A stretch of 64,000 nucleotides of DNA. It comes from Dehalococcoidia bacterium (lineage in GTDB: Bacteria > Chloroflexota > Dehalococcoidia > Lucifugimonadales > UBA3495). Under the pieces are notes generated by a model, which saw only the letters and a program-made list of their open reading frames with translations, made no database searches and was not told the origin of the DNA. Location: the NCBI GenBank assembly GCA_965204905.1, contig OZ242042.1:898778-962777 (forward strand), written 5' to 3'. The position numbers and the translations under genes were made by a program. Each line of letters opens with the position of its first letter. Within the stretch, counting starts at the first letter, position 1. This document shows, one piece after another, positions 1 to 64,000 of this stretch.

Positions 1-2466
1 CGCCAGTACTGGCTGAAGTCGCCGCCGGAGATGGCAGACCTGTTCCATCGCCATCCCGACGCCGTGGCCAACACCAATGCTATCGCCGAACGCTGCTCCG
101 ACTTCAGCCTGCCCGACTACCTGGCCGGCCGATACGCCTACCCCGATTGTCCCGTGCCGCCGGGCTACGACGCCCATTCCTGGCTGCGTCGCCTGTGCGA
201 GGAGTCGGCGGCGCGGCGCTACGGGCGCATTGACCGCAGGATTGCGGAGAGGCTGGACCGGGAGTTCGACCTGATCGGCCGCCACGGGCTGGCCGGTTTC
301 TTCCTGGTCTATCACCGCATCGTCGAACTGGCCCGCGAGTGCATGCTGGAGCTGGGCTACGGACATACGGAAACTCCCCTGGAATGGTTGCCTCCCGGCC
401 GGGGTAGAGGTTCCTCGGTGTCCATGCTGGTGGGCTACCTCATCGGCCTCTCCCACGTTGACCCCTTGGAGTACGGCCTGGCCCTGGACCGGTTCCTGTC
501 CTCGGAAACCGCCCTTGTTCCCGACATCGACTTGGACTTTCCCCGCAACATCCGGGAGCGGCTCATCCTGCGGGTCATCGAGGAGTGGGGCTGGGACCAC
601 GCCGCCCTGGCCGGAATGATGCCCACCTACAAGGCGCGGGGCATCGTGCGCGACCTGGGCAAGGCCCTGGGTCTGCCGCCAGACGAGGTGGCCGCCCTGG
701 CCAGGAGCCTGGAGACCGACTCCCCTGCGGAGCTGTCCACGTCGCCCACTCTGCTGGCCCGGTGCGACCGCCCCGGCTGGCGGGACCTGCTGACCCTGTC
801 GCAGCAGCTGGCCGGCTTTCCCAAGGGGTTGGCCCAGCACCCCGGCGGAATGCTGGTGTCGTCCACTCCCCTCACCGACCTGATGCCCATCCAGCCCTCG
901 GCCATCGCCGGACGCTACGTGGCCCACTGGGACAAGGACAGCGTTGACGACGCCGGCATCCTCAAGATTGACCTGCTGGCCCTGGGCGCCCTGTCCCAGA
1001 TGCAGCAGGCGGTGCGGTTGGTGCGGTCCCGCACCGGCGTCGAGCCCGACCTCAGCCGCATCAACTACCGGGACCCGGAGGTGTTCGCCGACCTGGGACG
1101 GGGCGACACCGTGGGCGTGTTCCAGGTGGAGTCCGCCGCCCAGATGCAGACCATCGTCCGGATGCGGCCGGAGGACATCTACGACCTGGCACTGGAGGTG
1201 GCCGCGGTGCGGCCCGGCGTGGGCGCCAACGACGGCGTGGCTGAGTTCCTGCGCCGCCGGGAGGGCATGGCCTGGGACTACGACCATCCGTTGGAGCGAA
1301 ACGCGCTGGAACGGTCCATGGGGGTGATCATGTTCCAGGACCAGGTCGTGCAGCTGGGCATGGACGTGGGCGGCTTTACCGCCGCCGAGGCCGACCGGAT
1401 GCGCCGCGCCTTTGGGCGCCGCGACGGGCAACGGCTGGTAGCCCAGTACCGGGAGCGGTTCATCGTCGGATCCGGGGAGCGTGGGGTGCCGGCGGACACT
1501 GCCGAGGTCATCTTCGGCAAGTTCAACCCTCACTACATGTTTCCCGAGGGCCATGCCGTTGCCTTCGCCTTCACCGCCTACCAGATGGCGTGGCTGCGCC
1601 GGTATCACCCGCTGGAGTTCTTCGTGGCCCTGTTCAACGAGCAGCCCATGGGATTCTGGGACCTCGATACCCTCAAGCAGGACGCCCGCCGGCTGGGTAT
1701 GCGAGTGGCCCATCCCGACGTGAACCGTTCGCAGTTGCTCTGCACCGCTGAGGGCGACGACACCCTGCGCCTGGGGCTGACCTTCGTCAAGGGCGTGGAC
1801 AATCGCTTAGGAGAAACGCTGCTGCGAGCGAGAGAGGCCGGGGTGTTTGCCGATTTGTCGGACTTGCTGGCCCGGTCGGGATTGCCGCGAGAGGCTCTGG
1901 AGAACCTGGCTCGGGCCGGCGCCATGGATGCGCTGCCCGACTGCGCCGACCGGCGGAGCGTCCTGTGGCAGGTGGGCGCTGGTTACGTGTCCGGCGTGCG
2001 CCGCGGCCAACTGGCTCTGCCCCTGCCCGCCGCCAATCCTCCGCCTGCTCTAACCGCGGCCTCCCGAGCTCAGAGGACGCTGGACGAGTACGCCATGCTG
2101 GGTCTCTGTCCTGATAGTCACGTGATGGAGTTGGTGCGGCCTCAACTGGGACCGGAGGTTCTGACCAACGACGGTTTGCTGGGCTGTCGCGACGGCGACG
2201 TGGTGCGTGTGGCCGGCCGGGTGGTGCGCCGGCAGCGGCCCCTGGCCGCCGCGGTCTTCCTGACCTTGGAGGACGAGTACGGCCTGATTCCATTGGCGGT
2301 CTGGCCGGCCCAGTGGGAGCGGCTCAAGGGAGCGCTGCGCCGCTCTCTCGTCGTGGTGGAGGGACGGGTGTCCCGCCGTGACGACACCCTCAACGTGGCG
2401 GTTCACCAGGCGTGGCCGCTGTCCTTGGACCTGGACTACCGCCATGGTCGGCGGGACTGGCGATAG
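1..2466 (+). CDS. dnaE2: DNA polymerase III alpha subunit, DnaE2/ImuC-like error-prone type; 5' end outside window
   Basis: 811-aa ORF whose frame stays open back to nt 1 (RQYWLKSPPEM). Pol III alpha signatures read by eye: PDIDLDF, GVFQVESAAQ, FNEQPMGFW, and a C-terminal OB-like LTLEDEYGLIPLAVWP. The DnaE2-versus-DnaE call is a judgement, not a search. Confidence 0.8.
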   Translation, partial: RQYWLKSPPEMADLFHRHPDAVANTNAIAERCSDFSLPDYLAGRYAYPDCPVPPGYDAHSWLRRLCEESAARRYGRIDRRIAERLDREFDLIGRHGLAGFFLVYHRIVELARECMLELGYGHTETPLEWLPPGRGRGSSVSMLVGYLIGLSHVDPLEYGLALDRFLSSETALVPDIDLDFPRNIRERLILRVIEEWGWDHAALAGMMPTYKARGIVRDLGKALGLPPDEVAALARSLETDSPAELSTSPTLLARCDRPGWRDLLTLSQQLAGFPKGLAQHPGGMLVSSTPLTDLMPIQPSAIAGRYVAHWDKDSVDDAGILKIDLLALGALSQMQQAVRLVRSRTGVEPDLSRINYRDPEVFADLGRGDTVGVFQVESAAQMQTIVRMRPEDIYDLALEVAAVRPGVGANDGVAEFLRRREGMAWDYDHPLERNALERSMGVIMFQDQVVQLGMDVGGFTAAEADRMRRAFGRRDGQRLVAQYRERFIVGSGERGVPADTAEVIFGKFNPHYMFPEGHAVAFAFTAYQMAWLRRYHPLEFFVALFNEQPMGFWDLDTLKQDARRLGMRVAHPDVNRSQLLCTAEGDDTLRLGLTFVKGVDNRLGETLLRAREAGVFADLSDLLARSGLPREALENLARAGAMDALPDCADRRSVLWQVGAGYVSGVRRGQLALPLPAANPPPALTAASRAQRTLDEYAMLGLCPDSHVMELVRPQLGPEVLTNDGLLGCRDGDVVRVAGRVVRRQRPLAAAVFLTLEDEYGLIPLAVWPAQWERLKGALRRSLVVVEGRVSRRDDTLNVAVHQAWPLSLDLDYRHGRRDWR

Positions 2467-2531
2467 CGTTTTACCGGGTGGTGGGGGTTTTCACGGTCGT
2501 GGCGCCGGTGTTTTCGTCGCGGAGCGTGGTT

Positions 2532-3683
2532 TTAGACCCGGCCCCTTTCCATCGTGCACTGGAAAGAACGGGGCCGTTCGGGTCCCCTCGACGAGGTGGA
2601 GATTATCGCACTCGTCCTACCCTGCTTCTCAAGGGAGTCCGTTGGAACCGGACTGTTGGCGTTTGGATTGACGGGGTTAGGAAAATTGGGGATGTGGCTG
2701 TTGGCCAGGTGCTCAGGCATGGTGTACATCTGGACGCGATCGATGCCGTTTTGGAACATGTACGCGGTGTCGGGGCAGGTCATCCCGTCGGGTCCACCCC
2801 AGTTGCACTCATGCAGAAGGACGAACTCGCAGCCGGGGCAATCGGTTCGCTCGGTGCACTCCTCGCCGCTCACGTGCAGCCAGGCCGTTTCCTTGGACCA
2901 CCGGTGGTCTTCCGGCCCCATTCCGAAAGCTTTCCGTTTGCATTCAACGTTGTGGGTGACGTCGGCTGCTGGGTAAAACCCGTTGGCCACGTTGTCAGCC
3001 ATCGTGATGTACAGGAGATTTTCCAGTTCCGGCGGGTAGGGCGGCTCGTTGCCCTTGGGCAAGGTGCTGACGTCGATGACGAACAGGGGCAGCTTGGTGG
3101 CCTGGGCGTTTTCGATGGCGACGTTGCTCATGGTTGACCTGACGATCTCGATTATCCAGATTGGTTCGTCTTGGTCGTTGAATCCGGCGATGTCGGCGCG
3201 GGTTTTCCCGGCCGCGAGGCGGGCTTCGGTTCTGACCTCTGCCAAGTTCTGAAGAAGGTCAAAGTCATGGTAGCCCAACTGGAGTTGCTCGAATCCCTTG
3301 GGCTCGAAGTTGCTGGGTGGCGCTCCTTTGAAGATGCAGTGGACACCGTAGGTCTCATCGGGACATTGGTAGGAGATACGCCCTCGAAAGTTGCGCTGCT
3401 CGGGAGGCATCTGGAGGGACCTGCGGACTGAATCGGCTATGTCCATCTTGAGGCGGTAGTGAGCTGGCCCCTCGCCATGGCATTTGCTGTTGGAGGTGTG
3501 GGAGAAGTACTTGCGTCTGGGTTTGCTGCGTTGCAGGTCCGTCTTGGCAGCAGAACCCTGGCCATCTTTCACGATGAGGCGGTCTTCGCACGTGAAGCAC
3601 GTGAGGCCCTTCTGGCCCCTCTGGACGTCGGCGAGGCCGACGACTTGGCCGTCGAGTAAGGCGTACTGGATGGTTGGAGGCAT
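2532..3683 (-). CDS. CoiA-like competence/nuclease family protein
   Basis: Start moved to the internal ATG at 3683 (MPPTIQYALLDGQVV), which leaves a 64-nt gap to the upstream gene. The N-terminal pattern (GLTCFTCEDRLIVKDG ... YFSHTSNSKCHGEGPAHY) matches the CoiA zinc-finger-like head. The central ADIAGF...IWIIEIVRS looks like a PD-(D/E)xK core. Confidence 0.5.
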   Translation of the reverse strand: MPPTIQYALLDGQVVGLADVQRGQKGLTCFTCEDRLIVKDGQGSAAKTDLQRSKPRRKYFSHTSNSKCHGEGPAHYRLKMDIADSVRRSLQMPPEQRNFRGRISYQCPDETYGVHCIFKGAPPSNFEPKGFEQLQLGYHDFDLLQNLAEVRTEARLAAGKTRADIAGFNDQDEPIWIIEIVRSTMSNVAIENAQATKLPLFVIDVSTLPKGNEPPYPPELENLLYITMADNVANGFYPAADVTHNVECKRKAFGMGPEDHRWSKETAWLHVSGEECTERTDCPGCEFVLLHECNWGGPDGMTCPDTAYMFQNGIDRVQMYTMPEHLANSHIPNFPNPVNPNANSPVPTDSLEKQGRTSAIISTSSRGPERPRSFQCTMERGRV

Positions 3684-3747
3684 ATTGCTGAACCTCGGCT
3701 TTATGGCACCTGAGGGGCAGTGGTGTTGTCTATGGCGGAAGCTCTGG

Positions 3748-4431
3748 TTACTGGGCCAAACGGCGGTCCTTCTCGGCTTCTGCATGGTGGCCCAGGTTTT
3801 CGTGTATCCAGGCCCGCATTCGGTACGCCTCTGGGTCGTGACCTTCGAACAGTTCGATGTGGCGATTCATGTCGGTCAGCGCTCGTGTCCAGTCCGGCTT
3901 GGGCAGTTGCGTCAACGCGATGGCGCGGTGTCCGTAACCCATGGGGTGGTGCGGATCTAGCTCTACGGCGCGGCTGGCGTCCTCAACGCCCTTTTGGGGT
4001 TGGGGCGTGGCAGCGATGGTATAAGCGTGCGCTCGTCGGCGCCAGTGTCCGGCGTCATTCGGGTCGAGTTCGATCGCCGTGCTGTAGTCTGCGAGGGCCT
4101 CATCATGTCGGCCGGCGTACATATAGGCGGTTCCTCTGGCCTCGTATAGGCCGGCCACCCCTGGCTGGATCCGGGTGGCTTCGTTGTAGGCGGCTATCGC
4201 AGCGAACCACGCTGATTCCCTCATGTGTGAGTAACCCTGACGGTAGGCGGAAACCGCTTTCGGGTCGGTCAGTCCGGAAGGAGCGTCTGGATCAATGATC
4301 ATGACCTGGGACCGGTTGGGCGTCGGCAGGGAGATCTCCTGATGGCGTGGCTCGTCTTGCGGAGTTCCGGCTCGGCAGGCGAGCACGGTCGTCAACACCA
4401 TGATGACCACGGCTATGTTGTTCCATCGCAT
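3748..4431 (-). CDS. TPR-repeat lipoprotein
   Basis: Start set at MRWNNIAVVIMVLTTVLAC, a signal peptide with a lipobox Cys. Repeated TPR-like A..Y..A...P motifs follow (AIAAYNEATRIQP, ALADYSTAIELDP, ASRAVELDP). Confidence 0.75.
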   Translation of the reverse strand: MRWNNIAVVIMVLTTVLACRAGTPQDEPRHQEISLPTPNRSQVMIIDPDAPSGLTDPKAVSAYRQGYSHMRESAWFAAIAAYNEATRIQPGVAGLYEARGTAYMYAGRHDEALADYSTAIELDPNDAGHWRRRAHAYTIAATPQPQKGVEDASRAVELDPHHPMGYGHRAIALTQLPKPDWTRALTDMNRHIELFEGHDPEAYRMRAWIHENLGHHAEAEKDRRLAQ

Positions 4432-4527
4432 CCTAGCCTGCCCGCACGTTTGAACGTGAGGGCGCATTCTACCCGGTTTTCACTAAACCATCGGCGGTAG
4501 GTCCGCGCCGTCTGGTTGCCTTGTCGG

Positions 4528-5637
4528 TCACTTTTCGCAGACTACACCGTCGCCGTCGCCGTCTCGGGCGCTGGGCACCATCCATTTCGGAAATCCGCGC
4601 CCGCTGCCCTTGCTGCCTTGAACGCGTGTTTGGCCCGCTGCCTGGGCGGCGTCGCAAGAAATGTAAATGGTCACCGTCGCCGTGGGGTTCGGTCGCGCTG
4701 GCGTTCGGGTGGGGATTGCGGTCGGCATCGCCCGAGACTGGTGGTCCACGGTAAGTTGGGGACGGTTCGCGCACGTGTTGAGCATCTCGGTCAGGGCGTC
4801 ATGTTCCGCCTGGGTGACGGAGAGCGCCCAGGTGTTCTTGATGGTGATCCAGTCGATAGCGTACTGGCACCAGTAGGTGCGGTCTTCCGGTCTCCAGTCC
4901 TCGGGGCCGCGGGCACCTTTGGACCTGTTGGCGCCGGCGGTGACTGCGATTAGGTGTTGGGGATCCGCCAGGTGGTTGGCGTAGCGTTCTCGTTGGGCGT
5001 CCGACCAGTTCCAGGCTCCGCTAAGGTGGGCATTGCCCAGGGGCACCATGTGGTCGATGTCCAGCTTGCTGGGATCCGTAACGAGCGTGCTGGTGTAGGG
5101 TGCCAGCCACCGGCCGGAGTCGACGCGGCATTTTCGGTCGGTGCGGAAGCCGACTCGGGTTTGGCTTTCCGCTACTAAAACCTCCTGGCGGGCGTCTTGG
5201 CAGTCCCCGTCCGCGTCGGTCCAGTGGTTCCAGTCGTGGCGGTCGTAAGTCGGAAGGTTTGACGGGATGGCCGACACCGTCACGCGCAACGCCATTGTGG
5301 GGATGGTCGGGGATGCCGTCGGACTGGTCGGTGGTGAAGTCGGCACCGGGGTAGCTGTGGGCGGCTCGGTAGTTGCGGTCGCGATGGGAACGACGCTTGT
5401 CGACGGCGCTGGTGGCGTCGCGGTTGGTGTCGGTTCAAGCGTGTCCGTCGGGGATGGGAGCGACCGAGTCGCGGCGGGGGTGGGCGTTCCTGCGGTGGGT
5501 TCAGTGGCCGGCACCGTGGTTGCCACAGCCTGCGGCGCTGCGTCGTTGCTGCCCTGCGGCGGTGGTGGTGCGGGTTCGGTCGTGCAGGCCAGGAGCAGGG
5601 CGGTCAGGATCAGGATGACGGCAAGGAATGTTCTCAA
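4528..5637 (-). CDS. Secreted lipoprotein nuclease: DUF1524/HNH-type domain plus C-terminal Excalibur Ca-binding domain
   Basis: Lipoprotein signal (MRTFLAVILILTALLLAC) and a Pro/Thr-rich linker. His-Me finger style DIDHMVPLGNAH ... ANRSKG. C-terminal DGDGDGVVCE Excalibur motif. Confidence 0.7.
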   Translation of the reverse strand: MRTFLAVILILTALLLACTTEPAPPPPQGSNDAAPQAVATTVPATEPTAGTPTPAATRSLPSPTDTLEPTPTATPPAPSTSVVPIATATTEPPTATPVPTSPPTSPTASPTIPTMALRVTVSAIPSNLPTYDRHDWNHWTDADGDCQDARQEVLVAESQTRVGFRTDRKCRVDSGRWLAPYTSTLVTDPSKLDIDHMVPLGNAHLSGAWNWSDAQRERYANHLADPQHLIAVTAGANRSKGARGPEDWRPEDRTYWCQYAIDWITIKNTWALSVTQAEHDALTEMLNTCANRPQLTVDHQSRAMPTAIPTRTPARPNPTATVTIYISCDAAQAAGQTRVQGSKGSGRGFPKWMVPSARDGDGDGVVCEK

Positions 5638-5726
5638 CTCTGGTACTCCGTGGGACGTTGCGGGTTTGAGAGGAAACGGCGGGAATTGTCCCGCGCAATC
5701 GGCGCATCGGCAATGCTCGAAAGCGG

Positions 5727-6005
5727 TCAGAAGTCGTCCGTGGCGCTGTCCTAGGGCTCGTACTCGTCATCCACGTGGTCTGGGCAGTCGGCGGCGCTGA
5801 TGTCGCAGAACCGGCACTCTTGGTGGGTGGTGGTTACGCGTCTTACCGGTTCGTCCCTCGCGATCCGCCGGATCAGCGTGCACAGGCTCTGGACGAACTG
5901 CTCGTCGACGGCGTCGGGCGGAATGCGGGCGGTGTGGTCCCGGTATGAAACCCGCCCAGTGGGTTTGACGTTCCGGTACCGCTGGAGTGCCCTGGGGATG
6001 TGCGG
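5727..6005 (-). pseudogene. Cas4-like PD-(D/E)XK nuclease, C-terminal fragment (family A, fragment 1)
   Basis: IPRALQRYRNVKPTGRVSYRDHTARIPPDAVDEQFVQSL..QECRFCDISAADCPDHVDDEYEP aligns to the C-terminus of copy A3. A premature TAG occurs where the paralogs read EDCATDDF, and the ancestral stop is still visible at 5727-5729. The N-terminal two thirds are missing. Confidence 0.7.
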
Positions 6006-6113
6006 CTGCAACGAATCCGGAAGGACGACTGCCCGATCCGCGAGTGAACACGCCCGATTGTACCGGGGCCGCTGTCCATCAGGTTTGGTTTGTATTTTGA
6101 GACTATCCTGTCG

Positions 6114-6842
6114 TCATGGTATGTACTGCAAAAACGTCACGTCTGGACCACCGGCCGCGGCTTCTTCCTGTTCCTGTCCCACCACGAAGGGCATCGTTGT
6201 CATGCCTGTCGCTCGGTTGAATATCTGTGCCCGCTCGGCGGCCCGGCCCCGGTCTCCGTCCTGGACAGTGACGGATATCTCGATCACCGCGCAGACGACG
6301 TTGCCCTGCTGGTCCTCGCAGTGGACTATGCTGTCCGCGTCTACCAGTTGGTTGGCCTGTTGGCGGGTGATGCGTCCGTCTTCGATAGCGGGCAGGAGAA
6401 CGTTGCCCTCAAATTCGGATGCGTCCCATCGGGTTGCGAAGATGACAGCGGCTTTGTGCATGTCCAGCCGTTCTCTGACCATGCGGCGCGACTGCTCGAT
6501 GGCTTTGCTCTCGTAGTCGCTACCCGTCAGGTTGGCAATCTGGCCTGATGTGCGAGTGCCTTGCTCTATCAGGTTGTCGACCTGCCCTGATATGCGGTTC
6601 ACGTCGGTCCTGAGCTCGCTCACGTCGGCCCTGAGCTCGCTTACGTCCTCTTCCAGCCGGGTGAACCGGGCGGGTAGCAGCAGGAGTTCCTGGGTGAGGA
6701 TCTCCTTTCTGAGATCCTGGCGAATGGCGTCGTCGTTGCGGATGACGTCTACGACGTGCTTGTGGAATTCCCGTTGCAGATCGGGGTTCTGTTCCAGCGC
6801 GTCGAGGATGTCCTGCATGGTGGCGATGTTCTGTTGGGTCAT
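6114..6842 (-). CDS. Hypothetical coiled-coil protein with a possible restriction-endonuclease-like C-terminal half (DUF3782-style)
   Basis: 242-aa ORF. It has a heptad tandem repeat EDVSELRADVSELRTDV encoded by a 21-nt DNA repeat near 6590-6650. The C-terminal DADSIVHCE..VVCAVIEISV pattern is nuclease-like. It sits between the A1 gene and the A fragment. Confidence 0.5.
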   Translation of the reverse strand: MTQQNIATMQDILDALEQNPDLQREFHKHVVDVIRNDDAIRQDLRKEILTQELLLLPARFTRLEEDVSELRADVSELRTDVNRISGQVDNLIEQGTRTSGQIANLTGSDYESKAIEQSRRMVRERLDMHKAAVIFATRWDASEFEGNVLLPAIEDGRITRQQANQLVDADSIVHCEDQQGNVVCAVIEISVTVQDGDRGRAAERAQIFNRATGMTTMPFVVGQEQEEAAAGGPDVTFLQYIP

Positions 6843-6921
6843 GGTGGTTGCCTCGTTTGAATTATATCCTTGTTCGGAGCGTCACGGGAGGCCGGGTTCG
6901 GGCAAATTGCCGCCGCCCCTC

Positions 6922-7572
6922 TCAGAAGTCCTCTATGGCGGTCTCGGCCGGCTCGTGTGACACTTCCAGGCGTTCTGGGCAGTCCAGTTCGGTAATGTCG
7001 CAGAAACGGCACTCCTGCGCGCTGGGGGTGGCCGGGGGTGGGTCCGGCGCTGCCACCTTCTGGATCAGCGTGCCCAGATCACGGATGAACCCGTTGTCCA
7101 GCGCTCCCCGCGGTACTCGGGTGACGTGTCGTGGGTAGGCCACATGGCCGGCAATCATGCTGTCGTGGTACTCCGGCCTCGCCCTGGCGATGGCGTATTT
7201 GTAGATCTGGACTTGGACTGCGTGCCAGGCCTGTTCGCGGCCGGTCTTCACGTCGATGACCAGGACGTCATCACCGCGTTCCACGATCAGGTCCGGTTTG
7301 CCGACCAGGAGGGCCGTGCGGCCGCGCAGCCGGAAGACGTTTTGGTTCTCGACCGTGACGGTGTAGCCGCGGTCTTTCCACTCCTCTTTCTGCTCGTTGA
7401 GGAGCGCGGTGTGGCGCAGCATCCATTCAGATTGGTTGAAGTCAGAGGGTGGGCGATCCCAGCCCTGGTAATGGGCCTTGAACCAGACGGCCCACTCGCA
7501 GGAGTTCTCGCCGGTGAGGAGTTTGGGCAGCCAGGTTGCCCAGATGTAGGGGAAGTCTCGTTGCTCTGCCAC
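6922..7572 (-). CDS. Standalone Cas4-like PD-(D/E)XK nuclease with 4-Cys cluster (family A, copy A1)
   Basis: GTG start at 7572 chosen by homology with A2/A3, giving the same 651-nt length. Motifs: ENSCEW; GKPDLI..VLVIDVKTG (D, DxK); QVQIYKY (QxxxY); CRFCDITELDC (CxxCx5C). Confidence 0.8.
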   Translation of the reverse strand: MAEQRDFPYIWATWLPKLLTGENSCEWAVWFKAHYQGWDRPPSDFNQSEWMLRHTALLNEQKEEWKDRGYTVTVENQNVFRLRGRTALLVGKPDLIVERGDDVLVIDVKTGREQAWHAVQVQIYKYAIARARPEYHDSMIAGHVAYPRHVTRVPRGALDNGFIRDLGTLIQKVAAPDPPPATPSAQECRFCDITELDCPERLEVSHEPAETAIEDF

Positions 7573-7900
7573 GGCACGGCACCGTCCTGGGGGATTAGCC
7601 GTGGGTCGGCTTGACCTGAGTTTATTGGGTTGGCGGTTAGGTTCGCTACGGGCTGTTGTCATCAAAAACTTGGCCGCCCCGTTGGTCGGGGCGGCCGCTG
7701 TCGTGGTTAGTCCGCTACGCATCAATTGTGCCAGCCGTCGGTGCCGACGCGCTACTGGCCACTGTCAGCAATTTTGGGCTTGGCGTCGTCGACTTCGCTA
7801 TCGAGGGACGTGCGCGCCCAAACCGGCTGGTTTGGCCTGTCGGTTCTGTGGTGTCCCATCGTTAGGGTAACGGCGTTTCGGTGACATTCCCCGGTGAGGC
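7573..7900 (-). promoter_or_regulatory. Conserved non-coding leader of family A (UCR-A1), includes a C-type repeat at 7815-7890
   Basis: About 200 nt alignable by eye with 12782-12965, 31276-31470 and 42048-42380. Indels break every reading frame between copies. Contains two sub-repeats of the form TTGATGAC...CGTAGCG.AC and a terminator hairpin. Confidence 0.6.
7661..7696 (-). terminator. Intrinsic terminator inside the family A leader
   Basis: Minus-sense GGCCGCCCC-GACCAAC-GGGGCGGCC followed by AAGUUUUUGAUGA, about 95 nt upstream of the GTG start of A1. Confidence 0.55.
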
Positions 7901-8002
7901 AACGGGTAGGTCTTGGTAATCGTCGCCGGATCGTCGGGCCGCGGTAGGGGTTAACAGTGCCATCTGACGGTCATCCGTGTGCTCGTGGGGCTTCGTTGCC
8001 AC

Positions 8003-9178
8003 TTATTCGGGGAACTCGGCGGTGAGGTCCTCGATGAATTGCCACACGTTCGTCAGTTCGTCTGGTTCTGCGAGGTACCCGTCCGGCAGGTTGGCCAATC
8101 GTTCTACATCCTCTCGGTTGAAGGGCAGGGCGGCCGCGAGCTGGGACCGTTGGATAATGTCATTGGCATCTAGGGCTTCGAAAACCCTTCTCACCAATCG
8201 GGGTTCCTCAAATGGCTCAACGTCGTCGAACGGTTCGAGCGTATTCCACCCGCGTCTGTTGTAGCTGATGTAGAGCCGCCTGGATTCGTCCTTGTCGATT
8301 ATGTTGAGATCATGTGCCCGGTGAATCATCATCTTGACCGATGTGCGCCACTTGGTTTTCAGGGTTCTGAACACCTCCAAGGTCGGTCTGGTGAGGTCGG
8401 ATGAGAAAGTCTGTGCCGGCGTCAGAAATGCCGAAGCGAATCGGTCGGCCTGGGTTTCGATGAGTTTGAAGTACATTTTGGAATCGAATTCGGTGGATGA
8501 CACATTGCGGTGCAGTATCAGGTGCCCGAGTTCGTGGCCGACGTTGAATCGTGAACGGAACGCGGATTGGCCATCCGACCCCAAGACGATGTACGGTCGC
8601 TCAACCGATTCATCCCAAGTGGAAAAAGCATCGAGATTGGCGGTGCCCATCTCCATCTTCACCACGACTACCCCGTGATTCTCGGCCAGCAGGGTCATGT
8701 TGCTGATGGGTCCATCGCCCAGTTGCCAATTCCTGCGGGCCGTCCTCGCGATCTCTTCGATGTCTTGGTCGGTGATTGACCGCCAGCCACCACGGTCTTG
8801 GATTTCGGGAACATCCGCGTCGGGCAGACGCACGAATTGGCCAAGATACTGGAGTGTTTCGTGCAACCAGGTGAGCCGGTGCCTCGCGCGTGTCCTGGCT
8901 GACTTGGTCGTAGCGGCTCTGGAGCGTTCAAATACAGTCCTGTCTCGTTGCCGCGCCGGGTCCTCCACGGGCCGGAAGAAAAAAGCAGGCTTGAAATTCA
9001 AAGCGCGGCAGAGCTTGTCGAACACTGCAGGGCTGGGAGTGGTGTGCCCTTTTTCGTAAGACGAAATCGCTGACGAGGTGACACCTGATAGTTCCGCCAA
9101 GGCAATCGCAGTCATCTGTCGTGCTTCTCTGCCCTCTCTGAGCCGTTGTCCGACAAAACCTGGGCTACCAGAGCGCAT
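8003..9178 (-). CDS. XRE-type HTH fused to ImmA/IrrE (COG2856) zinc metallopeptidase
   Basis: N-terminal HTH (GQRLREGREARQMTAIALAELSGVTSSAISSYEKG) and the HELGHLILH zinc motif. Confidence 0.85.
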   Translation of the reverse strand: MRSGSPGFVGQRLREGREARQMTAIALAELSGVTSSAISSYEKGHTTPSPAVFDKLCRALNFKPAFFFRPVEDPARQRDRTVFERSRAATTKSARTRARHRLTWLHETLQYLGQFVRLPDADVPEIQDRGGWRSITDQDIEEIARTARRNWQLGDGPISNMTLLAENHGVVVVKMEMGTANLDAFSTWDESVERPYIVLGSDGQSAFRSRFNVGHELGHLILHRNVSSTEFDSKMYFKLIETQADRFASAFLTPAQTFSSDLTRPTLEVFRTLKTKWRTSVKMMIHRAHDLNIIDKDESRRLYISYNRRGWNTLEPFDDVEPFEEPRLVRRVFEALDANDIIQRSQLAAALPFNREDVERLANLPDGYLAEPDELTNVWQFIEDLTAEFPE

Positions 9179-9824
9179 GTTGCTTCCCTCCTTCCTGCGT
9201 CACCACGGTGACCCGGAAATCTTCGGTAACGTGTTCAAGGTCGGTGTGAGCGGTTGCGATCGAAGCAAGGTGCTCGTCTAGGTCGATGACGTCCGGTAGG
9301 TACTGGTCATCAATGTCGAGCATCCTGATCACTGTGAACCCGTGGCGTTGATGGTGGCCGGCTTCGGGTCCGTGTAATAATTGGAGATACAATGAGTGCT
9401 GGTCGTGAGGATTTGGTACCGGCATGATCTTGAGGTCGTGTCCTGCGATTCGAAAGTACGTTTGGCGCATGGCGTAGCGGCTTCGGTGGGCTGCCTTCCT
9501 GGGCACCCGATGCCGCCCTGTAACGGAGGACACGGTGATCAGCACGTTCTCCACCGTAACGATCACGTGATGGTGCGAACGGCGCGGGTTCGTGGGAAGA
9601 TCAGTTATGGGTCCTCCATCGGCTCCGCCGACGTCGAAGACCTCTTGGTTGATGTTGTGGTGCAGAAGCTGGCTGAACGCCGTTTTCGCGATGCGTTGGT
9701 CGTAGCCCTTTTCCACCAGGTCCGCGCCGGTTGCGCTGTAGGCACGCTTGATAGCGCTGTTAACGCCATCCAGAGCTTTGACGACTGCCGGAGAATCCAA
9801 TTCCAAAACTGGATATTGCACCAT
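9165..9824 (-). CDS. Hypothetical protein co-transcribed with the HTH-ImmA/IrrE gene
   Basis: 219-aa ORF overlapping the downstream gene by 14 nt. No motif recognised. Confidence 0.55.
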   Translation of the reverse strand: MVQYPVLELDSPAVVKALDGVNSAIKRAYSATGADLVEKGYDQRIAKTAFSQLLHHNINQEVFDVGGADGGPITDLPTNPRRSHHHVIVTVENVLITVSSVTGRHRVPRKAAHRSRYAMRQTYFRIAGHDLKIMPVPNPHDQHSLYLQLLHGPEAGHHQRHGFTVIRMLDIDDQYLPDVIDLDEHLASIATAHTDLEHVTEDFRVTVVTQEGGKQHALW

Positions 9825-10069
9825 GATCTAGCTCCAATAATTGAAACGATGTGCGCTTCAATTATTATACGCAATTCGCGCAAAATTTCAAGTTTCGATC
9901 CCCTGCGCTGTGCGGTGCCGCTCACGCTCGTGAGTGTGGTCCCTGCCGCGCTGTTCGGCTATTGACTTGGTACTCTGCGCTGGCGGTCATGTCGTTCATC
10001 CTCTGTCGCCATGTCAGCTCGCTGTGGTGGTTATTATTGGTGGTCGGCCAGCAGGTGAATGGCGAGGCC

Positions 10070-10462
10070 CTAGCGCTCTTCGGCGTCCGCGGACACAAAC
10101 CCGGTGATAGCCGTTTCGGCCCGTTCTATCCAGGCCAAGGCTTCGTCGTTCGTGTACGTGACCGCCGGGTCCTTTTCGGCAAGCAGTCGCTGCTCGTTGA
10201 CGACAATGAAGGTTTCGGCGAAGTCGCGTATGCCCTGGGCGTAGCCGGCGAAGTCTCCATGTACGCGGTCAACGACTGCATCGCCGCCCAGTGCCATGTA
10301 GGTGCGGTTCCACTCCGGCAGGCTGCGGTCCGCTTCGGAAGAACCCACTAACGTGTCGGCGCTGCTGCGGGCCAGGGCGTGGTACATAGCGTAGTAGGTG
10401 GAGCTGACGGAGAGACGGAGTTGGGCCTGCTGGATTGGGCTGGACGGCGGACTGGCCGCCAT
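10070..10462 (-). CDS. HEPN-like helical protein whose 5' end is cut off by an IS insertion
   Basis: SSTYYAMYHALARS is a HEPN-style helix. An IS end lies 8 nt upstream of the ATG. The original first codons (MNWQNLIN) with a GGAGG RBS are at 11952-11975 beyond the IS. Confidence 0.45.
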   Translation of the reverse strand: MAASPPSSPIQQAQLRLSVSSTYYAMYHALARSSADTLVGSSEADRSLPEWNRTYMALGGDAVVDRVHGDFAGYAQGIRDFAETFIVVNEQRLLAEKDPAVTYTNDEALAWIERAETAITGFVSADAEER

Positions 10463-10470
10463 CTCCCGCG

Positions 10471-11951
10471 CTAGCAGTCTGTCTGAAGATTAGGTTTTGT
10501 TGTTGATGGGACCGTGTTTTGGCGAGGGTTCACGCCGGTTGGGGGATGGGTGACGGTGGACTGACCGACAGACGAGAGTGGCGGAAGAGCTTGAGCAGGT
10601 TGTGGCCGGTGCAGATCAGCGACCACTCGCCCGCAACCTTGTCCAATCCCCGCAGCAGGAACTGCCGGAAGCCTCGGCCCTGCTTGATCTGGCCGAACAC
10701 CGGCTCCACCGTCTGCATGCGTAGCGCGTATCTCTTGCGACCCCGTTTGGTCTGCAACTTGCGGCGCATCCGGTCCCTGGGAGAGAGAGCTTTGGGGATG
10801 CGTCCTTTGGGTGCGGGCGGTGGTTTGTACCCGTGGCGGGTCTTCTCCGGCGCGACGAACGGGTCGGTGCCCAGGGCGTGTAAATCGGCAACGGCCTTTG
10901 CCGAGTAGTAACCGGCGTCGGCGGACACCTCCCGGGGCGCCACTCCCACATTGGCGATGGTCTCCTCGATCATCACCACCGCCTGCTGCTTGTCCGAGGC
11001 CTGAGTGGTGGCTCGGGCCGCAATGATCACCTGATGCTCATGGTCCACCACCGCCTGACAGTTGTAAGCCTGCAGGAAGTCCCGTCCCCCAGGACCGGGC
11101 ATGATGCGGGACTCCGGGTCAGTGAAGTTGCGCTGGGCCTGGTCATCGGGCACCCCAGGATGATCCTTGCCCTCCTCTGCGGCGCGCTCCGCCTCGGCCA
11201 TGGCCTCGGCTTCCAGCGCCGCCATGGCCTCCCGGATCTTCTCCAACCGACCCTCCCGAAAGGACAACTCCTCCGGCAACTCATCACCGCGCTTGTCCCT
11301 GCCATACCGGCGATCCTCCTCCTCATCCACCTCCTGGGCGCGGCGCAGCAACTCATCCACCTCACCCTGCAACTGCGCTTCCTTCTCTTGCATACGCTGG
11401 TAACTCATCGCCTTGTGCTTCGATGCGTTGGCCCGGACCTTGGTGCCGTCCAGCGCCACGTGGCCCAACTTCACCAGTCCCGCCCGCTGGCACAGCAACA
11501 ACACCTGCAGGAACAATCCCGACAGCGCCGCCAGGTGGTCCTTGCGGAAGTCCGAGATGGTGCGAAAGTCCGGCGTGTTGTTGGCCGCCAGCACCCGGAA
11601 GGCGATGCCTTCATGCAGTCTGGTGGCGATGCGCCGCGATGACGGCACCCCGACGCAATAGGCGTACAGCAGCACCTTCACCATCATCTTGGGATTGTAG
11701 GGCGGGCCACCGCGCCGCTCCTGCTCGTAGCGGGCCGTGATCTCCGACAGGTCCAACTGGTCCACCACGTCTGAGATGAAATAGGCCAGGTGACCCTCGG
11801 GCAACCACTCCTGCAGCGCCGCCGGCATCAGCAACTGCTGGTCAGGATCGTAAGGCAGATAGGTCTTGCTCATCACCGGCTCCCAACGACTGGACTGCCC
11901 CCATCATACGCTCTCCACCTCGCTGGCCCTGTTTCTCAGACAGGCTGCTAG
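10471..11951 (-). mobile_element. IS1182/IS5-like insertion sequence
   Basis: Imperfect terminal inverted repeats: CTAGCAGTCTGTCTGAAGA at 10471 and the reverse complement CTAGCAGCCTGTCTGAGAA at 11951. CTAG is present at both junctions (10471-10474 and 11948-11951), consistent with a 4-bp target duplication. One transposase ORF. Confidence 0.85.
10530..11876 (-). CDS. DDE transposase, IS1182-type (DUF772 N-terminus)
   Basis: LPEGHLAYFISDVVDQLDLS..GGPPYNPKMMVKVLLYAYCVGVPSSRRI and C-terminal FGQIKQGRGFRQFLLRGLDKVAGEWSLICTGHNLLKL. Confidence 0.9.
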   Translation of the reverse strand: MMSKTYLPYDPDQQLLMPAALQEWLPEGHLAYFISDVVDQLDLSEITARYEQERRGGPPYNPKMMVKVLLYAYCVGVPSSRRIATRLHEGIAFRVLAANNTPDFRTISDFRKDHLAALSGLFLQVLLLCQRAGLVKLGHVALDGTKVRANASKHKAMSYQRMQEKEAQLQGEVDELLRRAQEVDEEEDRRYGRDKRGDELPEELSFREGRLEKIREAMAALEAEAMAEAERAAEEGKDHPGVPDDQAQRNFTDPESRIMPGPGGRDFLQAYNCQAVVDHEHQVIIAARATTQASDKQQAVVMIEETIANVGVAPREVSADAGYYSAKAVADLHALGTDPFVAPEKTRHGYKPPPAPKGRIPKALSPRDRMRRKLQTKRGRKRYALRMQTVEPVFGQIKQGRGFRQFLLRGLDKVAGEWSLICTGHNLLKLFRHSRLSVSPPSPIPQPA

Positions 11952-12130
11952 GTTGATGAGGTTTTGCCAGTTCATGGATGGGCCTCCCGGGCAAATGGGA
12001 TTGATGGTCGAGATGTAGCAGGTTGTCGGGGGCAAAGTTTGGCTGTCCGGGTTGATGCCGCTGTTATTCGCCTGCTGGATGTTGCGCAGTTCCGGAGAGG
12101 GTTCGGTGCCGGTCTCTTCCCCCTCGTTGG

Positions 12131-12781
12131 TCAGAAGTCGGCGGTGGTTCCTTCTCCGTTCTGGGAGGCCTGGTCCACACGGTCGGGGCAGTCTGCGTCA
12201 GTAATGTCGCTTCTGCGACATTCCGCTTGGCTAGGCACCAGGATCGCCGGTTTAGCAGTTGCCGCTCTGCGGATCAGCGCTGTCAACTTGGCGACGAACG
12301 GGTCGTCATTGGTCAGTGCCGACACGTCCACGGCGTGGTCTTGGTAAGCGACATGCCCGGTGACCATCCGGCCTCGGTAGTGGTTCAGTGCCAATGGTAC
12401 AGCGTACTGGTAGATCATCACCTGGACGGCGTGGGATGGCCCGGCCCGGCCGGTCTTCGCGTCGATGATCACCACCTCTTGATCCTTCTGGGCGATGAGG
12501 TCGGGTTTGCCGGCCAGCGTTGCTAGGTTCCCGCGCAGGCGGAAGCTGTTCTGGTCCTCGGCGTAGACCCGGTATCCTCGCTCCTGCCAATCGTCTCTGA
12601 CTTCGTTGAGGAGCGCGGTGTGGTCGAGGAGCCAACGCGTCTGGTCAAAGTCCGACCGCGGCCGGTCCCAGCCCTGGTAATGGGCCTTGAACCAGACGGC
12701 CCACTCGCAGGAGTTCTCGCCGGTGAGCAGCCTCGGCAGCCAGGTTGCCCAGATGTAGGGGAAATCTCGTTGCTCTGCCAC
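12131..12781 (-). CDS. Cas4-like PD-(D/E)XK nuclease (family A, copy A2), Fe-S motif degraded
   Basis: Same length and motifs as A1/A3 (GKPDLI, IIDAKTG, QVMIYQY). The C-terminal CxxC reads CRRS (AECRRSDITDADC), so one cluster Cys is lost. Confidence 0.75.
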   Translation of the reverse strand: MAEQRDFPYIWATWLPRLLTGENSCEWAVWFKAHYQGWDRPRSDFDQTRWLLDHTALLNEVRDDWQERGYRVYAEDQNSFRLRGNLATLAGKPDLIAQKDQEVVIIDAKTGRAGPSHAVQVMIYQYAVPLALNHYRGRMVTGHVAYQDHAVDVSALTNDDPFVAKLTALIRRAATAKPAILVPSQAECRRSDITDADCPDRVDQASQNGEGTTADF

Positions 12782-12965
12782 GGCACGGCACCGTCCGGAA
12801 GATTAGCCGTGGGTCGGCTTGACCCGAGTGTATTGGGCGGTCGGTTGGGCGCGCTACTGGCTGCTGTCATCAAAAAACTTGGCCGCCCCGTTGGTCGGAG
12901 CGGCCGGTGTCGCGGTTCGTCCGCGACGCGTTAATTGTGCCAGTCGTTGGCTCGGGCACGCTACG
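12782..12965 (-). promoter_or_regulatory. Family A leader copy (UCR-A2)
   Basis: Aligns by eye to 7573-7760 and 31276-31470. Confidence 0.6.
12871..12905 (-). terminator. Intrinsic terminator in UCR-A2
   Basis: Minus-sense GGCCGCUCC-GACCAAC-GGGGCGGCC followed by a U6 tract. The single substitution gives U:G in minus sense but C:A in plus sense. Confidence 0.55.
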
Positions 12966-13088
12966 ACTTGCTATCATAAATCTCTGGGCAAGCTTACTGG
13001 TCGTTTCACGACGAGGGTATATCTGCGGCGAGGGAGGGCGGTCGGCTCCTCATAATTGCCCCAAAAGAAATTCAGCTTGGGGTGTGTT

Positions 13089-13631
13089 ATGGGTGAAGAA
13101 GGATTTTTCTCTTGGTGGCTGCGGCTGGGCGTGTTTTGGCTGTGCCTTTCAGTTGCGATCTCCGTGGCCTCGTTCATTTTTGGTGGATCTGATTGGCTGA
13201 CTGTTGGGATAGGCTTGGTGGTTCGATGGGTCGTCGTTTCGGTCTCTATCGCGGTTGGGGTCGGGCTGTGCATCTTCGCTGAGCGACTTTGGGACATTCT
13301 GACCGTCACCGAGTCCCGCCGTAGCAAACGCCGCAGTCAAGTCGTTGCTGGACTATCGGGGGTCGGATTTACTCGGGATCCGGCAAATCCCGACGTTTGG
13401 GTCGGAGGCGTTGTTGGTGTAGAAGTCAGGTGCGACGTCTCGGCGGGTATGTTCGCGCAGGTCTGCGCTTGCAGGCATTCCTATGCGGCTGATCGTCCGT
13501 GCTCAATCTGTTCTGCCCAACATTCCTACGCTCCCGGCCTGCTGTGTACGGATTGTCCGCCGGGTCAGCTGGCCCAAGTTATCGAAGCGCTCAAGATGGA
13601 CGGTGTGGCTGCACGCGCACAGGGAACCTAG
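13089..13631 (+). CDS. Hypothetical membrane protein with Cys-rich C-terminus
   Basis: ATG at 13089 preferred over the TTG at 13056. Three hydrophobic segments, then CACRHSY..CSICSAQHSY..CTDC. Confidence 0.4.
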   Translation: MGEEGFFSWWLRLGVFWLCLSVAISVASFIFGGSDWLTVGIGLVVRWVVVSVSIAVGVGLCIFAERLWDILTVTESRRSKRRSQVVAGLSGVGFTRDPANPDVWVGGVVGVEVRCDVSAGMFAQVCACRHSYAADRPCSICSAQHSYAPGLLCTDCPPGQLAQVIEALKMDGVAARAQGT

Positions 13632-13645
13632 TTACACCGTCTCAG

Positions 13646-14113
13646 CTAGTGCGCTGTGGCTGGGAGTCCCTCGCCGTCGGGTTCGTGACGGTCACTTTTC
13701 CGCCGGCCCGGTCGCCCTTGGCCCTCGATGTCTTGGTACTCCCGGCAGGTGTCGGCGAGGGTGCCGTCGGAGAGTATGACCTTCTCGTTGCCGCAGTCGC
13801 AGGTGCGCTCCAGGATCTGGAGGGCGAGGTCGAACTCCCGGTTTCCCGCGACATCGGCGTTGCAGTGTACACGCCTGATCCTATCATAGTGCTGGGAGTA
13901 CTTAGCGTAAGCGGACTGGCGCTTGTTGGCCTTGATATCCGCTCTACCGTGGGCGAGCCACTAGCCCAGGGTAACCGGAGAAATGTTGACGCCGCACTCG
14001 TGGGCTTGCCTACCTGACGACTTCCTGGTAAGTCGGATCGGTTTCTGGGAGGGCGCGTAGCCGGAGACGTTCTGAGCGGTGAAGAATCCGAGGCGGCTCG
14101 TGTGGTTCACCAT
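13646..14113 (-). pseudogene. Small HTH + zinc-ribbon gene (family B, copy B4), nonsense-mutated
   Basis: The C-terminal half is recognisably family B (REFDLALQILERTCDCGNEKVILSDGTLADTC), while the N-terminal third is diverged. An in-frame TAG replaces the Lys of the conserved TLGKW motif (reads TLG*WLAHGRADIKANKRQ). Confidence 0.7.
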
Positions 14114-14166
14114 GGTGCCCTCCGTGTTGTTTTCGTTTCCGCTCCTTTGTTGGTGGCGGATATGCA

Positions 14167-14250
14167 CCCAGACGGCCTGGTTTGGCTTGGGGGATCTGCG
14201 GTGGTCATTGATTAGGGTAACGGCGTTTCAGGCCAAGCGGTGGCGTCTGG
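14167..14250 (+). repeat. C-type structured repeat
   Basis: CCCAGACGGCCTGGTTTGG...TAGGGTAACGGCGTTT...GGTGGCGTCTGG. The two ends are complementary. It lies immediately 5' of B4 on the minus strand. Confidence 0.7.
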
Positions 14251-14321
14251 TGTCGCCGTGGTGGGTCTCTGTGCCGGCTGCCGGGCGGGAAAATAGTCCG
14301 ACAATCTGGGCGGTGTTAGCC

Positions 14322-14411
14322 GCGCTCAGGCGGGCCCGTTTGGGCCACGGCGGTGTTGGGCAAGGGAAATCGGCGAGCCTGCCGCGGCGCCAAACGGTGG
14401 CGTCCGGGCGC
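14322..14411 (+). repeat. E-type structured repeat
   Basis: GCGCTCAGGCGGGCCCGTTTGG ... GCCAAACGGTGGCGTCCGGGCGC. Confidence 0.7.
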
Positions 14412-14777
14412 GTTCTGGATGGCCACGCTGGCCGGGACGGGGTGGTCACCGCCGTCTCGGGTCGCGTTGGTGGCCCGGGCGGTGCGTTTTGCGGGAGGTG
14501 TGTCTGGCGATGGCATCCGGTGATGCTTTGTCAGGCGGCCGTCCTCAAATCCCGTTCCAAACGGTCCTCATCGCTCCTGGGCGGGTCAAGGTCGTCGTCT
14601 CCGTATTGGCCAAGAACCTGAGGAGCAGGAACAGTCGCCCTTACCGCCATCCAACCCCTGACCTGCCGCAGTCATAGCGGTCCACATCGCCATCCCGTTC
14701 CAGCCGGCAAACGCCCAAGTCGCTGACGGTGGAGCCGCCGCGTTCGGCAACCGCTACCAACCGTTAGTTGAAGAGCG

Positions 14778-15221
14778 TCACGTCGTCCCGCAGTCGGTGG
14801 AGTCATCGTAAGACGTGGCGTCTGCATCCAGGCAGACCAAGGTTCGCCACCCCGGGTAGGCCGGCGAGTAGTCGTAGGGCAAAGGCCCCTCCTGCTGGAC
14901 TAGCAAATGCTCGACGTCTTTGTCATCCATGGACCAGTTGAACCTCACCGTGTTGGCGCCGGAACCGGTGTGGCTCAACCCCAGGTTGCCGGGAGCGTCA
15001 ATGCGCTTGCGGTTCGCGTTGGCCGCACCCATCATCCGGCGATGTCCGTTGGCCTTGCGCACCTCGATCCGGCAGACGTAACTCCGGTCCGAATCCAACC
15101 CGTCGAAAACCGCGGTCTTGTGACGCCGGCTCAACTGGATGGTTTCCCATTGGCAACCAGGTTCTTGGAGTCGCCACTTGGCGACCGGTCCGACGTAGTT
15201 GTGGTTCGGCCGGGAACCCAC
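14778..15221 (-). CDS. Hypothetical protein with Fn3-like segments
   Basis: 147-aa ORF. YVCRIEVRKANG and TVRFNWS resemble Fn3 strands. Confidence 0.4.
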   Translation of the reverse strand: MGSRPNHNYVGPVAKWRLQEPGCQWETIQLSRRHKTAVFDGLDSDRSYVCRIEVRKANGHRRMMGAANANRKRIDAPGNLGLSHTGSGANTVRFNWSMDDKDVEHLLVQQEGPLPYDYSPAYPGWRTLVCLDADATSYDDSTDCGTT

Positions 15222-15241
15222 GTCAAAAACAGCTCGTCGTG

Positions 15242-15679
15242 CTAGAGTGCCTCCAAGGCGAACGGTACTCGCTTGTCCATGGGACCATAGGGGAACAGGT
15301 ACTTGGCCTTCGACTGGATGCGCTCGCCGTCGACGAGCATCGAGACGGTGAACCCGTAGGCGGCGGCGGTCGCATCAGTTCGATCCATACGGACCTCGGC
15401 CTCGCGGGCGTCGTCCTCGACGGATACGCTGGTGTTTGACATGCGTCGGTAGCCGTCGTCGGTCCAGGGGTCGAGTTCTGTTGCCGAGGCGTCACGCCCT
15501 CGGATACCCTCCAGCGGAGGATGAACGCGTCCCCGGTGTCCCTCACCCTGATGACGGGTTCGGCGACGCCCGCTCCTGCCGCGGGCAACGGCATGGTCAA
15601 TGACCAGTTCCGCTGCGGCCAACGCCAGGGAGACCAGCATGGCGGTCAGGCGGATTGTTGTGGTTCGCTTTCTGTTCAT
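15242..15679 (-). CDS. Hypothetical secreted protein
   Basis: Start set at MNRKRTTTIRLTAMLVSLALAAA, which looks like a signal peptide. Confidence 0.45.
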   Translation of the reverse strand: MNRKRTTTIRLTAMLVSLALAAAELVIDHAVARGRSGRRRTRHQGEGHRGRVHPPLEGIRGRDASATELDPWTDDGYRRMSNTSVSVEDDAREAEVRMDRTDATAAAYGFTVSMLVDGERIQSKAKYLFPYGPMDKRVPFALEAL

Positions 15680-15759
15680 TGGCCAGGCTTTGCGCAATTT
15701 TTTGGGAAAGTAAAAGGACGGGGCAATCTGGTCTGACCCCACCTGAAAAGTCCCAGCCC

Positions 15760-16434
15760 ATGTTCACCTTACCCACTGCCATTGTACCGATACTCGCCCC
15801 CTTCGGAATGCTGTTCAGCAACCCGACCTGGCGGAAGGGCCAGCTCCTGCTGGTGGGCACGATCCTAACCACTGGGTAGCACTCCGTGGCGGCGGCGCTG
15901 CGCGTAATGGGACGCAGCGACCAGGATGACTACTCCCGCTATCACGAGGAGTTCAATCGGGCGGTATGGTCGTTCCGTGGGGTCGGCCGCGTCCTGCTGG
16001 TGTTGCTGCTTCAGCACCTGGACCGAGGCGACGGTCGCTTGGTCTTCGGTATGGACGAAACCCTGGAACGCCGTCGCGGTTCCAAGATGAGGGCCTGCGA
16101 CGTCTACCGGGACGCGGTGCGTTCCAGCCGACATGAGCTGGTCAAGGCTAGTGGCCTGCGCTGGATCTCCTTGATGTGGCTGGGGCACGTGTCCTGGGCC
16201 GGACGTCATTGGGCGTTGCCGGTGCTCACCGTACTGGCGCCATTGTCGCGCTACTACCAGCAGCAGGGACGCCGGCACAAGAATCTGACTGAATGGGCCA
16301 AGCAGATGGTGATGCAGTCGCACCTGTGGCAGGCGTCGGAAGATTTTTCACTGTCCGCAACCAGCGTCGATACGCAGGAACATCCTGACACCCGGTACCA
16401 CCAAATGATGAACTCCCTCGCTTACGCCGCCTGA
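15760..16434 (+). pseudogene. IS701/IS4-like DDE transposase remnant
   Basis: APFGMLFSNPTWRKGQLLLVGTIL..AAALRVMG..LVFGMDETLERRRGSKM..VKASGLRWISLMWL..WALPVLTVLAP. An in-frame TAG lies at 15877-15879 and the C-terminal half is missing. Confidence 0.6.
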
Positions 16435-16489
16435 ACTGCGCAAGGTCCAGCGTGTGTGTCGATTTGGCTTGCCCGAGGCGAACCGTAAA

Positions 16490-19400
16490 TTATTGGGTTG
16501 ACGGTTGACAAGTGGGCAAGCCGGTGATGGACAAATCATTGGTAGTGATTTGCAACAATGCCTGCGGGATACACCCGGTGAATGAGTTGACTTTAACCAA
16601 GAGCGTGTGCAACCCCGGCGGATTCGCCAACGTAGCCGGAATGGAGCCGCTCAACTGGTTATGGCTCAACTGGAGGATCTCGAGTTCAGTCAAATTGCCC
16701 AGTTCGTCGGGAATGGCTCCCGTCAGGTTGTTGCCGCTCAGGATCAGGAAGTCCAATTCTAGCAACTGGCCCAATTCACTAGGGATCGACCCTGACAGTT
16801 CATTGTTCGACAGGAAAAGCGCTTCCAGGGCATCCATGTTGCCAAGATCGGCCGGTATGGAGCCCGTGAGCCTGTTGTTGTGCAGGTACAGCAGACGCAG
16901 ATTTTCCATAGTGCCGATTTCCACCGGGATGGATCCGGTGAGTTGGTTGCCTTGGAGATTGAGGCGATCGAGGTTTATCAACCCGCTGAATCCCTTTGGA
17001 AGGCTGCCGCTCAGGCCCTGATTCGACAGATTTATCCTCTCGACGCCGTCGATATCTCGCTCGAATCCCAAGCCATCCCAAGCGCCCATGTTCCGCTCGA
17101 GGCCCCAATTGAGGGAACCGGTGGTCCCCTCCAAGGTGCTCTTGTTTGCAAGTAATATGGTGCAATCGCGCACCAGACCCGGGAAGTCCGCAGCCTGGAA
17201 CACGGCGATCCATTGGTAAGCGACGGGTGCAGAGAATTCGCTCCATTCTGCGGTATAGTAGACACCGTTGCCCCGTGCTCGTACACGGAACGCATAAGCA
17301 TCCGCGCACGTGGGAAGATTTCCGGGCGTGAAGGTGGCGGCGTCCGCGGACACTGGGGCGAGGGTTGCCCATTCGTCCGATTGCGACGCCCGGTATTGTA
17401 CTTCCCGGGACGCGAAGTTCGTGTCGGCATCCCACGATACCGTGAAAGTTCCGGATGACAGGGAGACGCCTAATCCGGCAGGAACCGGCGTTTGCGCCAA
17501 GATTCTGATACTGATCTCCTTGGACCAGTCGGAATGCCCTGCGTGGTTCGTGGCCCGAACACGGTAAGTGTGGTCGTTGCCCGGCACGGTGTTGGTGTCC
17601 CGGTAACCGGTCGCATTGACCCCGGGGGCAGGGGAAACATCGACGAATGCGCCACTCCCTAATTTTCGTTGGAGTTGAATCCCGGAGCGCGGGTTGTCGT
17701 CAGCCGGGGGCAACTCCCAGTACAGGTTGATGACGGAATTGTTTTCCAATTGGGTGCTGAGGTTCCCCAAAGCAGCCGGCGCCAAAAGTCGAGGTTGTAG
17801 GGTGATTTCCTGAGACCATGTCGCCGCTTCACCGACCTTGTTGCGGGCCTTGACGCGGTAGACGTAGGCGTTGCCGGTCTGGAGGCCTGTGTCGGTATAG
17901 GACAACTGGTTCGCGCCCAGGGTGGATGACACGTCATCCCATTGGACGGGTTGATCAAACGTGCTCTGGCGCTGCAGCCGATATCCAGTGACGGGGCTAC
18001 CACCGTCTTCCGACGGTTCAGACCACTGCATCATGACACTGGTCTGTCCGAACGTCGATCCTTGGAAATCGGTGACCTGCCCGGGTGAGGTGGCGAGAGT
18101 CTGCAAAGCAAATACGTTGGACCATTCGGCCTCGCCGATGCCGTTCACGGCCAACAGGCGGTACTCGTACACAGTGTTGGGTTTCAAGTTCTGAACAGCG
18201 TAATTTTTGGCGTTCACTTCCGGCGCAGGGGTAACGTCCCCAAATTCACTGTCCGCTTCCCGTTGCTGTAGCCGGTAGCCCGTGATCGGGGCATGGTTGT
18301 GGGCTGGCGTGGTCCAGATGAGATCCACATCGCTGGCAGAGATCGCGCTTGACCTAAGATCCCCAATCCGGTCCGGCGCGGCGGCGTCGCAGTAGAGAAG
18401 GCCTAGCCGATCCAGGTCGTGTGTCTGTATTTCCCGCAAGGCTCCGGGTATGCAGCCGGTAAACCTATTGTTGGAGAGTTCGAGCGTGGTCAGCGGCAAA
18501 TCAGCCAAACCCGCGGGTATTTCTCCAATGAGAGCGTTGTTGGACAGGTCCAGTATCTTCAGGCCAGTCAGAGAAAACAATTCGTCCGGGATGATCCCTC
18601 CCAGTGCGTTCCTTTCAAGATAGATGGCCGTAACCCGTTCGGGTGTTCCTCCTCGGACCACGCCTAGCCAGTTCGAGATGTGGAGATTCCTCGCCCAATT
18701 GAGTCGTGGAGCGCTGCCGCGCAACTTGTCGTGGGCTTCAATGAGCGCCGAGCAATCCCTGACCAGGAGACGATTGTTTGCCGGGTTGCTCACCGCCCCG
18801 CCGGATGCGCACGCCGGTACTAGCGGTGGTGGGGACGGCGTGAAGGTGGTGGTTTCGCCGTCATTGGGAGTGATGTCGTTGTAGGCCCCCATGTCGCGGT
18901 AATGCCGGTTCAGATCCGACGTATTGGCAATCCGCTTACCGGCGTGGGAGTCAGACGCCGCGGCAGCAGCGACGCGGGTCTTGAGATTCGACAAGGTCTC
19001 GATGTGTTCAGCATCGCCCTCATGGGTACCGTAACGGACGGCATACTCAACGTCATCCAAGGTCTGGATGTCCCATTGGGCGACGACTTGCCAGGCTTCG
19101 GTGGCAACATTACCGTGTGCCGCCATTGGAGTTAAAAACAGCACGGCCTGCCTATCCTTTAGGGCGTCGACCAGTTCGGTCTCAGCTAGGGCCAAGACAG
19201 CGTCGTTTTGCTTCAGGTAGTTGTCCTTGGTCATCAGCGATGCATCGCCGTAGAGGCCTCTTGCGTGTTCTTTAACGTACAGATTATAGGACCGTGTCGT
19301 GTTCGATTGCCCGTAGGTTACGGTGAGAGTATCGGCACCGCTGCCCAGCAAGTACACCGAAGTGCTGTAATCCGCGTAACAAGCTAGCACGCGGCCATCA

Positions 19401-19894
19401 TCGAAGGCACCGCCGTCAATGAGATGGTTAAAGTTGGCCTTCATGGCGTCGCGATACTGGGGCGCGATAGCGTAGGCGTAGGCGTCGAATGCGGCCCGAA
19501 GGTGCTCCGCCGATGGTAGTTCCGCATCCTCATCGAGGCTCAACATGAACTTCACTGCCGCTTCCCGTTGGGCGTTCGTCCGGACTGTGGTCTGCCACGA
19601 GCAACGTGCCGAGTTTGCGACTGCGGTCCCTTGGGCGACAATGTGGGTTGGAGACGCTCCAGCGCCGTATAGGCCAAATTCCAAAACCTCTTCCAACGTG
19701 GGGACTTCATACTCGAACATCGCCCCGGAAGAAGGAGGATGGAGAAAGTTAATCCCGGACACGTCGCGCGGAAAGGTGTCTGGCCTGGGCATCACTCCGG
19801 TAGCCTCGGGAGCTCTGCACGCGATGGCGAGCAACGCGAGCAGCAGCGTGGCGACAAGGGCGAAAATTCTCAATGTGCTCATGGTCAGTTTCAC
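16490..19894 (-). CDS. Large secreted protein: two plant-type LRR blocks flanking several Fn3 domains
   Basis: Signal peptide. LRR consensus such as [36 protein letters not shown]. Several Fn3 units ([26 protein letters not shown]). Confidence 0.85.
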   Translation of the reverse strand: [1134 protein letters not shown]

Positions 19895-21141
19895 GGGTGG
19901 TGGCGATTCAAGGGGTCGAATAAAATCTCGTGTTCGGTAGTGCGAACGTCAATCACGCTCAGAAACGGTGTCTCGAATAGATAGATGGCGATCCGGGTGC
20001 CGTCCGGCGACCAGGACGCGGTTGGGCTCCTGCTTGTGGACGATCCAGTGACGGGGAGTTCGGTAAGCGACGGACTGCCCACGTCCCAAAGGTAGACCTT
20101 TGTCGGTGTCGATTGGTCGACTCGGTCGTCGATAGTCCGCTGGGCGACGATCACCATCCGGGAGCCCGCTGGAGAGGGCAGTACACGCTGCACCCAACCG
20201 AGATCTTGCGCCATCCGGCGGTCCGCGGCCAACCCGGTTCCTTCGGGTTGGACAATGGACAAATCCCGGGTGAGGTTGACAACGTTCTCTCGGTTCCATC
20301 CGTCCGGGTCCACGCTGCGGAGGACGGTGTGTTTCACCCCGTCCACGAGAGCGCGTTCCGCGTAGTACAACTTGCCGTCAGTTGACCAGCCCGGTACGGA
20401 CAGGTCCTCCATGGAGCTCACGACTATGGCCTCATTCCTCCCGTCGCGGTCCACCGCGTGGAATACGTTGGGTTCGCGCCGAGGTCGGCGGTCCTGGCGG
20501 TCGACTATGACCAGCCAGGAACTGTCTTGAGACCACACTATATCGGCCGCGTTGAAGTGACTGCCCTTTGACCAGGACCGCTCCAATCTGTCGCCGGTGA
20601 GCAATTTCACGACGCGCCTGGTTTCCTCCGCGTGGGAGTACGCCAACCTAGAGCCGTCCGGGGACCAGCGCATTGGGCCGGGCAGCACGATCACCCCTCG
20701 TTCCTCGTATTCGGTGTCTGGTCTCCTCCCCGCCTCATTGGTGACGCGCAACCGCAATCGGAAGTCATCAGGATCGACGGAGTAGTAGGCGAGGCGACCT
20801 GTGGAGGAAAGTTGTGGGGAGTAGCGCCACCTCCTGTCTCCGTCGTCCGGCACCGTCACGGAAGTTCCGTCCAGCACGCTAACGAGGCGGATCTCGTTCT
20901 CCACGTTGATGAAGATGTGTCGCCCATCGTTGCTCCATTGCGGCGTTCGGTCGGCGCTGTTGGTTATGGCGGACCGGATCGCCGGCGCCATCCGGCCTTG
21001 TTCCGTCCGGGTGTAGTCCACCCAGCCATAGACCAGCGTGCCGGCGAAGTACAATAAAGGGACGAGCACCATCCCGCCAACGATCCACTTCAGGATGCGC
21101 CGGCGTCCACGGCGATGAGATTGCTGTCCTTCTTCCGTCAT
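19891..21141 (-). CDS. Membrane-anchored PD40/TolB-like beta-propeller protein
   Basis: WSPDGSRLAY, WSTDGKLYY and WSPDGTRIA repeats. Start set at the ATG that forms an ATGA overlap with the upstream stop (21138-21141). Its own stop overlaps the downstream start at 19891-19894. Confidence 0.75.
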   Translation of the reverse strand: MTEEGQQSHRRGRRRILKWIVGGMVLVPLLYFAGTLVYGWVDYTRTEQGRMAPAIRSAITNSADRTPQWSNDGRHIFINVENEIRLVSVLDGTSVTVPDDGDRRWRYSPQLSSTGRLAYYSVDPDDFRLRLRVTNEAGRRPDTEYEERGVIVLPGPMRWSPDGSRLAYSHAEETRRVVKLLTGDRLERSWSKGSHFNAADIVWSQDSSWLVIVDRQDRRPRREPNVFHAVDRDGRNEAIVVSSMEDLSVPGWSTDGKLYYAERALVDGVKHTVLRSVDPDGWNRENVVNLTRDLSIVQPEGTGLAADRRMAQDLGWVQRVLPSPAGSRMVIVAQRTIDDRVDQSTPTKVYLWDVGSPSLTELPVTGSSTSRSPTASWSPDGTRIAIYLFETPFLSVIDVRTTEHEILFDPLNRHHP

Positions 21142-24100
21142 GGGTAAAGCGTCTGATATAAGGCCCACATGCCCATGATGTCCAATGGATGTGGTGAGCA
21201 ATCGGGTTCATCGTCAATTGACTCGACTTTGTCGTCGTAATTCATCACCGACTCCGCTACAGTCGGGTGGGCCTGCTCGTACAGGCTGACTCCCTGCAGG
21301 AGTTCCAGGATGCTGAAGCCGGATAGGCCGAAGGCATGGCCAGTTTCGTGGAGCACCAGCTCAAACGGATATCCCACCGATTGGCCTGCGGTGGCGGAAT
21401 TGTTTTCACAGTCGTTGAAGTGGATGCTCCCCGGTGCGCCGAGGAAAGCTGCTTTTTCCCAAGGGTTCAAGTCTCTCTTGTTGAACAGAATATCCACCCC
21501 ATTGCCGGGAACGTTCAACCGTACACCGGCATGCGCGTCGCTTCCGTACGCATTGGAGATGGTGCATGCGGGGGCGCTGAAAACGCAGATGCCGTGTAAC
21601 TCGTGGATGAACCCGGCGAAATGGAATCTCGAGACCGGATCGCCGTCCACCATATAGATCTCGTTCACGCTGGAATTCACCCGGGCGGTGGTGTAAGGCT
21701 CAAAATAGACCAAGATGGGTATCAACGCCAACTCCGGTGGGAGCTGCCCGTCCGGCTTGACCTCGCCAATATCGCAATCTGTGCCGATCATGGTCTCACT
21801 CGATTGGATCAAGTTGCCGGTCCCAGTCGTCCAACGGTTGAACGCCGCATTGATCAGGCGGGCCCACAATTCGGTCTCGTTACCAGTAGTATTCGGGTCG
21901 TCCTTGAACGTGTTCCGACAAATGCGATAGGTGTAGGTCCGGTCAGGCCAATGGCCAAAGAAGGGGAACGTGCCGACCGTCTGGTCCTTAGGGGGCATGC
22001 GGATAGCTGGCCAGACGTAGGCGTTCCGCCCCGCAAATACTTGGATGCCGGCGGCATCTCGATAAGTCATTTGGACCGCGTACACATCCTCCCGATCCAG
22101 AGAACTGAGTACTTGCTCCTGTCCGTCCGCGACGTTCGCCGAAACGTTTAACGGTATCCCGTAATTGTGGGGATTCCAATTTGAGACATTGGATTCATCC
22201 AATATCTTGCGGACTACTAATTTGCGTTCGGTGGCATTCGTTGGCAATGCTCCCCAAACGACGGACGCCGTGCCACGGTTGGTGGGGTTACCCGCACTGT
22301 CGCCGTTGGTCCTGGTGATGGGAGAGTCGATGACCTTCACTCTGGTTGAACCCTCCGCGTAGTTAGTGTTCAACCTCCTCGCTTGCACCAAGAACGTATC
22401 CTCGACGTCATCGATTAGATAGTCATCCAGGTTCAGGTCGTGGTAATAAGTGGTCCCGTCCTGGATAGGCGTGAACACCTCCGAAACGGTGCCGAAGGAA
22501 TTGATCTCGTAGGAGGTGGCGAAGGGCACACGCGTCCATTGAATGCGAGCCCGGCGCCCCTCCAGATCGGAGGCGATAGGTATGACTTTAAGGTTCGGAT
22601 CGTTCAGTTTGTTCAGTGTCAGTGCTTGGCTCCAATCCGTCCAGTAACCGCAGTAATCGCTGGTCGCATCCCCGCACCGACGTGCCTTCACTTGGTACGT
22701 TCCGCCTGCGTTCAGGCCGGTGAAGGAGTGCGGTGACCCGGTGCTGGCGTAAATTTGACCGTTGTTCGGCCAGGTGCCGCCGGGCAATTGCTGCCGGATC
22801 TCAACCTGGTGCTGTCCGGTTTGATTCACAGAGTTCGTCCAAGTCAATGGCGTATAGTTGAGCTTCGCTTGGAGTGGGTCAGTAGGGTGGCGAGAGAGCG
22901 AATCCAGGGTTGGCCGCGGTGGCATTCTTATCAGGGCACTCCAACTGCCACAATTGGTGTGATTGGAATTGCGGCACCGCTGTGCCCGTGCGCCGTAGTC
23001 GCCTATCGTCACGACGCCGATGTCCACGGATTGGGCGATGTTGGCGTTACTGGAGAGGGTCACATTCTTGGTGGTGATCGCACTGGCTGGCGGGCCCACG
23101 GGCACGTAATGGTGGAGCGCCACCCTATAGTAGTGGTTGGTGCTCTGGCTCCAAGTGCTGGGCTTGTAATGGAAAGTGAGGGTGCCGCTGGTGGTCCTGC
23201 TCACCACCAGGTAAAGGGCGGTGGGTGCCGGTGGTGGGGGCGCCGGTGGTGGGGGCGGTGGACGAGTTGGCGTCGGCGTATTGGTGGCCGTTGCAGGTGG
23301 CGGTGTGGTGCTACTAACAGGGACGTTGATGGTGAACCTAATGGAATGCGACAGGGAGCACCCGCCCGCCGCATTGCAGTGCTGAACTTTGGCGGTGTAA
23401 TCGCCGTCCGTCCACTGGTTGGTTCCCGTGATCACCAAGGTGGTGGTATCCAGAGCGTCGGATATGGAACTATTGGAGTAGACGGTCGTGGTGGAACCGT
23501 CCCTCTTGATCTCTATCTCGTAATGGTCGGGGTTGTCGCCCAAGATGTCGGTTCCCGCTTCCCAAGTCAGGGTGACGCTGCCCGTGCCGGAGTACGAGAC
23601 CGCATCGTCGCCGTTTCTAGGTGTGGGAGGTCGCCGTTCTTTCTGGATCAGGGCCGTCGCCAGTTTGTCCCCGCTCACAATGTTGCCCTCATGGAACGTC
23701 AATGTCACTGACGAGTAATGAACATCAAAGGCATCATCTTCGACCTTGATCCGGATGCGCGACCCGTCGGGGACGGCGAATGCTCCCCGGTCGGCCTCGT
23801 TGTCGATGTTCTTGGTGTTCAGGACGGTGCCGGAGCTGTTCAACCGCTCCACTAGGATGTCGCCCGCCAGATCCTTATTCGTTCCAGTGGCGTAGTCCAC
23901 GTCGATGTAGACCGTTCCTGTTCCGGTGGGAACGGTCCAGACGCTGGAGGTTCCGCCCAGACGGATCGGGTTGGGAGTGAAGCTGTAGACCGTTCTGGCC
24001 GCCAGCGTGGTGCCGGTCACAACGGCGCTGGGCGACCCGTAAGTGGTTGAATACGGGGCACCGTCGCCACGGGTTCGCACCTGGAACTGGTACGTGGTTT

Positions 24101-25547
24101 CCTCGGACAGGCTGGTGACCGTATAGGAGGTTGATGACGTGTACTTGAGAGACCAGGTAGTGGTGCCGCTCTCGCGGTATTCGACCCGGTAGCGGGCGGC
24201 GTCCTGGACCCCGTCCCAGGAAAGGGCTATGGAACTGCTGGTGACGGCTCCGGTCGCCAGATTAGTTGGCGCAGGCGCCAGTGCCGGGGCGGTGTATGAG
24301 ACGCTGTCCGAGTCGTAGGACGAGCACGTCGGTCCAGTAGTCTTGCAGGAACGCACGTAGAAGGTTGCTCGTATGGTTGCGCCGGCGGCGAGACTGCCAT
24401 AGGACACCAAGATTTCATCCGTCTCGTAGCACTCGTCTCCGCTGAACTTATCGCAGTCGTCCGGAGTGTCGTCCTGTATCTGCGTGACAGCGGAGGTGGT
24501 GTCGGTGCTGCACGTCCCGCCGGCAGGGCAGGTCTGGATGACGTAGTAAGTGTCGTAATAGTCCTCATCATCCGCCACGCGCTCGAACTCTGCTTTGGCG
24601 TACCCGTTGGACGTGAATTGGTCCGTCCAGAATGCGTCCACCACCGGCTTCTCCGGTGCGTCCGGCGGTGGTGTTGGCGTCGGCGCAGGTGTCGTAGGCT
24701 CCGGAGGCGTAGTGCCGTTGGATTCGACGGTCAGCGTCACCGCCGCTGAGCAGTTGTTAGTGGTGTCGGCCTCGTTCAAGACGGCGGTTACACACGCGCC
24801 GTAGTAGTAAGTGCCGTCCGAAGACGGGGCGGTGAAATTGTAGACATGGACGCTCTTCTGGAGTTGCAGGATGATGGGAACATCCTGGGTCGTGAGCAAG
24901 GTGTCGAACCGGGAGATGATCGCATTCGTCGACCGGTAGAACTTCAATGTGGTGGCGGGCGAAGGATTTCCGCCCTCGTTGTGAACCTCGACGCCGATGC
25001 GCACGTCACCGCCGGGCTCCACCTCATCAGGGATCACCAGCGGGTGCAGGACTTCCAGATCGGGGCGTTCCTCCTCCTGATCCCCAGCGGCCCTTCGCTC
25101 CGGTGGCCAAGAATCGAGACCGGAACCGTCAGCGCCTCCGACCACAACGGGCGCGGATGCGGCGATGAGCTGTCCCGCTTGCTGGGGATTCTCGCAGCGG
25201 GCCCGAACCGTGACTTCACTCACGCCGCGAGCGTTGCCGCGTATCGTCACCGTCTCGGTTCCGACGCTCGTCATGCGGCCCACGGCGATGTCCGGAGCCA
25301 GAACTTCAAGCGTTCCTGGGTCAATGTTCCAGGCGCGCCAGTGGAACGTAGCCGTCTGCCCTACGGGAATGTTCCGGGGAACGTCCACGAAGTGGATGCG
25401 GCACTCCGCTTGCTGGCCGGACTTCCCGTTGGTTACGGGTGTCGCGTCCTGACTGAGGGCGGGTTTGGTGGGCTGCCAAGCGACTAGCACAATGGCGAAG
25501 ACGACCACTACGGCCGCTAAGGCGACAAAGAGCGTTCTCAAAATCAT
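21138..25547 (-). CDS. Giant secreted protein: CARDB/Fn3-like domains with a C-terminal HExxH metalloprotease
   Basis: 1469 aa, N-terminal TM/signal segment, Pro/Thr linkers, Fn3 units (YRVEYRESGTTTW), and zinc motif VLHETGHAFGL near the C-terminus. Confidence 0.8.
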   Translation of the reverse strand: MILRTLFVALAAVVVVFAIVLVAWQPTKPALSQDATPVTNGKSGQQAECRIHFVDVPRNIPVGQTATFHWRAWNIDPGTLEVLAPDIAVGRMTSVGTETVTIRGNARGVSEVTVRARCENPQQAGQLIAASAPVVVGGADGSGLDSWPPERRAAGDQEEERPDLEVLHPLVIPDEVEPGGDVRIGVEVHNEGGNPSPATTLKFYRSTNAIISRFDTLLTTQDVPIILQLQKSVHVYNFTAPSSDGTYYYGACVTAVLNEADTTNNCSAAVTLTVESNGTTPPEPTTPAPTPTPPPDAPEKPVVDAFWTDQFTSNGYAKAEFERVADDEDYYDTYYVIQTCPAGGTCSTDTTSAVTQIQDDTPDDCDKFSGDECYETDEILVSYGSLAAGATIRATFYVRSCKTTGPTCSSYDSDSVSYTAPALAPAPTNLATGAVTSSSIALSWDGVQDAARYRVEYRESGTTTWSLKYTSSTSYTVTSLSEETTYQFQVRTRGDGAPYSTTYGSPSAVVTGTTLAARTVYSFTPNPIRLGGTSSVWTVPTGTGTVYIDVDYATGTNKDLAGDILVERLNSSGTVLNTKNIDNEADRGAFAVPDGSRIRIKVEDDAFDVHYSSVTLTFHEGNIVSGDKLATALIQKERRPPTPRNGDDAVSYSGTGSVTLTWEAGTDILGDNPDHYEIEIKRDGSTTTVYSNSSISDALDTTTLVITGTNQWTDGDYTAKVQHCNAAGGCSLSHSIRFTINVPVSSTTPPPATATNTPTPTRPPPPPPAPPPPAPTALYLVVSRTTSGTLTFHYKPSTWSQSTNHYYRVALHHYVPVGPPASAITTKNVTLSSNANIAQSVDIGVVTIGDYGARAQRCRNSNHTNCGSWSALIRMPPRPTLDSLSRHPTDPLQAKLNYTPLTWTNSVNQTGQHQVEIRQQLPGGTWPNNGQIYASTGSPHSFTGLNAGGTYQVKARRCGDATSDYCGYWTDWSQALTLNKLNDPNLKVIPIASDLEGRRARIQWTRVPFATSYEINSFGTVSEVFTPIQDGTTYYHDLNLDDYLIDDVEDTFLVQARRLNTNYAEGSTRVKVIDSPITRTNGDSAGNPTNRGTASVVWGALPTNATERKLVVRKILDESNVSNWNPHNYGIPLNVSANVADGQEQVLSSLDREDVYAVQMTYRDAAGIQVFAGRNAYVWPAIRMPPKDQTVGTFPFFGHWPDRTYTYRICRNTFKDDPNTTGNETELWARLINAAFNRWTTGTGNLIQSSETMIGTDCDIGEVKPDGQLPPELALIPILVYFEPYTTARVNSSVNEIYMVDGDPVSRFHFAGFIHELHGICVFSAPACTISNAYGSDAHAGVRLNVPGNGVDILFNKRDLNPWEKAAFLGAPGSIHFNDCENNSATAGQSVGYPFELVLHETGHAFGLSGFSILELLQGVSLYEQAHPTVAESVMNYDDKVESIDDEPDCSPHPLDIMGMWALYQTLYP

Positions 25548-25598
25548 TGGCTTCCTTCAAGGGTACTTTGGTGCTGGGAAATTGGCAGTGATTTACAT

Positions 25599-25632
25599 GA
25601 GAGCCGTACCGCAAGACCGCGGTACGGCTCTC
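25599..25632 (-). terminator. Stem-loop downstream of the Fn3 fragment
   Basis: GAGAGCCGTACCGC..GCGGTACGGCTCTC, about 13 bp of stem, with no clear U tract. Confidence 0.35.
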
Positions 25633-25724
25633 ACGAATGCGTTCCAGTTCAACGCGTTCTGCCCAAATGATCTCCCGTACCGCGCAACGACGCCTCGGAA
25701 CTCAGGATGACCTTATGCACCTGT

Positions 25725-25850
25725 TCATTCTGCCCTGATTCTCAGAACCGGAGTCTGCGGGCCTTTGCCGTTGTTCTTGACGGCCTTGACCCGGTAGGCG
25801 TACCGCGTGCCAACGTCCACGTGCTCATCCACGTAGCCCGTGCTGTCCTT
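25725..25850 (-). pseudogene. Orphan Fn3-domain C-terminal fragment
   Basis: My translation: DSTGYVDEHVDVGTRYAYRVKAVKNNGKGPQTPVLRIRAE*. It has the same ending style as the 50722-51576 protein. There is no start, and a stop lies just upstream. Confidence 0.5.
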
Positions 25851-26029
25851 TCAGGCCAACTCAAAATGCGGTAACAAGAATCTGGAGCAACTAATAGTCG
25901 GTATCAATTTCATCGGGGCAATAATTTCGCCGGAGGCGCGGCGTCCGGCGCGGGGCAGGGTTATGTGTGTCGGGGGTGGCGGTTCAATCTCGATCCATGG
26001 AGCTGTTCTGTTGAACGGCGCATAGCATA

Positions 26030-26110
26030 CACTATTTTCGCGGCGTGGGCGTAATATTACTATGATATATGGCGCTAATAGGATAATTTTATGTAATATA
26101 TGCCCAAACA
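26030..26110 (+). promoter_or_regulatory. AT-rich tract upstream of the GAF gene, possible promoter
   Basis: TAATATTACTATGATATATGGCGCTAATAGGATAATTTTATGTAATATATG stands out in GC-rich DNA. No specific -35/-10 assignment is made. Confidence 0.25.
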
Positions 26111-26194
26111 CGCTGTGATGCCGGAGGCCTGCCGGTATCAAGGCCACGGAAACGAGGCCGCTCCCCGGGTGAATCGAGGTGGACGATCAGACGT

Positions 26195-26640
26195 ATGGAA
26201 GAGCTGATTCGAGAGAACCGGGCGCTGCGGGAGCGTCTGACACGGTTGAGCGAGGCCAGCCTCCGCATCAGCGAAGGCCCGGACTTCGGCGCCGTGCTGC
26301 AGGGCGTGCTGGACTCCGCCCGCTCGCTCATCGGCGCCCGCTACGGAGTGGTGGCCCTCCTGGACGATTCCGGCAGATTGCAGGACCTGCACTTCTCCGG
26401 CATGACCAACACGGAGGCGGAGTTATTTCGCCAATTGCCGGACGGAATGCAACTGTTTGAATACCTGAGCCGCCTGCCCCAGCCCCTCAGGCTCCCGGAC
26501 CTGCTGGAGCACATCCGGTCAACGGAGCATCTGATGGATCTCCGTCCGCCGATAGCGGTGGGGCCGGTGGTGCCCTTCCTGGCGGCTCCCGTGCTCCACC
26601 GGGGCGAGCGCGTCGGCAACTTCTTCCTGTCCAATCGCGC
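26195..26640 (+). pseudogene. GAF-domain N-terminal part of a disrupted GAF-LuxR regulator
   Basis: GAF-like LDSARSLIGARYGVVALLD...APVLHRGERVGNFFLSN. After about 26640 the translation turns into unrelated sequence and stops. Confidence 0.6.
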
Positions 26641-26780
26641 TTGCTGGGGCAGGATCGGTGCAACTCGGTCGAAACCGCCCACTTGGTCTGCATTTCGGGC
26701 ATGGACCTGACGGAGGTCGCAAGCATCTTGTCGGGGTGTTGTTGATGTGCAGTCCGTCTGGATCAACCCCCGCTCCCGCG

Positions 26781-26935
26781 GTGTCGTCCCTGTTCTTCGG
26801 TCTCATGGCACTGGCGGCAGGCGTCGGCGAGGGTGCCGTCGGGGAGTATGGTCTTCTCGTTGCCGCAGTCGCAGGTGCGCTCGAGGATCTGGAGGGCGAG
26901 GTCGAACTCGCGGGTGCGGTTGGCATCGTCGATGT
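26781..26935 (-). pseudogene. Family B fragment (B5), C-terminal zinc-ribbon part only
   Basis: Encodes ..ANRTREFDLALQILERTCDCGNEKTILPDGTLADACRQC.. and is nearly identical at DNA level to B1/B2. Confidence 0.6.
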
Positions 26936-27001
26936 TGCAGACCTGCCTCGTTGTCAGACACGCACGGAATTCACCGGTATTGCGGCAGTGTGAGGTGGTA
27001 A

Positions 27002-27280
27002 TCAGGATTGGTGGCTGTCTCCATTTAGCCTCTCCGCGTGGCTGTTTGATGCGTTTCTATTACCGCACCTGTCGACGATTATCAAAATGGTAACTGCCCC
27101 GGGTACGGACAGTGCGATGACTGAAGTTAGTTGCAGTGCTGCGATTGGAGGCAGCCCTAGGTATCCGGTTGCGGCGTTTATGGCGGCACTGCCGATCATG
27201 CCGGCTGCCCATATCCCGCCTATTTTGAGTGCCGTTTTCAACGAATGCCCCTTTGAATCGATGCTCAAGGTTTTAGTCAT
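27002..27280 (-). CDS. Small hypothetical membrane protein
   Basis: 92 aa with two hydrophobic helices (IGGIWAAGMIGSAAINAATGYLGL, IAALQLTSVIALSVPGAVTILIIV). Locally AT-richer. Confidence 0.4.
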   Translation of the reverse strand: MTKTLSIDSKGHSLKTALKIGGIWAAGMIGSAAINAATGYLGLPPIAALQLTSVIALSVPGAVTILIIVDRCGNRNASNSHAERLNGDSHQS

Positions 27281-27307
27281 TGTGCGGAATATTTCGGTGC
27301 CTGTATC

Positions 27308-27470
27308 GAAAGTCCCCTATGGCAGCCTCAGGCCGGCTCGTATGCCCCTTCCAGCCGTTCGGGGCAGTCCAGGTCGGTTATGTCGCAGAAACGACGCTCC
27401 TGCGCGCTTGGGACGGGCGGTGGATTCGGTGCTGCCACCTTACGGATCAGCGCGCCCTGGCGAGCGCGTC
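27308..27470 (-). pseudogene. Cas4-like nuclease C-terminal fragment (family A, fragment 2)
   Basis: ..LIRKVAAPNPPPVPSAQERRFCDITDLDCPERLEGAYEPA* aligns to the A1 tail (LIQKVAAPDPPPATPSAQECRFCDITELDCPERLE). The first Cys of CxxC is mutated to Arg. Confidence 0.6.
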
Positions 27471-27640
27471 GTTTGTGCGGGCGTTGTCTGAGTCTGCGGC
27501 CGCGCTGTTCGATAATTTGCGTCCATCGTTGGTGCAGACAGTGCTCGGCTTGATCGCTGGCGCTACCCCACCATGCCAGCTTTGGGCTGTTACAATTCGC
27601 CCTACAACCCTAAACTAACGAAACTTGTTGGAGAGTAATC

Positions 27641-28168
27641 ATGGCTGTTTCTGCCGGGATATCAAATGCGCTGGAACGTAACTGGGGGATGGTGGACCGC
27701 GCTATAGACGGGCTGAGTGATGAGACATTGGCGCGGCGGATATCCGACAGCGACAATTCCATCGGTTGGCTCCTCTTCCACATGAGCCGTGTGGTGGACG
27801 TTTTCATGAATACCAGGTTCCAAGGCAAGGCTCAGATATGGATAGAGGACGGTTGGTGCGAGAAATTCGGCCTGAGCGACGATCCGGAGACGACCGGCCA
27901 AGGCTGGGACGCGGCGCGCGTCGCAGCGTGGCCGCTTCCCTCCAAGGACGTCCTGGTGGGGTACTACGAGGCCATGAAGGCCTGCTGCCGGGAGTATATG
28001 TCCTCCGTGACCGACGAGGAGTTGAGCGCCACCATTAGCCTGAGGCCCGGTGCGGACCCCGAGCCGAAAGAGACCATCATGGGTGTCCTGGTCTTTGACA
28101 ACATCGTGCACGGAGGCCAGATAGCCTTCCTGCGCGGCCACTTGGAAGGCATGGGCTGGTTCGTCTAG
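27641..28168 (+). CDS. DinB/YfiT-like four-helix-bundle protein
   Basis: 175 aa. NWGMVDRAIDGLSDETLARR...SIGWLLFHMSRV...HGGQIAFLRGHLEG is typical of the DinB_2 style. Confidence 0.75.
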   Translation: MAVSAGISNALERNWGMVDRAIDGLSDETLARRISDSDNSIGWLLFHMSRVVDVFMNTRFQGKAQIWIEDGWCEKFGLSDDPETTGQGWDAARVAAWPLPSKDVLVGYYEAMKACCREYMSSVTDEELSATISLRPGADPEPKETIMGVLVFDNIVHGGQIAFLRGHLEGMGWFV

Positions 28169-28207
28169 CCCGAATGGAGGCTGCCGGTCAAGTTCTGCAG
28201 GTTTACC

Positions 28208-28239
28208 GAAGAGCACGGCTTGAGCTTGCCGTGCTCTTC
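28208..28239 (+). terminator. Perfect 12-bp stem-loop after the DinB-like gene
   Basis: GAAGAGCACGGC-TTGAGCTT-GCCGTGCTCTTC, 40 nt after the stop. No U tract. Confidence 0.45.
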
Positions 28240-28250
28240 ATTACCTCGGC

Positions 28251-28436
28251 ATGGACGTGCTGGGTCTCTTGGCCTTTGGGTGGGACACGGAGCACATCGG
28301 CGCCGAGTTGGGGATGACGGACCGCACGCTATGGAACCACATCACCAGCCTGCGCGTGAAGCTGGGCGCGAAGTCGCGCCTCGAGGTCGTGGTGGCTGCG
28401 ACGCGCTTGGGGACCCTCACGCTTGACCAACGGTGA
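28251..28436 (+). pseudogene. LuxR/GerE-type HTH, C-terminal part of the disrupted GAF-LuxR regulator
   Basis: LGLLAFGWDTEHIGAELGMTDRTLWNHITSLRVKLGAKSRLEVVVAATRLG. No receiver or sensor part is attached. Confidence 0.6.
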
Positions 28437-28612
28437 TTGTGTTGACGGGGTTCTTTTGCTGCGTGTTCGAGCGTAGGCGAGGCGGTCATTGCCTCGCGCG
28501 ACCGGAGAACTCAGATTCGGCATGGTGAGGCAGAGAGCGTGGTACTGGGTGTGGTAACCTGTTCGACTGGTTAGTCGGGCGGTGGAAGATCCTCGCTCGG
28601 CATCATTTCGCT

Positions 28613-28984
28613 GTGCTTCTGCTCACGGTGTTTGTGCCGGTGGGTCTGCCTTTTGCCGTGGAGTTGTTGCCAGTCGATTGTTGGTGGGTCAGGGCTCTCA
28701 TTTACTTGGGTGTGCTGTTGGTCTGGGCGGTATGCGTGGTGCTGGTATTTTCTTGGTTGGTTGAACGGGACACTGGCGAGGTGAGTGAGCTTGTCTCTGA
28801 ACAAACTCGACCGCTCGCGGAAGGTCTCGAACAGGTCAGGGGCGACCATGGAAAATTGATAGACGATCTTCGGTCTGAGTTGGCGGACCTAGAGATTAGG
28901 ACTCGGTCCGCGGTCGAGGGATGGGTGGGACATTGGCGCCCAAAGCGATCCGGATTCGGGCGTCGATCACGGTTGGTCCGGTAA
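28613..28984 (+). CDS. Hypothetical membrane/coiled-coil protein
   Basis: 123-aa ORF with two hydrophobic segments then a charged helix. Weak support. Confidence 0.3.
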   Translation: MLLLTVFVPVGLPFAVELLPVDCWWVRALIYLGVLLVWAVCVVLVFSWLVERDTGEVSELVSEQTRPLAEGLEQVRGDHGKLIDDLRSELADLEIRTRSAVEGWVGHWRPKRSGFGRRSRLVR

Positions 28985-29467
28985 TAGTTTCCGTAGCCCT
29001 CCTGAGACGGGACGGGGCTGAGCGTCAATCTTTTCTGATGAGGGTCCGCCGAGGTCTACGGAGGGTGTGGCGCTTGTTTTGGGAACACGGCGTCGTGCCT
29101 GAATCACGGTCTGCTGAACTCGACCTGCATCGGCTGTCGGTATTGGTGATGGAAGTGCTGATGGCTTGTGGGGAGTCCATACTCAGCGGTCGGTGGTGTC
29201 TGCGTGTTGTTGCGGATGCCTTCAGAGCGGCTCAGTCGGGTCGGGCGCGACTGCCGTTGTGATCTCGTGGCCTGACGGTGTCGCGCGCGAAACCCGCCCG
29301 TCTGGGCGCGCGCTGACCGTTCGTTTGGGATAGGTTGCGGCAACAAAAAGCGGCTCGGTCGAGCTGCTGGGAGTTTGGTCTGGTTAGGCCCGTCATTCTT
29401 GCTTTTGTTTCAGGATGAGAGGGCCTGCAGGTTCGTTGTGTTAGCCCCTCTGGAATTTTCGTTCTCC

Positions 29468-30523
29468 TTAGAAGCGGAACAGGTTGATTTGATGCCTGTT
29501 CGGGACTCCTAAGAAGTCATACCAGGGCTGACGCGGCTCTTTGGCCGCGTAGTCATAGTCGCCCGCCATTAGCTCGTCGAAGTTGTCGTACGCGGTCAGG
29601 ATGGCTTGTTGTCGCTTCTGGCCGTAGGCGTCCCACACGAATGGGTTGATGTACCAGTTTTCGCTAAACAGGATGATCTCTGCTGAAACTGCGGCTTGCA
29701 GCTCCGTGCCGTTGGTTGTTGCTATGTGGCCGAAAAACCTTTCGGCCTCGCTGTTGCCCACGTAACTTGCGATTACAACGTGCTCGCCGTGCTTGGGGAT
29801 CACGGTCAACGACCAGGAACAGTTCGGCTCCCGGTTAGTCAACAGCTTTGTCTGCTCCAAAGGTAAGATTTGGCCTGTATTTCGGTCCATGGCCATGTCT
29901 GCTGAGCTGTGGGCTTGCGCCGCTGCCACAATGGGTGTCTTCGTTTTGACCATCCTGACAAGGTGCTTGATCCTGATCGCCGGTCGATAATCGTCACTCA
30001 CTGACCCGAGTCCCTGCCCTAATCTATTCGCAAGGTTGATCATCGCCCGCAGTCTGTAAGAGGGACGAATGTGAGGTGGCATTGCTGGGTGTACAAATTT
30101 CGAGGTGGGTCCAGTCATCCTTAACTGCTTCCATAGTTCCAGCAAAGCTGCCCTGTACATCATCAGGTCGAGTATTCGGTTGTCCTTGATGTCCGCGTCA
30201 GGTCTTTCGATCTCTTTAAACAGGTCTTCGTGGTGCCTGCAAACGAACGGGCCTGTTGATGCCCTGTTGATTCCTATCTTTTCGGCCCGGGCAACTTGGC
30301 TGAATTCGCCTGAAGCGTCTGTCTCTGGTCTACCTATCAATTGCGTGACGTGGTTTGCGACTTGGATGCTCCGCAAGATGTTCCTTGGAACCGTGTGCGA
30401 TCGGATTGGCTTCCCTTGGCAGTCAGGCGAGAAAAGACACCGGTTAGGGTCGTTTTGCCAGATATCCTGCATGCTTTGCCAGAACTCGCGCTGGAGGTGG
30501 GTGTCTTTTCCTTTCTGCTGCAT
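29468..30523 (-). CDS. Hypothetical 351-aa protein downstream of Cas4-like A3
   Basis: Long ORF in a visibly AT-richer segment, 101 nt downstream of A3. Conserved-looking PIRSHTVPRNIL and FVCRHHEDLFKEIE. No family recognised. Confidence 0.6.
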   Translation of the reverse strand: MQQKGKDTHLQREFWQSMQDIWQNDPNRCLFSPDCQGKPIRSHTVPRNILRSIQVANHVTQLIGRPETDASGEFSQVARAEKIGINRASTGPFVCRHHEDLFKEIERPDADIKDNRILDLMMYRAALLELWKQLRMTGPTSKFVHPAMPPHIRPSYRLRAMINLANRLGQGLGSVSDDYRPAIRIKHLVRMVKTKTPIVAAAQAHSSADMAMDRNTGQILPLEQTKLLTNREPNCSWSLTVIPKHGEHVVIASYVGNSEAERFFGHIATTNGTELQAAVSAEIILFSENWYINPFVWDAYGQKRQQAILTAYDNFDELMAGDYDYAAKEPRQPWYDFLGVPNRHQINLFRF

Positions 30524-30624
30524 GGTGTTCTCTATAGGGTGCTTGCCGAAGTAATCGGCCTCTCCAACCTACCTGATGCTAATGTTGTGTCCAATCATTT
30601 TATAACGACGCTCGCCTGTTCGCT

Positions 30625-31275
30625 CTAGAAGTCGTCGGTGGCGCAGTCCTCGGGCTCGTACTCGTCTTCCAAGCGTTCCGGGCAGTCTGCGGCCGTGATG
30701 TCGCAGAAGCAGCACTCCTGTCGGCTGAGCACTCGTCTTGCCGGTTCGTCGGCTGACAGGCGGCGGATCAGCGCGCCCAGGTTCTGGATGAACTGCTCGT
30801 CGACGGCCTCTGCCGAAACGCGGACCGTGTGATCGCGGTAGGTGACCTGCCCCCTGAGTTTGGCGTTTCGATACCGCTGGAGTGCCTTGGGGATGGCGTA
30901 CAGGTAGATCATGACCTGGACGGTGTGGCTTGGGCTTTGGTGGCCGGTCTTGGCGTCGACGATGACGGCGTGGTCCTCCCTGCGGGCGATGATGTCAGGT
31001 CGGCCGGCGAGTGTCGCGGTCTTGCCGTGGAGTTCAAACCGGTTTTGGGCCTCGATGTCGACGTCGTGGCCGCCGACGGTCCAGTTGGCGATGCGCTGGT
31101 TGAGGAGCGCGCTGTGGTCGAGCATCGACTTGGCTCGGTCGAAGTCGGACGGGACGCGTTCCCAGCTTTGATGGTGGGCCTTGAACCAGATGGCCCACTC
31201 GCAGGAGTTCTCGCCGGTGAGTAGCCTGGGCAGCCAGGTTGCCCAGATGTAGGGGAAATCTCGTTGCTCGGCCAC
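30625..31275 (-). CDS. Cas4-like PD-(D/E)XK nuclease (family A, copy A3)
   Basis: GTG start. ENSCEW, GRPDII..AVIVDAKTG, QVMIYLY and CCFCDITAADC. Confidence 0.8.
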   Translation of the reverse strand: MAEQRDFPYIWATWLPRLLTGENSCEWAIWFKAHHQSWERVPSDFDRAKSMLDHSALLNQRIANWTVGGHDVDIEAQNRFELHGKTATLAGRPDIIARREDHAVIVDAKTGHQSPSHTVQVMIYLYAIPKALQRYRNAKLRGQVTYRDHTVRVSAEAVDEQFIQNLGALIRRLSADEPARRVLSRQECCFCDITAADCPERLEDEYEPEDCATDDF

Positions 31276-31470
31276 GGCACGGCGCCGTCCGGAGGATTAG
31301 CCGTGGGTCAGCTTGACCTGAGTGTATTGGGCGGTTTGGGTGCGCTACGGGCTGCTGTCATCAAAAACTTGGCCGCCCCGTTGGTCAGGGCGGCCGGTGT
31401 CGCGGTTGGTCCGTGACGTGTCCATTGTGTCAGGTGTGGGCTCGGGTTCGCCAAGGCTTGGTGTCATCAA
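31276..31470 (-). promoter_or_regulatory. Family A leader copy (UCR-A3)
   Basis: Aligns by eye to the other UCR-A copies. Confidence 0.6.
31361..31395 (-). terminator. Intrinsic terminator in UCR-A3
   Basis: Minus-sense GGCCGCCCU-GACCAAC-GGGGCGGCC followed by AAGUUUUUGAUGA. The closing pair is U:G in minus sense. Confidence 0.55.
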
Positions 31471-31574
31471 TCGTTGGGGACGGTTGGGTTTGGTTCCGGC
31501 GCAGGAACGGACGGGGCAGAGGTCGGTCGGGTCTGCCGGGTTTGCCGTTGGCGGCGTTTTTGATGGTGGGCGGG

Positions 31575-31625
31575 CCTTACGTCGATCGCCGGTGCGGTCG
31601 TCCATGGTCCTCGAGGTCTTGGGGT
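31575..31625 (-). pseudogene. Family B 3'-terminal remnant (B6)
   Basis: cgatcgccggtgcggtcgtccatggtcctcgaggtcttgg matches the last codons of B2 (QDLEDQGRP.RR). Confidence 0.4.
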
Positions 31626-31771
31626 CTTCGGCTCGGCTGTTGGTGAACTGCTTGCAGAGGGTGTTTTGGTCGACCGGTTGGTAGCTGGGCATGTCCTGTC
31701 TGAGCTGTTCAGTCACCGGTTTCCCTACCATTGGCTCACGTCTGTCCTTCGGTAGTTTCGGGAGTGAGCAA

Positions 31772-32533
31772 ATGCTTGGTATGGGACTCAGTACGCCGGC
31801 TGCGGTCGCCGTGGCGTCCAAGGATATCCGGGTTTACTTTGGCAGCCCGATGGCGTACATCGTCGCGATGACGTTCATGTTAGCTACGGGTGTTGCTTTC
31901 CTGTGGGATCTCGGTTCCCCGTTCCCGGAGGCGTCCTTGGCGAATTTCTTTGGGGGAAGCGTTCACGCCGGGAACGTGTTTGGCGCTGCCCTCGTGCTTA
32001 TACCGTTGGGCCCGATCTTGACGATGCGTCTTTTGGCTGAGGAGCGGAAGATGGGTACCTTGGAGTTATTGCTCACTGCACCGGTGCGCGATTGGGAGGT
32101 GATACTGGGCAAGTACTTGGCCAGTCTGGTCTTCTTGGTCTTCATGCTGGTTCTAACGGGCTACTATGTGTTGCTCCTCTCTGTGTTCGGGCGCCCGGAC
32201 GTTGGTCCGATCCTTTCTGGCTACTTGGGGATAGTGCTGTATGGGATGGTCGCCTTGTCGGTCGGGATTTTTTCTTCCGTGTTGACGAGCAATCAGGTCG
32301 TTGCTGCGGTGTTGGGAACCGGCATTATGGGTCTGCTCTATGGAGTGAGCCGACTGGGACAGGTGGTTGGCGGGACATTTGGTGACCTTCTGGTCTTGGT
32401 GGGATTGGAGGGTCGGCTGGATGATTTCATCGTGGGGATCGTTGATTCTTCCAGCATCGTTTATTTCGTTTCTCTGGTCTGCTTGTTCTTGTTCTTGGCT
32501 TGGCGTGTTCTCGAATCGCGGCGCTGGCGGTAG
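31772..32533 (+). CDS. ABC-2 type transporter permease (GldF-like), with no ATPase partner nearby
   Basis: KDIRVYFGSPMAYIV, LLAEERKMGTLELLLTAPVRDWEVILGKYLA, and six hydrophobic segments. Confidence 0.7.
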   Translation: MLGMGLSTPAAVAVASKDIRVYFGSPMAYIVAMTFMLATGVAFLWDLGSPFPEASLANFFGGSVHAGNVFGAALVLIPLGPILTMRLLAEERKMGTLELLLTAPVRDWEVILGKYLASLVFLVFMLVLTGYYVLLLSVFGRPDVGPILSGYLGIVLYGMVALSVGIFSSVLTSNQVVAAVLGTGIMGLLYGVSRLGQVVGGTFGDLLVLVGLEGRLDDFIVGIVDSSSIVYFVSLVCLFLFLAWRVLESRRWR

Positions 32534-32537
32534 GCAC

Positions 32538-32990
32538 TCACATCTCGGCCGTTCGTTTCTGTGATGCTTGTGTGATTTTGCGCCGGGCCGGCCGTCCTTG
32601 GTCCTCGAGGTCCTGACACTGTCTGCAGGATTCGGCGAGGGTGCCGTCGGGGAGTATGGTCTTCTCGTTCCCGCAGTCGCAGGTTCGCTCCAGGATCTGG
32701 AGGGCGAGGTCGAACTCCCGGGTGCGGTTGGCGTCGGCGGCGCAGTGTTCGCGCTTGAGTTGGTCGAATTTGATAGCGAACCGGGCGTAGGCGGTTTGAC
32801 GCTTGTTGGCTTTGATGTCGGCGCGGCCTTTGGAGACCCACTTGCCGAGGGTGCTGGGGGACATGGAGACGCCGTACTCGCTGGCGTGTCTGACGACGTC
32901 GTGGTAGGTGCCGTCGGTATCGGGGAGGGCGCGCAGGACGGCGGCGATGTTCGGAGCGGTGAATTGTGCGGTGTTGTTGAAGTTGGTCAT
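32538..32990 (-). CDS. Small HTH + zinc-ribbon protein (family B, copy B1)
   Basis: 150 aa. HTH-like YHDVVRHASEYGVSMSPSTLGKWVSKGR, then CDCGNEK...CRQC. Confidence 0.7.
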   Translation of the reverse strand: MTNFNNTAQFTAPNIAAVLRALPDTDGTYHDVVRHASEYGVSMSPSTLGKWVSKGRADIKANKRQTAYARFAIKFDQLKREHCAADANRTREFDLALQILERTCDCGNEKTILPDGTLAESCRQCQDLEDQGRPARRKITQASQKRTAEM

Positions 32991-33038
32991 GGTGTCCTCC
33001 TGGTGGCTCTCGGTTTCTCCTCCAGGTGTGGGACTTGT

Positions 33039-33126
33039 GCTTGGACGGGCTCAGTTTGGGCTGATTGGCCGGGCCGGCCCGTCGGGTAGGATAACGGCGG
33101 TTGGGGCGAAACGGTATTGTCTTGGG
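33039..33126 (+). repeat. C-type structured repeat, 5' of B1
   Basis: GCTTGGACGGGCTCAGTTTGGG...GGGTAGGATAACGG...GCGAAACGGTATTGTCTTGGG. Confidence 0.7.
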
Positions 33127-33511
33127 TTGCTGTGCAGGGCCTTTTCAAAGTTGTGCGATTGAAGTCTATCCGCTCGTCCTGAGCTGCCGTAGGTCCGCCA
33201 GTGGCGGGTCGAAGGACGCGCTCGTGGTTCGACGGGCTCCCGCCTCAGGCGGACGTTCCGCACCATGAGCGAGCACAGGGGACTTTGGAGCGGCCCTGGT
33301 TGCTGTGGCGGGCTGATTATCAGGGCACCGGGTAGCGGAACGGGCGACCCATCAGAAACACGCCAAATCCGGCCCGTAGCCGAATTTTTGCGCCGCCCTC
33401 GAATAGTATTGTGGAATCGAGGAGAGGCCGTCACGGGGCGTCTGGGAGGTGTCCTCGCCCCTTCATTTTTCGGGGTTGTGCGTCCGTTCTACCCGCGTGG
33501 GGTGAGAGTGT

Positions 33512-33558
33512 GCGAGACATGGGCGGAGCGAGGTCACACCGCTCCGCCCATGTCTCGC
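33512..33558. other. Perfect 19-bp inverted repeat
   Basis: GCGAGACATGGGCGGAGCG-aggtcacac-CGCTCCGCCCATGTCTCGC, about 140 nt downstream of the 33699 stop. Confidence 0.6.
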
Positions 33559-33698
33559 AGCTACACCGGTTGGATTGATATATGTTTTGCGTCTTGGTTG
33601 TCTCCGGGTCTTCGTGGTGCTTGGCGTTATCGTGCCGGCGAAGAGGCTCTGGCATACGATGCCGGAGCCTGTGCTGAAGGTCTGCCGGTTCGTCTGAT

Positions 33699-35288
33699 TT
33701 AGCGAAAGCTCTCGAGCATTGCTCTTATCTGGGCCTTGAGGTCCAGTATCCGCCCGGCCGTCCGTTCACTCGGATTTGCTTCCTCGATCTTGTTCAGCAC
33801 TTCCAGGGCTGTTCCCCATTCTATTGTGATCCCTGATCTTTCGCTCCAGTTCATCAGCAAGTCGGTAGCTAGGTCAGGGTACGAGGACACCGCGCTTGAG
33901 CGTTTGAGCTCGATGAAAAGTGGAATGTCCGGTCCGTTCCATGGGGTCGCTTTTGCTAGTGTCACGGCTTCGGCGAAAGGTTCGGTCAGGTGGGGCACCC
34001 ACCCAACCATGTGGGTGCCCTCCGCCGGGCTGATCGGTTTGGGAGAACCCCTGTTGCGGTCTTGCCAATATTCCCTGACCCAGCGCTCCCACCAGTCTTT
34101 CTGCTGTTCGACGTCGGCTTCCCGGAGCCTGTTTTTCACGGCCTCGGCGACGAGCTCAGCCGTTTCCTTGCTGCTGGTTTTGACGGTTTCCTTGAGCCAC
34201 TCCCTTGGTTCCGCGGCGTAATGGCAGAGTAGCTTCGTGTATGCGTCGGCGAAGAGGCGTTTGGCACTGAGTTCGTTGTTCGGTTGCTCGACGAGTTCAC
34301 TGAATTTGTCCTGGAAAATATTCCCCAGCACTTGGGCCACTTGTGGGGTGATATTCTGTGCTTCGACTAGCCCACCCCATGCGGCTCTCTCTCTGTTCCC
34401 ACCGCTAGTGAACATCGGTTGGATGATTTCTTCGGCCCACGGCTGGTCAACGTGCCACAGAAACCCGGCCTGTCCCGCGAGGATTGCCGCGCCCAGGTTT
34501 CCTTTGAGAGAGTCATCGGCAACGATCTGGTTAAGACCCCTCATGCTGGTGGGACTGAATCTTTCTCTCTGCGATGTCCGTGTCCTGACGGCTGTCGATT
34601 CTAGCCAGAACGTGGTGAGGTATCCCATCTGGTAGAAGTTGAACGCTGCTTCGTGCCACCCTTGAACCGGAATATCTTCGCCGCTTCTGAGGTGGTCCCA
34701 TAGCGGCAGCGCCACCTGCTCTGCTTCGTCGATGAGATTGATGGCGTAGCTTTTGCCTCCGTTTCTCGTCAAAGCGTGAAGGCTTTCGGCTATGTCCCCG
34801 GCGTGGTGCGTGTAGACGTCTTGCATGGAGAACCATTCCAGAACTTTCCGGTATTGCTCCTCTTGCAGGTCGGCCACACGCCATCCCGATATGATGTCTT
34901 TCCATACAGGCTCCGACCACTGCCGTTGCTTGGCCAATTCTCGGGCTACGCCGTCCCCCCATTGGGGGTTTTGGCGCGTCGTCTCCTGAACGCTCCACAG
35001 GCCTGGTATGAGTTCCTCGGGTTGCGCCTGGCGGTTGCTCTCCATGAGCCAACTGACGAGTTGCTCTGCCGCCGTTTCCTTCAGGGAATCCGGTGTGAAA
35101 GGGTCGCCGCTGATGACCACGGGTTCACTTATCATCAGCCCCGGCTGTAGCGGGTCTGTCCATTCCCAACTGTGTGCTTCCTCCATCGGCGCGATCTCAT
35201 CCCTGAGTATCTGGCACTCCGGGGCGGTTTCTTGCAATGCCTTCAGCAGGTTGTACCGGCGGCGCTCGGTTGCGTTCTGAGCGGTCAT
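33699..35288 (-). CDS. Large all-helical Trp-rich partner of the SIR2 protein (DUF4020-like, from memory)
   Basis: 529 aa with its own RBS GAGGAAGAG, 23 nt after the SIR2 stop. C-terminal WWERWVREYWQDRNRG...MVGWVPHL. Confidence 0.7.
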   Translation of the reverse strand: MTAQNATERRRYNLLKALQETAPECQILRDEIAPMEEAHSWEWTDPLQPGLMISEPVVISGDPFTPDSLKETAAEQLVSWLMESNRQAQPEELIPGLWSVQETTRQNPQWGDGVARELAKQRQWSEPVWKDIISGWRVADLQEEQYRKVLEWFSMQDVYTHHAGDIAESLHALTRNGGKSYAINLIDEAEQVALPLWDHLRSGEDIPVQGWHEAAFNFYQMGYLTTFWLESTAVRTRTSQRERFSPTSMRGLNQIVADDSLKGNLGAAILAGQAGFLWHVDQPWAEEIIQPMFTSGGNRERAAWGGLVEAQNITPQVAQVLGNIFQDKFSELVEQPNNELSAKRLFADAYTKLLCHYAAEPREWLKETVKTSSKETAELVAEAVKNRLREADVEQQKDWWERWVREYWQDRNRGSPKPISPAEGTHMVGWVPHLTEPFAEAVTLAKATPWNGPDIPLFIELKRSSAVSSYPDLATDLLMNWSERSGITIEWGTALEVLNKIEEANPSERTAGRILDLKAQIRAMLESFR

Positions 35289-35311
35289 AGCGTCTCTTCC
35301 TCGTTGGAGTC

Positions 35312-37201
35312 CTATCGGAGGGCCTCGACTACGCGTCGTCGATAGTCATCGCTGAGATCCTTGAATTCCTCAATGAGCAGTTGGTCCGTCTCAAGATTTC
35401 TCCCGCTGTCCATGGGCACGGCCTTCCTAAATAGCCACTCGACTTTTTCGTGTGCCCTTTGGTCCGGTCTCATGCGGACTGAATGGACGGCGAGCCTTCT
35501 TGCCAGCGGGGACTGGGAGGCTATCAGGCGGTCCAGCCATGATTCCAGCAGTTCCGGTTCATTCTGTCCCATCCACTCCAAGCAGTCTCTGGCGATGTTC
35601 ACCATCTGGTCGATGCCCGCTTCTCGGCGGTTGCCTTGGGAATCCCCTATCATGTGACGGCCTGAAGAGTCTGTGTCGCGTTCGGCGGTGGCCAGACCCC
35701 ATTGCTCCAGGGTTCTATGTCGGTTTTCGATATGCCTCACCGCGTGGTCCAGGGTTATGGCCGCGACCGTTCCCATGTGCTGGTTCACGTTGGCCCAGGC
35801 CGCCGACAATATCCAGGCCTCTCCCAAGGTCGTCAGCTCGATTTGGTTCCCTGCGGGTCGCCTTGGTTGCGCTCTGATGACAGGCCGGAACAATTCGTCG
35901 AAGATGTTCGCGGCTTCTTGGTATAGTTCGCTCTGCACACCTAGTTCAGCCAGCCGGTATAGGCCGTCCGATTTGCGGGCATCCTGGTCTGCTGGGGTTG
36001 CTGAGAGCAGGTACGATACCCATCGGCTTATCGTGCTGGACGTTCTGGTATGTCCATCATCGAGGAGCCGGTGGGTGATGTCCCACCAGATTTGCGGATG
36101 GAGTTTTTGTCCGGCTTGCGTGATCGTGGCTATGGCTTCGTCTGGGTCGTGAGCAGCAAGCAGTCGCGCCAACCACGTCAGAAGCGTGCCATTTTCCGTG
36201 ATGGGCGCGTCGTCAAAAGCCCCCGCGACGTACTGCTTGTCTATGCACCACTCGACCCATCGGAGGCTCTGTGCGTTCGCTGTGAATGCCGGCGTGAGTT
36301 CCGGGTCCTGCAATGCTCGGTCGATGATGTTCTGCGATCCTGTGTCAAGGGGAGGATTCGGTTGGCTCGCTATTTGCGCGATCATCTGGTGCCATGTTGA
36401 GGAAGACCTTCTCTGGTACTCCGCCAGCTCGGCGATGGCTTCGGCTGCCTCGTCATGGTTTTGGTTTTCCCCTAGTTGGTAAGCGATGGGTTCTATACCT
36501 AGAGAATGCCAACTTTGATTGCCAACCGTCAGTTCGTGCGTGAGAATGAACCTCCGCGCTGGTTCGTTGCTGGTCGGCATGGCCCGCGCCAGATAGCGCA
36601 CTATCGGGTCTTGGTGGCTGTAGCCGACGAAGAGGACGTGCTGTGTCCTGAAAAGTCCTTGGAGGAACTCCAGTGCCCAGCGTTCGTCCAAGTATGCTCT
36701 GCCTATGTCTGAGTCCGTTAGGACCATGTCTTGAGGCTGGTCAATTACTCCGTGCAGGTCCACTATTCCGGTGAATCGTCCGCAGGGCGGAAGTGCCGGC
36801 GCAGCGTAAACTTTCCCGGTTTGTTGGATTTCCTTTCCTGCGCTCGTCGCCTCGAACAATTGGTCGAAGTTGGTGGTTACGAGTTTTGGCGTCGCCCCCC
36901 TTGGTCGAATGTCCAACAGGTCTCGATGAAGTTGGTTTGGATGGGCGCCCGTGAGTTGCTCAACGATGTAGGCTCTTATGTCGCGTCCCTCCATTTCAAG
37001 CCTACCGAGGAACTGATCGTCATTTTCCTCTTCGGTTCGGTTCACTTGGAAGTGCTCCTGCACTTGTTTTAGCAGAAGAGGAAAACTGGGCAGGTTCGAT
37101 GGGCTTGGGATCGACACGCCAGCTCCGGCGAAGACCACCAAGTTATCGTCGCGGAGTGCGTTCATCAGCCTATCGTTGAATTCTACGTTCCCGAGTTTCA
37201 T
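35312..37201 (-). CDS. SIR2_2-family (sirtuin-like NADase-type) protein with a helical C-terminal extension
   Basis: LVVFAGAGVSIPS (GAGxS), VTTNFDQLFE and IVDLHGV. About 350 aa of helical repeats follow. Confidence 0.85.
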   Translation of the reverse strand: MKLGNVEFNDRLMNALRDDNLVVFAGAGVSIPSPSNLPSFPLLLKQVQEHFQVNRTEEENDDQFLGRLEMEGRDIRAYIVEQLTGAHPNQLHRDLLDIRPRGATPKLVTTNFDQLFEATSAGKEIQQTGKVYAAPALPPCGRFTGIVDLHGVIDQPQDMVLTDSDIGRAYLDERWALEFLQGLFRTQHVLFVGYSHQDPIVRYLARAMPTSNEPARRFILTHELTVGNQSWHSLGIEPIAYQLGENQNHDEAAEAIAELAEYQRRSSSTWHQMIAQIASQPNPPLDTGSQNIIDRALQDPELTPAFTANAQSLRWVEWCIDKQYVAGAFDDAPITENGTLLTWLARLLAAHDPDEAIATITQAGQKLHPQIWWDITHRLLDDGHTRTSSTISRWVSYLLSATPADQDARKSDGLYRLAELGVQSELYQEAANIFDELFRPVIRAQPRRPAGNQIELTTLGEAWILSAAWANVNQHMGTVAAITLDHAVRHIENRHRTLEQWGLATAERDTDSSGRHMIGDSQGNRREAGIDQMVNIARDCLEWMGQNEPELLESWLDRLIASQSPLARRLAVHSVRMRPDQRAHEKVEWLFRKAVPMDSGRNLETDQLLIEEFKDLSDDYRRRVVEALR

Positions 37202-37852
37202 GAGCGTTCGCGCTTCAATTGGTCCACTGACTTAGGACACGGACCGGACTGCAGTCGCCGGTGAATCGGACAACGGGAGTGCCTTGTTTCGTGGCTTCCC
37301 GTTCGTCACCGAGCATGGTGGCCGCGACCGTTTTGACGCCGCGTCGCGAGCACGAATCATTGAGCCTGGGGCGTCTCGAGAACGCCTCGGGCTTATCCGG
37401 CGAAGCGGCTTGAAGCAAGCCCAACGCGGTGGCGTCTTGTTCCACGCTGGACCGGGACGGTGATGCCCAGCCAGTTGCCGGCAATCTTGTTCCACTCCAT
37501 TCGCGTGTCCGTTGGGACTATCCCAACGTTCCGTCCTTGGGGCAGGAGCCTGACGGGCGGAGAACCGTGTAGCGGCGGTTTGGACGGCCGGCTATGATGT
37601 TCGCAAACAGACCGTCGAAACGCGATTGTGGATGCCAATGTTACATCGGGCTAAGGTTTCGGTAAAGTAGCGCGGCGTCGGCCCATGATTTCGGTACCCC
37701 GCGGAGTCGATACCAACCCGTTTGGCTACCCTGCAGCCACAGTCATCTGACAGCGGCACGATCATGGCGATTTACCAAGTTATCTCCAGTCAGGACGGTT
37801 GCGGAATTCGTCGGTATATTCGTCAATATCCGCCCCTGATCCCAAGGATTTG

Positions 37853-37868
37853 GAGTAACGAAATTTCC
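37853..37868 (+). repeat. Junction motif copy M1 (GAGTAACGAAATTTCC)
   Basis: One mismatch to the GAGTAGCGAAATTTCC consensus. It sits where the B gene is missing next to an orphan C repeat. Confidence 0.6.
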
Positions 37869-37917
37869 CCGGTGGCCACCAGGCGGTCTTCGTTGTCTCC
37901 TCCAGGTGGGGCTTGTG

Positions 37918-38005
37918 CTCAGACGGGCTCAGTTGGGCTGCATGGCCGTACCGGCCCGGGGCGGGTAGGATAAAGGGGTTTCAGGCGAAACGGTAGTGTC
38001 TGGGG
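37918..38005 (+). repeat. C-type structured repeat (orphan, B gene lost)
   Basis: CTCAGACGGGCTCAGTTGGG...GGGTAGGATAAAGG...GCGAAACGGTAGTGTCTGGGG. Confidence 0.7.
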
Positions 38006-38160
38006 TTGCGGAGGCGGGCTGTTTATCGGGGTGCCGGGTATTGGAACGGGCGGCTCGAGTGGGCCGCCCTATCGTGTGAGTGGGTTTGGTTGGTGTGATC
38101 TCGGGACGGGGACGGTGTTGGGTTCGGAGCCTTACGACACGGGTATCTTGGTGGCGTTGG

Positions 38161-38621
38161 TCATGCTTCCCCTGCCGGTGTCCTTGATGGCTCGACCGGG
38201 TATATGTAGCCGGTGCCGTCCATGGTGGCGTTTTCGGCGTGGGTGATCAAGGTGGCGATTATGGTGGTGCTGGGGCGAATGCGACACCGGCACGATTGGA
38301 TCTTTGTTGGTCCTGTTCGTTGCTGTGGGCGAGGACGTACGTTGAGCTGACGGTGCCGGGCAGACCCTCGGGGTCGTGGACGTGGTGTACGCTGTTGTAC
38401 TGATGCCTTCGCGCCAACGGGATTGGTCAACCAGCGGTTAGGTCGCTGGTTGGGGTGAACCCTGCGCGCGGAATATGGTCGGTATAGCCGGCGTAGTCGG
38501 GACGGTCGTGGATGCTGACCCTGCTCAGTCCCAGGTGTTGGTGCAGGCGCCAATGCCGTTCGTGTCGACGTCGCTCCAGTTGAATCTTGCCTTGGCCGAC
38601 AGTCGGGAGGTGGGCGGGCAA
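38161..38621 (-). pseudogene. Degraded Fn3-type gene (paralog of 47482-47931)
   Basis: About 460 nt alignable by eye with 47482-47931. The coding frame switches between copies, and the ending NATMDGTGYIYPVEP resembles the Fn3 tail TTYIYRVEA of 50722-51576. Confidence 0.4.
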
Positions 38622-38638
38622 TATGAGTGGCTTGGGCT

Positions 38639-38728
38639 GCGCTCAGGCGGGCCCGCTTTGGTTTTGTGCTCGTTGGGCACGGGAAGACGCCGAGTAAGCC
38701 GCGGCGCCAAACGGTGGCGTCTGGGCGC
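38639..38728 (+). repeat. E-type structured repeat
   Basis: GCGCTCAGGCGGGCCCGCTTTGG...GCCAAACGGTGGCGTCTGGGCGC. Confidence 0.7.
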
Positions 38729-39061
38729 GTGCTGACTGGCCCGGTTGGACGGGACTGGGCGTTCGACGCCGCCTTGGGTCGTGTAAATGTCGGGGCGGCG
38801 GTTGCGTCAGGCTGGGCCGTCCGTTTTGCGGGCGGTAGAAGTCGTCATGCTGGGCGAGCGTGTGGTTGTGGCGTCGTGCTTGGTTGTGGGGTCGACTTTG
38901 ACCGGGGCGCGGACGTGGAAACGGCTGCCCCATTGATAGGAGCGGCCGGCGTCGCGGTGATCGGTGCCGTGTTGATTGTGCCGGTTGCGGATGGCGAAGC
39001 GTGACGGCCCGGCGTCATCGGATCGCGAGCCGGGCGTTCTCGGCTTGCTGGTGGCGGAGCG

Positions 39062-39144
39062 TTCAGGCGGGCTGGTTTGGCCTGCTGGGTCCGTGGTGGC
39101 CCATGCAGCGTATGAGCGGTTGAGGCCAAACGGGGGAGTCTGGG
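39062..39144 (+). repeat. C-type structured repeat (diverged)
   Basis: TTCAGGCGGGCTGGTTTGG...GCCAAACGGGGGAGTCTGGG. Confidence 0.55.
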
Positions 39145-39510
39145 TTAGCTATGGCGCCTTCGTTCGCGTCAGACGAGACTGAGACATGGGGGATTGTTCC
39201 GGAGCAATTGGATGCCCTGGTTGGCTTGGGCGTGCCGCGGATTAGCCCGAATCCACCGAAGGGATGCGGTGGGGCTGGTCAGACGGGGTATGAAAGATCA
39301 GTGGAAGGGCCGGCAGGGGTTTGATCCCGATGGATTGGTATAAGTGCCGAGTGTGTCAGGGGAGCGATGGGGGGTTTTTGGCGGGTCGCGGTGCCGGTGG
39401 CAGGCGAGATCAGCATGCCGATTACATCAGGAGACACGCGGGGACTAGCCTGGTGCAGATTTGCGAGGCAGTTGGACAGTCTGGCAGTCGGGTGAGACGC
39501 TGTTGGGCGA

Positions 39511-39860
39511 TCAGGAGGGTAGAGGCAGGGCGCGCAATCGGGCCAGAGCGCTGCTGAACTGGTTCTGCCAGGGCTAGCCTTGGGGCAGATGCAAAGTGAG
39601 GCGGCGGGCCGAGCGAGTGATGCGTCCGGCCAGGGAGAAGAAACGTCGTCGGGGGGTCTTGGTGGTTGCCACCGGCTCACCCAGCCCGATGCGCGTCCTC
39701 CAGCGTGCCAAGTTGTGCGCGATGCCCCCGTTTCGAGTATGGGGCAGGCTCTGTACGGCCAGCCAAGCGGCGTTGGCGGTAAAGCGTCCCGAGGGTTCGA
39801 AGCTGTTCGGGCAATGTTGCAGGCCCGGTTCCGGGGATGTTCGAGTCTGAGTAGCGAAAC
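39511..39860 (-). pseudogene. IS1380-family transposase, C-terminal part only
   Basis: GRFTANAAWLAV..AHNLARW..GLGEPVATTKTPRRRFFSLAGRITRSARRLTLHLPQG*PWQNQF. An in-frame TAG at 39574-39576 replaces Trp. The N-terminal part is deleted up to motif M2. Confidence 0.65.
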
Positions 39861-40012
39861 GGCCTATCTTGTTTGCCAGGTGGATTGAAAGTCTTTTCGA
39901 TTGGCGGTATTGTAGATCCACGTGAACCCATCAGGGTCCTCCTCGATATCAGAGGGCACAAGGAGCCTGGTGACTTGAACCCCGGGGCGTTGGTTTAGCC
40001 GACGCCCCGTAC
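39849..40012 (+). other. Conserved ~165-nt unit X1 (starts with motif M2, ends in a hairpin)
   Basis: Aligns by eye with 54854-55020. Hairpin GGGGCGTTGG-tttag-CCGACGCCCC at 39984-40008. Confidence 0.55.
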
Positions 40013-40045
40013 CTATGGGCTAATCCTGCGCCGCCGGGGTAGTAG

Positions 40046-40225
<180 letters not shown>

Positions 40226-40272
40226 AATGCGGTAACGTAACGAATATGACCCTTCGCCAGGTATTAGCCCGA

Positions 40273-41901
40273 TCAAGATTGGACGCCGATGATCTTGTCC
40301 CAGTCGGTTGACTGCTGGTAGGCGTAGGCGGCCCTCATGAGGAGCGGGTCGTCGAAGTAGCGGCCGACCAGCTGCATGCTGACTGGGAGACCAGCTGACG
40401 ACTTGCCCACGGGAAGGGCGAGGGCTGGATGCCCGGTGTAGTTGAAGGGCAGAGTGTTGTGAGAGACGCTCGAGTTCACCGTCGCCAGGTTCTCCTCCAC
40501 GGCCTCCAGGTAGCTACCCGGAGTTTGGTTCTTGGGCGCCGTCATGATGCATGTGGGCATCACGAGCACGTCGAGGTTAGCAAGTACGGCGTCATAGGCT
40601 TTGATGTAGGTGGGACGCACATTCTGGGCCTTGGCGTACACCCGGCCGTGGTAGTTGCGCCGGCTCAACTCGGCGGCGATGAGCGACAGCTTGCTGCGTG
40701 GCGCAAGCACGTCGGCCTGAGAGGCCCACAGCTTGTTAATGGCGGCGATGACGGAGGCGGGGTAGTAGGTCCGGGCGAAGGCGCCGAAGAACCCAGTTTT
40801 AAAAATGGCGAGGGCGCCTTCGCCCGTGAGCGCGGCCTGGGCCGCGCGGATGGTGTGGTGCTCCGGGACGGACACCTGGGATACGTCGGCACCTGCCTCT
40901 GCGAGGACGTCGACCGCCGCCATCACCAGGTCGCGCACATCGGCCTCGGCATCGTCGAAGCCCTCCTCGAGCACCCCGATGCGCAGCCCGGACACACCGT
41001 CGGCCAGCCGGCCGAGCAGGTCAATGCTGGTGGGGACGTTTCGTGTCTGGCGGGGATCGTAAGGGTCGTAACCCGCCGTGGCCTGGAGGGTAGCCGCTGC
41101 ATCCTCCACGGTACGGGTCAACGGACCCGTGTAGTCGATGCTCTGGTCCGAGCCGAAGCCGATACCGAAATGCGACAGCAATCCGAAGGTGGGCTTGTGT
41201 CCGACGATGCCGGAGAAAGCCGCCGGGATACGGATGGAGCCGCCCTGGTCGCCGCCGAAGGAGATGTCCACATCCCCGGCGGCCACGGCCGCGGCGGAGC
41301 CCGAGGACGAACCGCCGGTCACGTGATGGTGGTCGTGGGGATTGAGGGGACGGCCGTAGTCGCCGATGGCGCCGCCGGTGCCGAAGCCTCCACTCAGGCC
41401 GTTCATGACGTTCTTGCCGATGATCGTGCCCCCCTCCTTCAGCACCCGGGTGACGACAGTTGCGTCGAAGTCGGGGATGAAGCCTTCGAGGGCGAAGGAG
41501 CCGAAGCTCATGGGTATGCCTGCCACGGCGATGTGGTCCTTGTAACTGACTGTCTTGCCGGCAAGCAGACCTTCGGCCGCCCCTTCGATTCGGCATTTCC
41601 ACATCCAGGCGTTGAGTGGGTCTTCTTCCGCGCTCGGCCGGTACCCGGGCTCGCGGGCGGTAGAGACCATCGGAGGTTTGGGCTCCTCCAACCGGGCCTG
41701 CACGAAGGTGTCCAACTGTCCCAGCTGTTCCACCAGGTACTTCTGGTACGTAACGGCCTCATCGGGACTCAGGTGAATCCCCAACTCCTTGGCCACGGCC
41801 ACCACTTCATCGACGTCAGGTGCTGCGTACATGAGGCTCTTCTCCTCTGACTGTAGACTTCCTGGATCGGCGGGATTTGAATCGAGATTTTCTATTTCCA
41901 C
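40273..41901 (-). CDS. Amidase-signature family enzyme (GatA-like amidase)
   Basis: GGSSSGSAAAVAAG signature and 542 aa from a GTG start. An alternative ATG lies at 41832. Confidence 0.9.
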   Translation of the reverse strand: MEIENLDSNPADPGSLQSEEKSLMYAAPDVDEVVAVAKELGIHLSPDEAVTYQKYLVEQLGQLDTFVQARLEEPKPPMVSTAREPGYRPSAEEDPLNAWMWKCRIEGAAEGLLAGKTVSYKDHIAVAGIPMSFGSFALEGFIPDFDATVVTRVLKEGGTIIGKNVMNGLSGGFGTGGAIGDYGRPLNPHDHHHVTGGSSSGSAAAVAAGDVDISFGGDQGGSIRIPAAFSGIVGHKPTFGLLSHFGIGFGSDQSIDYTGPLTRTVEDAAATLQATAGYDPYDPRQTRNVPTSIDLLGRLADGVSGLRIGVLEEGFDDAEADVRDLVMAAVDVLAEAGADVSQVSVPEHHTIRAAQAALTGEGALAIFKTGFFGAFARTYYPASVIAAINKLWASQADVLAPRSKLSLIAAELSRRNYHGRVYAKAQNVRPTYIKAYDAVLANLDVLVMPTCIMTAPKNQTPGSYLEAVEENLATVNSSVSHNTLPFNYTGHPALALPVGKSSAGLPVSMQLVGRYFDDPLLMRAAYAYQQSTDWDKIIGVQS

Positions 41902-42047
41902 CGGTCCCGGCCTTATCTGATGAAACGAGGGGAGAGTACGCCCGCCCCTGGAAGCCTGTCAACAATCATCCCCCCGCCTTCAGGTTCGATTTCACTCTTC
42001 CCCAGCTTATGCGAGCATTATTCATGGTCATACAGAACCACGGTAAG

Positions 42048-42380
42048 CCACGGCGCGGCACCGTCCGATGGAGTAGCCGTGGGTCGGCCTGTCTCGAGTC
42101 TATGGGGCGGTGCGTTGGGGTCGCGCTATGGGCGGCTGTCATCAAAAACTTGGCCGCCCCGTTGGTCAGGGCGGCCGGTGTCGCGGTTGGTCCGCGACGG
42201 GTCCATTGTGTCAGTTGTGGGCTCAGGTCCGCTACGGCTTGGTGTCATCAGATTGCCGCTCTGATGCCGCTGTCTTCGCTATCGAGGGACGCGCGCCCAG
42301 ACGGGCTGTGCTGGCTTGTCGGGTCTGCCGTGTCCCATCGTTGGGTAACCGCGTTTTGGCCGAAATGGGAGTGTGTGGGG
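42048..42380 (-). promoter_or_regulatory. Family A leader copy (UCR-A4) with no Cas4-like gene, about 150 nt upstream of the amidase; includes a C-type repeat at 42296-42380
   Basis: Aligns with UCR-A1/A3 over its whole length and even retains the CCAC (GTG start) remnant at 42048. Confidence 0.6.
42141..42176 (-). terminator. Intrinsic terminator in UCR-A4
   Basis: Same hairpin and U5 tract as UCR-A3. Confidence 0.55.
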
Positions 42381-42571
42381 TCGTCGTGTCACGTCGGAGG
42401 GTTGCCTGCCGGGTAGCAATAGGTGCGGCTCATAACTGGCCGCCCTTGGGTGTCAATCAGGGAGATTTCGTTACTCCGATCCCAGATCGTTCTCGTAAGG
42501 GACTGTCCAGCAATCTGACAGGTTTCGTAACCGGCCGGGCGGTTTCTCAGGAACACGCTCTGGTTGCATGC

Positions 42572-42943
42572 TCACTGGCCAGTCTCGTCGCTGATCACCT
42601 GGCGCAGTTGGACGATGCCTTGTGTCGTTGCCCGCCGTGCGGTCCTGAGTTCTGTTGGGCTCAGGTTGGCTTGGTAGAAGTGGGAATGCAGTCTTTCGGC
42701 GGCTGCCCAGTCCGAAACCCACCGTTCTGAACCCTGCAGGTCGCGCAGGTTGGTTGCAGTGTTGCGGTACGTTCCGTGGCTCAATGCCGGCCATCCTCTG
42801 AGTTCTGACACGGCCAGCGATAGTTGGGCATAGGCCCCCCACAGTAGTTCGGCGGCAATCATGGTGTTGCCGCCGGGGTTGAATTCTTGGTTGGAGCGTT
42901 CCATGAACTCCATGCTGGCGTCGAGCCGCTGCTGGGTGTTCAT
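42572..42943 (-). CDS. Hypothetical helical protein, PaREP1/HEPN-like pattern
   Basis: AAELLWGAYAQLSLAVSELRGWPALSH. 4-nt overlap with the upstream gene. Confidence 0.4.
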   Translation of the reverse strand: MNTQQRLDASMEFMERSNQEFNPGGNTMIAAELLWGAYAQLSLAVSELRGWPALSHGTYRNTATNLRDLQGSERWVSDWAAAERLHSHFYQANLSPTELRTARRATTQGIVQLRQVISDETGQ

Positions 42944-43632
42944 GCGGTTGCCCGCCTCTCGGCGTTCAGGTGGTTCGCCAGCTGGATGGCTCGCCTGGCG
43001 AAATTCCTGGCGTCTTCGTCGGAGCCGTTTTCGCTGTCGTATCCCATGCTGAACTTTACCAAGTCGGGCTGGGCCATGGCGGCGCTGAACGCGCTGGTCA
43101 GGTTATGGCCTAACTCTGATGAGTCGGCTAAGGCTTGGTGAACATCCCAGGTGATTTCTGGGTTCCGCCCAGTTGCCAGTAGTTCGACAGCTTCGTGGAC
43201 TCCGTCTTCGTCGTGGGACCAACCGTTTCGGGCGGCGATGGCGGCTATGGAACATATCACGGCGCTGGCCAGGCTTTCCGTGGCTTGCTGGTGTTGCATA
43301 TCCAGAAAATACAGGTCGGCTCGACTGAAGTAGTGAGTGGCTCGCTCGGTGGCGACTTCGTCTATGGTGTCGCTGAACTTATCTGCGACTGGAGCGTAGT
43401 CACGTTGGCTGTGCTGGTGCATTTGGGGGTGTATGGCGCCCTTCGTTGCTACGGCCGCCATGTGGGCGGCGTTGAGGGCGTCGGTGATCGGACGGCGGCT
43501 CTTGCTCACATCAACCCTTGCCAGCAGGTTATTCCGCAGTCTGTCGGCTTCGGCGGCGTTGACGGTGCCGACTTCCTTCTCGTAGGCGGCGATGGCGACG
43601 CGTTCCGCCAGGTCCAAGATGGTTTCATTCAT
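42940..43632 (-). CDS. Hypothetical helical protein, second PaREP1/HEPN-like pattern
   Basis: ATESLASAVICSIAAIAARNGWSHDEDGVH. Confidence 0.4.
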   Translation of the reverse strand: MNETILDLAERVAIAAYEKEVGTVNAAEADRLRNNLLARVDVSKSRRPITDALNAAHMAAVATKGAIHPQMHQHSQRDYAPVADKFSDTIDEVATERATHYFSRADLYFLDMQHQQATESLASAVICSIAAIAARNGWSHDEDGVHEAVELLATGRNPEITWDVHQALADSSELGHNLTSAFSAAMAQPDLVKFSMGYDSENGSDEDARNFARRAIQLANHLNAERRATA

Positions 43633-44103
43633 GCTGGTCTGCTCCCGTATGATGCGGGCCGCGTCGGTTTGGCAAGCCTCGAGTTTTGGCGACGCCCTTG
43701 ACCAACTGGAGCCGGCTGGTCAGTTCTTTTCGGGGGCTTGGTGGACATCGCGGTGGGCAAGTTCGGCGCGGGCTTGAACTCGTAGCTGACGGCAGTTTGT
43801 AACTAGAGTAACCTTTTTGCAACGGTTTGGTCAGTCTATATTCCCTACAATGGCCACGCCGGCGGGAAGTAACGCATCCCGCCGGCTGGACGGATGGAAT
43901 GAGGTTGTCATCCGCCCCGTCCAGAGGGCCGGGTCCGGCAAGGAACCGGCACTTGAAATTTGAAAGTCATCTGGCTCCGTGCGTTCCGCATGGTTCGGAC
44001 TCGTCCCACACCGCGTTTACCGGGTTCCGATGCGCCACAGCGCCAGGCGCACCAAACCGGCAAACGACTGACCGCATTCCTTATCGGCGAAAATCGACAG
44101 GCC

Positions 44104-44523
44104 CTACGGCGATCGCCGGGGCGGTCGTCCTTGGTCTTCAAGGTCCTGGCACTGGCGGCAGGTGTCGGCGAGGGTGCCGTCGGGGAGTATGGTCTTCTCG
44201 TTGCCGCAGTCGCAGGTTCGCTCCAGGATCTGGAGAGCGAGGTCGAACTCCCGGGTGCGGTTGTCGGCGGCGGCGCAGTGTTCGCGCTTGAGTTTGTCGT
44301 ACTTCAGGGCGAACCGGGCGTAGGCGGTTTGACGCTTGTTGGCCTTGATGTCGGAGCGGCCTTTGGAGACCCACTTGCCGAGGGTGGTGGGGGACAGGGC
44401 GACGCCGTACTCGCTGACCTGTCTGATGACGTCGTGGTAGGTGCCGTCGGTATCGGGGAGGGCGCGCAGGACGGCGGCGATGTTCGGAGCGGTGAATCGT
44501 GCGGTCTTGTTATCGTTGGCCAT
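44104..44523 (-). CDS. Small HTH + zinc-ribbon protein (family B, copy B2)
   Basis: 139 aa. TLGKWVSKGRSDIKANKRQTAYARFA and CDCGNEK..CRQC. Confidence 0.7.
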   Translation of the reverse strand: MANDNKTARFTAPNIAAVLRALPDTDGTYHDVIRQVSEYGVALSPTTLGKWVSKGRSDIKANKRQTAYARFALKYDKLKREHCAAADNRTREFDLALQILERTCDCGNEKTILPDGTLADTCRQCQDLEDQGRPPRRSP

Positions 44524-44570
44524 GGTGTCCTCCTGGCAGTCTTCGTTCTCTCCTCCAGGTGGGACTTGTG

Positions 44571-44656
44571 CTCAGCCGGGCTGGTTTGGCCTATTTGGCC
44601 GTACGGGCCCGTGGGGTAGGATAACGGTGTTTGGGGCGAAATGGTAGCGTCTCGGG
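44571..44656 (+). repeat. C-type structured repeat, 5' of B2
   Basis: CTCAGCCGGGCTGGTTTGG...GGGTAGGATAACGG...GCGAAATGGTAGCGTCTCGGG. Confidence 0.7.
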
Positions 44657-44666
44657 TTGCTTACCA

Positions 44667-44682
44667 GGCGATTTCGCTACTC
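44667..44682 (-). repeat. Junction motif copy M3
   Basis: Plus strand GGCGATTTCGCTACTC, reverse complement GAGTAGCGAAATCGCC. Confidence 0.6.
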
Positions 44683-44777
44683 CAAAGTAGGCGTGCCTAC
44701 CGGGTCTTCGAGTGAGGTGCACATGGTACCTACCGACATACTTCAGAGGTTGCTCAGACGGCGGAAAATGAAAAGAG

Positions 44778-45041
44778 GTGAATGGCATGGATTTTGTGAT
44801 AGTCATGATCGTCGGAGCGATCTTGATCGCCACTACGGCCACAATCGCCAGTTCAATCGCAGGGCGGAAGGCGGCTGAGCGACAGCAGAGGTCGTTCAAT
44901 GATGACCGGATCGTAGCCGAGGTCAGAATCAGGGTTACCTCCACCGTCGCTTGGATCTGGGCCACAGTGTGCACCGCTTTGTTCGGGAGCGGGGCCGTTT
45001 TGTACAAGGTCGGCGACATCGTTGCCGCTCTGTGCAGATAG
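44778..45041 (+). CDS. Small hypothetical membrane protein
   Basis: 87 aa with two hydrophobic helices. It lies between the inverted motif copies M3 and M4. Confidence 0.35.
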   Translation: MNGMDFVIVMIVGAILIATTATIASSIAGRKAAERQQRSFNDDRIVAEVRIRVTSTVAWIWATVCTALFGSGAVLYKVGDIVAALCR

Positions 45042-45116
45042 CTCGCACTTGGACGACGGGTCGGGATGCCGTTACTTGGATTGCCCTACCACACCAATTG
45101 TGAGGGCATACCGGCA

Positions 45117-45132
45117 GAGTAGCGAAATTTCC
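45117..45132 (+). repeat. Junction motif copy M4 (GAGTAGCGAAATTTCC)
   Basis: Exact consensus. Confidence 0.6.
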
Positions 45133-45970
45133 TACCAACGACAGAATTGCATATCTCGAAAGCCACCTGATCTGCGGCGCAACGCGGCCACCATCGCGAC
45201 GTTTTGCGTCACCCAATAACCCGTGCTCCACGAGCACGCACAGCGACCGCGGAGCCCAATCGCCCGCGGTCTGCTGTTTGACCTCAACGACCTGACAAGA
45301 TGACTCGTCCAGCCAAAACCGGATGACACCCCATGCTATGCCACCGCACATTAGGCGAATACAACGTGCAGGACCGGACAGTGCTGCCCCATCAAGGTAA
45401 CAAGGAGCCCAAATCCTTTCCACCTTGATCGCCGAACGCTACCAGCGCAGGTCGTCGGGCATCACCCCCAACCCGGCCATTTCGGAATGAGAACGTATCT
45501 TCGCGAACCGCATCGAACCGCCCCCGCCATCGGCCGGGTGATGCACCACGTCGTTATCCTGGAATTCGACGTACGCGGATACCAGACTGATGCAGCCCAC
45601 CAGCCAGGCCAGTCAGAGTAGGTGAACCCGCAAAATTAATCGACGGAAATTCGACAAATCTAGTTGACGCGGGACAGTCCTTCGCAGCCGAAAAGTGCGC
45701 CTTCCCACCAGCCGGAACGACTACGCCCACGCGCTGAATGACAGTCGTGAGGGCACGACCAACGTGTACCTCAGTCGCCCAACACATCAACCGGTTGGAC
45801 GCGAGGTCACCATCGTGATATGTTCCCTGCCGGGGCCTCCTTTACACCTCGGAACAGCTCATGTCCCTGATGGAAGGTAAGCCGCCCTGGCGAGAGCCCA
45901 CACCCAGGCAACCAGGCTGCTAGCAAGAGTTGGCAGACGGCGTGGCTCTTCGCGGCCAAGAGGTGCTAGA

Positions 45971-46732
45971 ATGCGCGACCAATTCGTCGGCGACGTGGGA
46001 GACTTCGGCAAGTACGGCCTGATCCGTCGCCTCACCGGGCTCACCGACCCCGAAAAGTCCGACCCCGCCCTAACACTAGGCGTGGTCTGGTACTACCGCG
46101 ACGACGAGCTCGACCCGCACAGCAAACACGGCAAGTTCGTCCGATACCTGTGCCCAACCAGCAAGAACAAGAAAGAGTACAAGGCCTGCGACCACGACCT
46201 GTGGAAGGAGCTCGGCAAACTGGTAAAGCCGGGGCATCGACGCGTTCATCGCGTCATGCAATCTCCAATCCTCCCCGCCGGCACCAAATACTTCCCCAAC
46301 AGGTTGGACTTCGCCGACACCAAGCAAAACGAGAAACCTGAACAATTTCGCGCCCGTTGGCTCCAAGAAGCGGCCCAGAAGGTCAGCGGAACAGACATCG
46401 TGTACCTTGATCCTGACGATGGGCTGCTGCCGGCATCCGCGAAACTACACACGGCGAAAGGCTGCAAATACGCCGATAAAGGCGACTTGCAAACTTTCCG
46501 AGAGCGTGGTCAAAGCGTCGTACTCTACCAGACTCAACGCGGCAAAAGCATAAAAAATCGGATCGCAGACATCAGGAAACTCTATCCTGATGCCATCGCC
46601 ATGTGGTTTCACCGAGGCAACGCACGGCTCTTCTTCATCCTCCCGCAAACCAAACATCGAAAGACCATAACCGACCGCATCGACCGAATGCTCAAAACCG
46701 ACTGGAAAAATCACTTCACCAAGTGTCCCTGA
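45971..46732 (+). CDS. Hypothetical 253-aa protein
   Basis: Clean ORF. The N-terminal FVGDVGDFGKYGLIRRL and the later IVYLDPDDGL faintly recall the RlmJ-type AGNxADxLKH and DPxx motifs. No confident family call. Confidence 0.6.
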   Translation: MRDQFVGDVGDFGKYGLIRRLTGLTDPEKSDPALTLGVVWYYRDDELDPHSKHGKFVRYLCPTSKNKKEYKACDHDLWKELGKLVKPGHRRVHRVMQSPILPAGTKYFPNRLDFADTKQNEKPEQFRARWLQEAAQKVSGTDIVYLDPDDGLLPASAKLHTAKGCKYADKGDLQTFRERGQSVVLYQTQRGKSIKNRIADIRKLYPDAIAMWFHRGNARLFFILPQTKHRKTITDRIDRMLKTDWKNHFTKCP

Positions 46733-46849
46733 CCAACGCACGCTCCATCCCGACGTCCATCACCCTCTCAAAATCACGGGATTCACACACCCATCGGGGC
46801 GACAATCCGCCTGAGGCGGATGCACCCACGAAATCACTCACCAACACCA

Positions 46850-46865
46850 GAGTAGCGAAATTTTC
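46850..46865 (+). repeat. Junction motif copy M5 (GAGTAGCGAAATTTTC)
   Basis: One mismatch. 118 nt after the stop of the 253-aa gene. Confidence 0.6.
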
Positions 46866-47124
46866 TAGTTGCTTACGGCTGCTGGTTTGACCTTGAGGTG
46901 CTGCCGGTGCGCGGGCGACCGGGATGATAGTTGCTGGTATGGCGAGCGTGGACAGTGCCGATAGTCCTGACGGTATCCATCAGTTCCGTTGAATGACGCG
47001 TTTTCCTCAACTCGTGATGTGTTCGGATCGCGGTGAAGAGTCGGTGTGAGGCAGGATGGTGCTGGCCATGGCTTTGGCCGGTTTGCGAGTTGGGAATGGG
47101 CCGACAATGTGGGGGTTCCGGGTT

Positions 47125-47215
47125 GCGCTCAGGCTCTCCCGTTTGAGCATTCTCGGTGTTGGGCGGGGGGAATTCGGTGAGCCCGCCGCGGTGCCAAACG
47201 TTAACGCCTGGCGTC
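47125..47215 (+). repeat. E-type structured repeat (degenerate)
   Basis: GCGCTCAGGCTCTCCCGTTTGAG...GTGCCAAACGTTAACGCCTGGCG. Confidence 0.5.
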
Positions 47216-47283
47216 GCGGTGGCGCGGCGCTGCGGCCGGCTTCCGGGTGTGAAAATGGCTGGGCAATGGGAGCTGCTTGGGCT

Positions 47284-47370
47284 GCGCTCAGGCGGGCCAT
47301 TTTCGGTTCTGTGGGTTTTGGGCAGAAGAATTACGCCGAGCAAGCCGGGTCGCCAAACGGTGGCATCTGG
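47284..47370 (+). repeat. E-type structured repeat
   Basis: GCGCTCAGGCGGGCCATTTTCGG...CGCCAAACGGTGGCATCTGG. Confidence 0.65.
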
Positions 47371-47472
47371 TGACGCCGTGGCGGGTCGCTAGGCTGGCTG
47401 CCGGGTAATGAAAGGGTCTTTGCTGAGGCGTCCTGCTGGTGGGTAAGGTTCTGCCATGTGGGTTCGCACGGA

Positions 47473-47488
47473 GCAGTTTCGCTACGGG
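47473..47488 (-). repeat. Junction motif copy M6
   Basis: Plus strand GCAGTTTCGCTACGGG, reverse complement CCCGTAGCGAAACTGC. Confidence 0.5.
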
Positions 47489-47931
47489 TTGGTGCCGTAT
47501 GGGACGTTGATCTCGGCGTCGTTTGAAACGCTTGCCTTGCTGTTGTCCTCGATGGCTTCGACTGGGTAGATGCAGTGGGTGACGTTCATGATGGTGTTTT
47601 CGGCGTAGGTGATCGAGGGGCCGATTATGGTGGTGTCGGGTTCTCTCCGACACCGGCACGATTGGATCTTTTCTGGTCCTGGTCGTTGCTGTGGATGAGG
47701 CGTTACGTCGCGCTGACGTTCTCGGCTAAATCCCCGGGGTCGTGGACGTGGTGTACGTTGTTGTGCTGGTACGTCCACACGAAATGGTTTGCTCAACCAA
47801 GCGTTTTTGTCGCTGGTTGGGGTGAACCCTGCGCACGGTATATGGTCGGTATCGCCGGCGCAATCGGGTCGGTCGTGGATGCTGACCTTGCTCGGTCCCA
47901 GGCTGTTGATGCCGGCGCCAATGCCGTTCAT
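47482..47931 (-). pseudogene. Degraded Fn3-type gene (paralog of 38161-38621)
   Basis: The 149-aa ORF is open, but third-position GC is only coding-like in its last third. The middle is better in another frame, which ends in a stop (..VHHVHDPGDLAENVSAT*). Confidence 0.4.
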
Positions 47932-48007
47932 GTCTACGTGGCTCCGGTTGAACGTTGGTTTGGCCGCCGGGCGGCAAAATGGCCGGGCAATCTGAGCGGC
48001 TTGGGCT

Positions 48008-48098
48008 GCGCTCAGGCTTTCCTGTTTCGGTTCTGTGGATGTTGAGCAGGAAATTGACGCCGAGCAAGCCGCGGCGCCAAACGGTGGCGTCTGGGCGC
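48008..48098 (+). repeat. E-type structured repeat
   Basis: GCGCTCAGGCTTTCCTGTTTCGG...GCCAAACGGTGGCGTCTGGGCGC. Confidence 0.7.
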
Positions 48099-48418
48099 GT
48101 TCTGGCTGGCCCGGTTAAACGGGACCGGGAGGTCGACACCGTCTTGGGTCGCGTTGGTGGCCCGGGCGACGGTCGCGTCAGGCTGGGCCGTCCGTTTTAC
48201 GGTTGGCAGAAGCCGGCATGCTGGGCGAGAGCGTGGCGGTGACGTCGTGCTTGGTGGTGGTAGTGCCGACTTTGCCCGGGGCGCGGATGTGGAAAAGGCC
48301 GCCGCGTTGGTAGGAGCGGCCGGCGATGTGCTGATTGTGCTGTTCGGGGATGGCGACGAGTTGCGGCCCGATGTTATCGGATTGAGGGCCCGGTGTCGTC
48401 GGCTTGATGGTGGCGGAC

Positions 48419-48503
48419 GCGCTCAGGCGGGCTGGTTTGGGTTGTTGGGTCCGTATGGCCCTTGGTTAGGGTAACGGCGTTTCATACGAAATGGCGGCGT
48501 CTG
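48419..48503 (+). repeat. C-type structured repeat
   Basis: GCGCTCAGGCGGGCTGGTTTGGG...TTAGGGTAACGGCGTTT...AAATGGCGGCGTCTGG. Confidence 0.7.
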
Positions 48504-48890
48504 GCGGTGTTGTGGGTGGTCGTTAGGACAAATGGGGTGCAGCAAAAAGGGCGGCTGGTGTGGACTGCACTTGGACGTCAACTGGTCGCTGTTGGTTATG
48601 CTGGCATGTGTGTGCAGTGGGTTGCTCGGCTGTCAGTCGGTGCCCCGTCAAGTTGCTGAGCGACTCCTGCGCCCGAGGATCTGCTGCGGTGGCGGATGGC
48701 TTTTTCCTGTGGACCCTGCTAACCCATCAAAACGGATCCGAGTGTGACTGCCGTCGCATTGCCCGCCCTTGTTGCGGGCCGAACCGATTCCAGTACGGCA
48801 TCGCGTGTTGGGCACGGCTTTGCGGCAAATGACCCTACGTGATAGGTTACTTCTCGGTAACGGCAGTTTTCACCCGATGCGGGGTATCGA

Positions 48891-49256
48891 GTGGCGTCCG
48901 AAATTGTTGACCTCAAAAATGTACCGGTTTACCTTATCGTGGCTTTTGCCCTTGTCATGGTCGTGGTGCCTGCTGCAGCGGCGCTTGTTCCGACAATTGC
49001 GAGCGCCATGCGTCGCCAGCGGTCAGCCAGATTTCGGACTGAACTGAGGTGGTACCTGCGGGCTGTTATATGGTGTGCAGTCGCGGCGTTAGTGATTGCG
49101 GTTGCGGCCGCGTTTATCACAATCACTGTGTCAGTTTGGACGGACCTAGAGAAAACGTCGAAACCAGCGGATCAGGGAGGGGGCGAGCATCCGCAGCATC
49201 TTATAGGAGACGAAGAGGAAGGCGCCAATCCAGGCGACCGTGGCGACGGTGAATAG
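48891..49256 (+). CDS. Small hypothetical membrane protein
   Basis: 121 aa with two long hydrophobic helices. Its 3' end overlaps a convergent ORF, so only one of the two may be real. Confidence 0.3.
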   Translation: MASEIVDLKNVPVYLIVAFALVMVVVPAAAALVPTIASAMRRQRSARFRTELRWYLRAVIWCAVAALVIAVAAAFITITVSVWTDLEKTSKPADQGGGEHPQHLIGDEEEGANPGDRGDGE

Positions 49257-49475
49257 TACTGCGCCGGTAGCCACCGTAAAAAGTGAATTTTCGTGGTCGC
49301 CCCAAATAACCAGAATGGTTCCAGTGACGGTACAGGCGGCAGCGGCTATCAGAAGGTAATTTAACCAATCCATGCCGGTGGCTTTTGAGCCATCCGCACG
49401 GTTGTGCCCATTCTGCTGTTCCGTCGTGCTGGACGCCTCGATCGCGTCCTCGTTGTTCACATGCGGATTTGCCAT
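49146..49475 (-). CDS. Small hypothetical membrane protein
   Basis: 109 aa with three hydrophobic helices (LLIAAAACTVTGTILVIW, FTVATGAVLFTVATVAWIGAFLFV). Confidence 0.35.
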   Translation of the reverse strand: MANPHVNNEDAIEASSTTEQQNGHNRADGSKATGMDWLNYLLIAAAACTVTGTILVIWGDHENSLFTVATGAVLFTVATVAWIGAFLFVSYKMLRMLAPSLIRWFRRFL

Positions 49476-50106
49476 CGGTGAGCACCTGTGGCCGCCATAT
49501 TATCGCAACCTCAATTAACTGACAAACGTGAGTGTGTTCTGCGTAGGGTGTTTCTCGGGTCGGGCGCTGGTCTACCGGGAGATGGAAATCGCTGGTAAGT
49601 TGCCGCCCCAACGACCAACAATGCCCTAAATCCAAACGGCATCACTGCCGCCGGTACGGTTGAGTTTACGGAATCTGGTATATCTGATTTTCCGTTTCCT
49701 GATAGCCGGCTACGCCTCCCAAAAGATGGGCGCGCCATGGGGGTATTATTTTTGTCCATGAGAAGCCTGCCTGCACACGGCTCTCCGTGCAAAGCCCGGA
49801 GCGTATCGGTGTCCTGACACAGGGACTGGTCAACCGCGGAATCGTCGTTTCCGATCATGCCCGTGGCGCTTGGTGCCTGACCCGTAGGATTCTACCGATT
49901 GGTTTCCTACTGGCGACCGTTCCAGTCAATGAGGACTAGCCGCAACGGCTGATCGTCTTCATGCGGTCGGACGCCGACAAATCCGTGCCGCGAAGAAGCA
50001 TGGGATTTCCTGACGATTGGCTGGCCTCTCCATATGGCGTAGGCACTCGCCGCCGGGAGGGAAAGTGAACGCGGAGGTTGATGCCCTGGTTGTCGCTGCC
50101 ACTCGG

Positions 50107-50469
50107 TCAAATTCTGGGTAGCGAAATTTCCTGCGTCATCTTCTCGTTGCCGCAGTCGCAGGTGCGCTCCAGGATCTGGAGGGCGAGGTCGAACCCGTGG
50201 GTGCGGTTGGCGTCGGCTGCGCAGTGCTCGCGCTTGAGTTGATCGTATTTCTGGGCGAACCGGGCGTAAGCGGTTTTACGCCTGTTGGCCTTGAGGTCGG
50301 TGCGGCCTTTGGAGACCCACTTGCCGAGGGTGGTGGGGAACAGGGTGACGCCGTACTCGCGGACCTGTCTGACGACGTCGTTGTAGGTGCCGTCGGTATC
50401 GGGGAGGGCGCGCAGGACGGCGGCGATGTTCGGAGCGGTGAATTGTGCGGTGTTGTTGAAGTTGGTCAT
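50107..50469 (-). pseudogene. Family B copy B3, truncated inside the zinc ribbon
   Basis: Near-identical to B1 for 107 aa. Homology stops right after CDCGNEK, exactly at motif copy M7, so the second Cys pair is lost. Confidence 0.65.
50116..50131 (+). repeat. Junction motif copy M7 (GGGTAGCGAAATTTCC)
   Basis: One mismatch. It marks the B3 truncation point. Confidence 0.6.
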
Positions 50470-50518
50470 GGTGTCCTCCTGGTGGCTCTCGGTTTCTCCT
50501 CCAGGTGTGGGACTTGTG

Positions 50519-50606
50519 CTTGGACGGGCTCAGTTTGGGCTGATTGCCCGTACCGGCCCGTCAGGTAGGATAACGATGTCTCGGGCGAGACGGTAGTGCT
50601 TGGGGT
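50519..50606 (+). repeat. C-type structured repeat, 5' of B3
   Basis: Almost identical to 33039-33126 in its first half. Confidence 0.7.
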
Positions 50607-50721
50607 TGCGGTGGCAGGCTATTTGTCGAGGTGCCGGGTAGTGGAAAGGGCGGCCCATTCGAGCTGCCCTTGCGTTTGGTGGTTTTCCCGGCGTAGTCGG
50701 ACCGGGGGTATTTGGCTTGCC

Positions 50722-51576
50722 TTACGGGATGGCAATCTCGGCGGCGTTGGTCATGTCGCTCTCGCCGTTGGCCTTGAGGGCTTCCACCCGGTAGATGTAG
50801 GTGGTGCCGCTCGCGGCGGTGGAGTCCGTGTAGGACGTGTCGGACAGGTCCACTGGGAACCTGGTCCAGTCGATGGGCCGGTCTCCCGCCACCCGGCGCT
50901 TGACCTGTTGGGTGGTGTAGTTGGGGTTGGTGTGTCCGGTCCACGTGAGGGACACGTTCCCGCCGCTGATGGTAGCGCTGAGTCCTGTAGGGGGCATCCT
51001 CTCGGGAGGGGGCGTTGGTGTCGGGTTAGGTGTGGGCGCTGGGTCGCTTGGCGGGTCCTGTGCTCCAGCCGTGGCGCTCACGTCTGCGGATCTGGTTCTG
51101 CCGGATTGGTTGATTGCGATGACCCGGTAGGTGTACGCCGTGTTGCCGGTCAGGTTAGTGACCGTTGCCTGTAGGTCTCCTGTCCATGTCACGCCGTAGG
51201 CTTCGTCTTTGCCGTCTTCTTGGAATGGGAGTTTGCGGAATCTCTTGGCCGTGCCGTCCCACTGCTGGACCTCGTAGCTGTCGGCCAGTCTTGCCGTGTC
51301 CCACTGGATCGTAACTCTTCCGCCGGATAGTCCGGTTGCGGTTGGCTGTGGCGTTGCGGGCTTGGTTTCGACCACTATTCTTGGTGCCCAGAGTGACACT
51401 TGGGAGGCTGATGTGGCCTGTACCGTCATGGCGTAGTAGCTTCCGAGGCACGTGTTCCTGACGGTGTGCCCCGTGTTCGAGGCGATTCCGCTACTCGGAT
51501 TTTCATTGGACAACAGCGGAAATGGGTCGCCGTGGTGACGGCTTTCGTCGGTAGACTGAGAAAGCCCCGCTGGCAC
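50722..51576 (-). CDS. Protein with two Fn3 domains joined by a Pro/Thr linker
   Basis: VTIQWDT..YTYRVIAINQSG and VSLTWTG..YIYRVEALKANG. The real start may be the ATG at 51429, because the upstream part covers motif M8. Confidence 0.65.
   Translation of the reverse strand: MPAGLSQSTDESRHHGDPFPLLSNENPSSGIASNTGHTVRNTCLGSYYAMTVQATSASQVSLWAPRIVVETKPATPQPTATGLSGGRVTIQWDTARLADSYEVQQWDGTAKRFRKLPFQEDGKDEAYGVTWTGDLQATVTNLTGNTAYTYRVIAINQSGRTRSADVSATAGAQDPPSDPAPTPNPTPTPPPERMPPTGLSATISGGNVSLTWTGHTNPNYTTQQVKRRVAGDRPIDWTRFPVDLSDTSYTDSTAASGTTYIYRVEALKANGESDMTNAAEIAIP
51481..51496 (-). repeat. Junction motif copy M8
   Basis: Plus strand GGCGATTCCGCTACTC, reverse complement GAGTAGCGGAATCGCC. Confidence 0.5.
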
Positions 51577-51618
51577 TCGCCAGAGGGGCTTTTGCGTGGG
51601 CTGCTCTCTGCACGGTGT

Positions 51619-52014
51619 TTAATTGGTCTGGCTTGGCTTGAGCATCATCTCAAGGAACTCAGCGCTGCGGCAGTTCGGGCACTGGATGTCGAGTGCTGGT
51701 GATGATATTGGTACTGCGACCTTGCACTCGACGCAGTAGAACTGGTAGAACTTCTCCCACTCAGCATCGTCCTTTGGTTCAGGAAGTGCATCGTTTCCTT
51801 CGTCGATGCGTCTTTGCAACCTGAAGCAGATGCGCCTGCTTTCGTTCCGCAATTCGGTTTCGAAGTCGCTGAGCTCCTCTTTTTCTGACCAGTAGGTCAT
51901 AAGATCGTTTCCGATGTCGAGCACTCTTTGGACGCCTTCTGTGGATAGTTCCATGAGTGCTTCCCGCAGGACCAGCCTAGTGGCGATGAGTTGAGCCATT
52001 TCCTTTGTTTCCAT
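51619..52014 (-). CDS. Hypothetical protein with C-terminal zinc ribbon
   Basis: 131 aa. CVECKV...CPNCRS. Confidence 0.5.
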   Translation of the reverse strand: METKEMAQLIATRLVLREALMELSTEGVQRVLDIGNDLMTYWSEKEELSDFETELRNESRRICFRLQRRIDEGNDALPEPKDDAEWEKFYQFYCVECKVAVPISSPALDIQCPNCRSAEFLEMMLKPSQTN

Positions 52015-52149
52015 AGTTGCTCCTTTTGGGTCTCGTTAGAGGGTGCAATTGCAATCTAGAAAGCAGGCCGGAAAGCCCTGGTTGGGAAGAGTGATAGCGC
52101 CAGTGTTGGCGACCTGAGCCAAGCCAGTGCCAAGGTTGGTAGCAGGTGG

Positions 52150-53922
52150 TGATCCACGCCGAGATTCCCGCCAATTTCAGTGATGGTGACGACGCCGTGG
52201 GGGTTATCGCCAGGATCTCCGAACCACGCCGGTTTGGTTGGCCAGCAGGGTCAAGTTGGCCACTGTGGCGGCCAGGTACAACTGGCACTTGGTCTTGACC
52301 CGTCCGAAGTAGCGAGCCTGCCGGATGCCCAACTGCTCCAGTCGAGCCAGTCTATGCTCCGCCACCACCCGTAGCTGCCGGTACTGATCGTAGTCGGCGC
52401 TTTGCTGCAAGGCCCGCGCCGATTGCAGCAAGCCTTCCTGGGGGTGGATCAGCACCTGGCGTCCCTTCCTGCCCTTGGCCGCAAAGCACTGGGACCGCAA
52501 CAGGCAGCCCTGGCACACCGCACCGTCAAACCGGAAAGCTTGCAGCCGACGCACCGTCCCAGTAATGTCGGTGCGTTTCCCCGCCGGCACGATGGTGCGA
52601 GTGATCTGTCCTGCCGGACAGGTGCAGCTTCCCGCCGACAGGTCGATGCTGAAGTCTTCCTTGGGGAAACATTTCCGGTTGGGACGACCCGGCACTCGGG
52701 CCACCAGCCTGCGCCCAGCATCTGCGGAAACCTGACGGGTGCTGCCGTCGCCGTAGGCGGTGTCCCCCAAGGCCTCCACCACCGCCACATCGGCGCTGGC
52801 CTCGCTCTGTTCCACCAACTCCAGCGCCCCCAGATTATCGGGAGCGTTCCCCGGCAACACATCCACCGCGGTGATCAATTGGCTGTCGGTGTCCACCACC
52901 ACAGCGGCCTTGTGTCCGTCAAAACGCCGGCTCTTGCTCTTGTGGCCGTGGCGCATCTGTAGATCGTGTACCGACACCATCCGGTCCTTGCTCACACCAT
53001 CTTTCAGGCTCACCCCGCCGTCATCATCGCCACCGCTGTCGCGCTTCACGTCCTGGAGCAGTAATTGTCCCAGCAAATCCGCCGTGTCAACCATCGCCTG
53101 CCGCTCGGCGCTGTCGACGGGCACCCAGTCTTGGGTTTGCCGAGCCAACTCCAGCAACCGGTCGGCGTCGGCCACAATCTGTCCCAACAACCTCCGCCGC
53201 GCCCGACGGTTGGACCAGTCGATGACCGCTTCCCCCTTCACGCTACTGCCCACGTAGCGTTTGTAACCCTGGCCCTCCGCCCAGCGCCGCACCGGCACAC
53301 CGTCCACCGCCGCCAGCGCCCGCATCAGCTTCACGATGCCGTCGCCCAGAAGATTGTAAGTGTCCTTCACCGCACCGCGTCCCAGGACGTAGGTCGTGTC
53401 CATGGCCACCCGCATCCCACGCTTTCCCTTCAGGTAGCCGGCCTCCCGCGCGAGCCGCAGGCTCTGCTTGAATACCTCACGCACCTTGTCGTGCAAAATC
53501 AACTGCGCTCGGAACACCTGCAGCGTGCTCTTGGCAAAGGGCCGATCCTCGATCTCAATGCCCAACGCTACCTTCCACCGGATGTCGAAATCGGCTCTGG
53601 CCTTGGCCTCGGCGTCGCTCACCTTGTCGTGGGTCTGCAACAACAGCGCCGTGGCCAGCAGGCTCGGCGGCACGCTGACCCGCCCATTGTCCATGCAGTA
53701 CAACTCGGCGAAGTCGGCGTCGCGAAACAGCTGGCCCCGCAATGACGCCAGCAGCCGATAGAAGGTGTCTCGGCCCACCAGGTCCAGGTACAACTGGTCC
53801 GCCTCCCAAAGCCCCCTCTGGTCGGATCGCTCGCCCATCATGGTCTCTCTCACTTCGCTCCGCTATCTCAACTGGCCCGGAGTATAACTCCCTACTCCAT
53901 CAACCGGGGTTTCCGACCGCAT
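52150..53922 (-). mobile_element. IS1182/IS5-like insertion sequence (ends approximate)
   Basis: The right end is placed where homology with the truncated second copy (54355-54523) stops (GGGGTTTCCGRCCG). The left end is not resolved. Confidence 0.6.
52204..53853 (-). CDS. DDE transposase with DUF772-type N-terminus
   Basis: 549 aa. GRVSVPPSLLATALLLQTHDKVSDAEA..DIRWKVALG, and C-terminal GIRQARYFGRVKTKCQLYLAATVANL. Confidence 0.85.
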   Translation of the reverse strand: MRETMMGERSDQRGLWEADQLYLDLVGRDTFYRLLASLRGQLFRDADFAELYCMDNGRVSVPPSLLATALLLQTHDKVSDAEAKARADFDIRWKVALGIEIEDRPFAKSTLQVFRAQLILHDKVREVFKQSLRLAREAGYLKGKRGMRVAMDTTYVLGRGAVKDTYNLLGDGIVKLMRALAAVDGVPVRRWAEGQGYKRYVGSSVKGEAVIDWSNRRARRRLLGQIVADADRLLELARQTQDWVPVDSAERQAMVDTADLLGQLLLQDVKRDSGGDDDGGVSLKDGVSKDRMVSVHDLQMRHGHKSKSRRFDGHKAAVVVDTDSQLITAVDVLPGNAPDNLGALELVEQSEASADVAVVEALGDTAYGDGSTRQVSADAGRRLVARVPGRPNRKCFPKEDFSIDLSAGSCTCPAGQITRTIVPAGKRTDITGTVRRLQAFRFDGAVCQGCLLRSQCFAAKGRKGRQVLIHPQEGLLQSARALQQSADYDQYRQLRVVAEHRLARLEQLGIRQARYFGRVKTKCQLYLAATVANLTLLANQTGVVRRSWR

Positions 53923-53947
53923 CTCCAGTGGGTCGGCATAGTCGTAC

Positions 53948-54334
53948 TCATGGGTCTTCGGAAAGGCGTATGACAGAGGATTCGTCTGCGAGGAAGTCGA
54001 TGCGGATCTCGTCTTCGCCGGTGTGGTGGGGCAGGCGTATCGCAATCCAGTAGCAGTACGGAGCCAAGTTCTCGAGGTGGATGGAGGCATTTTCGTGGTG
54101 GATGAGGGGATCGGAGGTGATGATGTCGTCGGACGGCTCTACTTCCCAGACATCGAGTGGTGTTGTCGCAGGTTCGGTGAACATGGTGAAGACACGGAGG
54201 TCCTCGGAGGTGCGTACAGCAAGAGACAAGCTGAACCGGCCCAGGCGTGAGACGGTGACCTGGGCGCTGCGGGCAAGGATCTCGTCGACGTGTTGTGGGT
54301 CGTCTGGGAAGAGGCGGACTTCGATGCTATTCAT
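53948..54334 (-). CDS. Hypothetical 128-aa protein trapped between a full and a truncated IS copy
   Basis: Clean ORF with no recognised motif. Confidence 0.45.
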   Translation of the reverse strand: MNSIEVRLFPDDPQHVDEILARSAQVTVSRLGRFSLSLAVRTSEDLRVFTMFTEPATTPLDVWEVEPSDDIITSDPLIHHENASIHLENLAPYCYWIAIRLPHHTGEDEIRIDFLADESSVIRLSEDP

Positions 54335-54354
54335 GGTGCTCAGCCACCACTAAG

Positions 54355-54523
54355 GTTGTTGTCGGGACAATACGGCTCAGCGACATCGCGGAACAACTGG
54401 TCCGATTCCCAAAGTCCTCTCTGATCGGACCGCTCCCCCGACATCGCACTCTTCACTCCGCTAGCTTGGCTGGCCTGGAGTATAATCCGCTACTCCATAA
54501 ACTGGGGTTTCCGGCCGAATTTC
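54355..54523 (-). mobile_element. Truncated second copy of the 52150-53922 IS (5' end plus first ~35 codons)
   Basis: MSGERSDQRGLWESDQL parallels MMGERSDQRGLWEADQL. The upstream 90 nt align with 53854-53922. Confidence 0.65.
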
Positions 54524-54760
54524 TAGGGCGAAGAGGCGTCGCTGTAGGGTCTTGGAGGTCGCCACCGGCTCGCCCAGTCCCCAGATGGTGAGCCGGCGTG
54601 ACCGGCGAGAGCATATCGGCATCGACCAAAGGGCGGAGATCGTCGAAGGCAATGCAGATGCGGTCAGGCTGCTTGCGTAGTAGCATCCGATGGGTGCTCC
54701 TCGTTTCGGGCTGGTTTTGTGATTCAAAAACCATTATCCCCGAAGCCGGGAGCACTTTCT
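54524..54760 (-). pseudogene. IS1380-family transposase, internally deleted and interrupted
   Basis: N-terminal MLLRKQPDRICIAFDDLRPLVDADM is joined out of frame to GLGEPVATSKTLQRRLFAL (the same segment as in 39511-39860), then cut by the truncated IS. Confidence 0.55.
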
Positions 54761-54853
54761 TATCCCTTCAGCGCGCTGTCACACTTAATCTTTTCGGTGG
54801 ATTGGCGCTTAGGCACATCCCCGCGTATCGCGTTGTTTTCCTGCCCGGTTTTG

Positions 54854-55020
54854 GAGTGGCGAGATTTTCACGGCTTGAACGTTTGCGATTGAAGTGGAGA
54901 GGTGTTGGTGGTACGATCTTCTCACGTAAACCCACCGGTACCCTACTCGGCAATAGAGGGCGAAAGGGGCTGGTCACTTGAACCCCGGGGTGTTGGTCAG
55001 CCAACGCCCCGTACTTTTTG
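54854..55020 (+). other. Conserved ~165-nt unit X2 (degenerate motif, hairpin, T5 tract)
   Basis: GAGTGGCGAGATTTTC ... GGGGTGTTGG-tcag-CCAACGCCCC GTACTTTTTG. Homologous to X1. Confidence 0.55.
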
Positions 55021-55460
55021 AGATAGATCTCTATCCGTTGGGGCGTTTGTTGGCGGAGACTGCTCTGGCGGTTGTGGACGCGACGGCGGGTTTGGACTAT
55101 CAGGGGATGCGGCTATATGGGTCTTACGATCCGGTGAGTGCTGCCGGGAACCGACAGCGTAACTGGTTTACCAATTTTGCCAGCCAAGTTCCGGGAGAAT
55201 CGGTGACGGCCGTGCCGCGGCAGAGGAAGCGGACTGGTCCGGTCTGTCCTTCCTGCAACGATGTGGTGGAGCGTTGCCCGGATTGCGGGAGCGATATGCG
55301 GGGTACCGAGGAGAAGGGCGTGGACACGCGCATTGCGACGGATATGGTCAGCTTGGCGTGGGTTGACCAGTACGACGTGGCTGTGCTGGTGTCGTCCGAC
55401 CGGGACTTCGTACCTGTCGTCCAGTTCTTGGACAGCAGGGCAATCAAGGTGGTGCGATGA
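54978..55460 (+). pseudogene. NYN/LabA-like (PIN-fold) domain protein with inserted zinc ribbon, N-terminus replaced
   Basis: GVDTRIATDMVSLAWVDQYDVAVLVSSDRDFVPVVQFL and CPSC..CPDC. The first ~15 codons are the X2 hairpin, so the native 5' end is gone. Confidence 0.6.
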
Positions 55461-55577
55461 GGTCATGGCAGCGTTCGAGCAGGAGTTGGGCCTGTATGGC
55501 GTCGGCGGCCGCAATTGACGTTCCGAGTTCACGGGTGGATTCGGTGGGCCTGTAGGGCTCTTCTTGGGTCGGCGGAA

Positions 55578-55605
55578 TGCAAAGAGCCGCCATTGCGGCG
55601 GCTCT
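55578..55605 (-). terminator. Stem-loop with short U tract (paralog of 62796-62821)
   Basis: Minus-sense AGAGCCGCC-GCAA-UGGCGGCUCU UUGC. Confidence 0.4.
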
Positions 55606-55740
55606 GGGATCGGTGACGGTGGGTATGCTACGGCGTTGGCGGTGACGTCGGTGGCGTTCCTGCTGGCTTTGAAATCCCGTGGTTGGGCAAAGAGACTGAG
55701 AGGGTTTGATTTGGCCTATAGCTAGGCCGGCGCCTTTGAT

Positions 55741-55828
55741 GTAGGGTAGTGGAGATTGGAGCGAAACGGTGGCGTCTGGTGTTGTCATGGCGGGTCTCCG
55801 GGCTGGCTGCCGGGTATGAAAATGGGGT
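55741..55828 (+). repeat. 3' half of a C-type repeat plus its conserved extension
   Basis: GCGAAACGGTGGCGTCTGGTG...GGCTGGCTGCCGGGTATGAAAATGG, as at 14231-14296 and 47351-47417. Confidence 0.55.
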
Positions 55829-55838
55829 GCTCAAGGGA

Positions 55839-56242
55839 ACGGTCTGGTCATGGGAGTTTCTGGACAAGCGGGATCCCGTTCAACTGGAGGGACCGTCTGG
55901 TGCTGGCAAGAAATTTCTCGCCCAGATCTTGGGCTACTCGGCCATCCGCGTCGGACGCGCTGTGCGCGTCATCATTGACTTCCTCTGCCTCTACAGCCCA
56001 CTGCCCACCAGTCGGCCGATCTTTACGAACTCATCCTCAACCGCCGCCGTTCCTCCGGTTTCGTCATCACCAGCAACCGGGCCGTGGACGAGTGACTGAG
56101 CCTCTTCGACGATCCCATCCTCGGCAACAGCGCTTTGGATCGTTTGGCCAACGCCAGCTGCCAGATCGTCATCGAGGGTACCAGCTACCCGGAACGGCTG
56201 TCCCCACACCGCGTCCTGCTGGGTGCTACAGGAGGTGATTGA
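55839..56242 (+). pseudogene. IS21-family IstB helper ATPase remnant
   Basis: WEFLDKRDPVQLEGPSGAGKKFLAQILG (Walker A), then after a frame change ADLYELILNRRRSSGFVITSNRAVDE*LSLFDDPILGNSALDRLANAS with an in-frame TGA. Confidence 0.7.
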
Positions 56243-56333
56243 CCGCCAAATAGCAACCTGATATTGATCAAAATCGCCACGCGCCCAAGGTGGTACATAG
56301 CCCTTGGCGATCACTGGCTCAATGTCCGGGTCC

Positions 56334-57942
56334 GTTGAGAAAGTCGCCGAACGGGAGCAGGATCTACCGAGGCATGGGCTTGCTGTGTTGCGTCCACCGG
56401 GTTAGCCATCCAATCCACGATGACCGCACCACGAAATTAGCGACTGCATCGTCGGTGGCGTGCCCCGCGTTGGCGGCAATTGCGTCGGCGGGGGCCACCG
56501 GACCGGGCGGCCCGACGCCGCGCCCCAGTTTCCGCACCATCTTCAGCACGTTGTGTGCCAACGCCGCCATGTAGCCCTCGCAGTCCACCTTCCAGAGTCC
56601 CCGCAACCGGGACTTCTCCCATCCCAATCGGTCAAGAGAACCGAAGGTTCCTTCCGCGATGGTCTTACGCCGGACGCTCTCCCGCCAGTACGCCGCAGTG
56701 CGGTTGCGCTCCCGGGCTCTCGCATACTCCGGGTGATATATCGTTACTCCGAAGAAACGTCGTTTTTGCCCCGGCGGGAGGCAGGTGTCCTTGATGGGGC
56801 AGGCCTGACAATCCTTCTGACGCGCCACGTATTGGTAGGACCGCTGCCGTTTGTGGTACGTACTCCGGCGCAGGATTTTGCCCTGTGGGCAAACCAGGTG
56901 GTCGCCGTGATAGACGAAATCGCCGCTGGCCACCATGCTGGTTTCCTGCTTGGGATGGATGGGAATATACGCGGTGATGTCCTGTTCCTCCAGCAGATGC
57001 CGGAGCCGACCATCACTGTAGCCGGTGTCAGCAGCCAGTGACACCGGTTGCAGTGGGAGACCCTCCAGCAGGCCAGCGACGGCTTTCGATTCCCGTTCCG
57101 AGGCATGGGTTACCCCTCGGGAGAGGATGAACCCGCCCAGGTCAACGATGACGTTCTCCTGGTACTGCAATCCCGACACCTTGCCGGCCCTGGTGGTCCT
57201 CCAGCGAGCGTCGGTATCAACTGGGTTCAGCGGCATCCGGCCTTCTGGGCTCTGGAAGTACCGCACTTCCTCATGTTCAACACCGTCGTCATCCACGGTG
57301 GTCGTGGTCAGCACGAAGAGGCCGTTTTCCTCGATGGCCTGTTCCTTGAACTCCGCCACGGTCAACCCGCTGGGCGCCAGGTCATACCCGCTCACGTTGG
57401 CCTTGACCAGGCTGGCATCGACGTACATCTCCGGCGACAACATCCCCAACCGCAGCAACTCGTCGTTCAGGCCGTCGAATATCGCCGTGAAGCCGTCCCG
57501 ACCGATCCGGTCGATGAAGTGGCTGATGGAAGAATGGTCAAACACCGGGTCGTCGATGGTCAGGAAACAGAACCAGCGGTAGCAGATGTTCTCCGAGATG
57601 GTGGAGCACAGCCGGCGGAAGGAGGCGATGTTGTACAGCGAGCAGATCAGCAGCGCTCTCACCATCACCTCAGGATGGATGGCGGGTCTGCCGAAGTCGG
57701 GGCAATAGCATTCTTCCAGGGGTTCGACCAGCTTGGCGAAATCCAACTGCTCGTCAATGCGGATCAGCAGGTGATTAGGATCAATGAAATCCCGCAGCTG
57801 CTTGGTGGTGAACTGAAACAGGGTGGAGTCGCGGCGGCTTCGGTCCAGAGGCTCGATCATAGGCACCATCGGCAACGGCGGATTTCCCGGCATTGTAGCC
57901 GAACTCATCATTGAACCCCACAATCAAGCCGACTTTTTCAAC
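56334..57942 (-). mobile_element. IS1182-like insertion sequence
   Basis: Terminal inverted repeats GTTGAGAAAGTCGCC (56334-56348) and the reverse complement GTTGAAAAAGTCGGC (57928-57942). No target duplication recognised. Confidence 0.7.
56364..57923 (-). CDS. DDE transposase, IS1182-type
   Basis: IDPNHLLIRIDEQLDF..GRPAIHPEVMVRALLICSLYNIASFRRL..YRWFCFL..FDHSSISHF, and C-terminal RLRGLWKVDCEGYMAALAHNVLKM. Confidence 0.9.
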   Translation of the reverse strand: MWGSMMSSATMPGNPPLPMVPMIEPLDRSRRDSTLFQFTTKQLRDFIDPNHLLIRIDEQLDFAKLVEPLEECYCPDFGRPAIHPEVMVRALLICSLYNIASFRRLCSTISENICYRWFCFLTIDDPVFDHSSISHFIDRIGRDGFTAIFDGLNDELLRLGMLSPEMYVDASLVKANVSGYDLAPSGLTVAEFKEQAIEENGLFVLTTTTVDDDGVEHEEVRYFQSPEGRMPLNPVDTDARWRTTRAGKVSGLQYQENVIVDLGGFILSRGVTHASERESKAVAGLLEGLPLQPVSLAADTGYSDGRLRHLLEEQDITAYIPIHPKQETSMVASGDFVYHGDHLVCPQGKILRRSTYHKRQRSYQYVARQKDCQACPIKDTCLPPGQKRRFFGVTIYHPEYARARERNRTAAYWRESVRRKTIAEGTFGSLDRLGWEKSRLRGLWKVDCEGYMAALAHNVLKMVRKLGRGVGPPGPVAPADAIAANAGHATDDAVANFVVRSSWIGWLTRWTQHSKPMPR

Positions 57943-57968
57943 AAGCCCGTCCGCGGCGTTTCACAGCC

Positions 57969-58313
57969 ATGGCCTTGGTTGGGTTGCTTTCGTATTTCGC
58001 CGCCCGCAACCACGCTGCATTAGTCAATTGGACCGCACTCGCCGGCGGTTTGACTATGCTGACATTGGCAACGTCCGCGCCGGATTGCAATCCGGTGGGA
58101 AGCATTGTCTCCGGCTTGATGATTGCCGCCATGTTCGCTGGCGCCGGATCGATAAAGGTATGGCTGGCAGGCAACACCAGCAGGCCACGCGCCAATTCCC
58201 GGAACATTCCGGTGATCCTCTTTGTCCGGTGCAGTGCTACGGCTTACATGGTGATTGTGGCTCTGTTTGCGGTTTTGGCGACGTTCAACGGTGCTATCAA
58301 CGTCGATATATAG
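57969..58313 (+). CDS. Hypothetical membrane protein
   Basis: 114 aa with four hydrophobic segments. Preferred over the overlapping Arg-rich 288-aa frame. Confidence 0.4.
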   Translation: MALVGLLSYFAARNHAALVNWTALAGGLTMLTLATSAPDCNPVGSIVSGLMIAAMFAGAGSIKVWLAGNTSRPRANSRNIPVILFVRCSATAYMVIVALFAVLATFNGAINVDI

Positions 58314-58337
58314 GGCGCAATCCTGATTTTCTGTGGA

Positions 58338-58826
58338 TTGGGCATAACGGCTGCTGGCACGCTGTCTGTAAGGCGGAATCCGCGGAATATCATCGCTTTG
58401 TTGGGAGTCACGATTTCAATAGTGGGGGCAGCTATCGAAATGGACCGAGCGTTTCTCAAACACGATGCTCCGTTCGAGACCTGGCAGGTCCTACTGGTAG
58501 CTGCGCTGATGTGGATGGTGTTGATACTGCCTCTGGCTTTCGATACAGCCAACAGCGCGATCCGCCGTCTGGGTTTGTTCCTAGTCGCCCTGTTGGCCGG
58601 AGCCTTCACATCTCTGATGGCGGTTGGGATACTGATGCTTATTGTCGGCACATGCGGCGGCGTGCTATCCCCAGCCTCGTGGAGTACCGTCCTTACTATA
58701 GGTGGCCTGATCGGACTTGGCGCCGTCGTATGCACGTTTCATGTTGTTCGTCGGCAGTTGGGACCCAGAGGCATTAGCCTCGGCAATGCTCGTCACGCTT
58801 GCACGGGCGCGTTGCTGTCATCCTGA
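58338..58826 (+). CDS. Hypothetical membrane protein
   Basis: 162 aa with five hydrophobic segments. Confidence 0.4.
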   Translation: MGITAAGTLSVRRNPRNIIALLGVTISIVGAAIEMDRAFLKHDAPFETWQVLLVAALMWMVLILPLAFDTANSAIRRLGLFLVALLAGAFTSLMAVGILMLIVGTCGGVLSPASWSTVLTIGGLIGLGAVVCTFHVVRRQLGPRGISLGNARHACTGALLSS

Positions 58827-59131
58827 CCCATGACTGGTGCACCATCAGGACGTGCGGAATCGCCAACTTCTGCGCGGGGGATCGACTGGCACTGACGGCT
58901 AGGGTTTCGGCGGCATTACCTAAATTTTTGATTTCCGAACTTTGTGCACAATTCTCGTTTGCCAGGGTGGTTCACGTAAGCATCGGATGTTGCATATTCT
59001 TGGTATTTCACTGCTGTCGGTTATCGAAGTCGCCGCATGATCATGCCCCAAATGGCCTACGTATGGGTAATCGGGTCAGTGCTTCCCACGCAGTATCCGC
59101 CAACCTCCCTAACGGTAGTGCCGTCACCACA

Positions 59132-59638
59132 TCACCGCGCCATCAAAAGATCACGAAGTTCGGCAATGCTGTTCGCGATATGGTCTGGTCTTGACGCCAC
59201 CAGTTCCGAAGGATCCGCGATTCCCCAAGTGGCACCTATTGAAATTACATTCGCCGACCTTGAGGCTTGGGTATCATGCGGTCTGTCGCCGATATGCACG
59301 ACTTCACTTGGTGTGAACCCTGACCGTTCCATAACGATATGCAAGCAAGATGGGTCAGGCTTCCGACGAGCCATATCACGGTATCCGATGACTAAATTTT
59401 CGGCTACCGGCCACTCTCTCAGGCCGGCTACTATCTCGGCACAGCGCCTGGGGCTGTGTGTGACGATTGCCAGCGTTTGTCCATTGGCAGCCAATTCGGT
59501 CAAAAGCTCATCCACTCCGGTATAGGGTTCAACTTGGCTCATCTCCTGGAAAACAGCCTGCCATTGCTGTCGATTGCGAAGGCTTTCCAGGTGACTCGTG
59601 TCGACCAGTGTCTGATCGAAATCGAATACGATCAGCAT
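59132..59638 (-). CDS. HAD-superfamily phosphatase
   Basis: Motif I DFDQTLVDT, later VTHSPR and IGDRPHD. Overlaps the upstream gene by 7 nt. Confidence 0.85.
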   Translation of the reverse strand: MLIVFDFDQTLVDTSHLESLRNRQQWQAVFQEMSQVEPYTGVDELLTELAANGQTLAIVTHSPRRCAEIVAGLREWPVAENLVIGYRDMARRKPDPSCLHIVMERSGFTPSEVVHIGDRPHDTQASRSANVISIGATWGIADPSELVASRPDHIANSIAELRDLLMAR

Positions 59639-60693
59639 GAGTGCCCTCCTTTCTTGAAAGATGATCTCTCCAGATAATGGAGAAACTCCGACGGTTTAGA
59701 AAAACCCCGAGCACCCATTTCGTTTACCAACTTTCTATTGCCGTTCGTCGCTGGATTGTCAGTGAAGCCTTCGATAGGTTGGAAGCAGGCTAACTCGCGT
59801 CCGTTACCCTGTGCCAAACAAAACCGCGCCGTGTGCATCGCACCGCCATCAACGTCTGTTTCAACGACAAATACACAATCTGAAAGGCCGCTTTGAATAC
59901 GGTCCCGTGCTACGAATGCCCACCGGCCGACTTTGGCGCCGGGAGGGTGTTCGCTGACAAGGGCCCCCCCGACGTCGATGATACTCTGCGCTAAATCGCG
60001 GTTCTCCCTTGGATAGACCCGGTCGAGGCCTTGAGCCATCACAGCTACCGTCGTACCACCCAATCTGACGCACTCGGCATGAGCCTCAGCATCACAGCCG
60101 TGTGCTAGGCCACTGACCACGGCTCCCCCACAGCGCACCACGACTTCGGAAACTCTCTTGGAAACGTCTCTGCCTCGATCTGTTGGTTCTCTCGTTCCAA
60201 CAACCGCCACGGACTTCGCGTATCCCAAAGCTTCGTTGTTCCCCAGCACATACAACAACGGCGGTGCCGATGCTCTGGCTGGTTGAAGGTCCCTCAAATG
60301 TTTGAGCCGTTCGGGATAACCATCGTCGAAAAACGAATACACGCTGATGTCCAGTGATTCACAGTGGTCGAGGATGTCGAGTCCGTCTCGCCACGCGGAT
60401 CTTAGCTTTTCCTCCGGGACCTCGCCGTTGCCTAGGGGGTCAGCTAGTTCGCGGAAGATGTCCTCTCCGTTCAGCGTATTCGTGTCGATCGATACCGAGC
60501 TGATGCCGCCCCAGCGATCCACCGACCGGAACGCGGTATCAGGCCCCACGCGTGGCAGTCGCATCAGGGCTAGTAACAGCACACGATAGTCAAAGGCGTT
60601 CAGCGCTGTGGCATCCGCCGTACCACTATTGCCGACCACTTGGGCATCACCTTGCTGACCGTGTTGGCTGTCTAATTCAAGTTGGACTGGCAT
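59632..60693 (-). CDS. DprA/Smf-like Rossmann (SLOG-fold) protein, divergent paralog 2
   Basis: SVAVVGTREPTDRGRDV...AVVSGLAHGCDAEAHAECVRLGGTTVAVMAQGLDRVYPREN...FVARDRIQSGLSD..VVETDVDGGAMHTA. Confidence 0.75.
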   Translation of the reverse strand: MPVQLELDSQHGQQGDAQVVGNSGTADATALNAFDYRVLLLALMRLPRVGPDTAFRSVDRWGGISSVSIDTNTLNGEDIFRELADPLGNGEVPEEKLRSAWRDGLDILDHCESLDISVYSFFDDGYPERLKHLRDLQPARASAPPLLYVLGNNEALGYAKSVAVVGTREPTDRGRDVSKRVSEVVVRCGGAVVSGLAHGCDAEAHAECVRLGGTTVAVMAQGLDRVYPRENRDLAQSIIDVGGALVSEHPPGAKVGRWAFVARDRIQSGLSDCVFVVETDVDGGAMHTARFCLAQGNGRELACFQPIEGFTDNPATNGNRKLVNEMGARGFSKPSEFLHYLERSSFKKGGHSC

Positions 60694-60729
60694 GAGGGCT
60701 CGAATGGTGTTTGCTCGGGTCTGGCAAGC

Positions 60730-61383
60730 CTATTCGACGATATCGTCTGAATTGGGAACTCGCCTGGCGATGAAGAGACCGATAACCGGAATACCTGGCA
60801 AGTGTTCGTTCAATAATCGTTTGACCGCTTTGAAATGCGAGCCGGTGGTCAACACGTCGTCTACGACAGCGATAAATTCGGGTTGTGGTGCGAGTAAGTT
60901 GGTGTCGATGTTGTACCCCTCGGCTATCTCTTCCGGGCCGCGCCTTACATCCGAAAGGTGAGCAGGATCGTAGCTGAGCGGTTGGACGATCAGTTCCCGA
61001 ACGTCCAATGGCCGAGCGGGTCGAACCAAACGAAGCATTTCGCCCAAGCGATCATCGTAAAGCGGATCGGTGCGCGCTTTCGACGGTGGGACTGGAACGA
61101 ATGTTATCCTGTCCAGGCGGTCCTGTCCCACAGCGACTCGGAAAGCATTGGCCACCGTTCGGATTGCCTGTCCCTTGTAGCGCCATTCAGGCCGATCTCG
61201 GCGGTCGACGGACTTCTTCATGTTGAGGATAAGGTTGTTGGTCTGACTGTAGGCGTATCCGGCACGCGCCGTGTATTCGCCCAAGAAGTGACAAACGTCG
61301 CCGTCAGTCAAATACCAATGATCTTGACGTTGCAGTTCGTCAATCCTCGACCACCGTTGTGGAAAGGTGTTGGCGGATGTCAT
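60730..61383 (-). CDS. Phosphoribosyltransferase, ComF-like
   Basis: Start moved to the ATG at 61383 (MTSANTF). PRPP loop FIAVVDDVLTTGSH and upstream FVPVPPSK. Confidence 0.8.
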   Translation of the reverse strand: MTSANTFPQRWSRIDELQRQDHWYLTDGDVCHFLGEYTARAGYAYSQTNNLILNMKKSVDRRDRPEWRYKGQAIRTVANAFRVAVGQDRLDRITFVPVPPSKARTDPLYDDRLGEMLRLVRPARPLDVRELIVQPLSYDPAHLSDVRRGPEEIAEGYNIDTNLLAPQPEFIAVVDDVLTTGSHFKAVKRLLNEHLPGIPVIGLFIARRVPNSDDIVE

Positions 61384-62248
61384 CGTACTCCCTGACGCGA
61401 ATGGCCCCGCGCTTTTCCATTTCCGCTGGCCACGTGATAGCTTCGTTGGCGAAACAGTTATCGAAGATGAACAGCTTCCTGTTTTGACGAAGTGCCGCAC
61501 GCGCTTGATGTAATGTGCCCGCAGTGTCGCTCACCTCGACTATGACAGTTGCGTCTGTGAGAGCTGTCATCGTCGCGTTCCTTTCGGGGAAGAATGATCG
61601 GTTGCTGCGGTAGTCCTGTTGGCCGTACCGTTTCACCGGTACTTGGCTCACGACCAGATAATGGTCGGCGAGATAGCGTTGCAGGTTCGCGTGTTCGCTC
61701 GGATATGACTCCGACAAAGGGGTTCCGATAACCGCAAAAGTCCGTCCATTCTCCTCCAAGGCGGTTTCGTGGGCCCGGCGGTCTACACCGGCAGCTAAAC
61801 CGGACACCACCGTTATATCGTCTCCCACCAGTGAACGGACCAAATCCGCGGTTACAGCCAAACCTTCTGATGAAGCCTTGCGAGTCCCAACCACCGCAAC
61901 GGCTGGTGAATGGACCAAATCCCACCAGCCTTGGTAATAGAGCAACTCGACGGGGTTTGCCGCGTCTCGGAGTTTGACCGGGTAATCGCCGGTACCGTTG
62001 ATCTGGACACCGAAACCCGCGACGCCCACGCGTTCAAATTCCTGGTGGACAAATTCGGCGTGGTTGTAGGCGACGTCATGGTCAACGAAATCAGAGGGCA
62101 AACATTCCGGGCAGAGGGCGAACCGGTGTGCCAGACTCTCGAACGTGGTGCCTCTCTCGCACCATAGCGCTTCATATGCCCCCATCTCTAGGAATGGTGA
62201 AACGGCGCCAGTGACCAGGTCCGATTGCTGGAGGGTCAAATCAACCAC
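61340..62248 (-). CDS. DprA/Smf-like Rossmann (SLOG-fold) protein, paralog 1
   Basis: AVAVVGTRKASSEGLAVTADL...VVSGLAAGVDRRAHETALEENGRTFAVIGTPLSESYPSEH...FPERNATMTALTDATVIVEVSDTAGTLHQA. Confidence 0.8.
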   Translation of the reverse strand: MVDLTLQQSDLVTGAVSPFLEMGAYEALWCERGTTFESLAHRFALCPECLPSDFVDHDVAYNHAEFVHQEFERVGVAGFGVQINGTGDYPVKLRDAANPVELLYYQGWWDLVHSPAVAVVGTRKASSEGLAVTADLVRSLVGDDITVVSGLAAGVDRRAHETALEENGRTFAVIGTPLSESYPSEHANLQRYLADHYLVVSQVPVKRYGQQDYRSNRSFFPERNATMTALTDATVIVEVSDTAGTLHQARAALRQNRKLFIFDNCFANEAITWPAEMEKRGAIRVREYDDIRQHLSTTVVED

Positions 62249-62795
62249 TGGAAACCTCCTTTAACGGGCATTCTGGGGTCGCGACGATGGTATGCCAACC
62301 TTAAACCGAGTGTCAACGTGGATCCCGGTCTGGCTGACGTGTGCGTGCGCGGTGGTAGCACCTGACGATGAGAACTGAGCGATTACCAGTCCGCGGACGA
62401 GCTCGTACCCCGGATTATCGTAGAACAATTGTACCGCTGGCCTACAGGCTGTGCAACATGGAACATGAAGCTGGATTTCTCCTGAACTTCACACCCCAGT
62501 GGTACCCGTTCCTGCCGCCCTTGGCAGTACGCCTCGTCGGAGGCTTCCACTCCCTCTCGCGCCGGCCCATTCTGACCATCTCTTCGGCCATGGCTAGGTA
62601 TGGGTCTGGTAGGTTTGGGACCAAATCGATTGCTCGCAGGGCGGCGGCCCCCGCTCTTGGGTAGTCTTGGTCGCCTATGAGGTCGTGGTATTGGTCGAGC
62701 TGGAGTTGGGTCTGTATGGCGTCGGCGGTTATCGGTGGCGTTCCGGGTTGGCGGGTGGGCGGTGGGCATGCGGGATTCTCCTTGGACCGGCGGGA

Positions 62796-62821
62796 TGCAA
62801 AAAGCCGCAATTTCGGCGGCT
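62796..62821 (-). terminator. Intrinsic terminator downstream of the 63030 gene
   Basis: Minus-sense AGCCGC-CGAAAUU-GCGGCU followed by UUUUGCAU. Confidence 0.5.
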
Positions 62822-63029
62822 CGGGTTGGTGATCGGTTTTTGCTGGGTCTGATCTGTTGTTTGCCGCGAGGGAGCTACGCTCTCTTCCGCCGGTTCACGG
62901 TCAGCACTGTTGTCGCGATCAGTGCTGTCGTTACCGACATAGGTGGTGGCCATCCGTTCAGGACCAGCAGCGTCGTGATGGCCGAACCATCGTTCCGGCC
63001 TGACGCTAGACGACGATGGTCCAGTTGGT

Positions 63030-64000
63030 CTATCGCCCAAGACCATCTAAGTGTTCGAATCTCTTCTCCAGCACCTCGCGTGGCACTAGGGGTTCGTCGC
63101 CGTGGGCTTGCACCAATCGACGGAAGAATTCATCCCAGCCAAATTCAAACGTCTCATCCTGACCGTTCATCATGAGAGTTGCTCTCATTTTTCTCTCATG
63201 CAAACGGTCTCCAATCCCAAAACGTGGGAGACCAAATATCTTCGTCCAGGTGACGCTTTCCTCATTATCGATACCCGCTTGGTCCAACATACGCTGTTCA
63301 TCCACTGTCAATTGGTTTGCGAAGAACATAGCGAACTCGGATGGAGTTCCATGGATTTTCGCGCGTTCGCTTATAATCTGAGCTATAGAACTTACATTTT
63401 GGATCGCAGCTATTACGTCGTGTCGGCTGGAGTCAATGGATAAATTCACAAGCATGCCGCGCAGAACACCCACGAAATCCCTTACCCTGATCCTTGATAC
63501 AAACTCAACAATGGCATCAAAGAGCTCTTCGACCTTCAGTTTGGATCCGATCAATCGGTCGGGCCCCAACGTCCCTCTTCTAGAGAAAATGTCATGGACG
63601 AATCCATTGGAGACCACGCAATACCTGTGGTGCTCAAGCGTGTGGAATATTTCGGTCAACTTGACGCTTCCGGCTGGCTGGCCGTCATAATCGTAAATCG
63701 GCACATCGAGATTACCCTGACCGCTGAAATCCTCTAGCAGCGTGCGCACCTGTATCCCTGAGAGGAGTAAAGCGTCCCGTAGGATTTCTTCTTGTCGATG
63801 GATGATTGCATCTGCCCACTCTGCTTCTGGCAAGGTAACGATTTTGGTGCCTGAACTCGGGTCTATCTGCTCGACAAGGGCTTGAGAATCCGCCGGTACT
63901 CCCCTTTCTAGTTCCGACACGAGACGCCGTGAGCGAAATACCGGTCTGACGGCCTCGTCTATCGCGTGGAGGAAACTGCCGTGGATGATCTGGCGGCCGC
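63030..64000 (-). CDS. Hypothetical protein, possibly 5'-partial
   Basis: 296-aa ORF from the GTG at 63920, but the frame remains open to the window edge. No motif recognised. Confidence 0.55.
   Translation of the reverse strand, partial: GRQIIHGSFLHAIDEAVRPVFRSRRLVSELERGVPADSQALVEQIDPSSGTKIVTLPEAEWADAIIHRQEEILRDALLLSGIQVRTLLEDFSGQGNLDVPIYDYDGQPAGSVKLTEIFHTLEHHRYCVVSNGFVHDIFSRRGTLGPDRLIGSKLKVEELFDAIVEFVSRIRVRDFVGVLRGMLVNLSIDSSRHDVIAAIQNVSSIAQIISERAKIHGTPSEFAMFFANQLTVDEQRMLDQAGIDNEESVTWTKIFGLPRFGIGDRLHERKMRATLMMNGQDETFEFGWDEFFRRLVQAHGDEPLVPREVLEKRFEHLDGLGR

Follow-up and report, generated by a model that had tools for sequence, protein, structure and literature searches.

How do the same two genes come to stand, several times over in one bacterial chromosome, on either side of DNA that differs from copy to copy? 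The question is raised by a locus of an uncultured sponge-type Dehalococcoidia, in which a gene of a small-protein family (B) is followed by cargo, a leader and a nuclease gene (A). All coordinates given here are positions within the window, that is, the whole stretch of 64,000 nt that was analysed (898778-962777 in the host genome, G000). An earlier note on this DNA had read the minus strand as repeats, a B pseudogene (B4), a plus-strand open reading frame, a leader and the nuclease gene A2. This order holds over 12131-14481 (locus 2), where the following features were mapped together with the neighbouring IS element:

10530..11952, minus: IS element with a DDE_Tnp_1_6 / DUF772 transposase of 448 aa (Pfam), 179 nt downstream of A2
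12131..12781, minus: A2, a 216-aa Cas4-like PD-(D/E)xK nuclease (Pfam PDDEXK_1, PF12705, E = 9.9e-9)
12782-12988, minus: leader UCR-A2, 207 nt, with five further full copies matched, ending exactly at the GTG start of A
12782..12826, minus: 5' untranslated region of A2, with an inverted repeat CCACGGC...GCCGTGG overlapping the GTG start
12827..12873, minus: P2, putative A2 promoter (motif at 12852-12873)
12871-12880, minus: T-run after H2
12881-12905, minus: H2, predicted intrinsic terminator (terminator scan: 10 pairs, 9 of them GC, then AAGTTTTTTG)
12909-12927, minus: hairpin H1 (pairing counts)
12934-12942, minus: extended -10 TGGCACAAT after P1
12959..12980, minus: P1, degenerate copy (5 mismatches) of the putative promoter motif TTGATGACAGCAGCCCGTAGCG
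13056-13631, plus: cargo 2, an open reading frame antisense to B and A; likely start ATG 13089, 180 aa (13089..13631)
13646..14113, minus: B4, family-B pseudogene with a stop, frameshifts, one zinc ligand missing and the tail replaced
14148..14295, minus: C-type unit of the same repeat family as the E-type unit (nhmmer), running into a conserved region of ~190 nt upstream of B genes
~14297..14481, minus: E-type unit of a co-oriented intergenic repeat family (nhmmer)

The same layout does recur with differing cargo, as had been proposed, at 30625-33138 (locus 3) and at 42047-44668 (locus 4); in the third of these three loci the leader is present and an amidase gene lies where A would be. In the whole window, Rfam gave no match at the gathering threshold and ARAGORN no tRNA or tmRNA gene.

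Decay of the B and A genes at locus 2

Family B comprises small helical proteins of ~140 aa with a CxC...CxxC zinc ribbon, and it is a rare one: only 32 relatives (protein clusters) were found among 5.8 billion proteins, and all 16 genomic loci examined lie in MAGs of Dehalococcoidia. In 400 other genomes of the class, the query used returned only one marginal match of 34 residues (E = 3.6e-4). Family B matches nothing in Pfam, PADLOC or NCBIfam. A structural model (pLDDT 66.7) compared with the PDB by Foldseek gave no match at E <= 0.001, the best VIA-align score (Z 5.4) is within the noise for helical models, the best hit of the B profile among PDB sequences has E = 0.3, and the ESM Atlas held no usable match. 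One of the five B proteins scanned pointed to a terminase small subunit as a candidate relative (phrog_4102, E = 0.001).

At locus 2 the B gene retains a ribosome site of the AGGAGG type (GGAGGG at about 14119-14124), followed by a reading frame damaged in several ways. The earlier note had ascribed its inactivation to a TAG within the TLGKW motif, and this stop is indeed present at 13961-13963, where intact relatives encode K. It is accompanied by further lesions: a 4-nt deletion and a 4-nt insertion shift residues ~20-38 out of frame, the shifted frame itself contains a TAG, the fourth zinc ligand is gone (CRQC to CREY), and the C-terminal tail is replaced past GRPGRR, at about 13696. These lesions are not assembly errors, since three sequencing runs belonging to two studies yielded short-read contigs that match at least positions 13945-14095 without a single difference.

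The reading frame of A2 is intact and keeps the catalytic and QxxxY residues D94, D107, K109, Q120 and Y124, which are invariant in 12 of 12 sequences in each of two alignments. Family A also carries the four cysteines of a 4Fe-4S cluster (C25, C188, C191 and C198), a set complete in A1 and A3; A2 has Ser at 191 (CRRS). This loss of an Fe-S cysteine, already noticed from the sequence, proved to be the sole case in 23 aligned family-A proteins, the other 22 (11 in each alignment) all having C-x-x-C. The B4 lesions, at least four in number, together with the lost cluster cysteine and the nearby IS element, whose 53-nt end (11900-11952) is 100% identical at four other sites of the genome, mark locus 2 as a decaying copy, in agreement with the first reading.

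Outside this setting, A is an old gene of Dehalococcoidia, single-copy beyond the sponge-type lineage: 400 other genomes of the class were searched, 44 had a match, and 43 of these have a single copy; rsmG adjoins it in family f29, the source of most loci fetched (GidB in the three loci checked by Pfam). The host genome, by comparison, holds six full copies and about six fragments. With 802 protein clusters against 32, A is ~25 times commoner than B, and half of the B loci (13/26) have no A within 7 kb, from which it follows that A does not need B.

Upstream of B4, the C and E units are variants of one family, as their common core CCAGACGCCACCGTTTGGC and common end GCCCGCCTGAGCGC in the alignment indicate, and both have inverted GTTTGG...CCAAAC ends. 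By nhmmer, the host genome contains 12 further C-type copies and six further E-type copies (E down to 2e-22), all of them on the minus strand of contig C1. The C-type region, including a TAYCCT -10-like box, is kept upstream of six of six aligned B loci.

Predicted regulatory units of the leader

The leader is built from two copies of one putative promoter motif. Starting at P1, the motif copy, H1, H2 and the T-run form a predicted promoter-plus-terminator unit of ~60 nt. On 11 copies, 93.6% of the cells pair in the hairpins, a share that falls to 29-56% once the partner positions are shifted, and compensatory changes occur at two pairs of the hairpin and terminator stems. Such units also stand alone in the host genome (1035584, 1035805 and 1183049), and others are found behind B in two loci of a relative (L011 and L013). 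This promoter-hairpin-terminator arrangement may be an RNA gene in its own right. At P2, the last bases of the motif provide a -35-like TAGCGC, separated by an 18-nt spacer from a -10-like TACACT (12827-12832). The proposed -35 and -10 boxes match the consensus weakly, and a scan of 11900-14800 with the sigma-70 consensus returned no promoter-like site.

The motif was hit 30 times in the host genome and four times in a reversed-sequence control. In 16 loci fetched from other genomes, 13 of its 16 hits lie 77-94 nt upstream of A starts and the other three just after B; in 11 loci from other families, where A is single-copy, no motif precedes the gene at up to 5 mismatches. It also precedes three imuB-like genes, one of them followed by dnaE2 (window 31-2466), as well as radC, a Uma2-like nuclease gene and sigma70_r4/HARE-HTH paralogues, and five motif-headed units form an array at 1057-1064 kb of the host genome. 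The whole leader heads A in some copies and the amidase gene in another, and it also occurs by itself. On its predicted elements, the leader is a promoter/terminator composite, with a motif that also stands before imuB-dnaE2, radC and other genes, and not a cassette-specific site; the motif itself would be a promoter marking a regulon of the DNA-damage type. Control of the motif genes by LexA was considered and set aside, there being no LexA-like box near imuB, A2 or radC. The lexA and recA genes lack the motif; their promoters are of the ordinary TTGACA type and carry LexA-like boxes resembling GAAC-N4-GTTC, with one mismatch in each.

Variable cargo and how it may be exchanged

The plus-strand frame of locus 2 is, as first described, a Cys-rich membrane ORF: hydropathy predicts two membrane helices and a Cys-rich C-terminus for its 180 aa. 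It has no match in Pfam, PADLOC or NCBIfam, its codon score is neutral (-0.004 per codon, GC3 0.59), and its one relative in 5.8 billion proteins is 82% identical with no gaps. This relative keeps all seven cysteines of the C-terminal cluster and has Val for one cysteine of the membrane part. The cargo may be the only part of locus 2 still under selection.

The three cargoes of the window are this two-helix ORFan, a GldF-like ABC-2 permease, and a PaREP1-like gene with a 230-aa gene; two of them, cargoes 2 and 3, run antisense to the B and A genes. Elsewhere the place is taken by a nucleotidyltransferase, Fic/DOC, a GIY-YIG nuclease, TPR proteins, a LuxR-PAS regulator, or nothing. This catalogue of what lies between B and A, which the earlier note had called for, shows contents that vary freely between loci. 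The linkage of the two genes, a check suggested at the same time, was examined in five other closed genomes, where a co-oriented A lies within 7 kb downstream in 13 of 26 B loci; in 2000 trials of random placement the mean was 0.16 and the highest count 2. The 13 gaps comprise four short ones (123, 123, 157 and 163 nt), one 17-nt overlap and eight of 1229-5012 nt. Counted from the nuclease, B comes before A in 14 of 41 loci and after it in four. Both the repeats, with nhmmer E down to 1e-58, and the linkage, which is far above random placement, exceed what chance would give.

A direct swap of cargo is suggested by two loci of one relative, L011 and L013. Their flanks are about 95% identical over the B 3' end and P1 unit and fully identical over P2 and the start of A, yet they enclose unrelated cargo of ~0.7-0.8 kb, which stops some 20 nt short of the P2 motif. 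L013 holds 339 nt extra, bracketed by a direct repeat of ~48 nt. Within the window, a 35-nt stretch of the B 3' end flanks cargo 3 on both sides as a direct repeat (32581-32615 and 31587-31621, 30/35 identical). Rather than having arisen by duplication during insertion, this repeat could be the remnant of a second B gene. The B tails of loci 2 and 3 part after the same CCGGCG, and the junction nucleotides of these two loci differ from those of locus 4. At the right junction of cargo 2, the search for a direct repeat or a B stump gave a best match of 17/20 with a gap. No direct repeat was found at the cargo junctions of locus 2, and the mechanism proposed for it is therefore extrapolated from locus 3 and from L011 and L013. 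Among the assembled contigs aligned to locus 2 there was neither a cargo-less variant nor a circular junction. A joint of 12963 with 14212 was rejected as a variant of the locus, its source contig carrying 26 differences and belonging to a paralogous copy in which a C repeat is fused to the leader, as upstream of A1.

The account that we favour, and consider somewhat probable, is that of a decaying, lineage-specific B-A module residing in hyperplastic islands, whose spacer is shuffled by homology at regulatory cassettes. The module would consist of gene B followed by gene A under its own promoter, A having multiplied with B in the sponge-type lineage, inside islands that are rich in defence genes and IS elements and, in relatives, in large serine recombinases (LSRs). 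The spacer would be assembled from the B 3' end, the P1 unit with its hairpin and terminator, and a second motif copy, P2, driving A. These 20-50-nt sequences are directly repeated at many sites, so that homologous or micro-homology recombination between them could insert, delete and swap the intervening DNA, which would turn the spacer into a hotspot collecting unrelated accessory genes (toxin-antitoxin-like, membrane, nuclease and TPR). Both this mechanism and a role for B are what we infer from the sequences compared.

Other routes have to be weighed, among them a site-specific one. The B-A units could be left-end relics of small integrative elements made up of B, A, cargo, a short Zn-ribbon recombinase-like protein, small regulators and an LSR; the island in the window would have expanded through repeated integration beside resident copies, with later loss of the ends that carried the recombinase. 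LSRs do lie 2-7 kb from B or A in several relatives: a block of B, F11, a short Zn_ribbon_recom protein, F26, HTH_31 and an LSR recurs in L015, L018 and L020, and LSRs are also near B in L011 and L022. Those near B or A in the host genome itself map at 1057, 1187 and 1495 kb; they adjoin the A copy at 1057 kb and an A fragment at 1181 kb, and downstream of the A at 1498 kb come a short Zn_ribbon_recom protein and an LSR abutting housekeeping genes. One database protein even joins a resolvase fragment to a B fragment. However, the window has no Resolvase domain (PF00239), the nearest being about 21 kb past its end, seven of the 16 fetched B loci have neither A nor LSR called within 10 kb, and other Dehalococcoidia have A as a single chromosomal copy in conserved synteny. 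Moreover, an LSR crossover leaves a 2-bp core, whereas the repeats here measure 35-48 nt. We regard this origin as unlikely.

The cassette system of the earlier note would, in its strict form, be a dedicated one of integron type, where the ~100-nt C/E units or the 22-nt motif are recombination sites of a site-specific enzyme inserting cassettes between B and A. The co-oriented units with their inverted GTTTGG...CCAAAC ends, the direct repeats around some cargo and the array of five motif-headed units at 1057-1064 kb agree with such a system, yet none of the ten tyrosine recombinase (PF00589) matches of the genome falls in the window, nor does any serine recombinase, and it is this lack of a recombinase that argues against an integron-like machine. 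To this may be added that two of the three window cargoes are antisense, that the junctions of loci 2 and 3 are unlike those of locus 4, that the repeats flanking cargo are of two unlike kinds, one from the B 3' end and the other from the promoter motif, and that ordinary repair genes also have the motif upstream. Of the original claim, variable cargo between conserved flanks stands, and a dedicated cassette system, which seems very improbable, does not. Equally hard to credit is that B and A form a two-gene anti-phage defence or toxin-antitoxin-like system of their own, with diversified paralogues kept in a defence island and the inserts being mere neighbours. The surroundings are suggestive, with RosmerTA (RmrA, E = 9e-125, and RmrT), GmrSD and a split Dsr1 nearby, Abi_alpha, MazF-like and Nmad3 genes in related loci, and weak matches of A to Cas4 and Druantia DruK models. 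Nevertheless, B matches no PADLOC model and A scores at superfamily level only, A is found alone, core-like and with rsmG adjoining (f29), many copies are broken, and the promoter motif of A is common to translesion-synthesis genes, not to defence genes.

Recombination at shared cassettes between B and A could be extended into a scheme in which the B-A unit would be a DNA-damage-induced device for chromosomal gene capture: under stress, the promoter common to imuB-dnaE2 would induce A and a ~60-nt P1 transcript, A would process DNA ends, and circles or fragments bounded by the 20-50-nt cassettes would be captured at the B-A spacer with target duplication, making it, in sponge symbionts, a homology-guided and integrase-free counterpart of the integron. 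We hold this to be highly speculative and its probability to be slight.

On the favoured reading, that of a homology-shuffled spacer, the region gives a sequence-level picture of how a hypervariable island is rebuilt in uncultured sponge-type Dehalococcoidia, where short promoter and terminator repeats appear to serve as portable homology for the exchange of accessory genes, of toxin-antitoxin-like, membrane and eukaryote-like TPR type, within constant flanks; locus 2, a relic, is mainly one data point in that picture. Three elements are without annotation in the resources searched: B, a new small protein family; the conserved putative promoter motif, which connects the mutagenesis genes imuB-dnaE2 with a multi-copy Cas4-like nuclease; and the small promoter-hairpin-terminator unit, a possible RNA gene. 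Full-text searching, at the level of listings, found no paper on the B-A module or its motif.

Comparison with known systems

The closest relatives of the nuclease are the Cas4 and RecB-family 4Fe-4S nucleases (PF01930, PF12705, TIGR00372, PDB 4r5q), with which family A shares the D...D-x-K and Q-x3-Y motifs, the four-Cys pattern and a length of ~216 aa. In contrast to Cas4, it scores below the equivalog cut-off of TIGR00372 (28.5 bits for A2 and 37 for A3, against 65), has a conserved N-terminus and a C-terminal T-T-x-D-F of its own and, in A2, is short of one cluster cysteine; A3 passes the cut-off of PF01930 (26.9 bits against 22.7), which A2 does not match. No Cas family or cas gene was found among the 50 window ORFs scanned by Pfam, and the repeat scan of the window detected no CRISPR-type repeat family.

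Accessory-gene hotspots such as the ‘morons’ of phages and the P2/P4-like defence hotspots likewise have conserved flanks around unrelated cargo, often of defence or toxin-antitoxin-like type, in either orientation or with none; the B-A flanks differ in being multi-copy in one chromosome, and no mobile element with clear ends emerged around them. With integrons and CALINs the loci share co-oriented units, ~100-nt repeats with inverted ends and varying gene content, but they differ from them by the absence of an integrase in the window, by promoter-like motifs of their own, by cargo that is often antisense and by junctions that are not fixed. The GTTTGG...CCAAAC ends of the C/E units also depart from the attC order, RYYYAAC...GTTRRRY.

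The most similar arrangement is that of the PeSL cassettes of T4-type phages, which combine a promoter with a stem-loop terminator in direct orientation within hyperplastic, ORFan-rich regions (2010, PMC2839356). As far as that account describes them, both are promoter/stem-loop terminator composites forming direct repeats in hyperplastic regions of non-essential ORFans, and in both the cassettes delimit where DNA is inserted, deleted or replaced, as here between L011 and L013. Set against the same description, the B-A case is chromosomal and bacterial instead of phage-borne and is known from sequence and pairing; its promoter motif is unrelated and common to imuB-dnaE2 and radC, and its cassettes lie between two fixed genes.

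Layout and decay of locus 2

The window is an island in a genome of 4.09 Mb plus 0.13 Mb with a G+C content of 62%. Its start is spanned by a dnaE2-type polymerase gene (31-2466), and it carries GmrSD, RosmerTA, a split Dsr1, LRR/FN3 giants and several DDE transposases, together with long non-coding stretches filled with repeats. A RosmerTA-type pair lies at 8003-9824, just upstream of the locus of the nuclease copy A1 (RmrA, HTH plus M78 peptidase, E = 9e-125; RmrT, E = 1.6e-10). At the island edge (contig positions 893554-898077, locus L028) a SRAP (YedK-like) gene is divergent from a truncated imuB copy, after which come a second imuB, this one full, and dnaE2, so that the mutagenesis cassette is partly duplicated there.

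All the elements described for locus 2 in the earlier note are present in the same order, when the minus strand is read from high to low coordinates.

Features of locus 2 (window coordinates)
14297-14481, minus strand, E-type repeat unit, in tandem with the C-type unit and co-oriented
14148-14295, minus strand, C-type repeat unit, in tandem with the E-type unit and co-oriented
13646-14113, minus strand, B4, a family B pseudogene
about 12989-13695, unique stretch with a plus-strand ORF
13089-13631, plus strand, the cargo ORF
12782-12988, minus strand, conserved leader of 207 nt
12959-12980, minus strand, putative promoter motif, copy P1; next come TGGCACAAT, hairpins of 7 bp and 10 bp (the latter GC-rich) and a T-run
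12852-12873, minus strand, motif copy P2, putative promoter of A
12131-12781, minus strand, A2, a family A nuclease
11952, end of an IS, 179 nt past the A2 stop codon

The E-type and C-type units are variants of a single co-oriented family of ~100-150-nt repeats, and the IS end is 100% identical at four other places.

Family B is rare, with only 32 relatives in 5.8 billion proteins. Intact members have 139-150 aa and a predicted fold in which a CxC...CxxC zinc ribbon comes after five helices (AlphaFold pLDDT 66.7). No matching model was found in Pfam, PADLOC or NCBIfam, nor any match to solved folds above noise, and one of five B proteins gave a weak small-terminase PHROG match (E = 0.001). 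The B4 subfamily includes intact members (P0018, P0020), and the inactivation of B4 by a TAG (13961-13963), already noted, proved to be one lesion among several: a 4-nt deletion and a 4-nt insertion leave residues ~20-38 out of frame, the fourth zinc ligand is gone and the C-terminal tail is replaced. B4 is a true pseudogene, since the region recurs with 0 differences in contigs assembled from three runs of two studies.

Family A encodes a 216-aa Cas4/RecB-like PD-(D/E)xK nuclease (PF12705, with PF01930 in some copies) that scores below the Cas4 equivalog cut-off. The family comprises 802 clusters (E <= 1e-10) and occurs in 44 of 400 other genomes sampled from the class, as a single copy in 43 of the 44. 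Pfam scans of three of these loci placed rsmG (GidB) next to A, with rpsL close by in the one for which that ORF was included. Our genome holds 6 full copies and about 6 fragments, and its own rsmG has no A alongside. A is thus old and chromosomal, and became multi-copy in this lineage. A2 keeps all the catalytic residues, and the loss of one Fe-S cysteine claimed for it stands: the motif is C-x-x-C in the other 22 proteins of the alignment, among them relatives 66-87% identical to A2, but CRRS in A2, and the loss is thus private to this copy.

The product of the cargo ORF has a Cys-rich end and two hydrophobic helices. Codon scoring of the ORF was neutral, and the plus strand is T-rich here, which by itself favours hydrophobic ORFs. 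Its one relative is 82% identical over 180 aa with no gaps, keeps all seven C-terminal cysteines and differs conservatively in the helices; the ORF is probably a real ORFan gene. Locus 2 as a whole is a relic.

The leader and its putative promoter motif

When 20 A genes and fragments of six genomes were aligned over their upstream regions, a core, TTGATGACAGCAGSCCNTWGCG, emerged, with a TAnAcT box 17-19 nt after it. When up to 3 mismatches to the degenerate core were allowed, 13 of the 16 matches in 16 fetched loci fell 77-94 nt ahead of the point where an A gene or fragment starts, and the other three just after B. With up to 5 mismatches, our genome gave 30 matches versus 4 in the reversed-sequence control, among them, besides P1 and P2, contig positions 894299, 896596, 979257, 1057934-1064033, 1219452 and 1587829. 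The motif is not specific to A: further copies lie ahead of several sigma70_r4/HARE-HTH paralogues, a Uma2-like nuclease, a radC gene and three imuB-like genes, one of which precedes the dnaE2 at the start of the window. Neither lexA nor recA has the motif; their promoters are ordinary, with GAAC-N4-GTTC-like boxes. Judged only by gene content, the motif may mark a shared LexA-independent damage-type regulon; imuB appears to be leaderless, as its ATG begins 7 nt past the -10 box.

The leader carries both motif copies and ends exactly at the GTG of A, and P2 is the copy that would drive A. P1, the 7-bp hairpin and the GC-rich terminator hairpin, both with AC(C/G)AA loops, and the T-run form a unit of ~60 nt (12871-12942; also 7657-7737, 31356-31436 and 42137-42217) that stands alone at contig positions 1035584, 1035805 and 1183049 and is conserved after B in another genome. 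A terminator scan picked the second hairpin, and over 11 copies 93.6% of cells pair, versus 29-56% with the partners slid, with two compensatory pairs. Rfam gave no match to this unit, which could be a gene for a small RNA or else a promoter-terminator cassette that is empty.

Two further loci carry these signals. At 40273-42251 a full A-type leader (at 42047; P1, terminator, P2 and 5' UTR) ends at its own GTG, and ~150 nt beyond, in the position of the nuclease, lies a 542-aa amidase gene of native codon usage, an arrangement that suggests capture of the promoter or replacement of A. At contig positions 1057214-1069888 (L027), five motif-headed units form an array on one strand with 1.26-2.28 kb spacing, which encodes three sigma70_r4/HARE-HTH paralogues (374-414 aa) and has an A nuclease at its end; a SNF2 helicase and a SWIM protein follow, and a large serine recombinase (LSR) lies on the other side.

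Linkage of B and A and the cargo between them

Related loci were taken from records titled Dehalococcoidia MAGs. Sixteen B loci were fetched from 11 other MAGs, and in 8 of them the 7 kb downstream of B include an A gene or fragment in the same orientation. In five closed genomes taken whole, an A lies co-oriented within the same distance at 13 of 26 B loci, while 2000 random placements gave a mean of 0.16 and a maximum of 2, so B and A are linked above expectation. Of 41 A loci, 14 have B ahead of the nuclease and 4 have it behind. Gap length is either 123-163 nt, in units devoid of cargo, or 1.2-5 kb.

Content of the B-A gap (L, fetched loci; G000, the genome of the window; G401-G404, other B-bearing genomes)
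No cargo: L009 (twice), L021, two G404 loci, G000 at 386 kb
Window: 2-TM probable ORFan; GldF-like ABC-2 permease; 230-aa protein with a PaREP1-like protein
L011: nucleotidyltransferase
L013: small membrane peptides
L016: TPR protein, LuxR-PAS regulator
L023: GIY-YIG
G401: TPR protein
G402: uncharacterised 365-aa protein
G403: Fic/DOC

In G404 (contig C1, 626989-627189) the first 35 residues of B run straight into residues 171-209 of A, a deletion showing recombination inside the module.

Cargo junctions and possible mechanisms

The units L011 and L013 belong to the same genome, with B 3' ends and P1 units about 95% identical and P2-A starts 100% identical. They share ~190 nt past the terminator and then hold unrelated sequence until ~20 nt before P2, and L013 has an extra 339 nt flanked by a ~48-nt direct repeat (B end plus motif). 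In the window, the cargo of locus 3 sits between two copies of a 35-nt stretch of the B 3' end in direct orientation (31587-31621 and 32581-32615, 30/35 identical); the native end of B, now displaced, and the spacer downstream of it adjoin the leader. The permease gene enclosed by these repeats stands alone, and no ATPase partner lies near it. At loci 2 and 3 the tails of B part after the same CCGGCG; at locus 4, divergence starts a few bases past the B stop codon. The insertion at locus 2 replaced the last B bases and a ~115-nt spacer present at 386 kb and at locus 3, and no such direct repeat was found at its cargo junctions.

The hotspot with conserved flanks proposed earlier is upheld by the B-A linkage and the unrelated cargo; the dedicated cassette system proposed with it is not, as the 35-48-nt repeats of two sequences, the moving junctions, cargo in either orientation and the lack of any recombinase domain found in the window argue against a fixed-site enzyme. 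An integron-like system is improbable to us, and we give equally little credence to B-A as a stand-alone defence or toxin-antitoxin pair. That the B-A units are relics of small integrative elements seems unlikely, if less so: relatives repeatedly have LSRs close to B or A, as do three other loci of our genome, but none lies in the window, A is chromosomal elsewhere, and long direct repeats are not known as traces of LSRs.

Recombination between short repeated regulatory cassettes, which would put cargo in the B-A gap, fits the pattern at the few junctions available. The same mechanism is described for the promoter/stem-loop (PeSL) cassettes of T4-type phages (PMC2839356). Modular shuffling mediated by regulatory cassettes and hotspots of accessory genes are both of known kinds, and the wider pattern, as read from these sequences, would be a variant of them.

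What the first reader, a model, noticed from the sequence alone, without database searches (positions are those of the whole stretch)
29468..33126. Cassette locus 3: B1, an orphan ABC-2 permease as cargo, leader and A3, then an unknown 351-aa protein
Seen in sequence: the minus-strand order is C repeat, intact B1, a plus-strand ABC-2 permease with no ATPase gene, a 50-nt remnant of another B 3' end (31575-31625), UCR-A3, intact A3, then after 101 nt an AT-richer 351-aa ORF of unknown family. Each intact A copy is followed by a different gene: the 242-aa coiled-coil protein after A1 and the 351-aa protein after A3. Inference: a conserved nuclease with a variable downstream partner is a pattern seen in defence loci. 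The permease without its ATPase looks like captured cargo rather than a working transporter.
Basis: partly seen in the sequence, partly recalled or inferred. Interest (0 to 1): 0.6.

Follow-up and report, generated by a model that had tools for sequence, protein, structure and literature searches.

The report
Defence-island unit with unnamed protein
In a fast-rearranging island of an uncultured Dehalococcoidia bacterium, a repeated regulator-plus-nuclease module has a stray transporter gene inserted into it. It is followed by a protein from a large, unnamed family that usually sits beside restriction and other anti-phage genes and has no recognisable fold.

Summary
On the minus strand lie the C repeat, B1, a plus-strand ABC-2 permease, a 46-nt relic of a B 3' end, a conserved leader, A3, a 101-nt gap and a lower-GC 351-aa ORF (X351).

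- **Permease:** it lies in a 960-nt low-GC insert inside the 3' end of B, flanked by a 33-34-nt duplication. It has no ATPase in the window. The genus-wide ATPase-permease-auxiliary operon lies elsewhere.
- **A3:** a solo Cas4-family Fe-S nuclease. The family is multi-copy, under purifying selection and has its own conserved terminator/promoter-like leader. Its downstream gene differs from copy to copy.
- **A3-X351 pairing:** none of 27 other X351-family loci has an A gene next to it, so this is not a conserved two-gene system.
- **X351:** it belongs to a large family (2,082 representatives) with no Pfam, NCBIfam, PADLOC or PHROG model. A high-confidence model (pLDDT 92) finds no solved fold.
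- **X351 context:** 11 of the 27 other loci have a restriction-modification gene within two genes, one inside a type I operon. On plasmids, relatives sit beside Abi, PifA-like, VapBC and TIR genes.

My reading is a stand-alone, defence-linked effector with a Cys/His site. That function is inferred, not shown. The scan had already noted the neighbouring split Dsr1 system and the repeat family on this window.

The parts
33054..33138 (-). C repeat, the intergenic repeat that heads the B1 unit
   Evidence: Family D6 has 5 copies at 60-81% identity to this copy, each upstream of a B copy or another gene unit.
32538..32990 (-). B1: 150-aa protein of a multi-copy family, with an altered C-terminal tail
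   Evidence: ORF. It has no Pfam, NCBIfam or PADLOC hit and one weak PHROG hit to a terminase small subunit (E 1e-3). Copies at 93%, 86% and 85% identity exist in the genome, alignable only to residue 137. The family is in 8 of 24 same-genus genomes. dN/dS is 0.28-0.57.
31623..32582 (.). 960-nt insert in the 3' end of B, carrying the permease gene
   Evidence: Window 32583-33130 and 31169-31622 are contiguous in the copy at C1:386-387 kb, with 34 nt represented twice. The three-way alignment shows the break points. GC is 0.559. A Logan contig spans 31384-32661 with 0 differences.
32583..32616 (-). Left copy of the 33-34-nt duplication of the B 3' end, inside B1
31589..31622 (-). Right copy of the duplication, part of the 46-nt B 3' relic at about 31577-31622
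   Evidence: A 19/20 core match to the B1 end.
31691..32533 (+). Orphan ABC-2 (GldF-type) permease; probable true start at 31775 or 31781
   Evidence: Five ABC-2 Pfam families. TIGR03518 matched at 139 bits, below its 288.5 cut-off, over model positions 3-239 of 240. It is 58-64% identical to a single-copy core gene found in 23 of 24 same-genus genomes. The core ATPase finds no relative in the window.
31371..31395 (-). Terminator-like hairpin with T run at the start of the leader
   Evidence: 10-bp stem with 9 G-C pairs, then a T run. It is conserved in 4 of the 6 A loci of this genome: 374k, 906k, 911k and 930k.
31276..31470 (-). Conserved non-coding leader of A3 (promoter-like boxes and a 5' hairpin over the start codon)
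   Evidence: Repeat families D4, D15 and D18. In-frame stops occur in most copies. Conserved boxes are recognisable in nearly all of 19 aligned copies, and one hairpin pair shows a compensatory change.
30625..31275 (-). A3: 216-aa solo Cas4-family PD-(D/E)XK nuclease with four cysteines
   Evidence: PDDEXK_1 36.3 bits and Cas_Cas4 26.9 bits, both above cut-off. PADLOC Cas4 models match. C25, C188 and C198 are invariant, C191 is in at least 90% of rows, and D94, D107, K109, Q120 and Y124 are invariant. dN/dS against orthologues is 0.19-0.26.
30524..30624 (-). 101-nt AT-richer spacer between A3 and the 351-aa gene
   Evidence: GC 0.485. No terminator-like site on the minus strand here.
29468..30523 (-). 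X351: 351-aa member of a large unnamed family with no known fold
   Evidence: No hit in Pfam, NCBIfam, PADLOC or PHROGs. 14 close homologues. 2,082 representatives at E<=1e-3. AF2 model pLDDT 92.1, pTM 0.90 with no fold match. Context.

Best explanation
The locus is one unit of a recombination-shuffled accessory island of a Dehalococcoidia (SAR202-type) bacterium.

The canonical unit is the C repeat, then B (a small protein with C-x-C and C-x2-C motifs, probably DNA-binding), then a terminator/promoter-like leader, then A (a solo Cas4-family Fe-S exonuclease of phage replication-module type), then a variable downstream gene.

Two foreign, lower-GC pieces were added in this copy:
1. A 960-nt single-gene insert carries an orphan ABC-2 permease. 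It landed inside the 3' end of B, duplicated 33-34 nt and gave B1 a new 13-residue tail.
2. Downstream of A3 lies X351.

X351 is not a dedicated partner of A3. It belongs to a widespread, unnamed family of stand-alone proteins of about 310-400 aa. Family members are inserted again and again beside or inside restriction-modification operons, and among Abi, toxin-antitoxin and other defence genes on chromosomes and plasmids.

I take X351 to be a single-gene, defence-linked effector. Its nearly invariant Cys/His residues (C29, H43, C95, H98, and C35 in most members) would form a metal or active site. It is probably transcribed by read-through from the A3 leader.

Shown: the anatomy, the insert, the family size, the lack of a known fold and the context. 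Inferred: defence function, metal site, co-transcription, and that the permease is idle cargo.
For: **Anatomy and insert**
- Searches give the layout and break points.
- A contig from a public run bridges the insert with 0 differences.

**Canonical B-leader-A units elsewhere**
- C1:386-387 kb in this genome.
- Genome G013, where B ends 42 nt before A.
- Genome G008, where a B copy lies directly upstream of an A fragment.

**The A family**
- Cas4-type motifs and cysteines are conserved.
- It is in 15 of 24 same-genus genomes, usually several copies each.
- 684 protein clusters match at E<=1e-5.
- dN/dS is 0.15-0.26.
- The only Cas1-like match in the genome is marginal and about 370 kb from the window.
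- A 47%-identical relative lies between DnaB and RusA, near ERF, YqaJ and RecA, on a 104-kb IMG/VR viral contig.

**Genes downstream of A, in 19 loci**
- A small N6_N4 methyltransferase-like gene in 5 (4 with a Pfam hit; 1 reached only across an IS).
- The coiled-coil 242-aa gene in 2.
- X351 in 1.
- SNF2 plus SWIM in 1.
- A recombinase Zn-ribbon fragment plus a large serine recombinase in 1.
- An HSDR_N-like nuclease in 1.
- An aspartyl protease-like gene in 1.
- An IS in 1.
- Unknown or none in the rest.

**The X351 family**
- 2,082 representatives at E<=1e-3 and 374 at E<=1e-10.
- 37 sampled members have no Pfam domain above its curated cut-off except one SEC-C motif.
- It is patchy: 14 of 401 sampled genomes of the class, this genome included.
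- Its GC3 is below that of its neighbours in most loci.

**Restriction-modification genes within two genes of X351 relatives: 11 of 27 other loci**
- MmeI-like (L048).
- Eco57I-type (L049, L032; L035 and L075 also with an SNF2 helicase).
- Two N6_N4 methylases, one fused to HNH (L050).
- Inside a type I operon, hsdM-hsdS-231aa-X-Schlafen/AlbA_2-hsdR (L074).
- Type I genes one gene away (L079, L082).
- A methylase-Mrr fusion (L081).
- NgoFVII plus a C5 methylase (L072).

**Other company of X351 relatives**
- TIR-AAA (L045); ThiF plus DUF6527 ahead of the paralogue in this genome.
- A serine recombinase, relaxase and coupling protein (L070).
- On plasmids of other phyla: an Abi family protein plus AAA ATPase and helicase (Vibrio), AbiH (Enterococcus), PifC plus a P-loop NTPase (Klebsiella pKPN5), VapBC (Sphingomonas, Shinella), TIR (Aminobacter), and AAA plus DUF4435 (Salmonella).

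**This locus**
- It abuts a split Dsr1-like SIR2 system at 33699-37201.
- No terminator-like site lies between A3 and X351 on the minus strand.
Against: - No experiment or transcript data exist; no RNA run is listed for this stretch.
- I did not compute a matched control for the restriction-modification association. Calling 11 of 27 well above chance is my estimate.
- Kin among the Dehalococcoidia loci are not independent.
- 7 of the 27 loci (L034, L047, L051, L071, L073, L076, L078) show no defence or mobile neighbour, and one plasmid copy (Pseudoalteromonas) sits among housekeeping genes.
- On conjugative plasmids some copies lie near transfer, SSB or primase genes. That also fits a plasmid-borne selfish or anti-defence role.
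- The Cys/His site is read from alignments only. I could not inspect the model's coordinates.
- Genes were called by my own ORF heuristics, not by a gene caller.
- The permease ORF is intact with normal codon bias (GC3 0.69), so it could work with an ATPase encoded elsewhere.
Confidence: 0.55

Rival explanations
1. A3 and X351 form a two-gene defence system. The conserved Cas4-like nuclease is the effector and the variable downstream protein is its sensor or specificity partner.
For: The two genes share a strand, are 101 nt apart and have no terminator-like site between them. Every A copy has a different downstream gene, several of defence type. Cas4-family nucleases do serve as accessory partners of other immune proteins; the abstract of PMC12094033 in the listing describes ACE1 working with long-A Argonautes.
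Against: None of 27 other X351-family loci has an A-type gene adjacent. X351 relatives stand alone or beside methyltransferases in several phyla. A copies also occur with no plausible partner or beside an IS. GC differs sharply between the two genes, 0.641 against 0.536.
Confidence: 0.1
2. X351 is a selfish mobile-element gene, either anti-restriction/anti-defence or an addiction or exclusion factor of plasmids and integrative elements. It would not be a host defence effector, and here it would be a leftover of an integrated element.
For: Relatives lie on 28 plasmid records found with P0065 and 26 with P0044. Many are conjugative or mobilisable, and some lie next to tra genes, SSB, a primase-like gene or IS elements. 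One chromosomal copy sits beside a serine recombinase, relaxase and coupling protein (L070). GC is lower than the host's.
Against: A copy embedded between hsdS and hsdR of a type I operon, and copies directly downstream of type IIG enzymes on the same strand, are hard to square with an anti-restriction role. Foldseek found no viral (BFVD) structure at E<=1e-3, and a pattern scan of IMG/VR found no close relative.
Confidence: 0.15
3. The whole locus is decaying debris of prophage-like or integrative elements. A, B and X351 would have no current role, and the pattern would reflect repeated integration and erosion.
For: A has a phage relative in a replication/recombination module. Large serine recombinases lie near two other A copies or relics. 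The window holds truncated A and B relics, an IS with a 100% identical second copy, and other transposases.
Against: Six A copies are intact with all catalytic and cysteine residues except one Cys in A2. dN/dS is 0.15-0.26 for A and 0.28 for B1 against its closest copy. The A leader is conserved across genomes. X351 keeps every family-invariant residue.
Confidence: 0.12
4. The repeats, B and A together are a cassette-exchange device. The A nuclease, with B bound at the conserved leaders and C repeats, would make breaks or ends that drive recombination between units. Gene-sized pieces such as the permease and X351 would be swapped in and out, like an integron without an integrase.
For: Conserved non-coding modules head co-oriented units. 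The insert is gene-sized, at a conserved site, with a 33-34-nt duplication. Duplicated blocks of different extent occur in relatives: 4.6 kb at 98.9%, 1.5 kb at 86%, 0.77 kb at 94%. Conservation falls from the leader and A 5' part (75-82% nt) to the A 3' part (65%).
Against: No recombinase and no defined recombination site were found. Shared promoters and ordinary homologous recombination explain the same pattern. A copies also occur singly in small genomes of other genera (G027, G033, G038).
Confidence: 0.08

Closest known systems
Solo-Cas4 / MGE-Cas4 nucleases (Hudaiberdiev et al. 2017, PMC5704561; passages read)
   Same: A3 has the RecB/Cas4 motifs (D, DxK, QxxxY) and the 1+3 cysteine pattern. 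It matches PF01930 above cut-off and lies away from any cas gene. [quoted passage not shown]
   Different: Here the gene is multi-copy: 6 intact copies and at least 6 relics in one genome. It has its own conserved leader and heads variable gene units. The paper describes mainly vertical, single-copy inheritance for solo-cas4. The score for the CRISPR-associated equivalog TIGR00372 is below its cut-off (37 against 65 bits).
Stand-alone abortive-infection or suicide genes lodged in restriction-modification loci, such as PrrC within the EcoprrI type Ic locus (recalled, not checked in a call)
   Same: X351 relatives sit inside or directly after restriction-modification operons on the same strand (L074, L048, L049, L032, L035, L075). 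They are patchy, low-GC, single genes.
   Different: There is no sequence or fold similarity to any named Abi or PrrC-type protein in what I searched: PADLOC, Pfam, PDB sequences and PDB folds. There is no ATPase or anticodon-nuclease domain, and the function is untested.
'SEC-C (metal-binding) domain-containing protein', as NCBI names plasmid members of this family
   Same: These are full-length relatives of the X351 family (tblastn coverage 81-98%), and the Vibrio one is hit by X351 itself.
   Different: The name describes only an N-terminal motif of about 20 residues that X351 lacks. The roughly 300-aa core has no name or model. PADLOC 'E2' and 'PDC-S12' hits in some members fall on that motif alone.
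GldF-type ABC-2 permease in an ATPase-permease-auxiliary (GldA/F/G-like) operon
   Same: The permease aligns over the whole TIGR03518 model and is 58-64% identical to the genus's core gene. That core gene sits between an ABC_tran ATPase and an ABC_transp_aux protein.
   Different: The window copy has neither partner, lies on the opposite strand inside a B gene, has lower GC and scores below the equivalog cut-off.
Repeated terminator/promoter modules that head gene units (earlier scan note e1-4702403, which compares them to PeSL motifs of T4-type phages); integron cassettes
   Same: A terminator-like hairpin followed by conserved promoter-like boxes precedes each A copy, and the C repeat precedes B. 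Gene-sized units differ between copies.
   Different: No integrase or attC-like site was seen. The sigma-70 consensus scan found no site in the locus. Promoter function is inferred.

Membership tests
Cas4 family (PF01930 / RecB-like PD-(D/E)XK with Fe-S cluster) | PD-(D/E)XK catalytic motifs with QxxxY | tested here: met
   D94, D107, K109, Q120 and Y124 are invariant in 15 aligned family members. PF12705 36.3 bits and PF01930 26.9 bits, both above cut-off.
Cas4 family (PF01930 / RecB-like PD-(D/E)XK with Fe-S cluster) | Four cysteines: one N-terminal, three C-terminal in a CxxC-x(n)-C pattern | tested here: met
   C25, C188 and C198 are invariant and C191 is in at least 90% of rows. A2 has Ser at the C191 position. 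Cluster binding itself was not tested.
CRISPR-associated Cas4 (TIGR00372 equivalog) | Score above the equivalog cut-off, and adjacency to cas1/cas2 or a CRISPR array | tested here: not met
   37 bits against a cut-off of 65. The only Cas1-like match in the genome is 24.3 bits, at C1:530728-531018, far from every A copy.
Type II restriction endonuclease (controller-REase-MTase operon) for the B-A-methylase units seen in relatives | Each nuclease copy is paired with a cognate methyltransferase | tested here: not met
   This genome has six intact A copies. The closest relative of the partner methylase (59%) is at C1:1034642-1035271, next to none of them.
GldF / ABC-2 permease as part of a working ABC transporter | A cognate ABC ATPase encoded beside it | tested here: not met
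   tblastn with the core ATPase finds nothing in the 64-kb window at E<=1e-3. The core operon with ABC_tran and ABC_transp_aux is at C1:1.63 Mb. TIGR03518 scores 139 bits against a cut-off of 288.5.
Any Pfam, NCBIfam, PADLOC or PHROG family, for X351 | A profile match at E<=0.01 | tested here: not met
   0 families in all four libraries for X351. Of 37 relatives, none has a Pfam hit above its curated cut-off except one SEC-C motif. Of 141 relatives, the PADLOC matches that I could locate fall on the SEC-C motif.
E2 / UBC-like protein, considered because of PADLOC E2 hits and the ThiF + DUF6527 neighbours of the paralogue | An E2 core fold or profile match over the core | tested here: inconclusive
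   The E2 and E1-E2 model hits cover residues 2-52 at most, mostly the first ~30, of 9 of the 73 members re-scanned, aligned to the C-terminal end of those models (positions 165-215). No UBC-fold chain appears among the structural matches shown.
A known solved fold, for X351 | Structural match well above background | tested here: inconclusive
   Model pLDDT 92.1. Foldseek on PDB and BFVD: nothing at E<=1e-3. VIA-align over 48,161 chains: best Z 5.2, rmsd 4.6, 103 residues aligned, on the long helical hairpin only. Single domains were not folded and searched.
Defence-island gene (guilt by association) | Recurrent neighbourhood of known defence genes in unrelated genomes | tested here: met
   11 of 27 other loci have a restriction-modification gene within two genes. 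Further loci have TIR, PIN, SMODS or SIR2 neighbours, and 8 of 10 plasmid regions have an Abi, PifA-like, toxin-antitoxin, TIR, AAA+DUF4435 or RM-fragment gene within 5 kb. No matched control was computed.

The most novel reading that the evidence does not exclude
X351 founds a new, phylum-spanning family of single-gene anti-phage effectors. It would have a fold unlike any solved structure and a Cys/His metal centre, and would act as a back-up or companion to restriction-modification systems. Separately, the B/leader/A modules around it could be a nuclease-driven cassette-exchange device that assembles such genes into islands without an integrase.
Probability: 0.35. Interest if true: 0.7.

Novelty: new variant of a known kind. 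Interest (0 to 1): 0.55.

Why it matters
**A large unnamed family.** If X351-type proteins protect against phages, a family with more than two thousand 50%-identity representatives would gain a function. Members sit on plasmids of Lactococcus, Klebsiella, Salmonella, Vibrio and rhizobia as well as in marine Chloroflexota. At present they are labelled 'hypothetical' or named after a 20-residue motif.

**Testable hypothesis.** Its repeated lodging inside restriction-modification operons points to a second line of defence linked to restriction. This can be tested with ordinary phage challenge assays.

**A possible new fold.** A confident model with no structural relative makes the protein a good target for structure determination.

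**How the island is built.** The locus shows how an island in a poorly known, uncultured lineage is assembled: conserved leader modules, a multi-copy solo Cas4 nuclease and gene-sized insertions.

Tried and rejected
- **E2 reading of X351.** PADLOC 'E2', 'E1-E2' and 'PDC-S12' hits occur in 6-11 of 141 relatives. In the 9 hit members among the 73 I re-scanned, they fall at the extreme N-terminus (residues 2-52 at most), the SEC-C motif. I rejected this as evidence for an E2 fold.
- **Sequence search of solved structures.** The family profile found nothing at E<=10.
- **First structure model.** With 14 sequences it reached pLDDT 75 and found no match. It was superseded by the 141-sequence model.
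- **Weak structural rows.** TRP-channel and NINJ2 helices at Z about 5, Bet v 1-like proteins at Z 2.1-2.4, and a Myoviridae protein at probability 0.82 with TM 0.26-0.33 were not taken as relatives.
- **ESM Atlas.** It returned only unnamed clusters.
- **IMG/VR pattern scans.** No relative of X351 or B1 was found. A3 alone gave none that could be shown, and the A alignment gave one.
- **RNA and promoter scans.** Rfam found no family and ARAGORN no tRNA in the window. The sigma-70 consensus scan found 0 sites in the locus.
- **Leader as coding sequence.** I rejected the idea that the leader is an N-terminal extension of A, because most copies carry in-frame stops.
- **A as a classical restriction enzyme with B as controller.** Rejected, because six A copies lack a cognate methylase beside them.
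- **Expression.** No RNA holder is listed for the stretch.
- **Joints that skip the insert.** Contigs join 31598 to 32593 in run X3 and 31469 to 32581 in run X1. They could come from paralogous B-leader junctions or relatives, so I do not count them as evidence for an insert-free allele.
- **Literature.** No paper holds 'SEC-C domain-containing protein' together with 'phage' and 'defense'. A search on SAR202, defense, genomic island and Cas4 gave nothing relevant in the 10 listed.
- **Complex prediction.** Not used, because A3-X351 adjacency is not conserved.

Full report
**1. What is there**

The window is C1:898778-962777 of a 4.23-Mb genome with GC 0.617. Record titles of the closest public relatives read 'Dehalococcoidia bacterium'. 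Earlier notes of this scan call the genome SAR202-type.

Reading the minus strand from 33138 down to 29468, the order is as follows.
- A C repeat at 33054-33138, one of a 5-copy family.
- B1 at 32538-32990, 150 aa.
- An ABC-2 permease on the plus strand at 31691-32533.
- A short relic of a B 3' end.
- A conserved non-coding leader.
- A3 at 30625-31275, 216 aa.
- A 101-nt spacer.
- A 351-aa ORF, X351, at 29468-30523.

GC is 0.627 for B1, 0.559 for the permease, 0.641 for A3, 0.485 for the spacer and 0.536 for X351.

**2. The permease is an insert inside B**

In the B-A unit at C1:386-387 kb, one continuous stretch matches window 32583-33130 (93.8%) and window 31169-31622 (81.4%). Thirty-four of its bases are represented in both window pieces. 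A three-way alignment shows where homology breaks on each side.

About 960 nt (31623-32582) therefore lie between two copies of a 33-34-nt piece of the B 3' end. Two consequences follow:
- B1 aligns with its 93%- and 86%-identical paralogues only to residue 137 and ends in 13 new residues.
- The last 46 nt of a canonical B, stop codon included, survive at about 31577-31622 ahead of the leader of A3.

A contig of a public run covers 31384-32661 with no difference. That run may be the sample the genome came from.

The permease matches the GldF-type model end to end but below its cut-off. It is 58-64% identical to a single-copy gene present in 23 of 24 same-genus genomes. In this genome that core gene sits between an ABC_tran ATPase and an ABC_transp_aux protein. 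The core ATPase finds no relative in the window. 'Captured cargo' is a fair description. Whether the permease works with an ATPase elsewhere is open.

**3. A3 and its leader**

A3 scores above cut-off for PDDEXK_1 and Cas_Cas4 and matches PADLOC Cas4 models. In 15 aligned family members, D94, D107, K109, Q120 and Y124 are invariant. Of the four cysteines, C25, C188 and C198 are invariant and C191 nearly so; only A2 has Ser at the C191 position.

The genome holds six intact copies, about 55% identical to each other apart from one 91% pair, plus at least six relics. Further facts on the family:
- It is in 15 of 24 same-genus genomes, mostly in several copies, and in 3 of 16 other genera of the order sampled.
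- 684 protein clusters match at E<=1e-5.
- dN/dS is 0.15-0.26.
- The only Cas1-like match in the genome is marginal and far away, so these are solo Cas4 genes. Passages of PMC5704561 say that solo-Cas4 is monophyletic in many Chloroflexi and that Cas4 genes also occur in mobile elements and phages.
- One 47%-identical relative lies on a 104-kb IMG/VR viral contig between DnaB and RusA, near DnaN, ERF, YqaJ and RecA.

The leader is not coding, because most copies have in-frame stops. It has three parts:
- It starts with a terminator-like hairpin and T run at 31395-31371.
- It carries boxes that are recognisable in nearly all of 19 aligned copies from eight genomes.
- It ends in a hairpin over the start codon that shows one compensatory pair.

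I read it as a terminator for B followed by a promoter and 5' leader for A. This is an inference; the sigma-70 consensus scan found no site.

**4. What follows A varies**

I examined 19 A loci. The next gene on the same strand is:
- a small N6_N4 methyltransferase-like gene in five. Four have a Pfam hit. In L023 the methylase is reached only after an IS; in L022 it is truncated and has no Pfam hit;
- the 242-aa coiled-coil gene in two;
- X351 in one;
- SNF2 plus SWIM in one;
- a recombinase Zn-ribbon fragment followed by a 548-aa serine recombinase in one;
- an HSDR_N-like protein in one;
- an aspartyl-protease-like protein in one;
- an IS in one;
- an unknown gene or none in the rest.

Blocks of different length are duplicated within relatives. 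B is rarer than A, in 8 of 24 same-genus genomes. It often, but not always, lies just upstream of A.

A as a classical restriction enzyme is unlikely. The six copies here have no methylase beside them, and the one related methylase lies elsewhere.

**5. X351**

*No named family.* X351 hits nothing in Pfam, NCBIfam, PADLOC or PHROGs. It has only 14 close homologues. A profile built from them finds 2,082 representatives at E<=1e-3, with 374 at E<=1e-10 and 27 at E<=1e-30. Among 37 sampled, the only Pfam hit above its curated cut-off is one SEC-C motif; three others have weak hits below cut-off.

*Conserved residues.* In a 141-sequence alignment C95, H98 and F102 are invariant. C29, H43, A88, L120, R124, P243 and P294 are at 90% or more, and a second Cys six or seven residues after C29 is in the majority.

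*Fold.* The AlphaFold model from that alignment is confident, with pLDDT 92.1 and pTM 0.90. It finds nothing:
- Foldseek against PDB and BFVD gives no match at E<=1e-3.
- VIA-align over 48,161 chains gives a best Z of 5.2, on the helical hairpin only.
- The second look over Foldseek's top chains gives a best Z of 4.4.
- The family profile finds no PDB sequence at E<=10.

I did not fold single domains, so 'no known fold' holds only at the level of the whole protein.

*Chromosomal context.* I examined 27 other loci: one paralogue in this genome, three in relatives, nine from the species-level genome collection and 14 from a 401-genome sample of the class. Two weak partial hits (G002, G036) were left out.

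Eleven of the 27 have a restriction-modification gene within two genes:
- MmeI-like (L048);
- Eco57I-type (L049, L032; L035 and L075 also with an SNF2 helicase);
- two N6_N4 methylases, one fused to HNH (L050);
- a type I operon with the gene between hsdS and hsdR, next to a Schlafen/AlbA_2 gene (L074);
- type I genes one gene away (L079, L082);
- a methylase-Mrr fusion (L081);
- NgoFVII plus a C5 methylase (L072).

Other loci show TIR-AAA (L045), ThiF plus DUF6527 with an HTH/ImmA pair (the paralogue), a PIN-SMODS-SIR2 island (L075), and a serine recombinase with relaxase and coupling protein (L070). Seven loci show nothing of the kind.

No locus has an A-type gene next to the X351 relative. 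The nearest are 6 kb (L045) and 9 kb (L032) away.

The family is patchy, in 14 of 401 sampled genomes of the class, this genome included. Its genes mostly have lower GC3 than their neighbours.

*Plasmid context.* On plasmids of other phyla, relatives are annotated 'SEC-C domain-containing protein' or 'hypothetical'. In ten regions read the neighbours include:
- an Abi family protein with an AAA ATPase and a helicase (Vibrio);
- AbiH (Enterococcus);
- PifC and a P-loop NTPase (Klebsiella pKPN5);
- VapBC (Sphingomonas, Shinella);
- TIR (Aminobacter);
- AAA plus DUF4435 (Salmonella);
- IS elements (Lactococcus);
- only housekeeping genes in one region (Pseudoalteromonas).

**6. Reading**

The association of the X351 family with restriction-modification and other defence genes across phyla is the strongest functional clue. 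The nearly invariant Cys/His residues point to a metal or active site. I therefore take X351 to be a stand-alone, defence-linked effector that was dropped behind A3. It is probably read through from the A3 leader, since no terminator-like site separates them. It lies in an island that also holds a split Dsr1-like system next door.

The defence function is inferred. I computed no control for the neighbourhood counts, and related genomes are not independent. Rival readings are a true A3-X351 pair, a selfish or anti-defence plasmid gene, inert debris, and a nuclease-driven cassette-exchange device. Each is scored in its own section.

**7. Comparison and novelty**

A3 is a member of the solo/MGE Cas4 group. 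It is unusual for its copy number and conserved leader. The permease is an orphan copy of a known transporter component.

X351 belongs to no described family that I could find. One literature search on the NCBI name together with 'phage' and 'defense' found no paper. What it resembles is the known habit of abortive-infection genes to lodge in restriction loci; the PrrC example is recalled from memory, not checked.

I rate the finding a new variant of a known kind. The scan had already noted the neighbouring Dsr1 split and the repeat family on this same window. It holds no note on sequences like X351.

Noticed in passing
L039:7591-10281 (G000 C1:836590-839280), outside the window: The 32%-identical paralogue of X351 (338 aa) follows a ThiF-family E1-like gene and a DUF6527 gene on the same strand, 48 nt after the latter. 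A divergent HTH + ImmA/IrrE pair lies upstream. This may be a ubiquitin-like conjugation operon with an X351-type third gene.
   Followed up: partly
window 10470-11952, and L036:14216-15698: A DDE transposase IS just downstream of A2 has a 100% identical 1,483-nt second copy at C1:382 kb, so it was active recently.
   Followed up: no
window 12131-12781: A2 has Ser in place of one of the four cluster cysteines (the C191 position) but is otherwise intact.
   Followed up: no
window 4528-5637 and 5729-6221: A GmrSD_C + Excalibur protein (369 aa) lies beside a truncated A relic that overlaps the 3' end of the 242-aa coiled-coil gene.
   Followed up: no
window 8003-9178: A single 391-aa protein fuses an HTH_3 domain to a Peptidase_M78 (ImmA/IrrE) domain. 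It is followed by a 219-aa protein of no family.
   Followed up: no
window 42047-42250: A copy of the A leader (82-90% identity) lies downstream of B2 (44104-44523) with no A gene after it. An amidase gene follows.
   Followed up: no
window 59632-62248: Two DprA-family (DNA_processg_A) genes lie in tandem, one with a weak SLOG-type hit. A DprA-like gene also sits in the defence island L075 next to SMODS and SIR2 genes.
   Followed up: no
L075 (G123 C1:339625-354551): A dense island reads SNF2 helicase, Eco57I-type methylase, X351 relative, antitoxin + PIN, SMODS nucleotidyltransferase, DprA-like protein, and a 1,272-aa SIR2_2 protein.
   Followed up: partly
L028:5007-5957 (G007): Downstream of an A copy lies a 316-aa protein made of two similar halves, followed by 460-aa and 134-aa proteins. 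None has a Pfam family.
   Followed up: no
L024:2267-6899 and L025:5742-10374 (G013): A 4.6-kb block containing B and A is present twice in inverted orientation at 98.9% identity, about 500 kb apart across the start of the record.
   Followed up: no
window 29238-30533 in run X3: A run of a different study holds low-depth contigs covering X351 with 3-10% differing letters. A close relative of the gene therefore exists in another sample.
   Followed up: no

Follow-up and report, generated by a model that had tools for sequence, protein, structure and literature searches.

Restriction-modification controller (C) proteins are small helix-turn-helix (HTH) proteins that are encoded just upstream of a PD-(D/E)XK nuclease gene. 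Two other described systems are close to the locus studied here, one through its nuclease and one through the structure of its repeated units. The first is the stand-alone Cas4-family nuclease: in excerpts of Hudaiberdiev et al. (2017, PMC5704561), solo-Cas4 is monophyletic in many Chloroflexi, and solo-cas4 is described as mainly vertically inherited. The second comes from T4-type phages, for which excerpts of Arbiol et al. (2010, PMC2839356) describe cassettes that combine a promoter-early stem-loop (PeSL) with an ORFan. Defence islands, in which the genes described below are found, change fast, and their machinery and regulatory logic are known for few element types.

Here we describe a small gene family, B, in a 64-kb window (the whole stretch of DNA that was analysed, 64,000 nucleotides) of the 4.23-Mb genome, labelled G000, of an uncultured Dehalococcoidia bacterium. 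The family itself, the cassette form in which it occurs and its link to a multi-copy Cas4-like nuclease, A, are new, while its fold elements and general role are familiar; a limited literature search found neither the B family nor any B-like partner of solo Cas4 described. By analogy, the described function closest to that of B may be that of a controller protein ahead of a nuclease. C proteins and B are alike in being small HTH proteins, B too being often encoded upstream of a PD-(D/E)XK nuclease, and in some relatives a methylase follows the nuclease. B differs from C proteins, which have an Xre-type HTH of ~80-100 aa, in that its HTH is not of the Xre type (there was no PF01381-type, HTH_3 or HTH_31 match in Pfam), in possessing a zinc ribbon, and in being separated from the nuclease by a hairpin. 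Furthermore, the nuclease here, a Cas4-family Fe-S enzyme, is mostly found without B, and within the window no methylase follows A.

B copies and their heads in a defence island

The window is a defence island that contains, in addition to the systems below, a GmrSD_C gene, three copies of A, and three DDE transposases (10530-11876, 52204-53853 and 56364-57923), none of which is adjacent to B.

8003-9824: RmrT/RmrA
33699-37201: split Dsr1
59632-62248: Shosta

Scans for tRNA, tmRNA and Rfam families found none in the window, which thus holds no tRNA-type integration anchor, and a tandem repeat finder run on the same stretch returned nothing relevant. Contigs from a metatranscriptome run (X13) lie over parts of the window with a cover that parallels that of the DNA run from the same sample; such contigs cannot show transcription, its starts or its strand.

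An earlier note on this DNA had listed at least six copies or fragments of B. A tblastn search of the window with the B1 protein recovered every one of them; their coordinates proved right to within ~15 nt, and the protein motifs that they were said to share were correct.

32538..32990, minus strand: B1, intact through aa 137, with its tail replaced
44104..44523, minus strand: B2, intact, 139 aa, used for the structure model
50107..50469, minus strand: B3, truncated, homologous over 50140-50469 only
13697..14116, minus strand: B4, a pseudogene of a second B lineage
26784..26927, minus strand: B5, a fragment covering aa 86-133
31586..31639, minus strand: B6, a 3'-end fragment covering aa 120-137, collinear with the spacer and nuclease gene A downstream

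The B1 ORF encodes 150 aa and keeps all of the conserved residues up to aa 137, beyond which it has a foreign tail where it adjoins the end of a convergent ABC-2 ORF. With B1 as the query, B2 matched at 86% over aa 1-137 (44523-44113) and B3 at 85% over aa 1-110 (50469-50140), where similarity ended. The break in B3, at 50139/50140, and a GTAGCGAAAT motif (50118-50127) are 12 nt apart. B4 matched at 56% over aa 2-138 (14116-13697); its N-terminal third is garbled, the last cysteine of its zinc ribbon is gone, and a TAG at 13961-13963 replaces a conserved Lys. The B5 fragment matched at 88% over aa 86-133 (26927-26784). B6 was the sole weak match (61% over aa 120-137, 31639-31586, E 0.013), and is supported by the DNA at 31169-31622, which shows 81% collinear similarity to a second island (R2) of the same genome through the 3' end of B, the spacer and the beginning of the gene that follows. 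A seventh copy, intact and 93% identical, is found elsewhere in the genome (G000:C1:386765-387178).

All B copies that retain their 5' end, B1 to B4, lie behind the same leader of ~140-150 nt. The downstream ~50 nt of this leader are specific to B and read CCTGGAGGAGA...CAGGAGGACACC-ATG, while the upstream ~90 nt are a member of the C-type repeat family, which also heads other units.

32991..33131, minus strand: B1 leader, with the B-specific RBS region of ~50 nt and a C-type repeat at 33040-33130
44524..44680, minus strand: B2 leader, with a C-type repeat at 44570-44660 and a GTAGCGAAAT motif at its upstream edge (44671-44680)
50470..50624, minus strand: B3 leader, with a C-type repeat at 50519-50609
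14117..14260, minus strand: B4 leader, with a C-type repeat at 14167-14256 that contains GTTACCCTA
37871..38009, minus strand: orphan B-type leader, upstream of the split Dsr1 unit

The orphan leader combines a C-type repeat (37917-38009) with a B-type RBS region and has no B gene behind it. Using an nhmmer profile, we identified 17 copies of the C-type repeat in the genome, 17/17 of them on the minus strand and 17/17 in island regions; five lie directly ahead of B copies. The claim that about 45 nt of RBS region are identical in every copy, behind a C-type repeat, can be kept in part. The leader is indeed shared by B1 to B4, and both CCTGGAGGAGA...CAGGAGGACACC-ATG and GTTATCCTA are common to the leaders of B1, B2 and B3. 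However, the RBS region is identical only between B1 and B3; it is close in B2 and diverged in B4, whose leader carries GTTACCCTA. The suggestion that GTTAYCCTA in the leader serves as a -10 element found no support, as three sigma-70 consensus scans of the leaders gave 0 sites; the promoter rules of this phylum may differ. A search for a palindrome or operator conserved across B clades identified none, and the leaders differ between clades.

Together with the sequences ahead of it, B travels as a cassette of ~0.55-0.67 kb that consists of a hairpin, a leader and the ORF. B1, B2 and B3 are similar over ~480-550 bp, a stretch reaching from the leader almost to the stop codon. In a second clade of B loci (L015-L019 and L023), the conserved block begins ~45 nt before a perfect hairpin (GGGCGGCTC-AATT-GAGCCGCCC-TTTTTG), continues through the hairpin, a leader of ~170 nt and the ORF, and ends ~8 nt past the stop codon, and the flanks of these cassettes are unrelated, even within one genome. 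Genome G614 carries the second-clade leader five times, each time directly before one of its five full-length B copies; in G000, a similar hairpin precedes the C-type repeat. At the aligned cassette boundaries we saw no terminal inverted repeats or target duplications.

In structure, this organization has its nearest analogue in the PeSL cassette. As described in excerpts of Arbiol et al. (2010, PMC2839356), PeSL cassettes resemble B cassettes in joining a small ORF to its own stem-loop terminator and leader, in having conserved heads of ~100 bp that recur in a single orientation across a hyperplastic region, and in having flanks that differ between copies, as would be expected if recombination between heads shuffles the cassettes. 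The corresponding features here are a hairpin with a T-run, present at the 5' edge of the B cassette and again before A, and head repeats that all point in one orientation. Set against the same excerpts (PMC2839356), B differs in lying in a bacterial chromosome rather than a phage, in having no detected sigma-70 consensus promoter, and in that its ORF is not an ORFan but encodes a conserved multi-copy protein with predicted DNA binding. Some contigs join the repeats on either side of the Dsr1 unit (37950>33074 in runs X13 and X6, 33081>37984 in run X1); these joints are not counted as excision products, as their sides are short (30-43 letters) and one has 24 other letters in between.

The B protein and its distribution

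B1, B2 and B3 show a strong coding signature (GC3-GC2 of 0.34-0.40). Since pairwise dN/dS lies between 0.20 and 0.73 in all 78 pairs, B is a real protein under moderate constraint, and the values of up to 0.7 show that this constraint is fairly relaxed. The proposal that an HTH is followed by helices and a zinc ribbon was supported both by an AlphaFold model of B2, generated from 26 sequences (pLDDT 83.5), and by the conservation of the cysteines. In this model an N-terminal three-helix HTH (helices 12-24, 29-39 and 45-60) leads into a helical hairpin of two long helices (67-82 and 85-102), then into a C104xC106...C122xxC125 zinc knuckle or ribbon and a short final helix. Residues W51, G55, D58, C104, C106 and C122 are invariant and C125 nearly so. 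Distant relatives of B keep the N-terminal domain, and most of them keep the four cysteines. H82 and C83 were considered as additional zinc ligands; this is unlikely, since distant relatives lack them while CxC...CxxC persists.

The best structural matches of the model are DNA-binding HTH domains, both Myb/SANT-like and terminase-like. A Foldseek search of the PDB returned nothing at E<=0.001, and one of viral structures gave a best match of E 0.048, with several of the weak rows being small terminases. No Pfam, NCBIfam or PADLOC family corresponds to B; a search of the ESM atlas gave no usable match, and a sequence search of the PDB gave chance-level rows only (E 0.08 and 1.2). B, with a pI of 8.9, is a lineage-restricted small protein, predicted to bind DNA, in whose model a Myb/homeodomain-like tri-helical HTH is combined with a helical hairpin, a zinc ribbon and a basic tail.

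The family is small: searches found 32 clusters among 5.8 billion and, at E<=0.001, 183 representatives among 1.84 billion, many of which are partial or fused to other sequence. Some of these partial or chimeric entries probably reflect breakage of assemblies at a repeated gene, as suspected because the short-read contigs of run X1 break at B copies. In species-representative genomes we identified 17 B loci, which come from 12 metagenome-assembled genomes (MAGs), all titled Dehalococcoidia. Sampling at successive ranks placed B in 8/20 genomes drawn from the genus, one of which had as many as 7 matches, in 2/100 genomes sampled from the family, in 0/120 other genomes sampled from the order and in 0/400 sampled from the class. 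B is patchy and multi-copy in a few Dehalococcoidia MAGs, and is accessory and mobile in character. The earlier note had set its claim against the possibility that homologues elsewhere are single-copy genes of ordinary prophages with no associated repeats; the homologues are again multi-copy and linked to leaders, and the claim survives.

A phylogenetic analysis shed light on how the copies came together. The five G000 copies placed on the tree need 3 label changes, B4 groups with copies from other sources (support 100/98), and the dS between G000 paralogues, at 0.12-0.16, is as large as that to the copy of another species. An origin of the copies by local duplication was rejected, since the paralogues are at interspecies distance and B4 belongs to another lineage; taken together, the label changes and the dS values point to several arrivals or exchanges.

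Nuclease gene A downstream of B

A encodes a Cas4-family PD-(D/E)XK nuclease that keeps the four cysteines and the D..DxK and QxxxY motifs. Its copies in the window, and the spacer that separates one of them from B, are as follows.

30625..31275, minus strand: A, 216 aa, with four Cys, D..DxK and QxxxY, downstream of B6 and B1
12131..12781, minus strand: A copy, 916 nt downstream of B4
6922..7725, minus strand: A copy with a C-type repeat (7817-7881) as its immediate head and no intervening B
31276..31478, minus strand: B-to-A spacer, or A leader, with a terminator-like hairpin, GGCCGCCC-N8-GGGCGGCC, then TTTTTG

The same spacer hairpin element was found at another B locus, L008. In tight B-A pairs the gap is 120-310 nt and contains a hairpin of its own with TTTTTG, and because of this hairpin B and A are best regarded as successive insulated units rather than as a proven operon.

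We counted B and A as linked when A, or a fragment of A, followed B on the same strand at no more than 2.5 kb. On this basis A follows 6/17 central B copies in other genomes (L008, L010, L012, L020, L021 and L022) and 4/7 of the B copies in G000 (B1, B4, B6 and the second-island copy); it also follows secondary B copies in L008 and L023, and occurs in the same position in L030/L031. The B-then-A order recurs across genomes, and roughly half of all B copies lack a nearby A. In the genus sample A was found in 13/20 genomes, often as fragments, and all eight B-positive genomes among the 20 were also A-positive, a co-occurrence for which the relatedness of the genomes makes a formal test unsafe.

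A is far commoner than B, with at least 686 clusters, and has 12 matches in G000. It was present without B in 5/13 A-positive genomes of the genus sample, and upstream of 13/16 A copies fetched from the genus we found neither B nor an analogue of B. Since A is so often found without B, it does not need B. Downstream of A in loci that lack B, a methylase-family gene (c5) and a GmrSD_C gene recur; c5 follows A in 4/16 of the genus loci and in 0/3 of the window copies, and two of the three c5 members scanned have an N6_N4_Mtase match. A resembles the solo Cas4 of Hudaiberdiev et al. (2017, PMC5704561) in being a stand-alone Cas4-family nuclease; the excerpts of that paper describe for solo Cas4 neither an HTH/zinc-ribbon partner nor a multi-copy, fragment-rich distribution in islands, and the mainly vertical inheritance that they give for solo-cas4 differs from what the genus sample shows for A.

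Possible roles of B

These results are compatible with the proposal that the repeated modules have in B their regulator or their recombination-directionality factor; none of them demonstrates it. The reading that we tentatively favour, although we hold it somewhat less than probable, is that B acts as a DNA-binding regulator, or as a DNA-targeting adaptor, of island units. B cassettes, each an insulated assembly in which a GC-rich terminator-like hairpin and a leader with a strong Shine-Dalgarno sequence precede the ORF, head gene units in the hypervariable defence islands of some Dehalococcoidia, the typical position being immediately upstream of the multi-copy A unit, itself followed by restriction or defence cargo. 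We infer that B would bind DNA at a specific site within the unit heads or close to them, whether in its own leader, in the leader of A or in the hairpin; once bound, it may control the expression of the nuclease and cargo units, or direct the nuclease to them, acting in a way akin to the controller protein of a restriction system. Copies and fragments would have accumulated through the repeated arrival of related cassettes and through recombination between shared unit heads.

An alternative that we consider unlikely is a role for B as an accessory protein in recombination, be it a directionality factor or an architectural DNA binder, that would serve the serine recombinases by which island modules are inserted or removed, or recombination between unit heads. 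In 4/17 loci (L015, L018, L021 and L023), a conserved module follows B on the same strand at a distance of 0-5 kb; it comprises fam16, part of a recombinase, an XRE protein and a large serine recombinase. L036 packs A, c5 (of the methylase family), fam16, a short ORF of the recombinase family and XRE closely together. The database protein P0032 fuses a fragment of a resolvase to the C-terminal half of B, and many other database matches to B are fragments or chimeras. However, these fragments may be assembly breaks of the kind met at B in run X1, and 13/17 B loci have no recombinase within 10 kb. The window contains no serine recombinase, the nearest lying ~21 kb past its end on the opposite strand, and G000 lacks homologues of fam16 and XRE.

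Rather improbable, in our judgement, is a role for B as the antitoxin or immunity partner of nuclease A, in a two-gene pair resembling a toxin-antitoxin system or serving self-restraint. Such a pairing would explain the patchy, multi-copy, decaying distribution: both genes are patchy, multi-copy and often broken, B is confined to A-positive genomes in the genus sample (8/8), and it recurrently precedes A. Against it, A is intact without B in 13/16 of the fetched A loci and in five B-less genomes of the genus sample, and a hairpin stands between the two genes. A is, moreover, highly conserved, the best 120 clusters being at least 64% identical to the window copy, and it keeps Fe-S and catalytic motifs that are typical of repair or processing nucleases.

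More speculative is the idea that B and A together drive the excision, capture or exchange of the insulated cassettes, with B recognising the hairpin or repeat heads; we think this distinctly improbable. If true, it would amount to a chromosomal, nuclease-based shuffling of defence-gene cassettes without a canonical integrase, a bacterial counterpart of PeSL mini-circles or integrons.

The earlier note had also seen in B a resemblance to phage small terminases and to OrfA-type proteins. This resemblance exists in the form of weak leads, although membership of either family was not borne out; the low structure and profile scores argue that what is shared are fold elements. The possibility that B is an OrfA-like DNA-binding subunit of a small mobile element, or a remnant of one, whose copies spread via transposition, is in our view very doubtful. 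IS3-type OrfA (HTH_Tnp_1, PF01527) and B both have an N-terminal HTH with a helical extension, and HTH_Tnp_1 matches B1 and B2 at 13.6-14.5 bits (E 0.04-0.08), below the gathering cut-off of 24.1, as well as a distant B relative, P0164, again sub-threshold (E 0.0027); the multi-copy, fragment-rich occurrence of B and the sharp boundaries of its cassettes also fit. Yet B differs from IS3-type OrfA in lacking an OrfB/DDE partner and inverted repeats: there is no transposase ORF within the ~0.6 kb cassette, and the aligned boundaries bear neither of the terminal features expected of such an element. The G000 paralogues are, in addition, as far apart in dS as they are from another species' copy, and so are not recent products of transposition.

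On the terminase side, PHROG 4102 ('terminase small subunit') matched B1 at E 0.001 and B2 at E 0.11. We regard as least probable of all that B belongs to a phage satellite or degraded prophage and serves it as a small-terminase-like protein for packaging or hijacking, given that no Pfam terminase family matched B at E<=1, that hhalign of the B profile against the Sf6 terminase family alignment gave a probability of 3.6% over 14 columns, covering the third HTH helix only, that no relatives were found in GenBank phages or in IMG/VR (searched with the closer alignment and two single distant proteins), and that Pfam scans of 47+37+9+9 window and locus ORFs found no large terminase, portal or capsid families. 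B thus has neither the terminase neighbours nor the viral relatives of a phage small terminase, shows no profile-level homology to the Sf6 gp1 small terminase (PDB 3hef, PF20901), and carries a zinc ribbon where small terminases have a C-terminal barrel.

To return to B as a regulator or adaptor of island units, B keeps company with A at the head of units whose cargo includes Dsr1 along with restriction-type and other defence genes. Should it control or target these units, it would offer a handle on the regulation and reshuffling of islands in uncultured Chloroflexota and would add an HTH plus zinc-ribbon family to those to be annotated; were it merely a local regulator, the addition would be a modest one.

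Close relatives of the host lineage, which is poorly studied, appear in runs labelled as sponge and coral metagenomes.

Possible rearrangements at the repeats and within gene B

The two repeat copies that border the split unit of the defence system Dsr1 (33074-33081 and 37950-37984) were found to be joined to one another in contigs from public sequencing runs. One such joint, in runs X13 and X6, jumps back by 4877 nt, and another, in run X1, leaves out 4902 nt; these joints, whose sides are short, possibly represent duplication, circle or deletion forms. Another candidate junction lies at the 3' end of B1, a copy of the gene for the small HTH and zinc-ribbon protein B:

31691-32533 (+), ABC-2 membrane protein ORF, between B6 (a 3'-end fragment of B) and nuclease gene A on one side and B1 on the other

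This ORF stands alone, is convergent with B1 and ends 5 nt from it, and looks like a gene piece captured or stranded at a rearrangement junction. A breakpoint can also fall inside B itself: the database protein P0032 (251 aa) is a chimera in which a resolvase-domain fragment is fused to the C-terminal half of B.

Copies of nuclease A and their neighbours

The window holds the following copies of A, which encodes a Cas4-family nuclease:

6922-7725 (-), A
12131-12781 (-), A
30625-31275 (-), A
5729-6000, A fragment
27310-27457, A fragment

Multiple copies, many of them fragments, and a patchy distribution characterise A, with 12 matches in this genome and 1-10 matches per genome in the 13 of 20 genus genomes that possess it. 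This is unlike the solo-Cas4 genes of the literature, which PMC5704561 presents as mostly vertically inherited. In other genus genomes (loci L036-L038, L033 and L035), two genes come after A: one of a methylase family, with an N6_N4_Mtase match in 2 of 3 scanned members, and one of GmrSD_C/Excalibur type. Of these, the window retains the GmrSD_C gene (4528-5637), downstream of one A copy, but no methylase gene stands behind any of its A copies.

The unit downstream of B2 and the GTAGCGAAAT motif

Downstream of B2 lies a unit of two genes, behind which a remnant of the A leader (the B-to-A spacer) persists at 42047-42359 without an A gene:

42572-42943 (-), PaREP1-family protein (E 1.2e-5)
42940-43632 (-), unassigned 230-aa protein

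The window contains 4 occurrences of the motif GTAGCGAAAT (extended consensus approximately AATCGGA-GTAGCGAAAT-TTCCTC), where 0.04 would be expected, and contig 1 of this genome contains 22:

44671-44680 (-), window
45119-45128 (+), window
46852-46861 (+), window
50118-50127 (+), window
415906/416464, 2976067/2976956 and 3856101/3856884, contig 1 outside the window

Inverted pairs spaced 450-900 nt apart are frequent, also in loci of other genomes. One pair adjoins the B2 leader, and a single copy marks the truncation point of B3. Such pairs resemble the termini of a small element, either mobile or regulatory.

Insertion sequence and Shosta-like region

10470-11952, insertion sequence, DDE_Tnp_1 family
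59632-62248, Shosta-like region

The insertion sequence matches a copy in this genome's second island at 100% identity across 1483 bp and has thus been active recently. In the Shosta-like region, two ShosA-type DprA-domain genes flank a ShosT-like ORF, which overlaps the upstream one.
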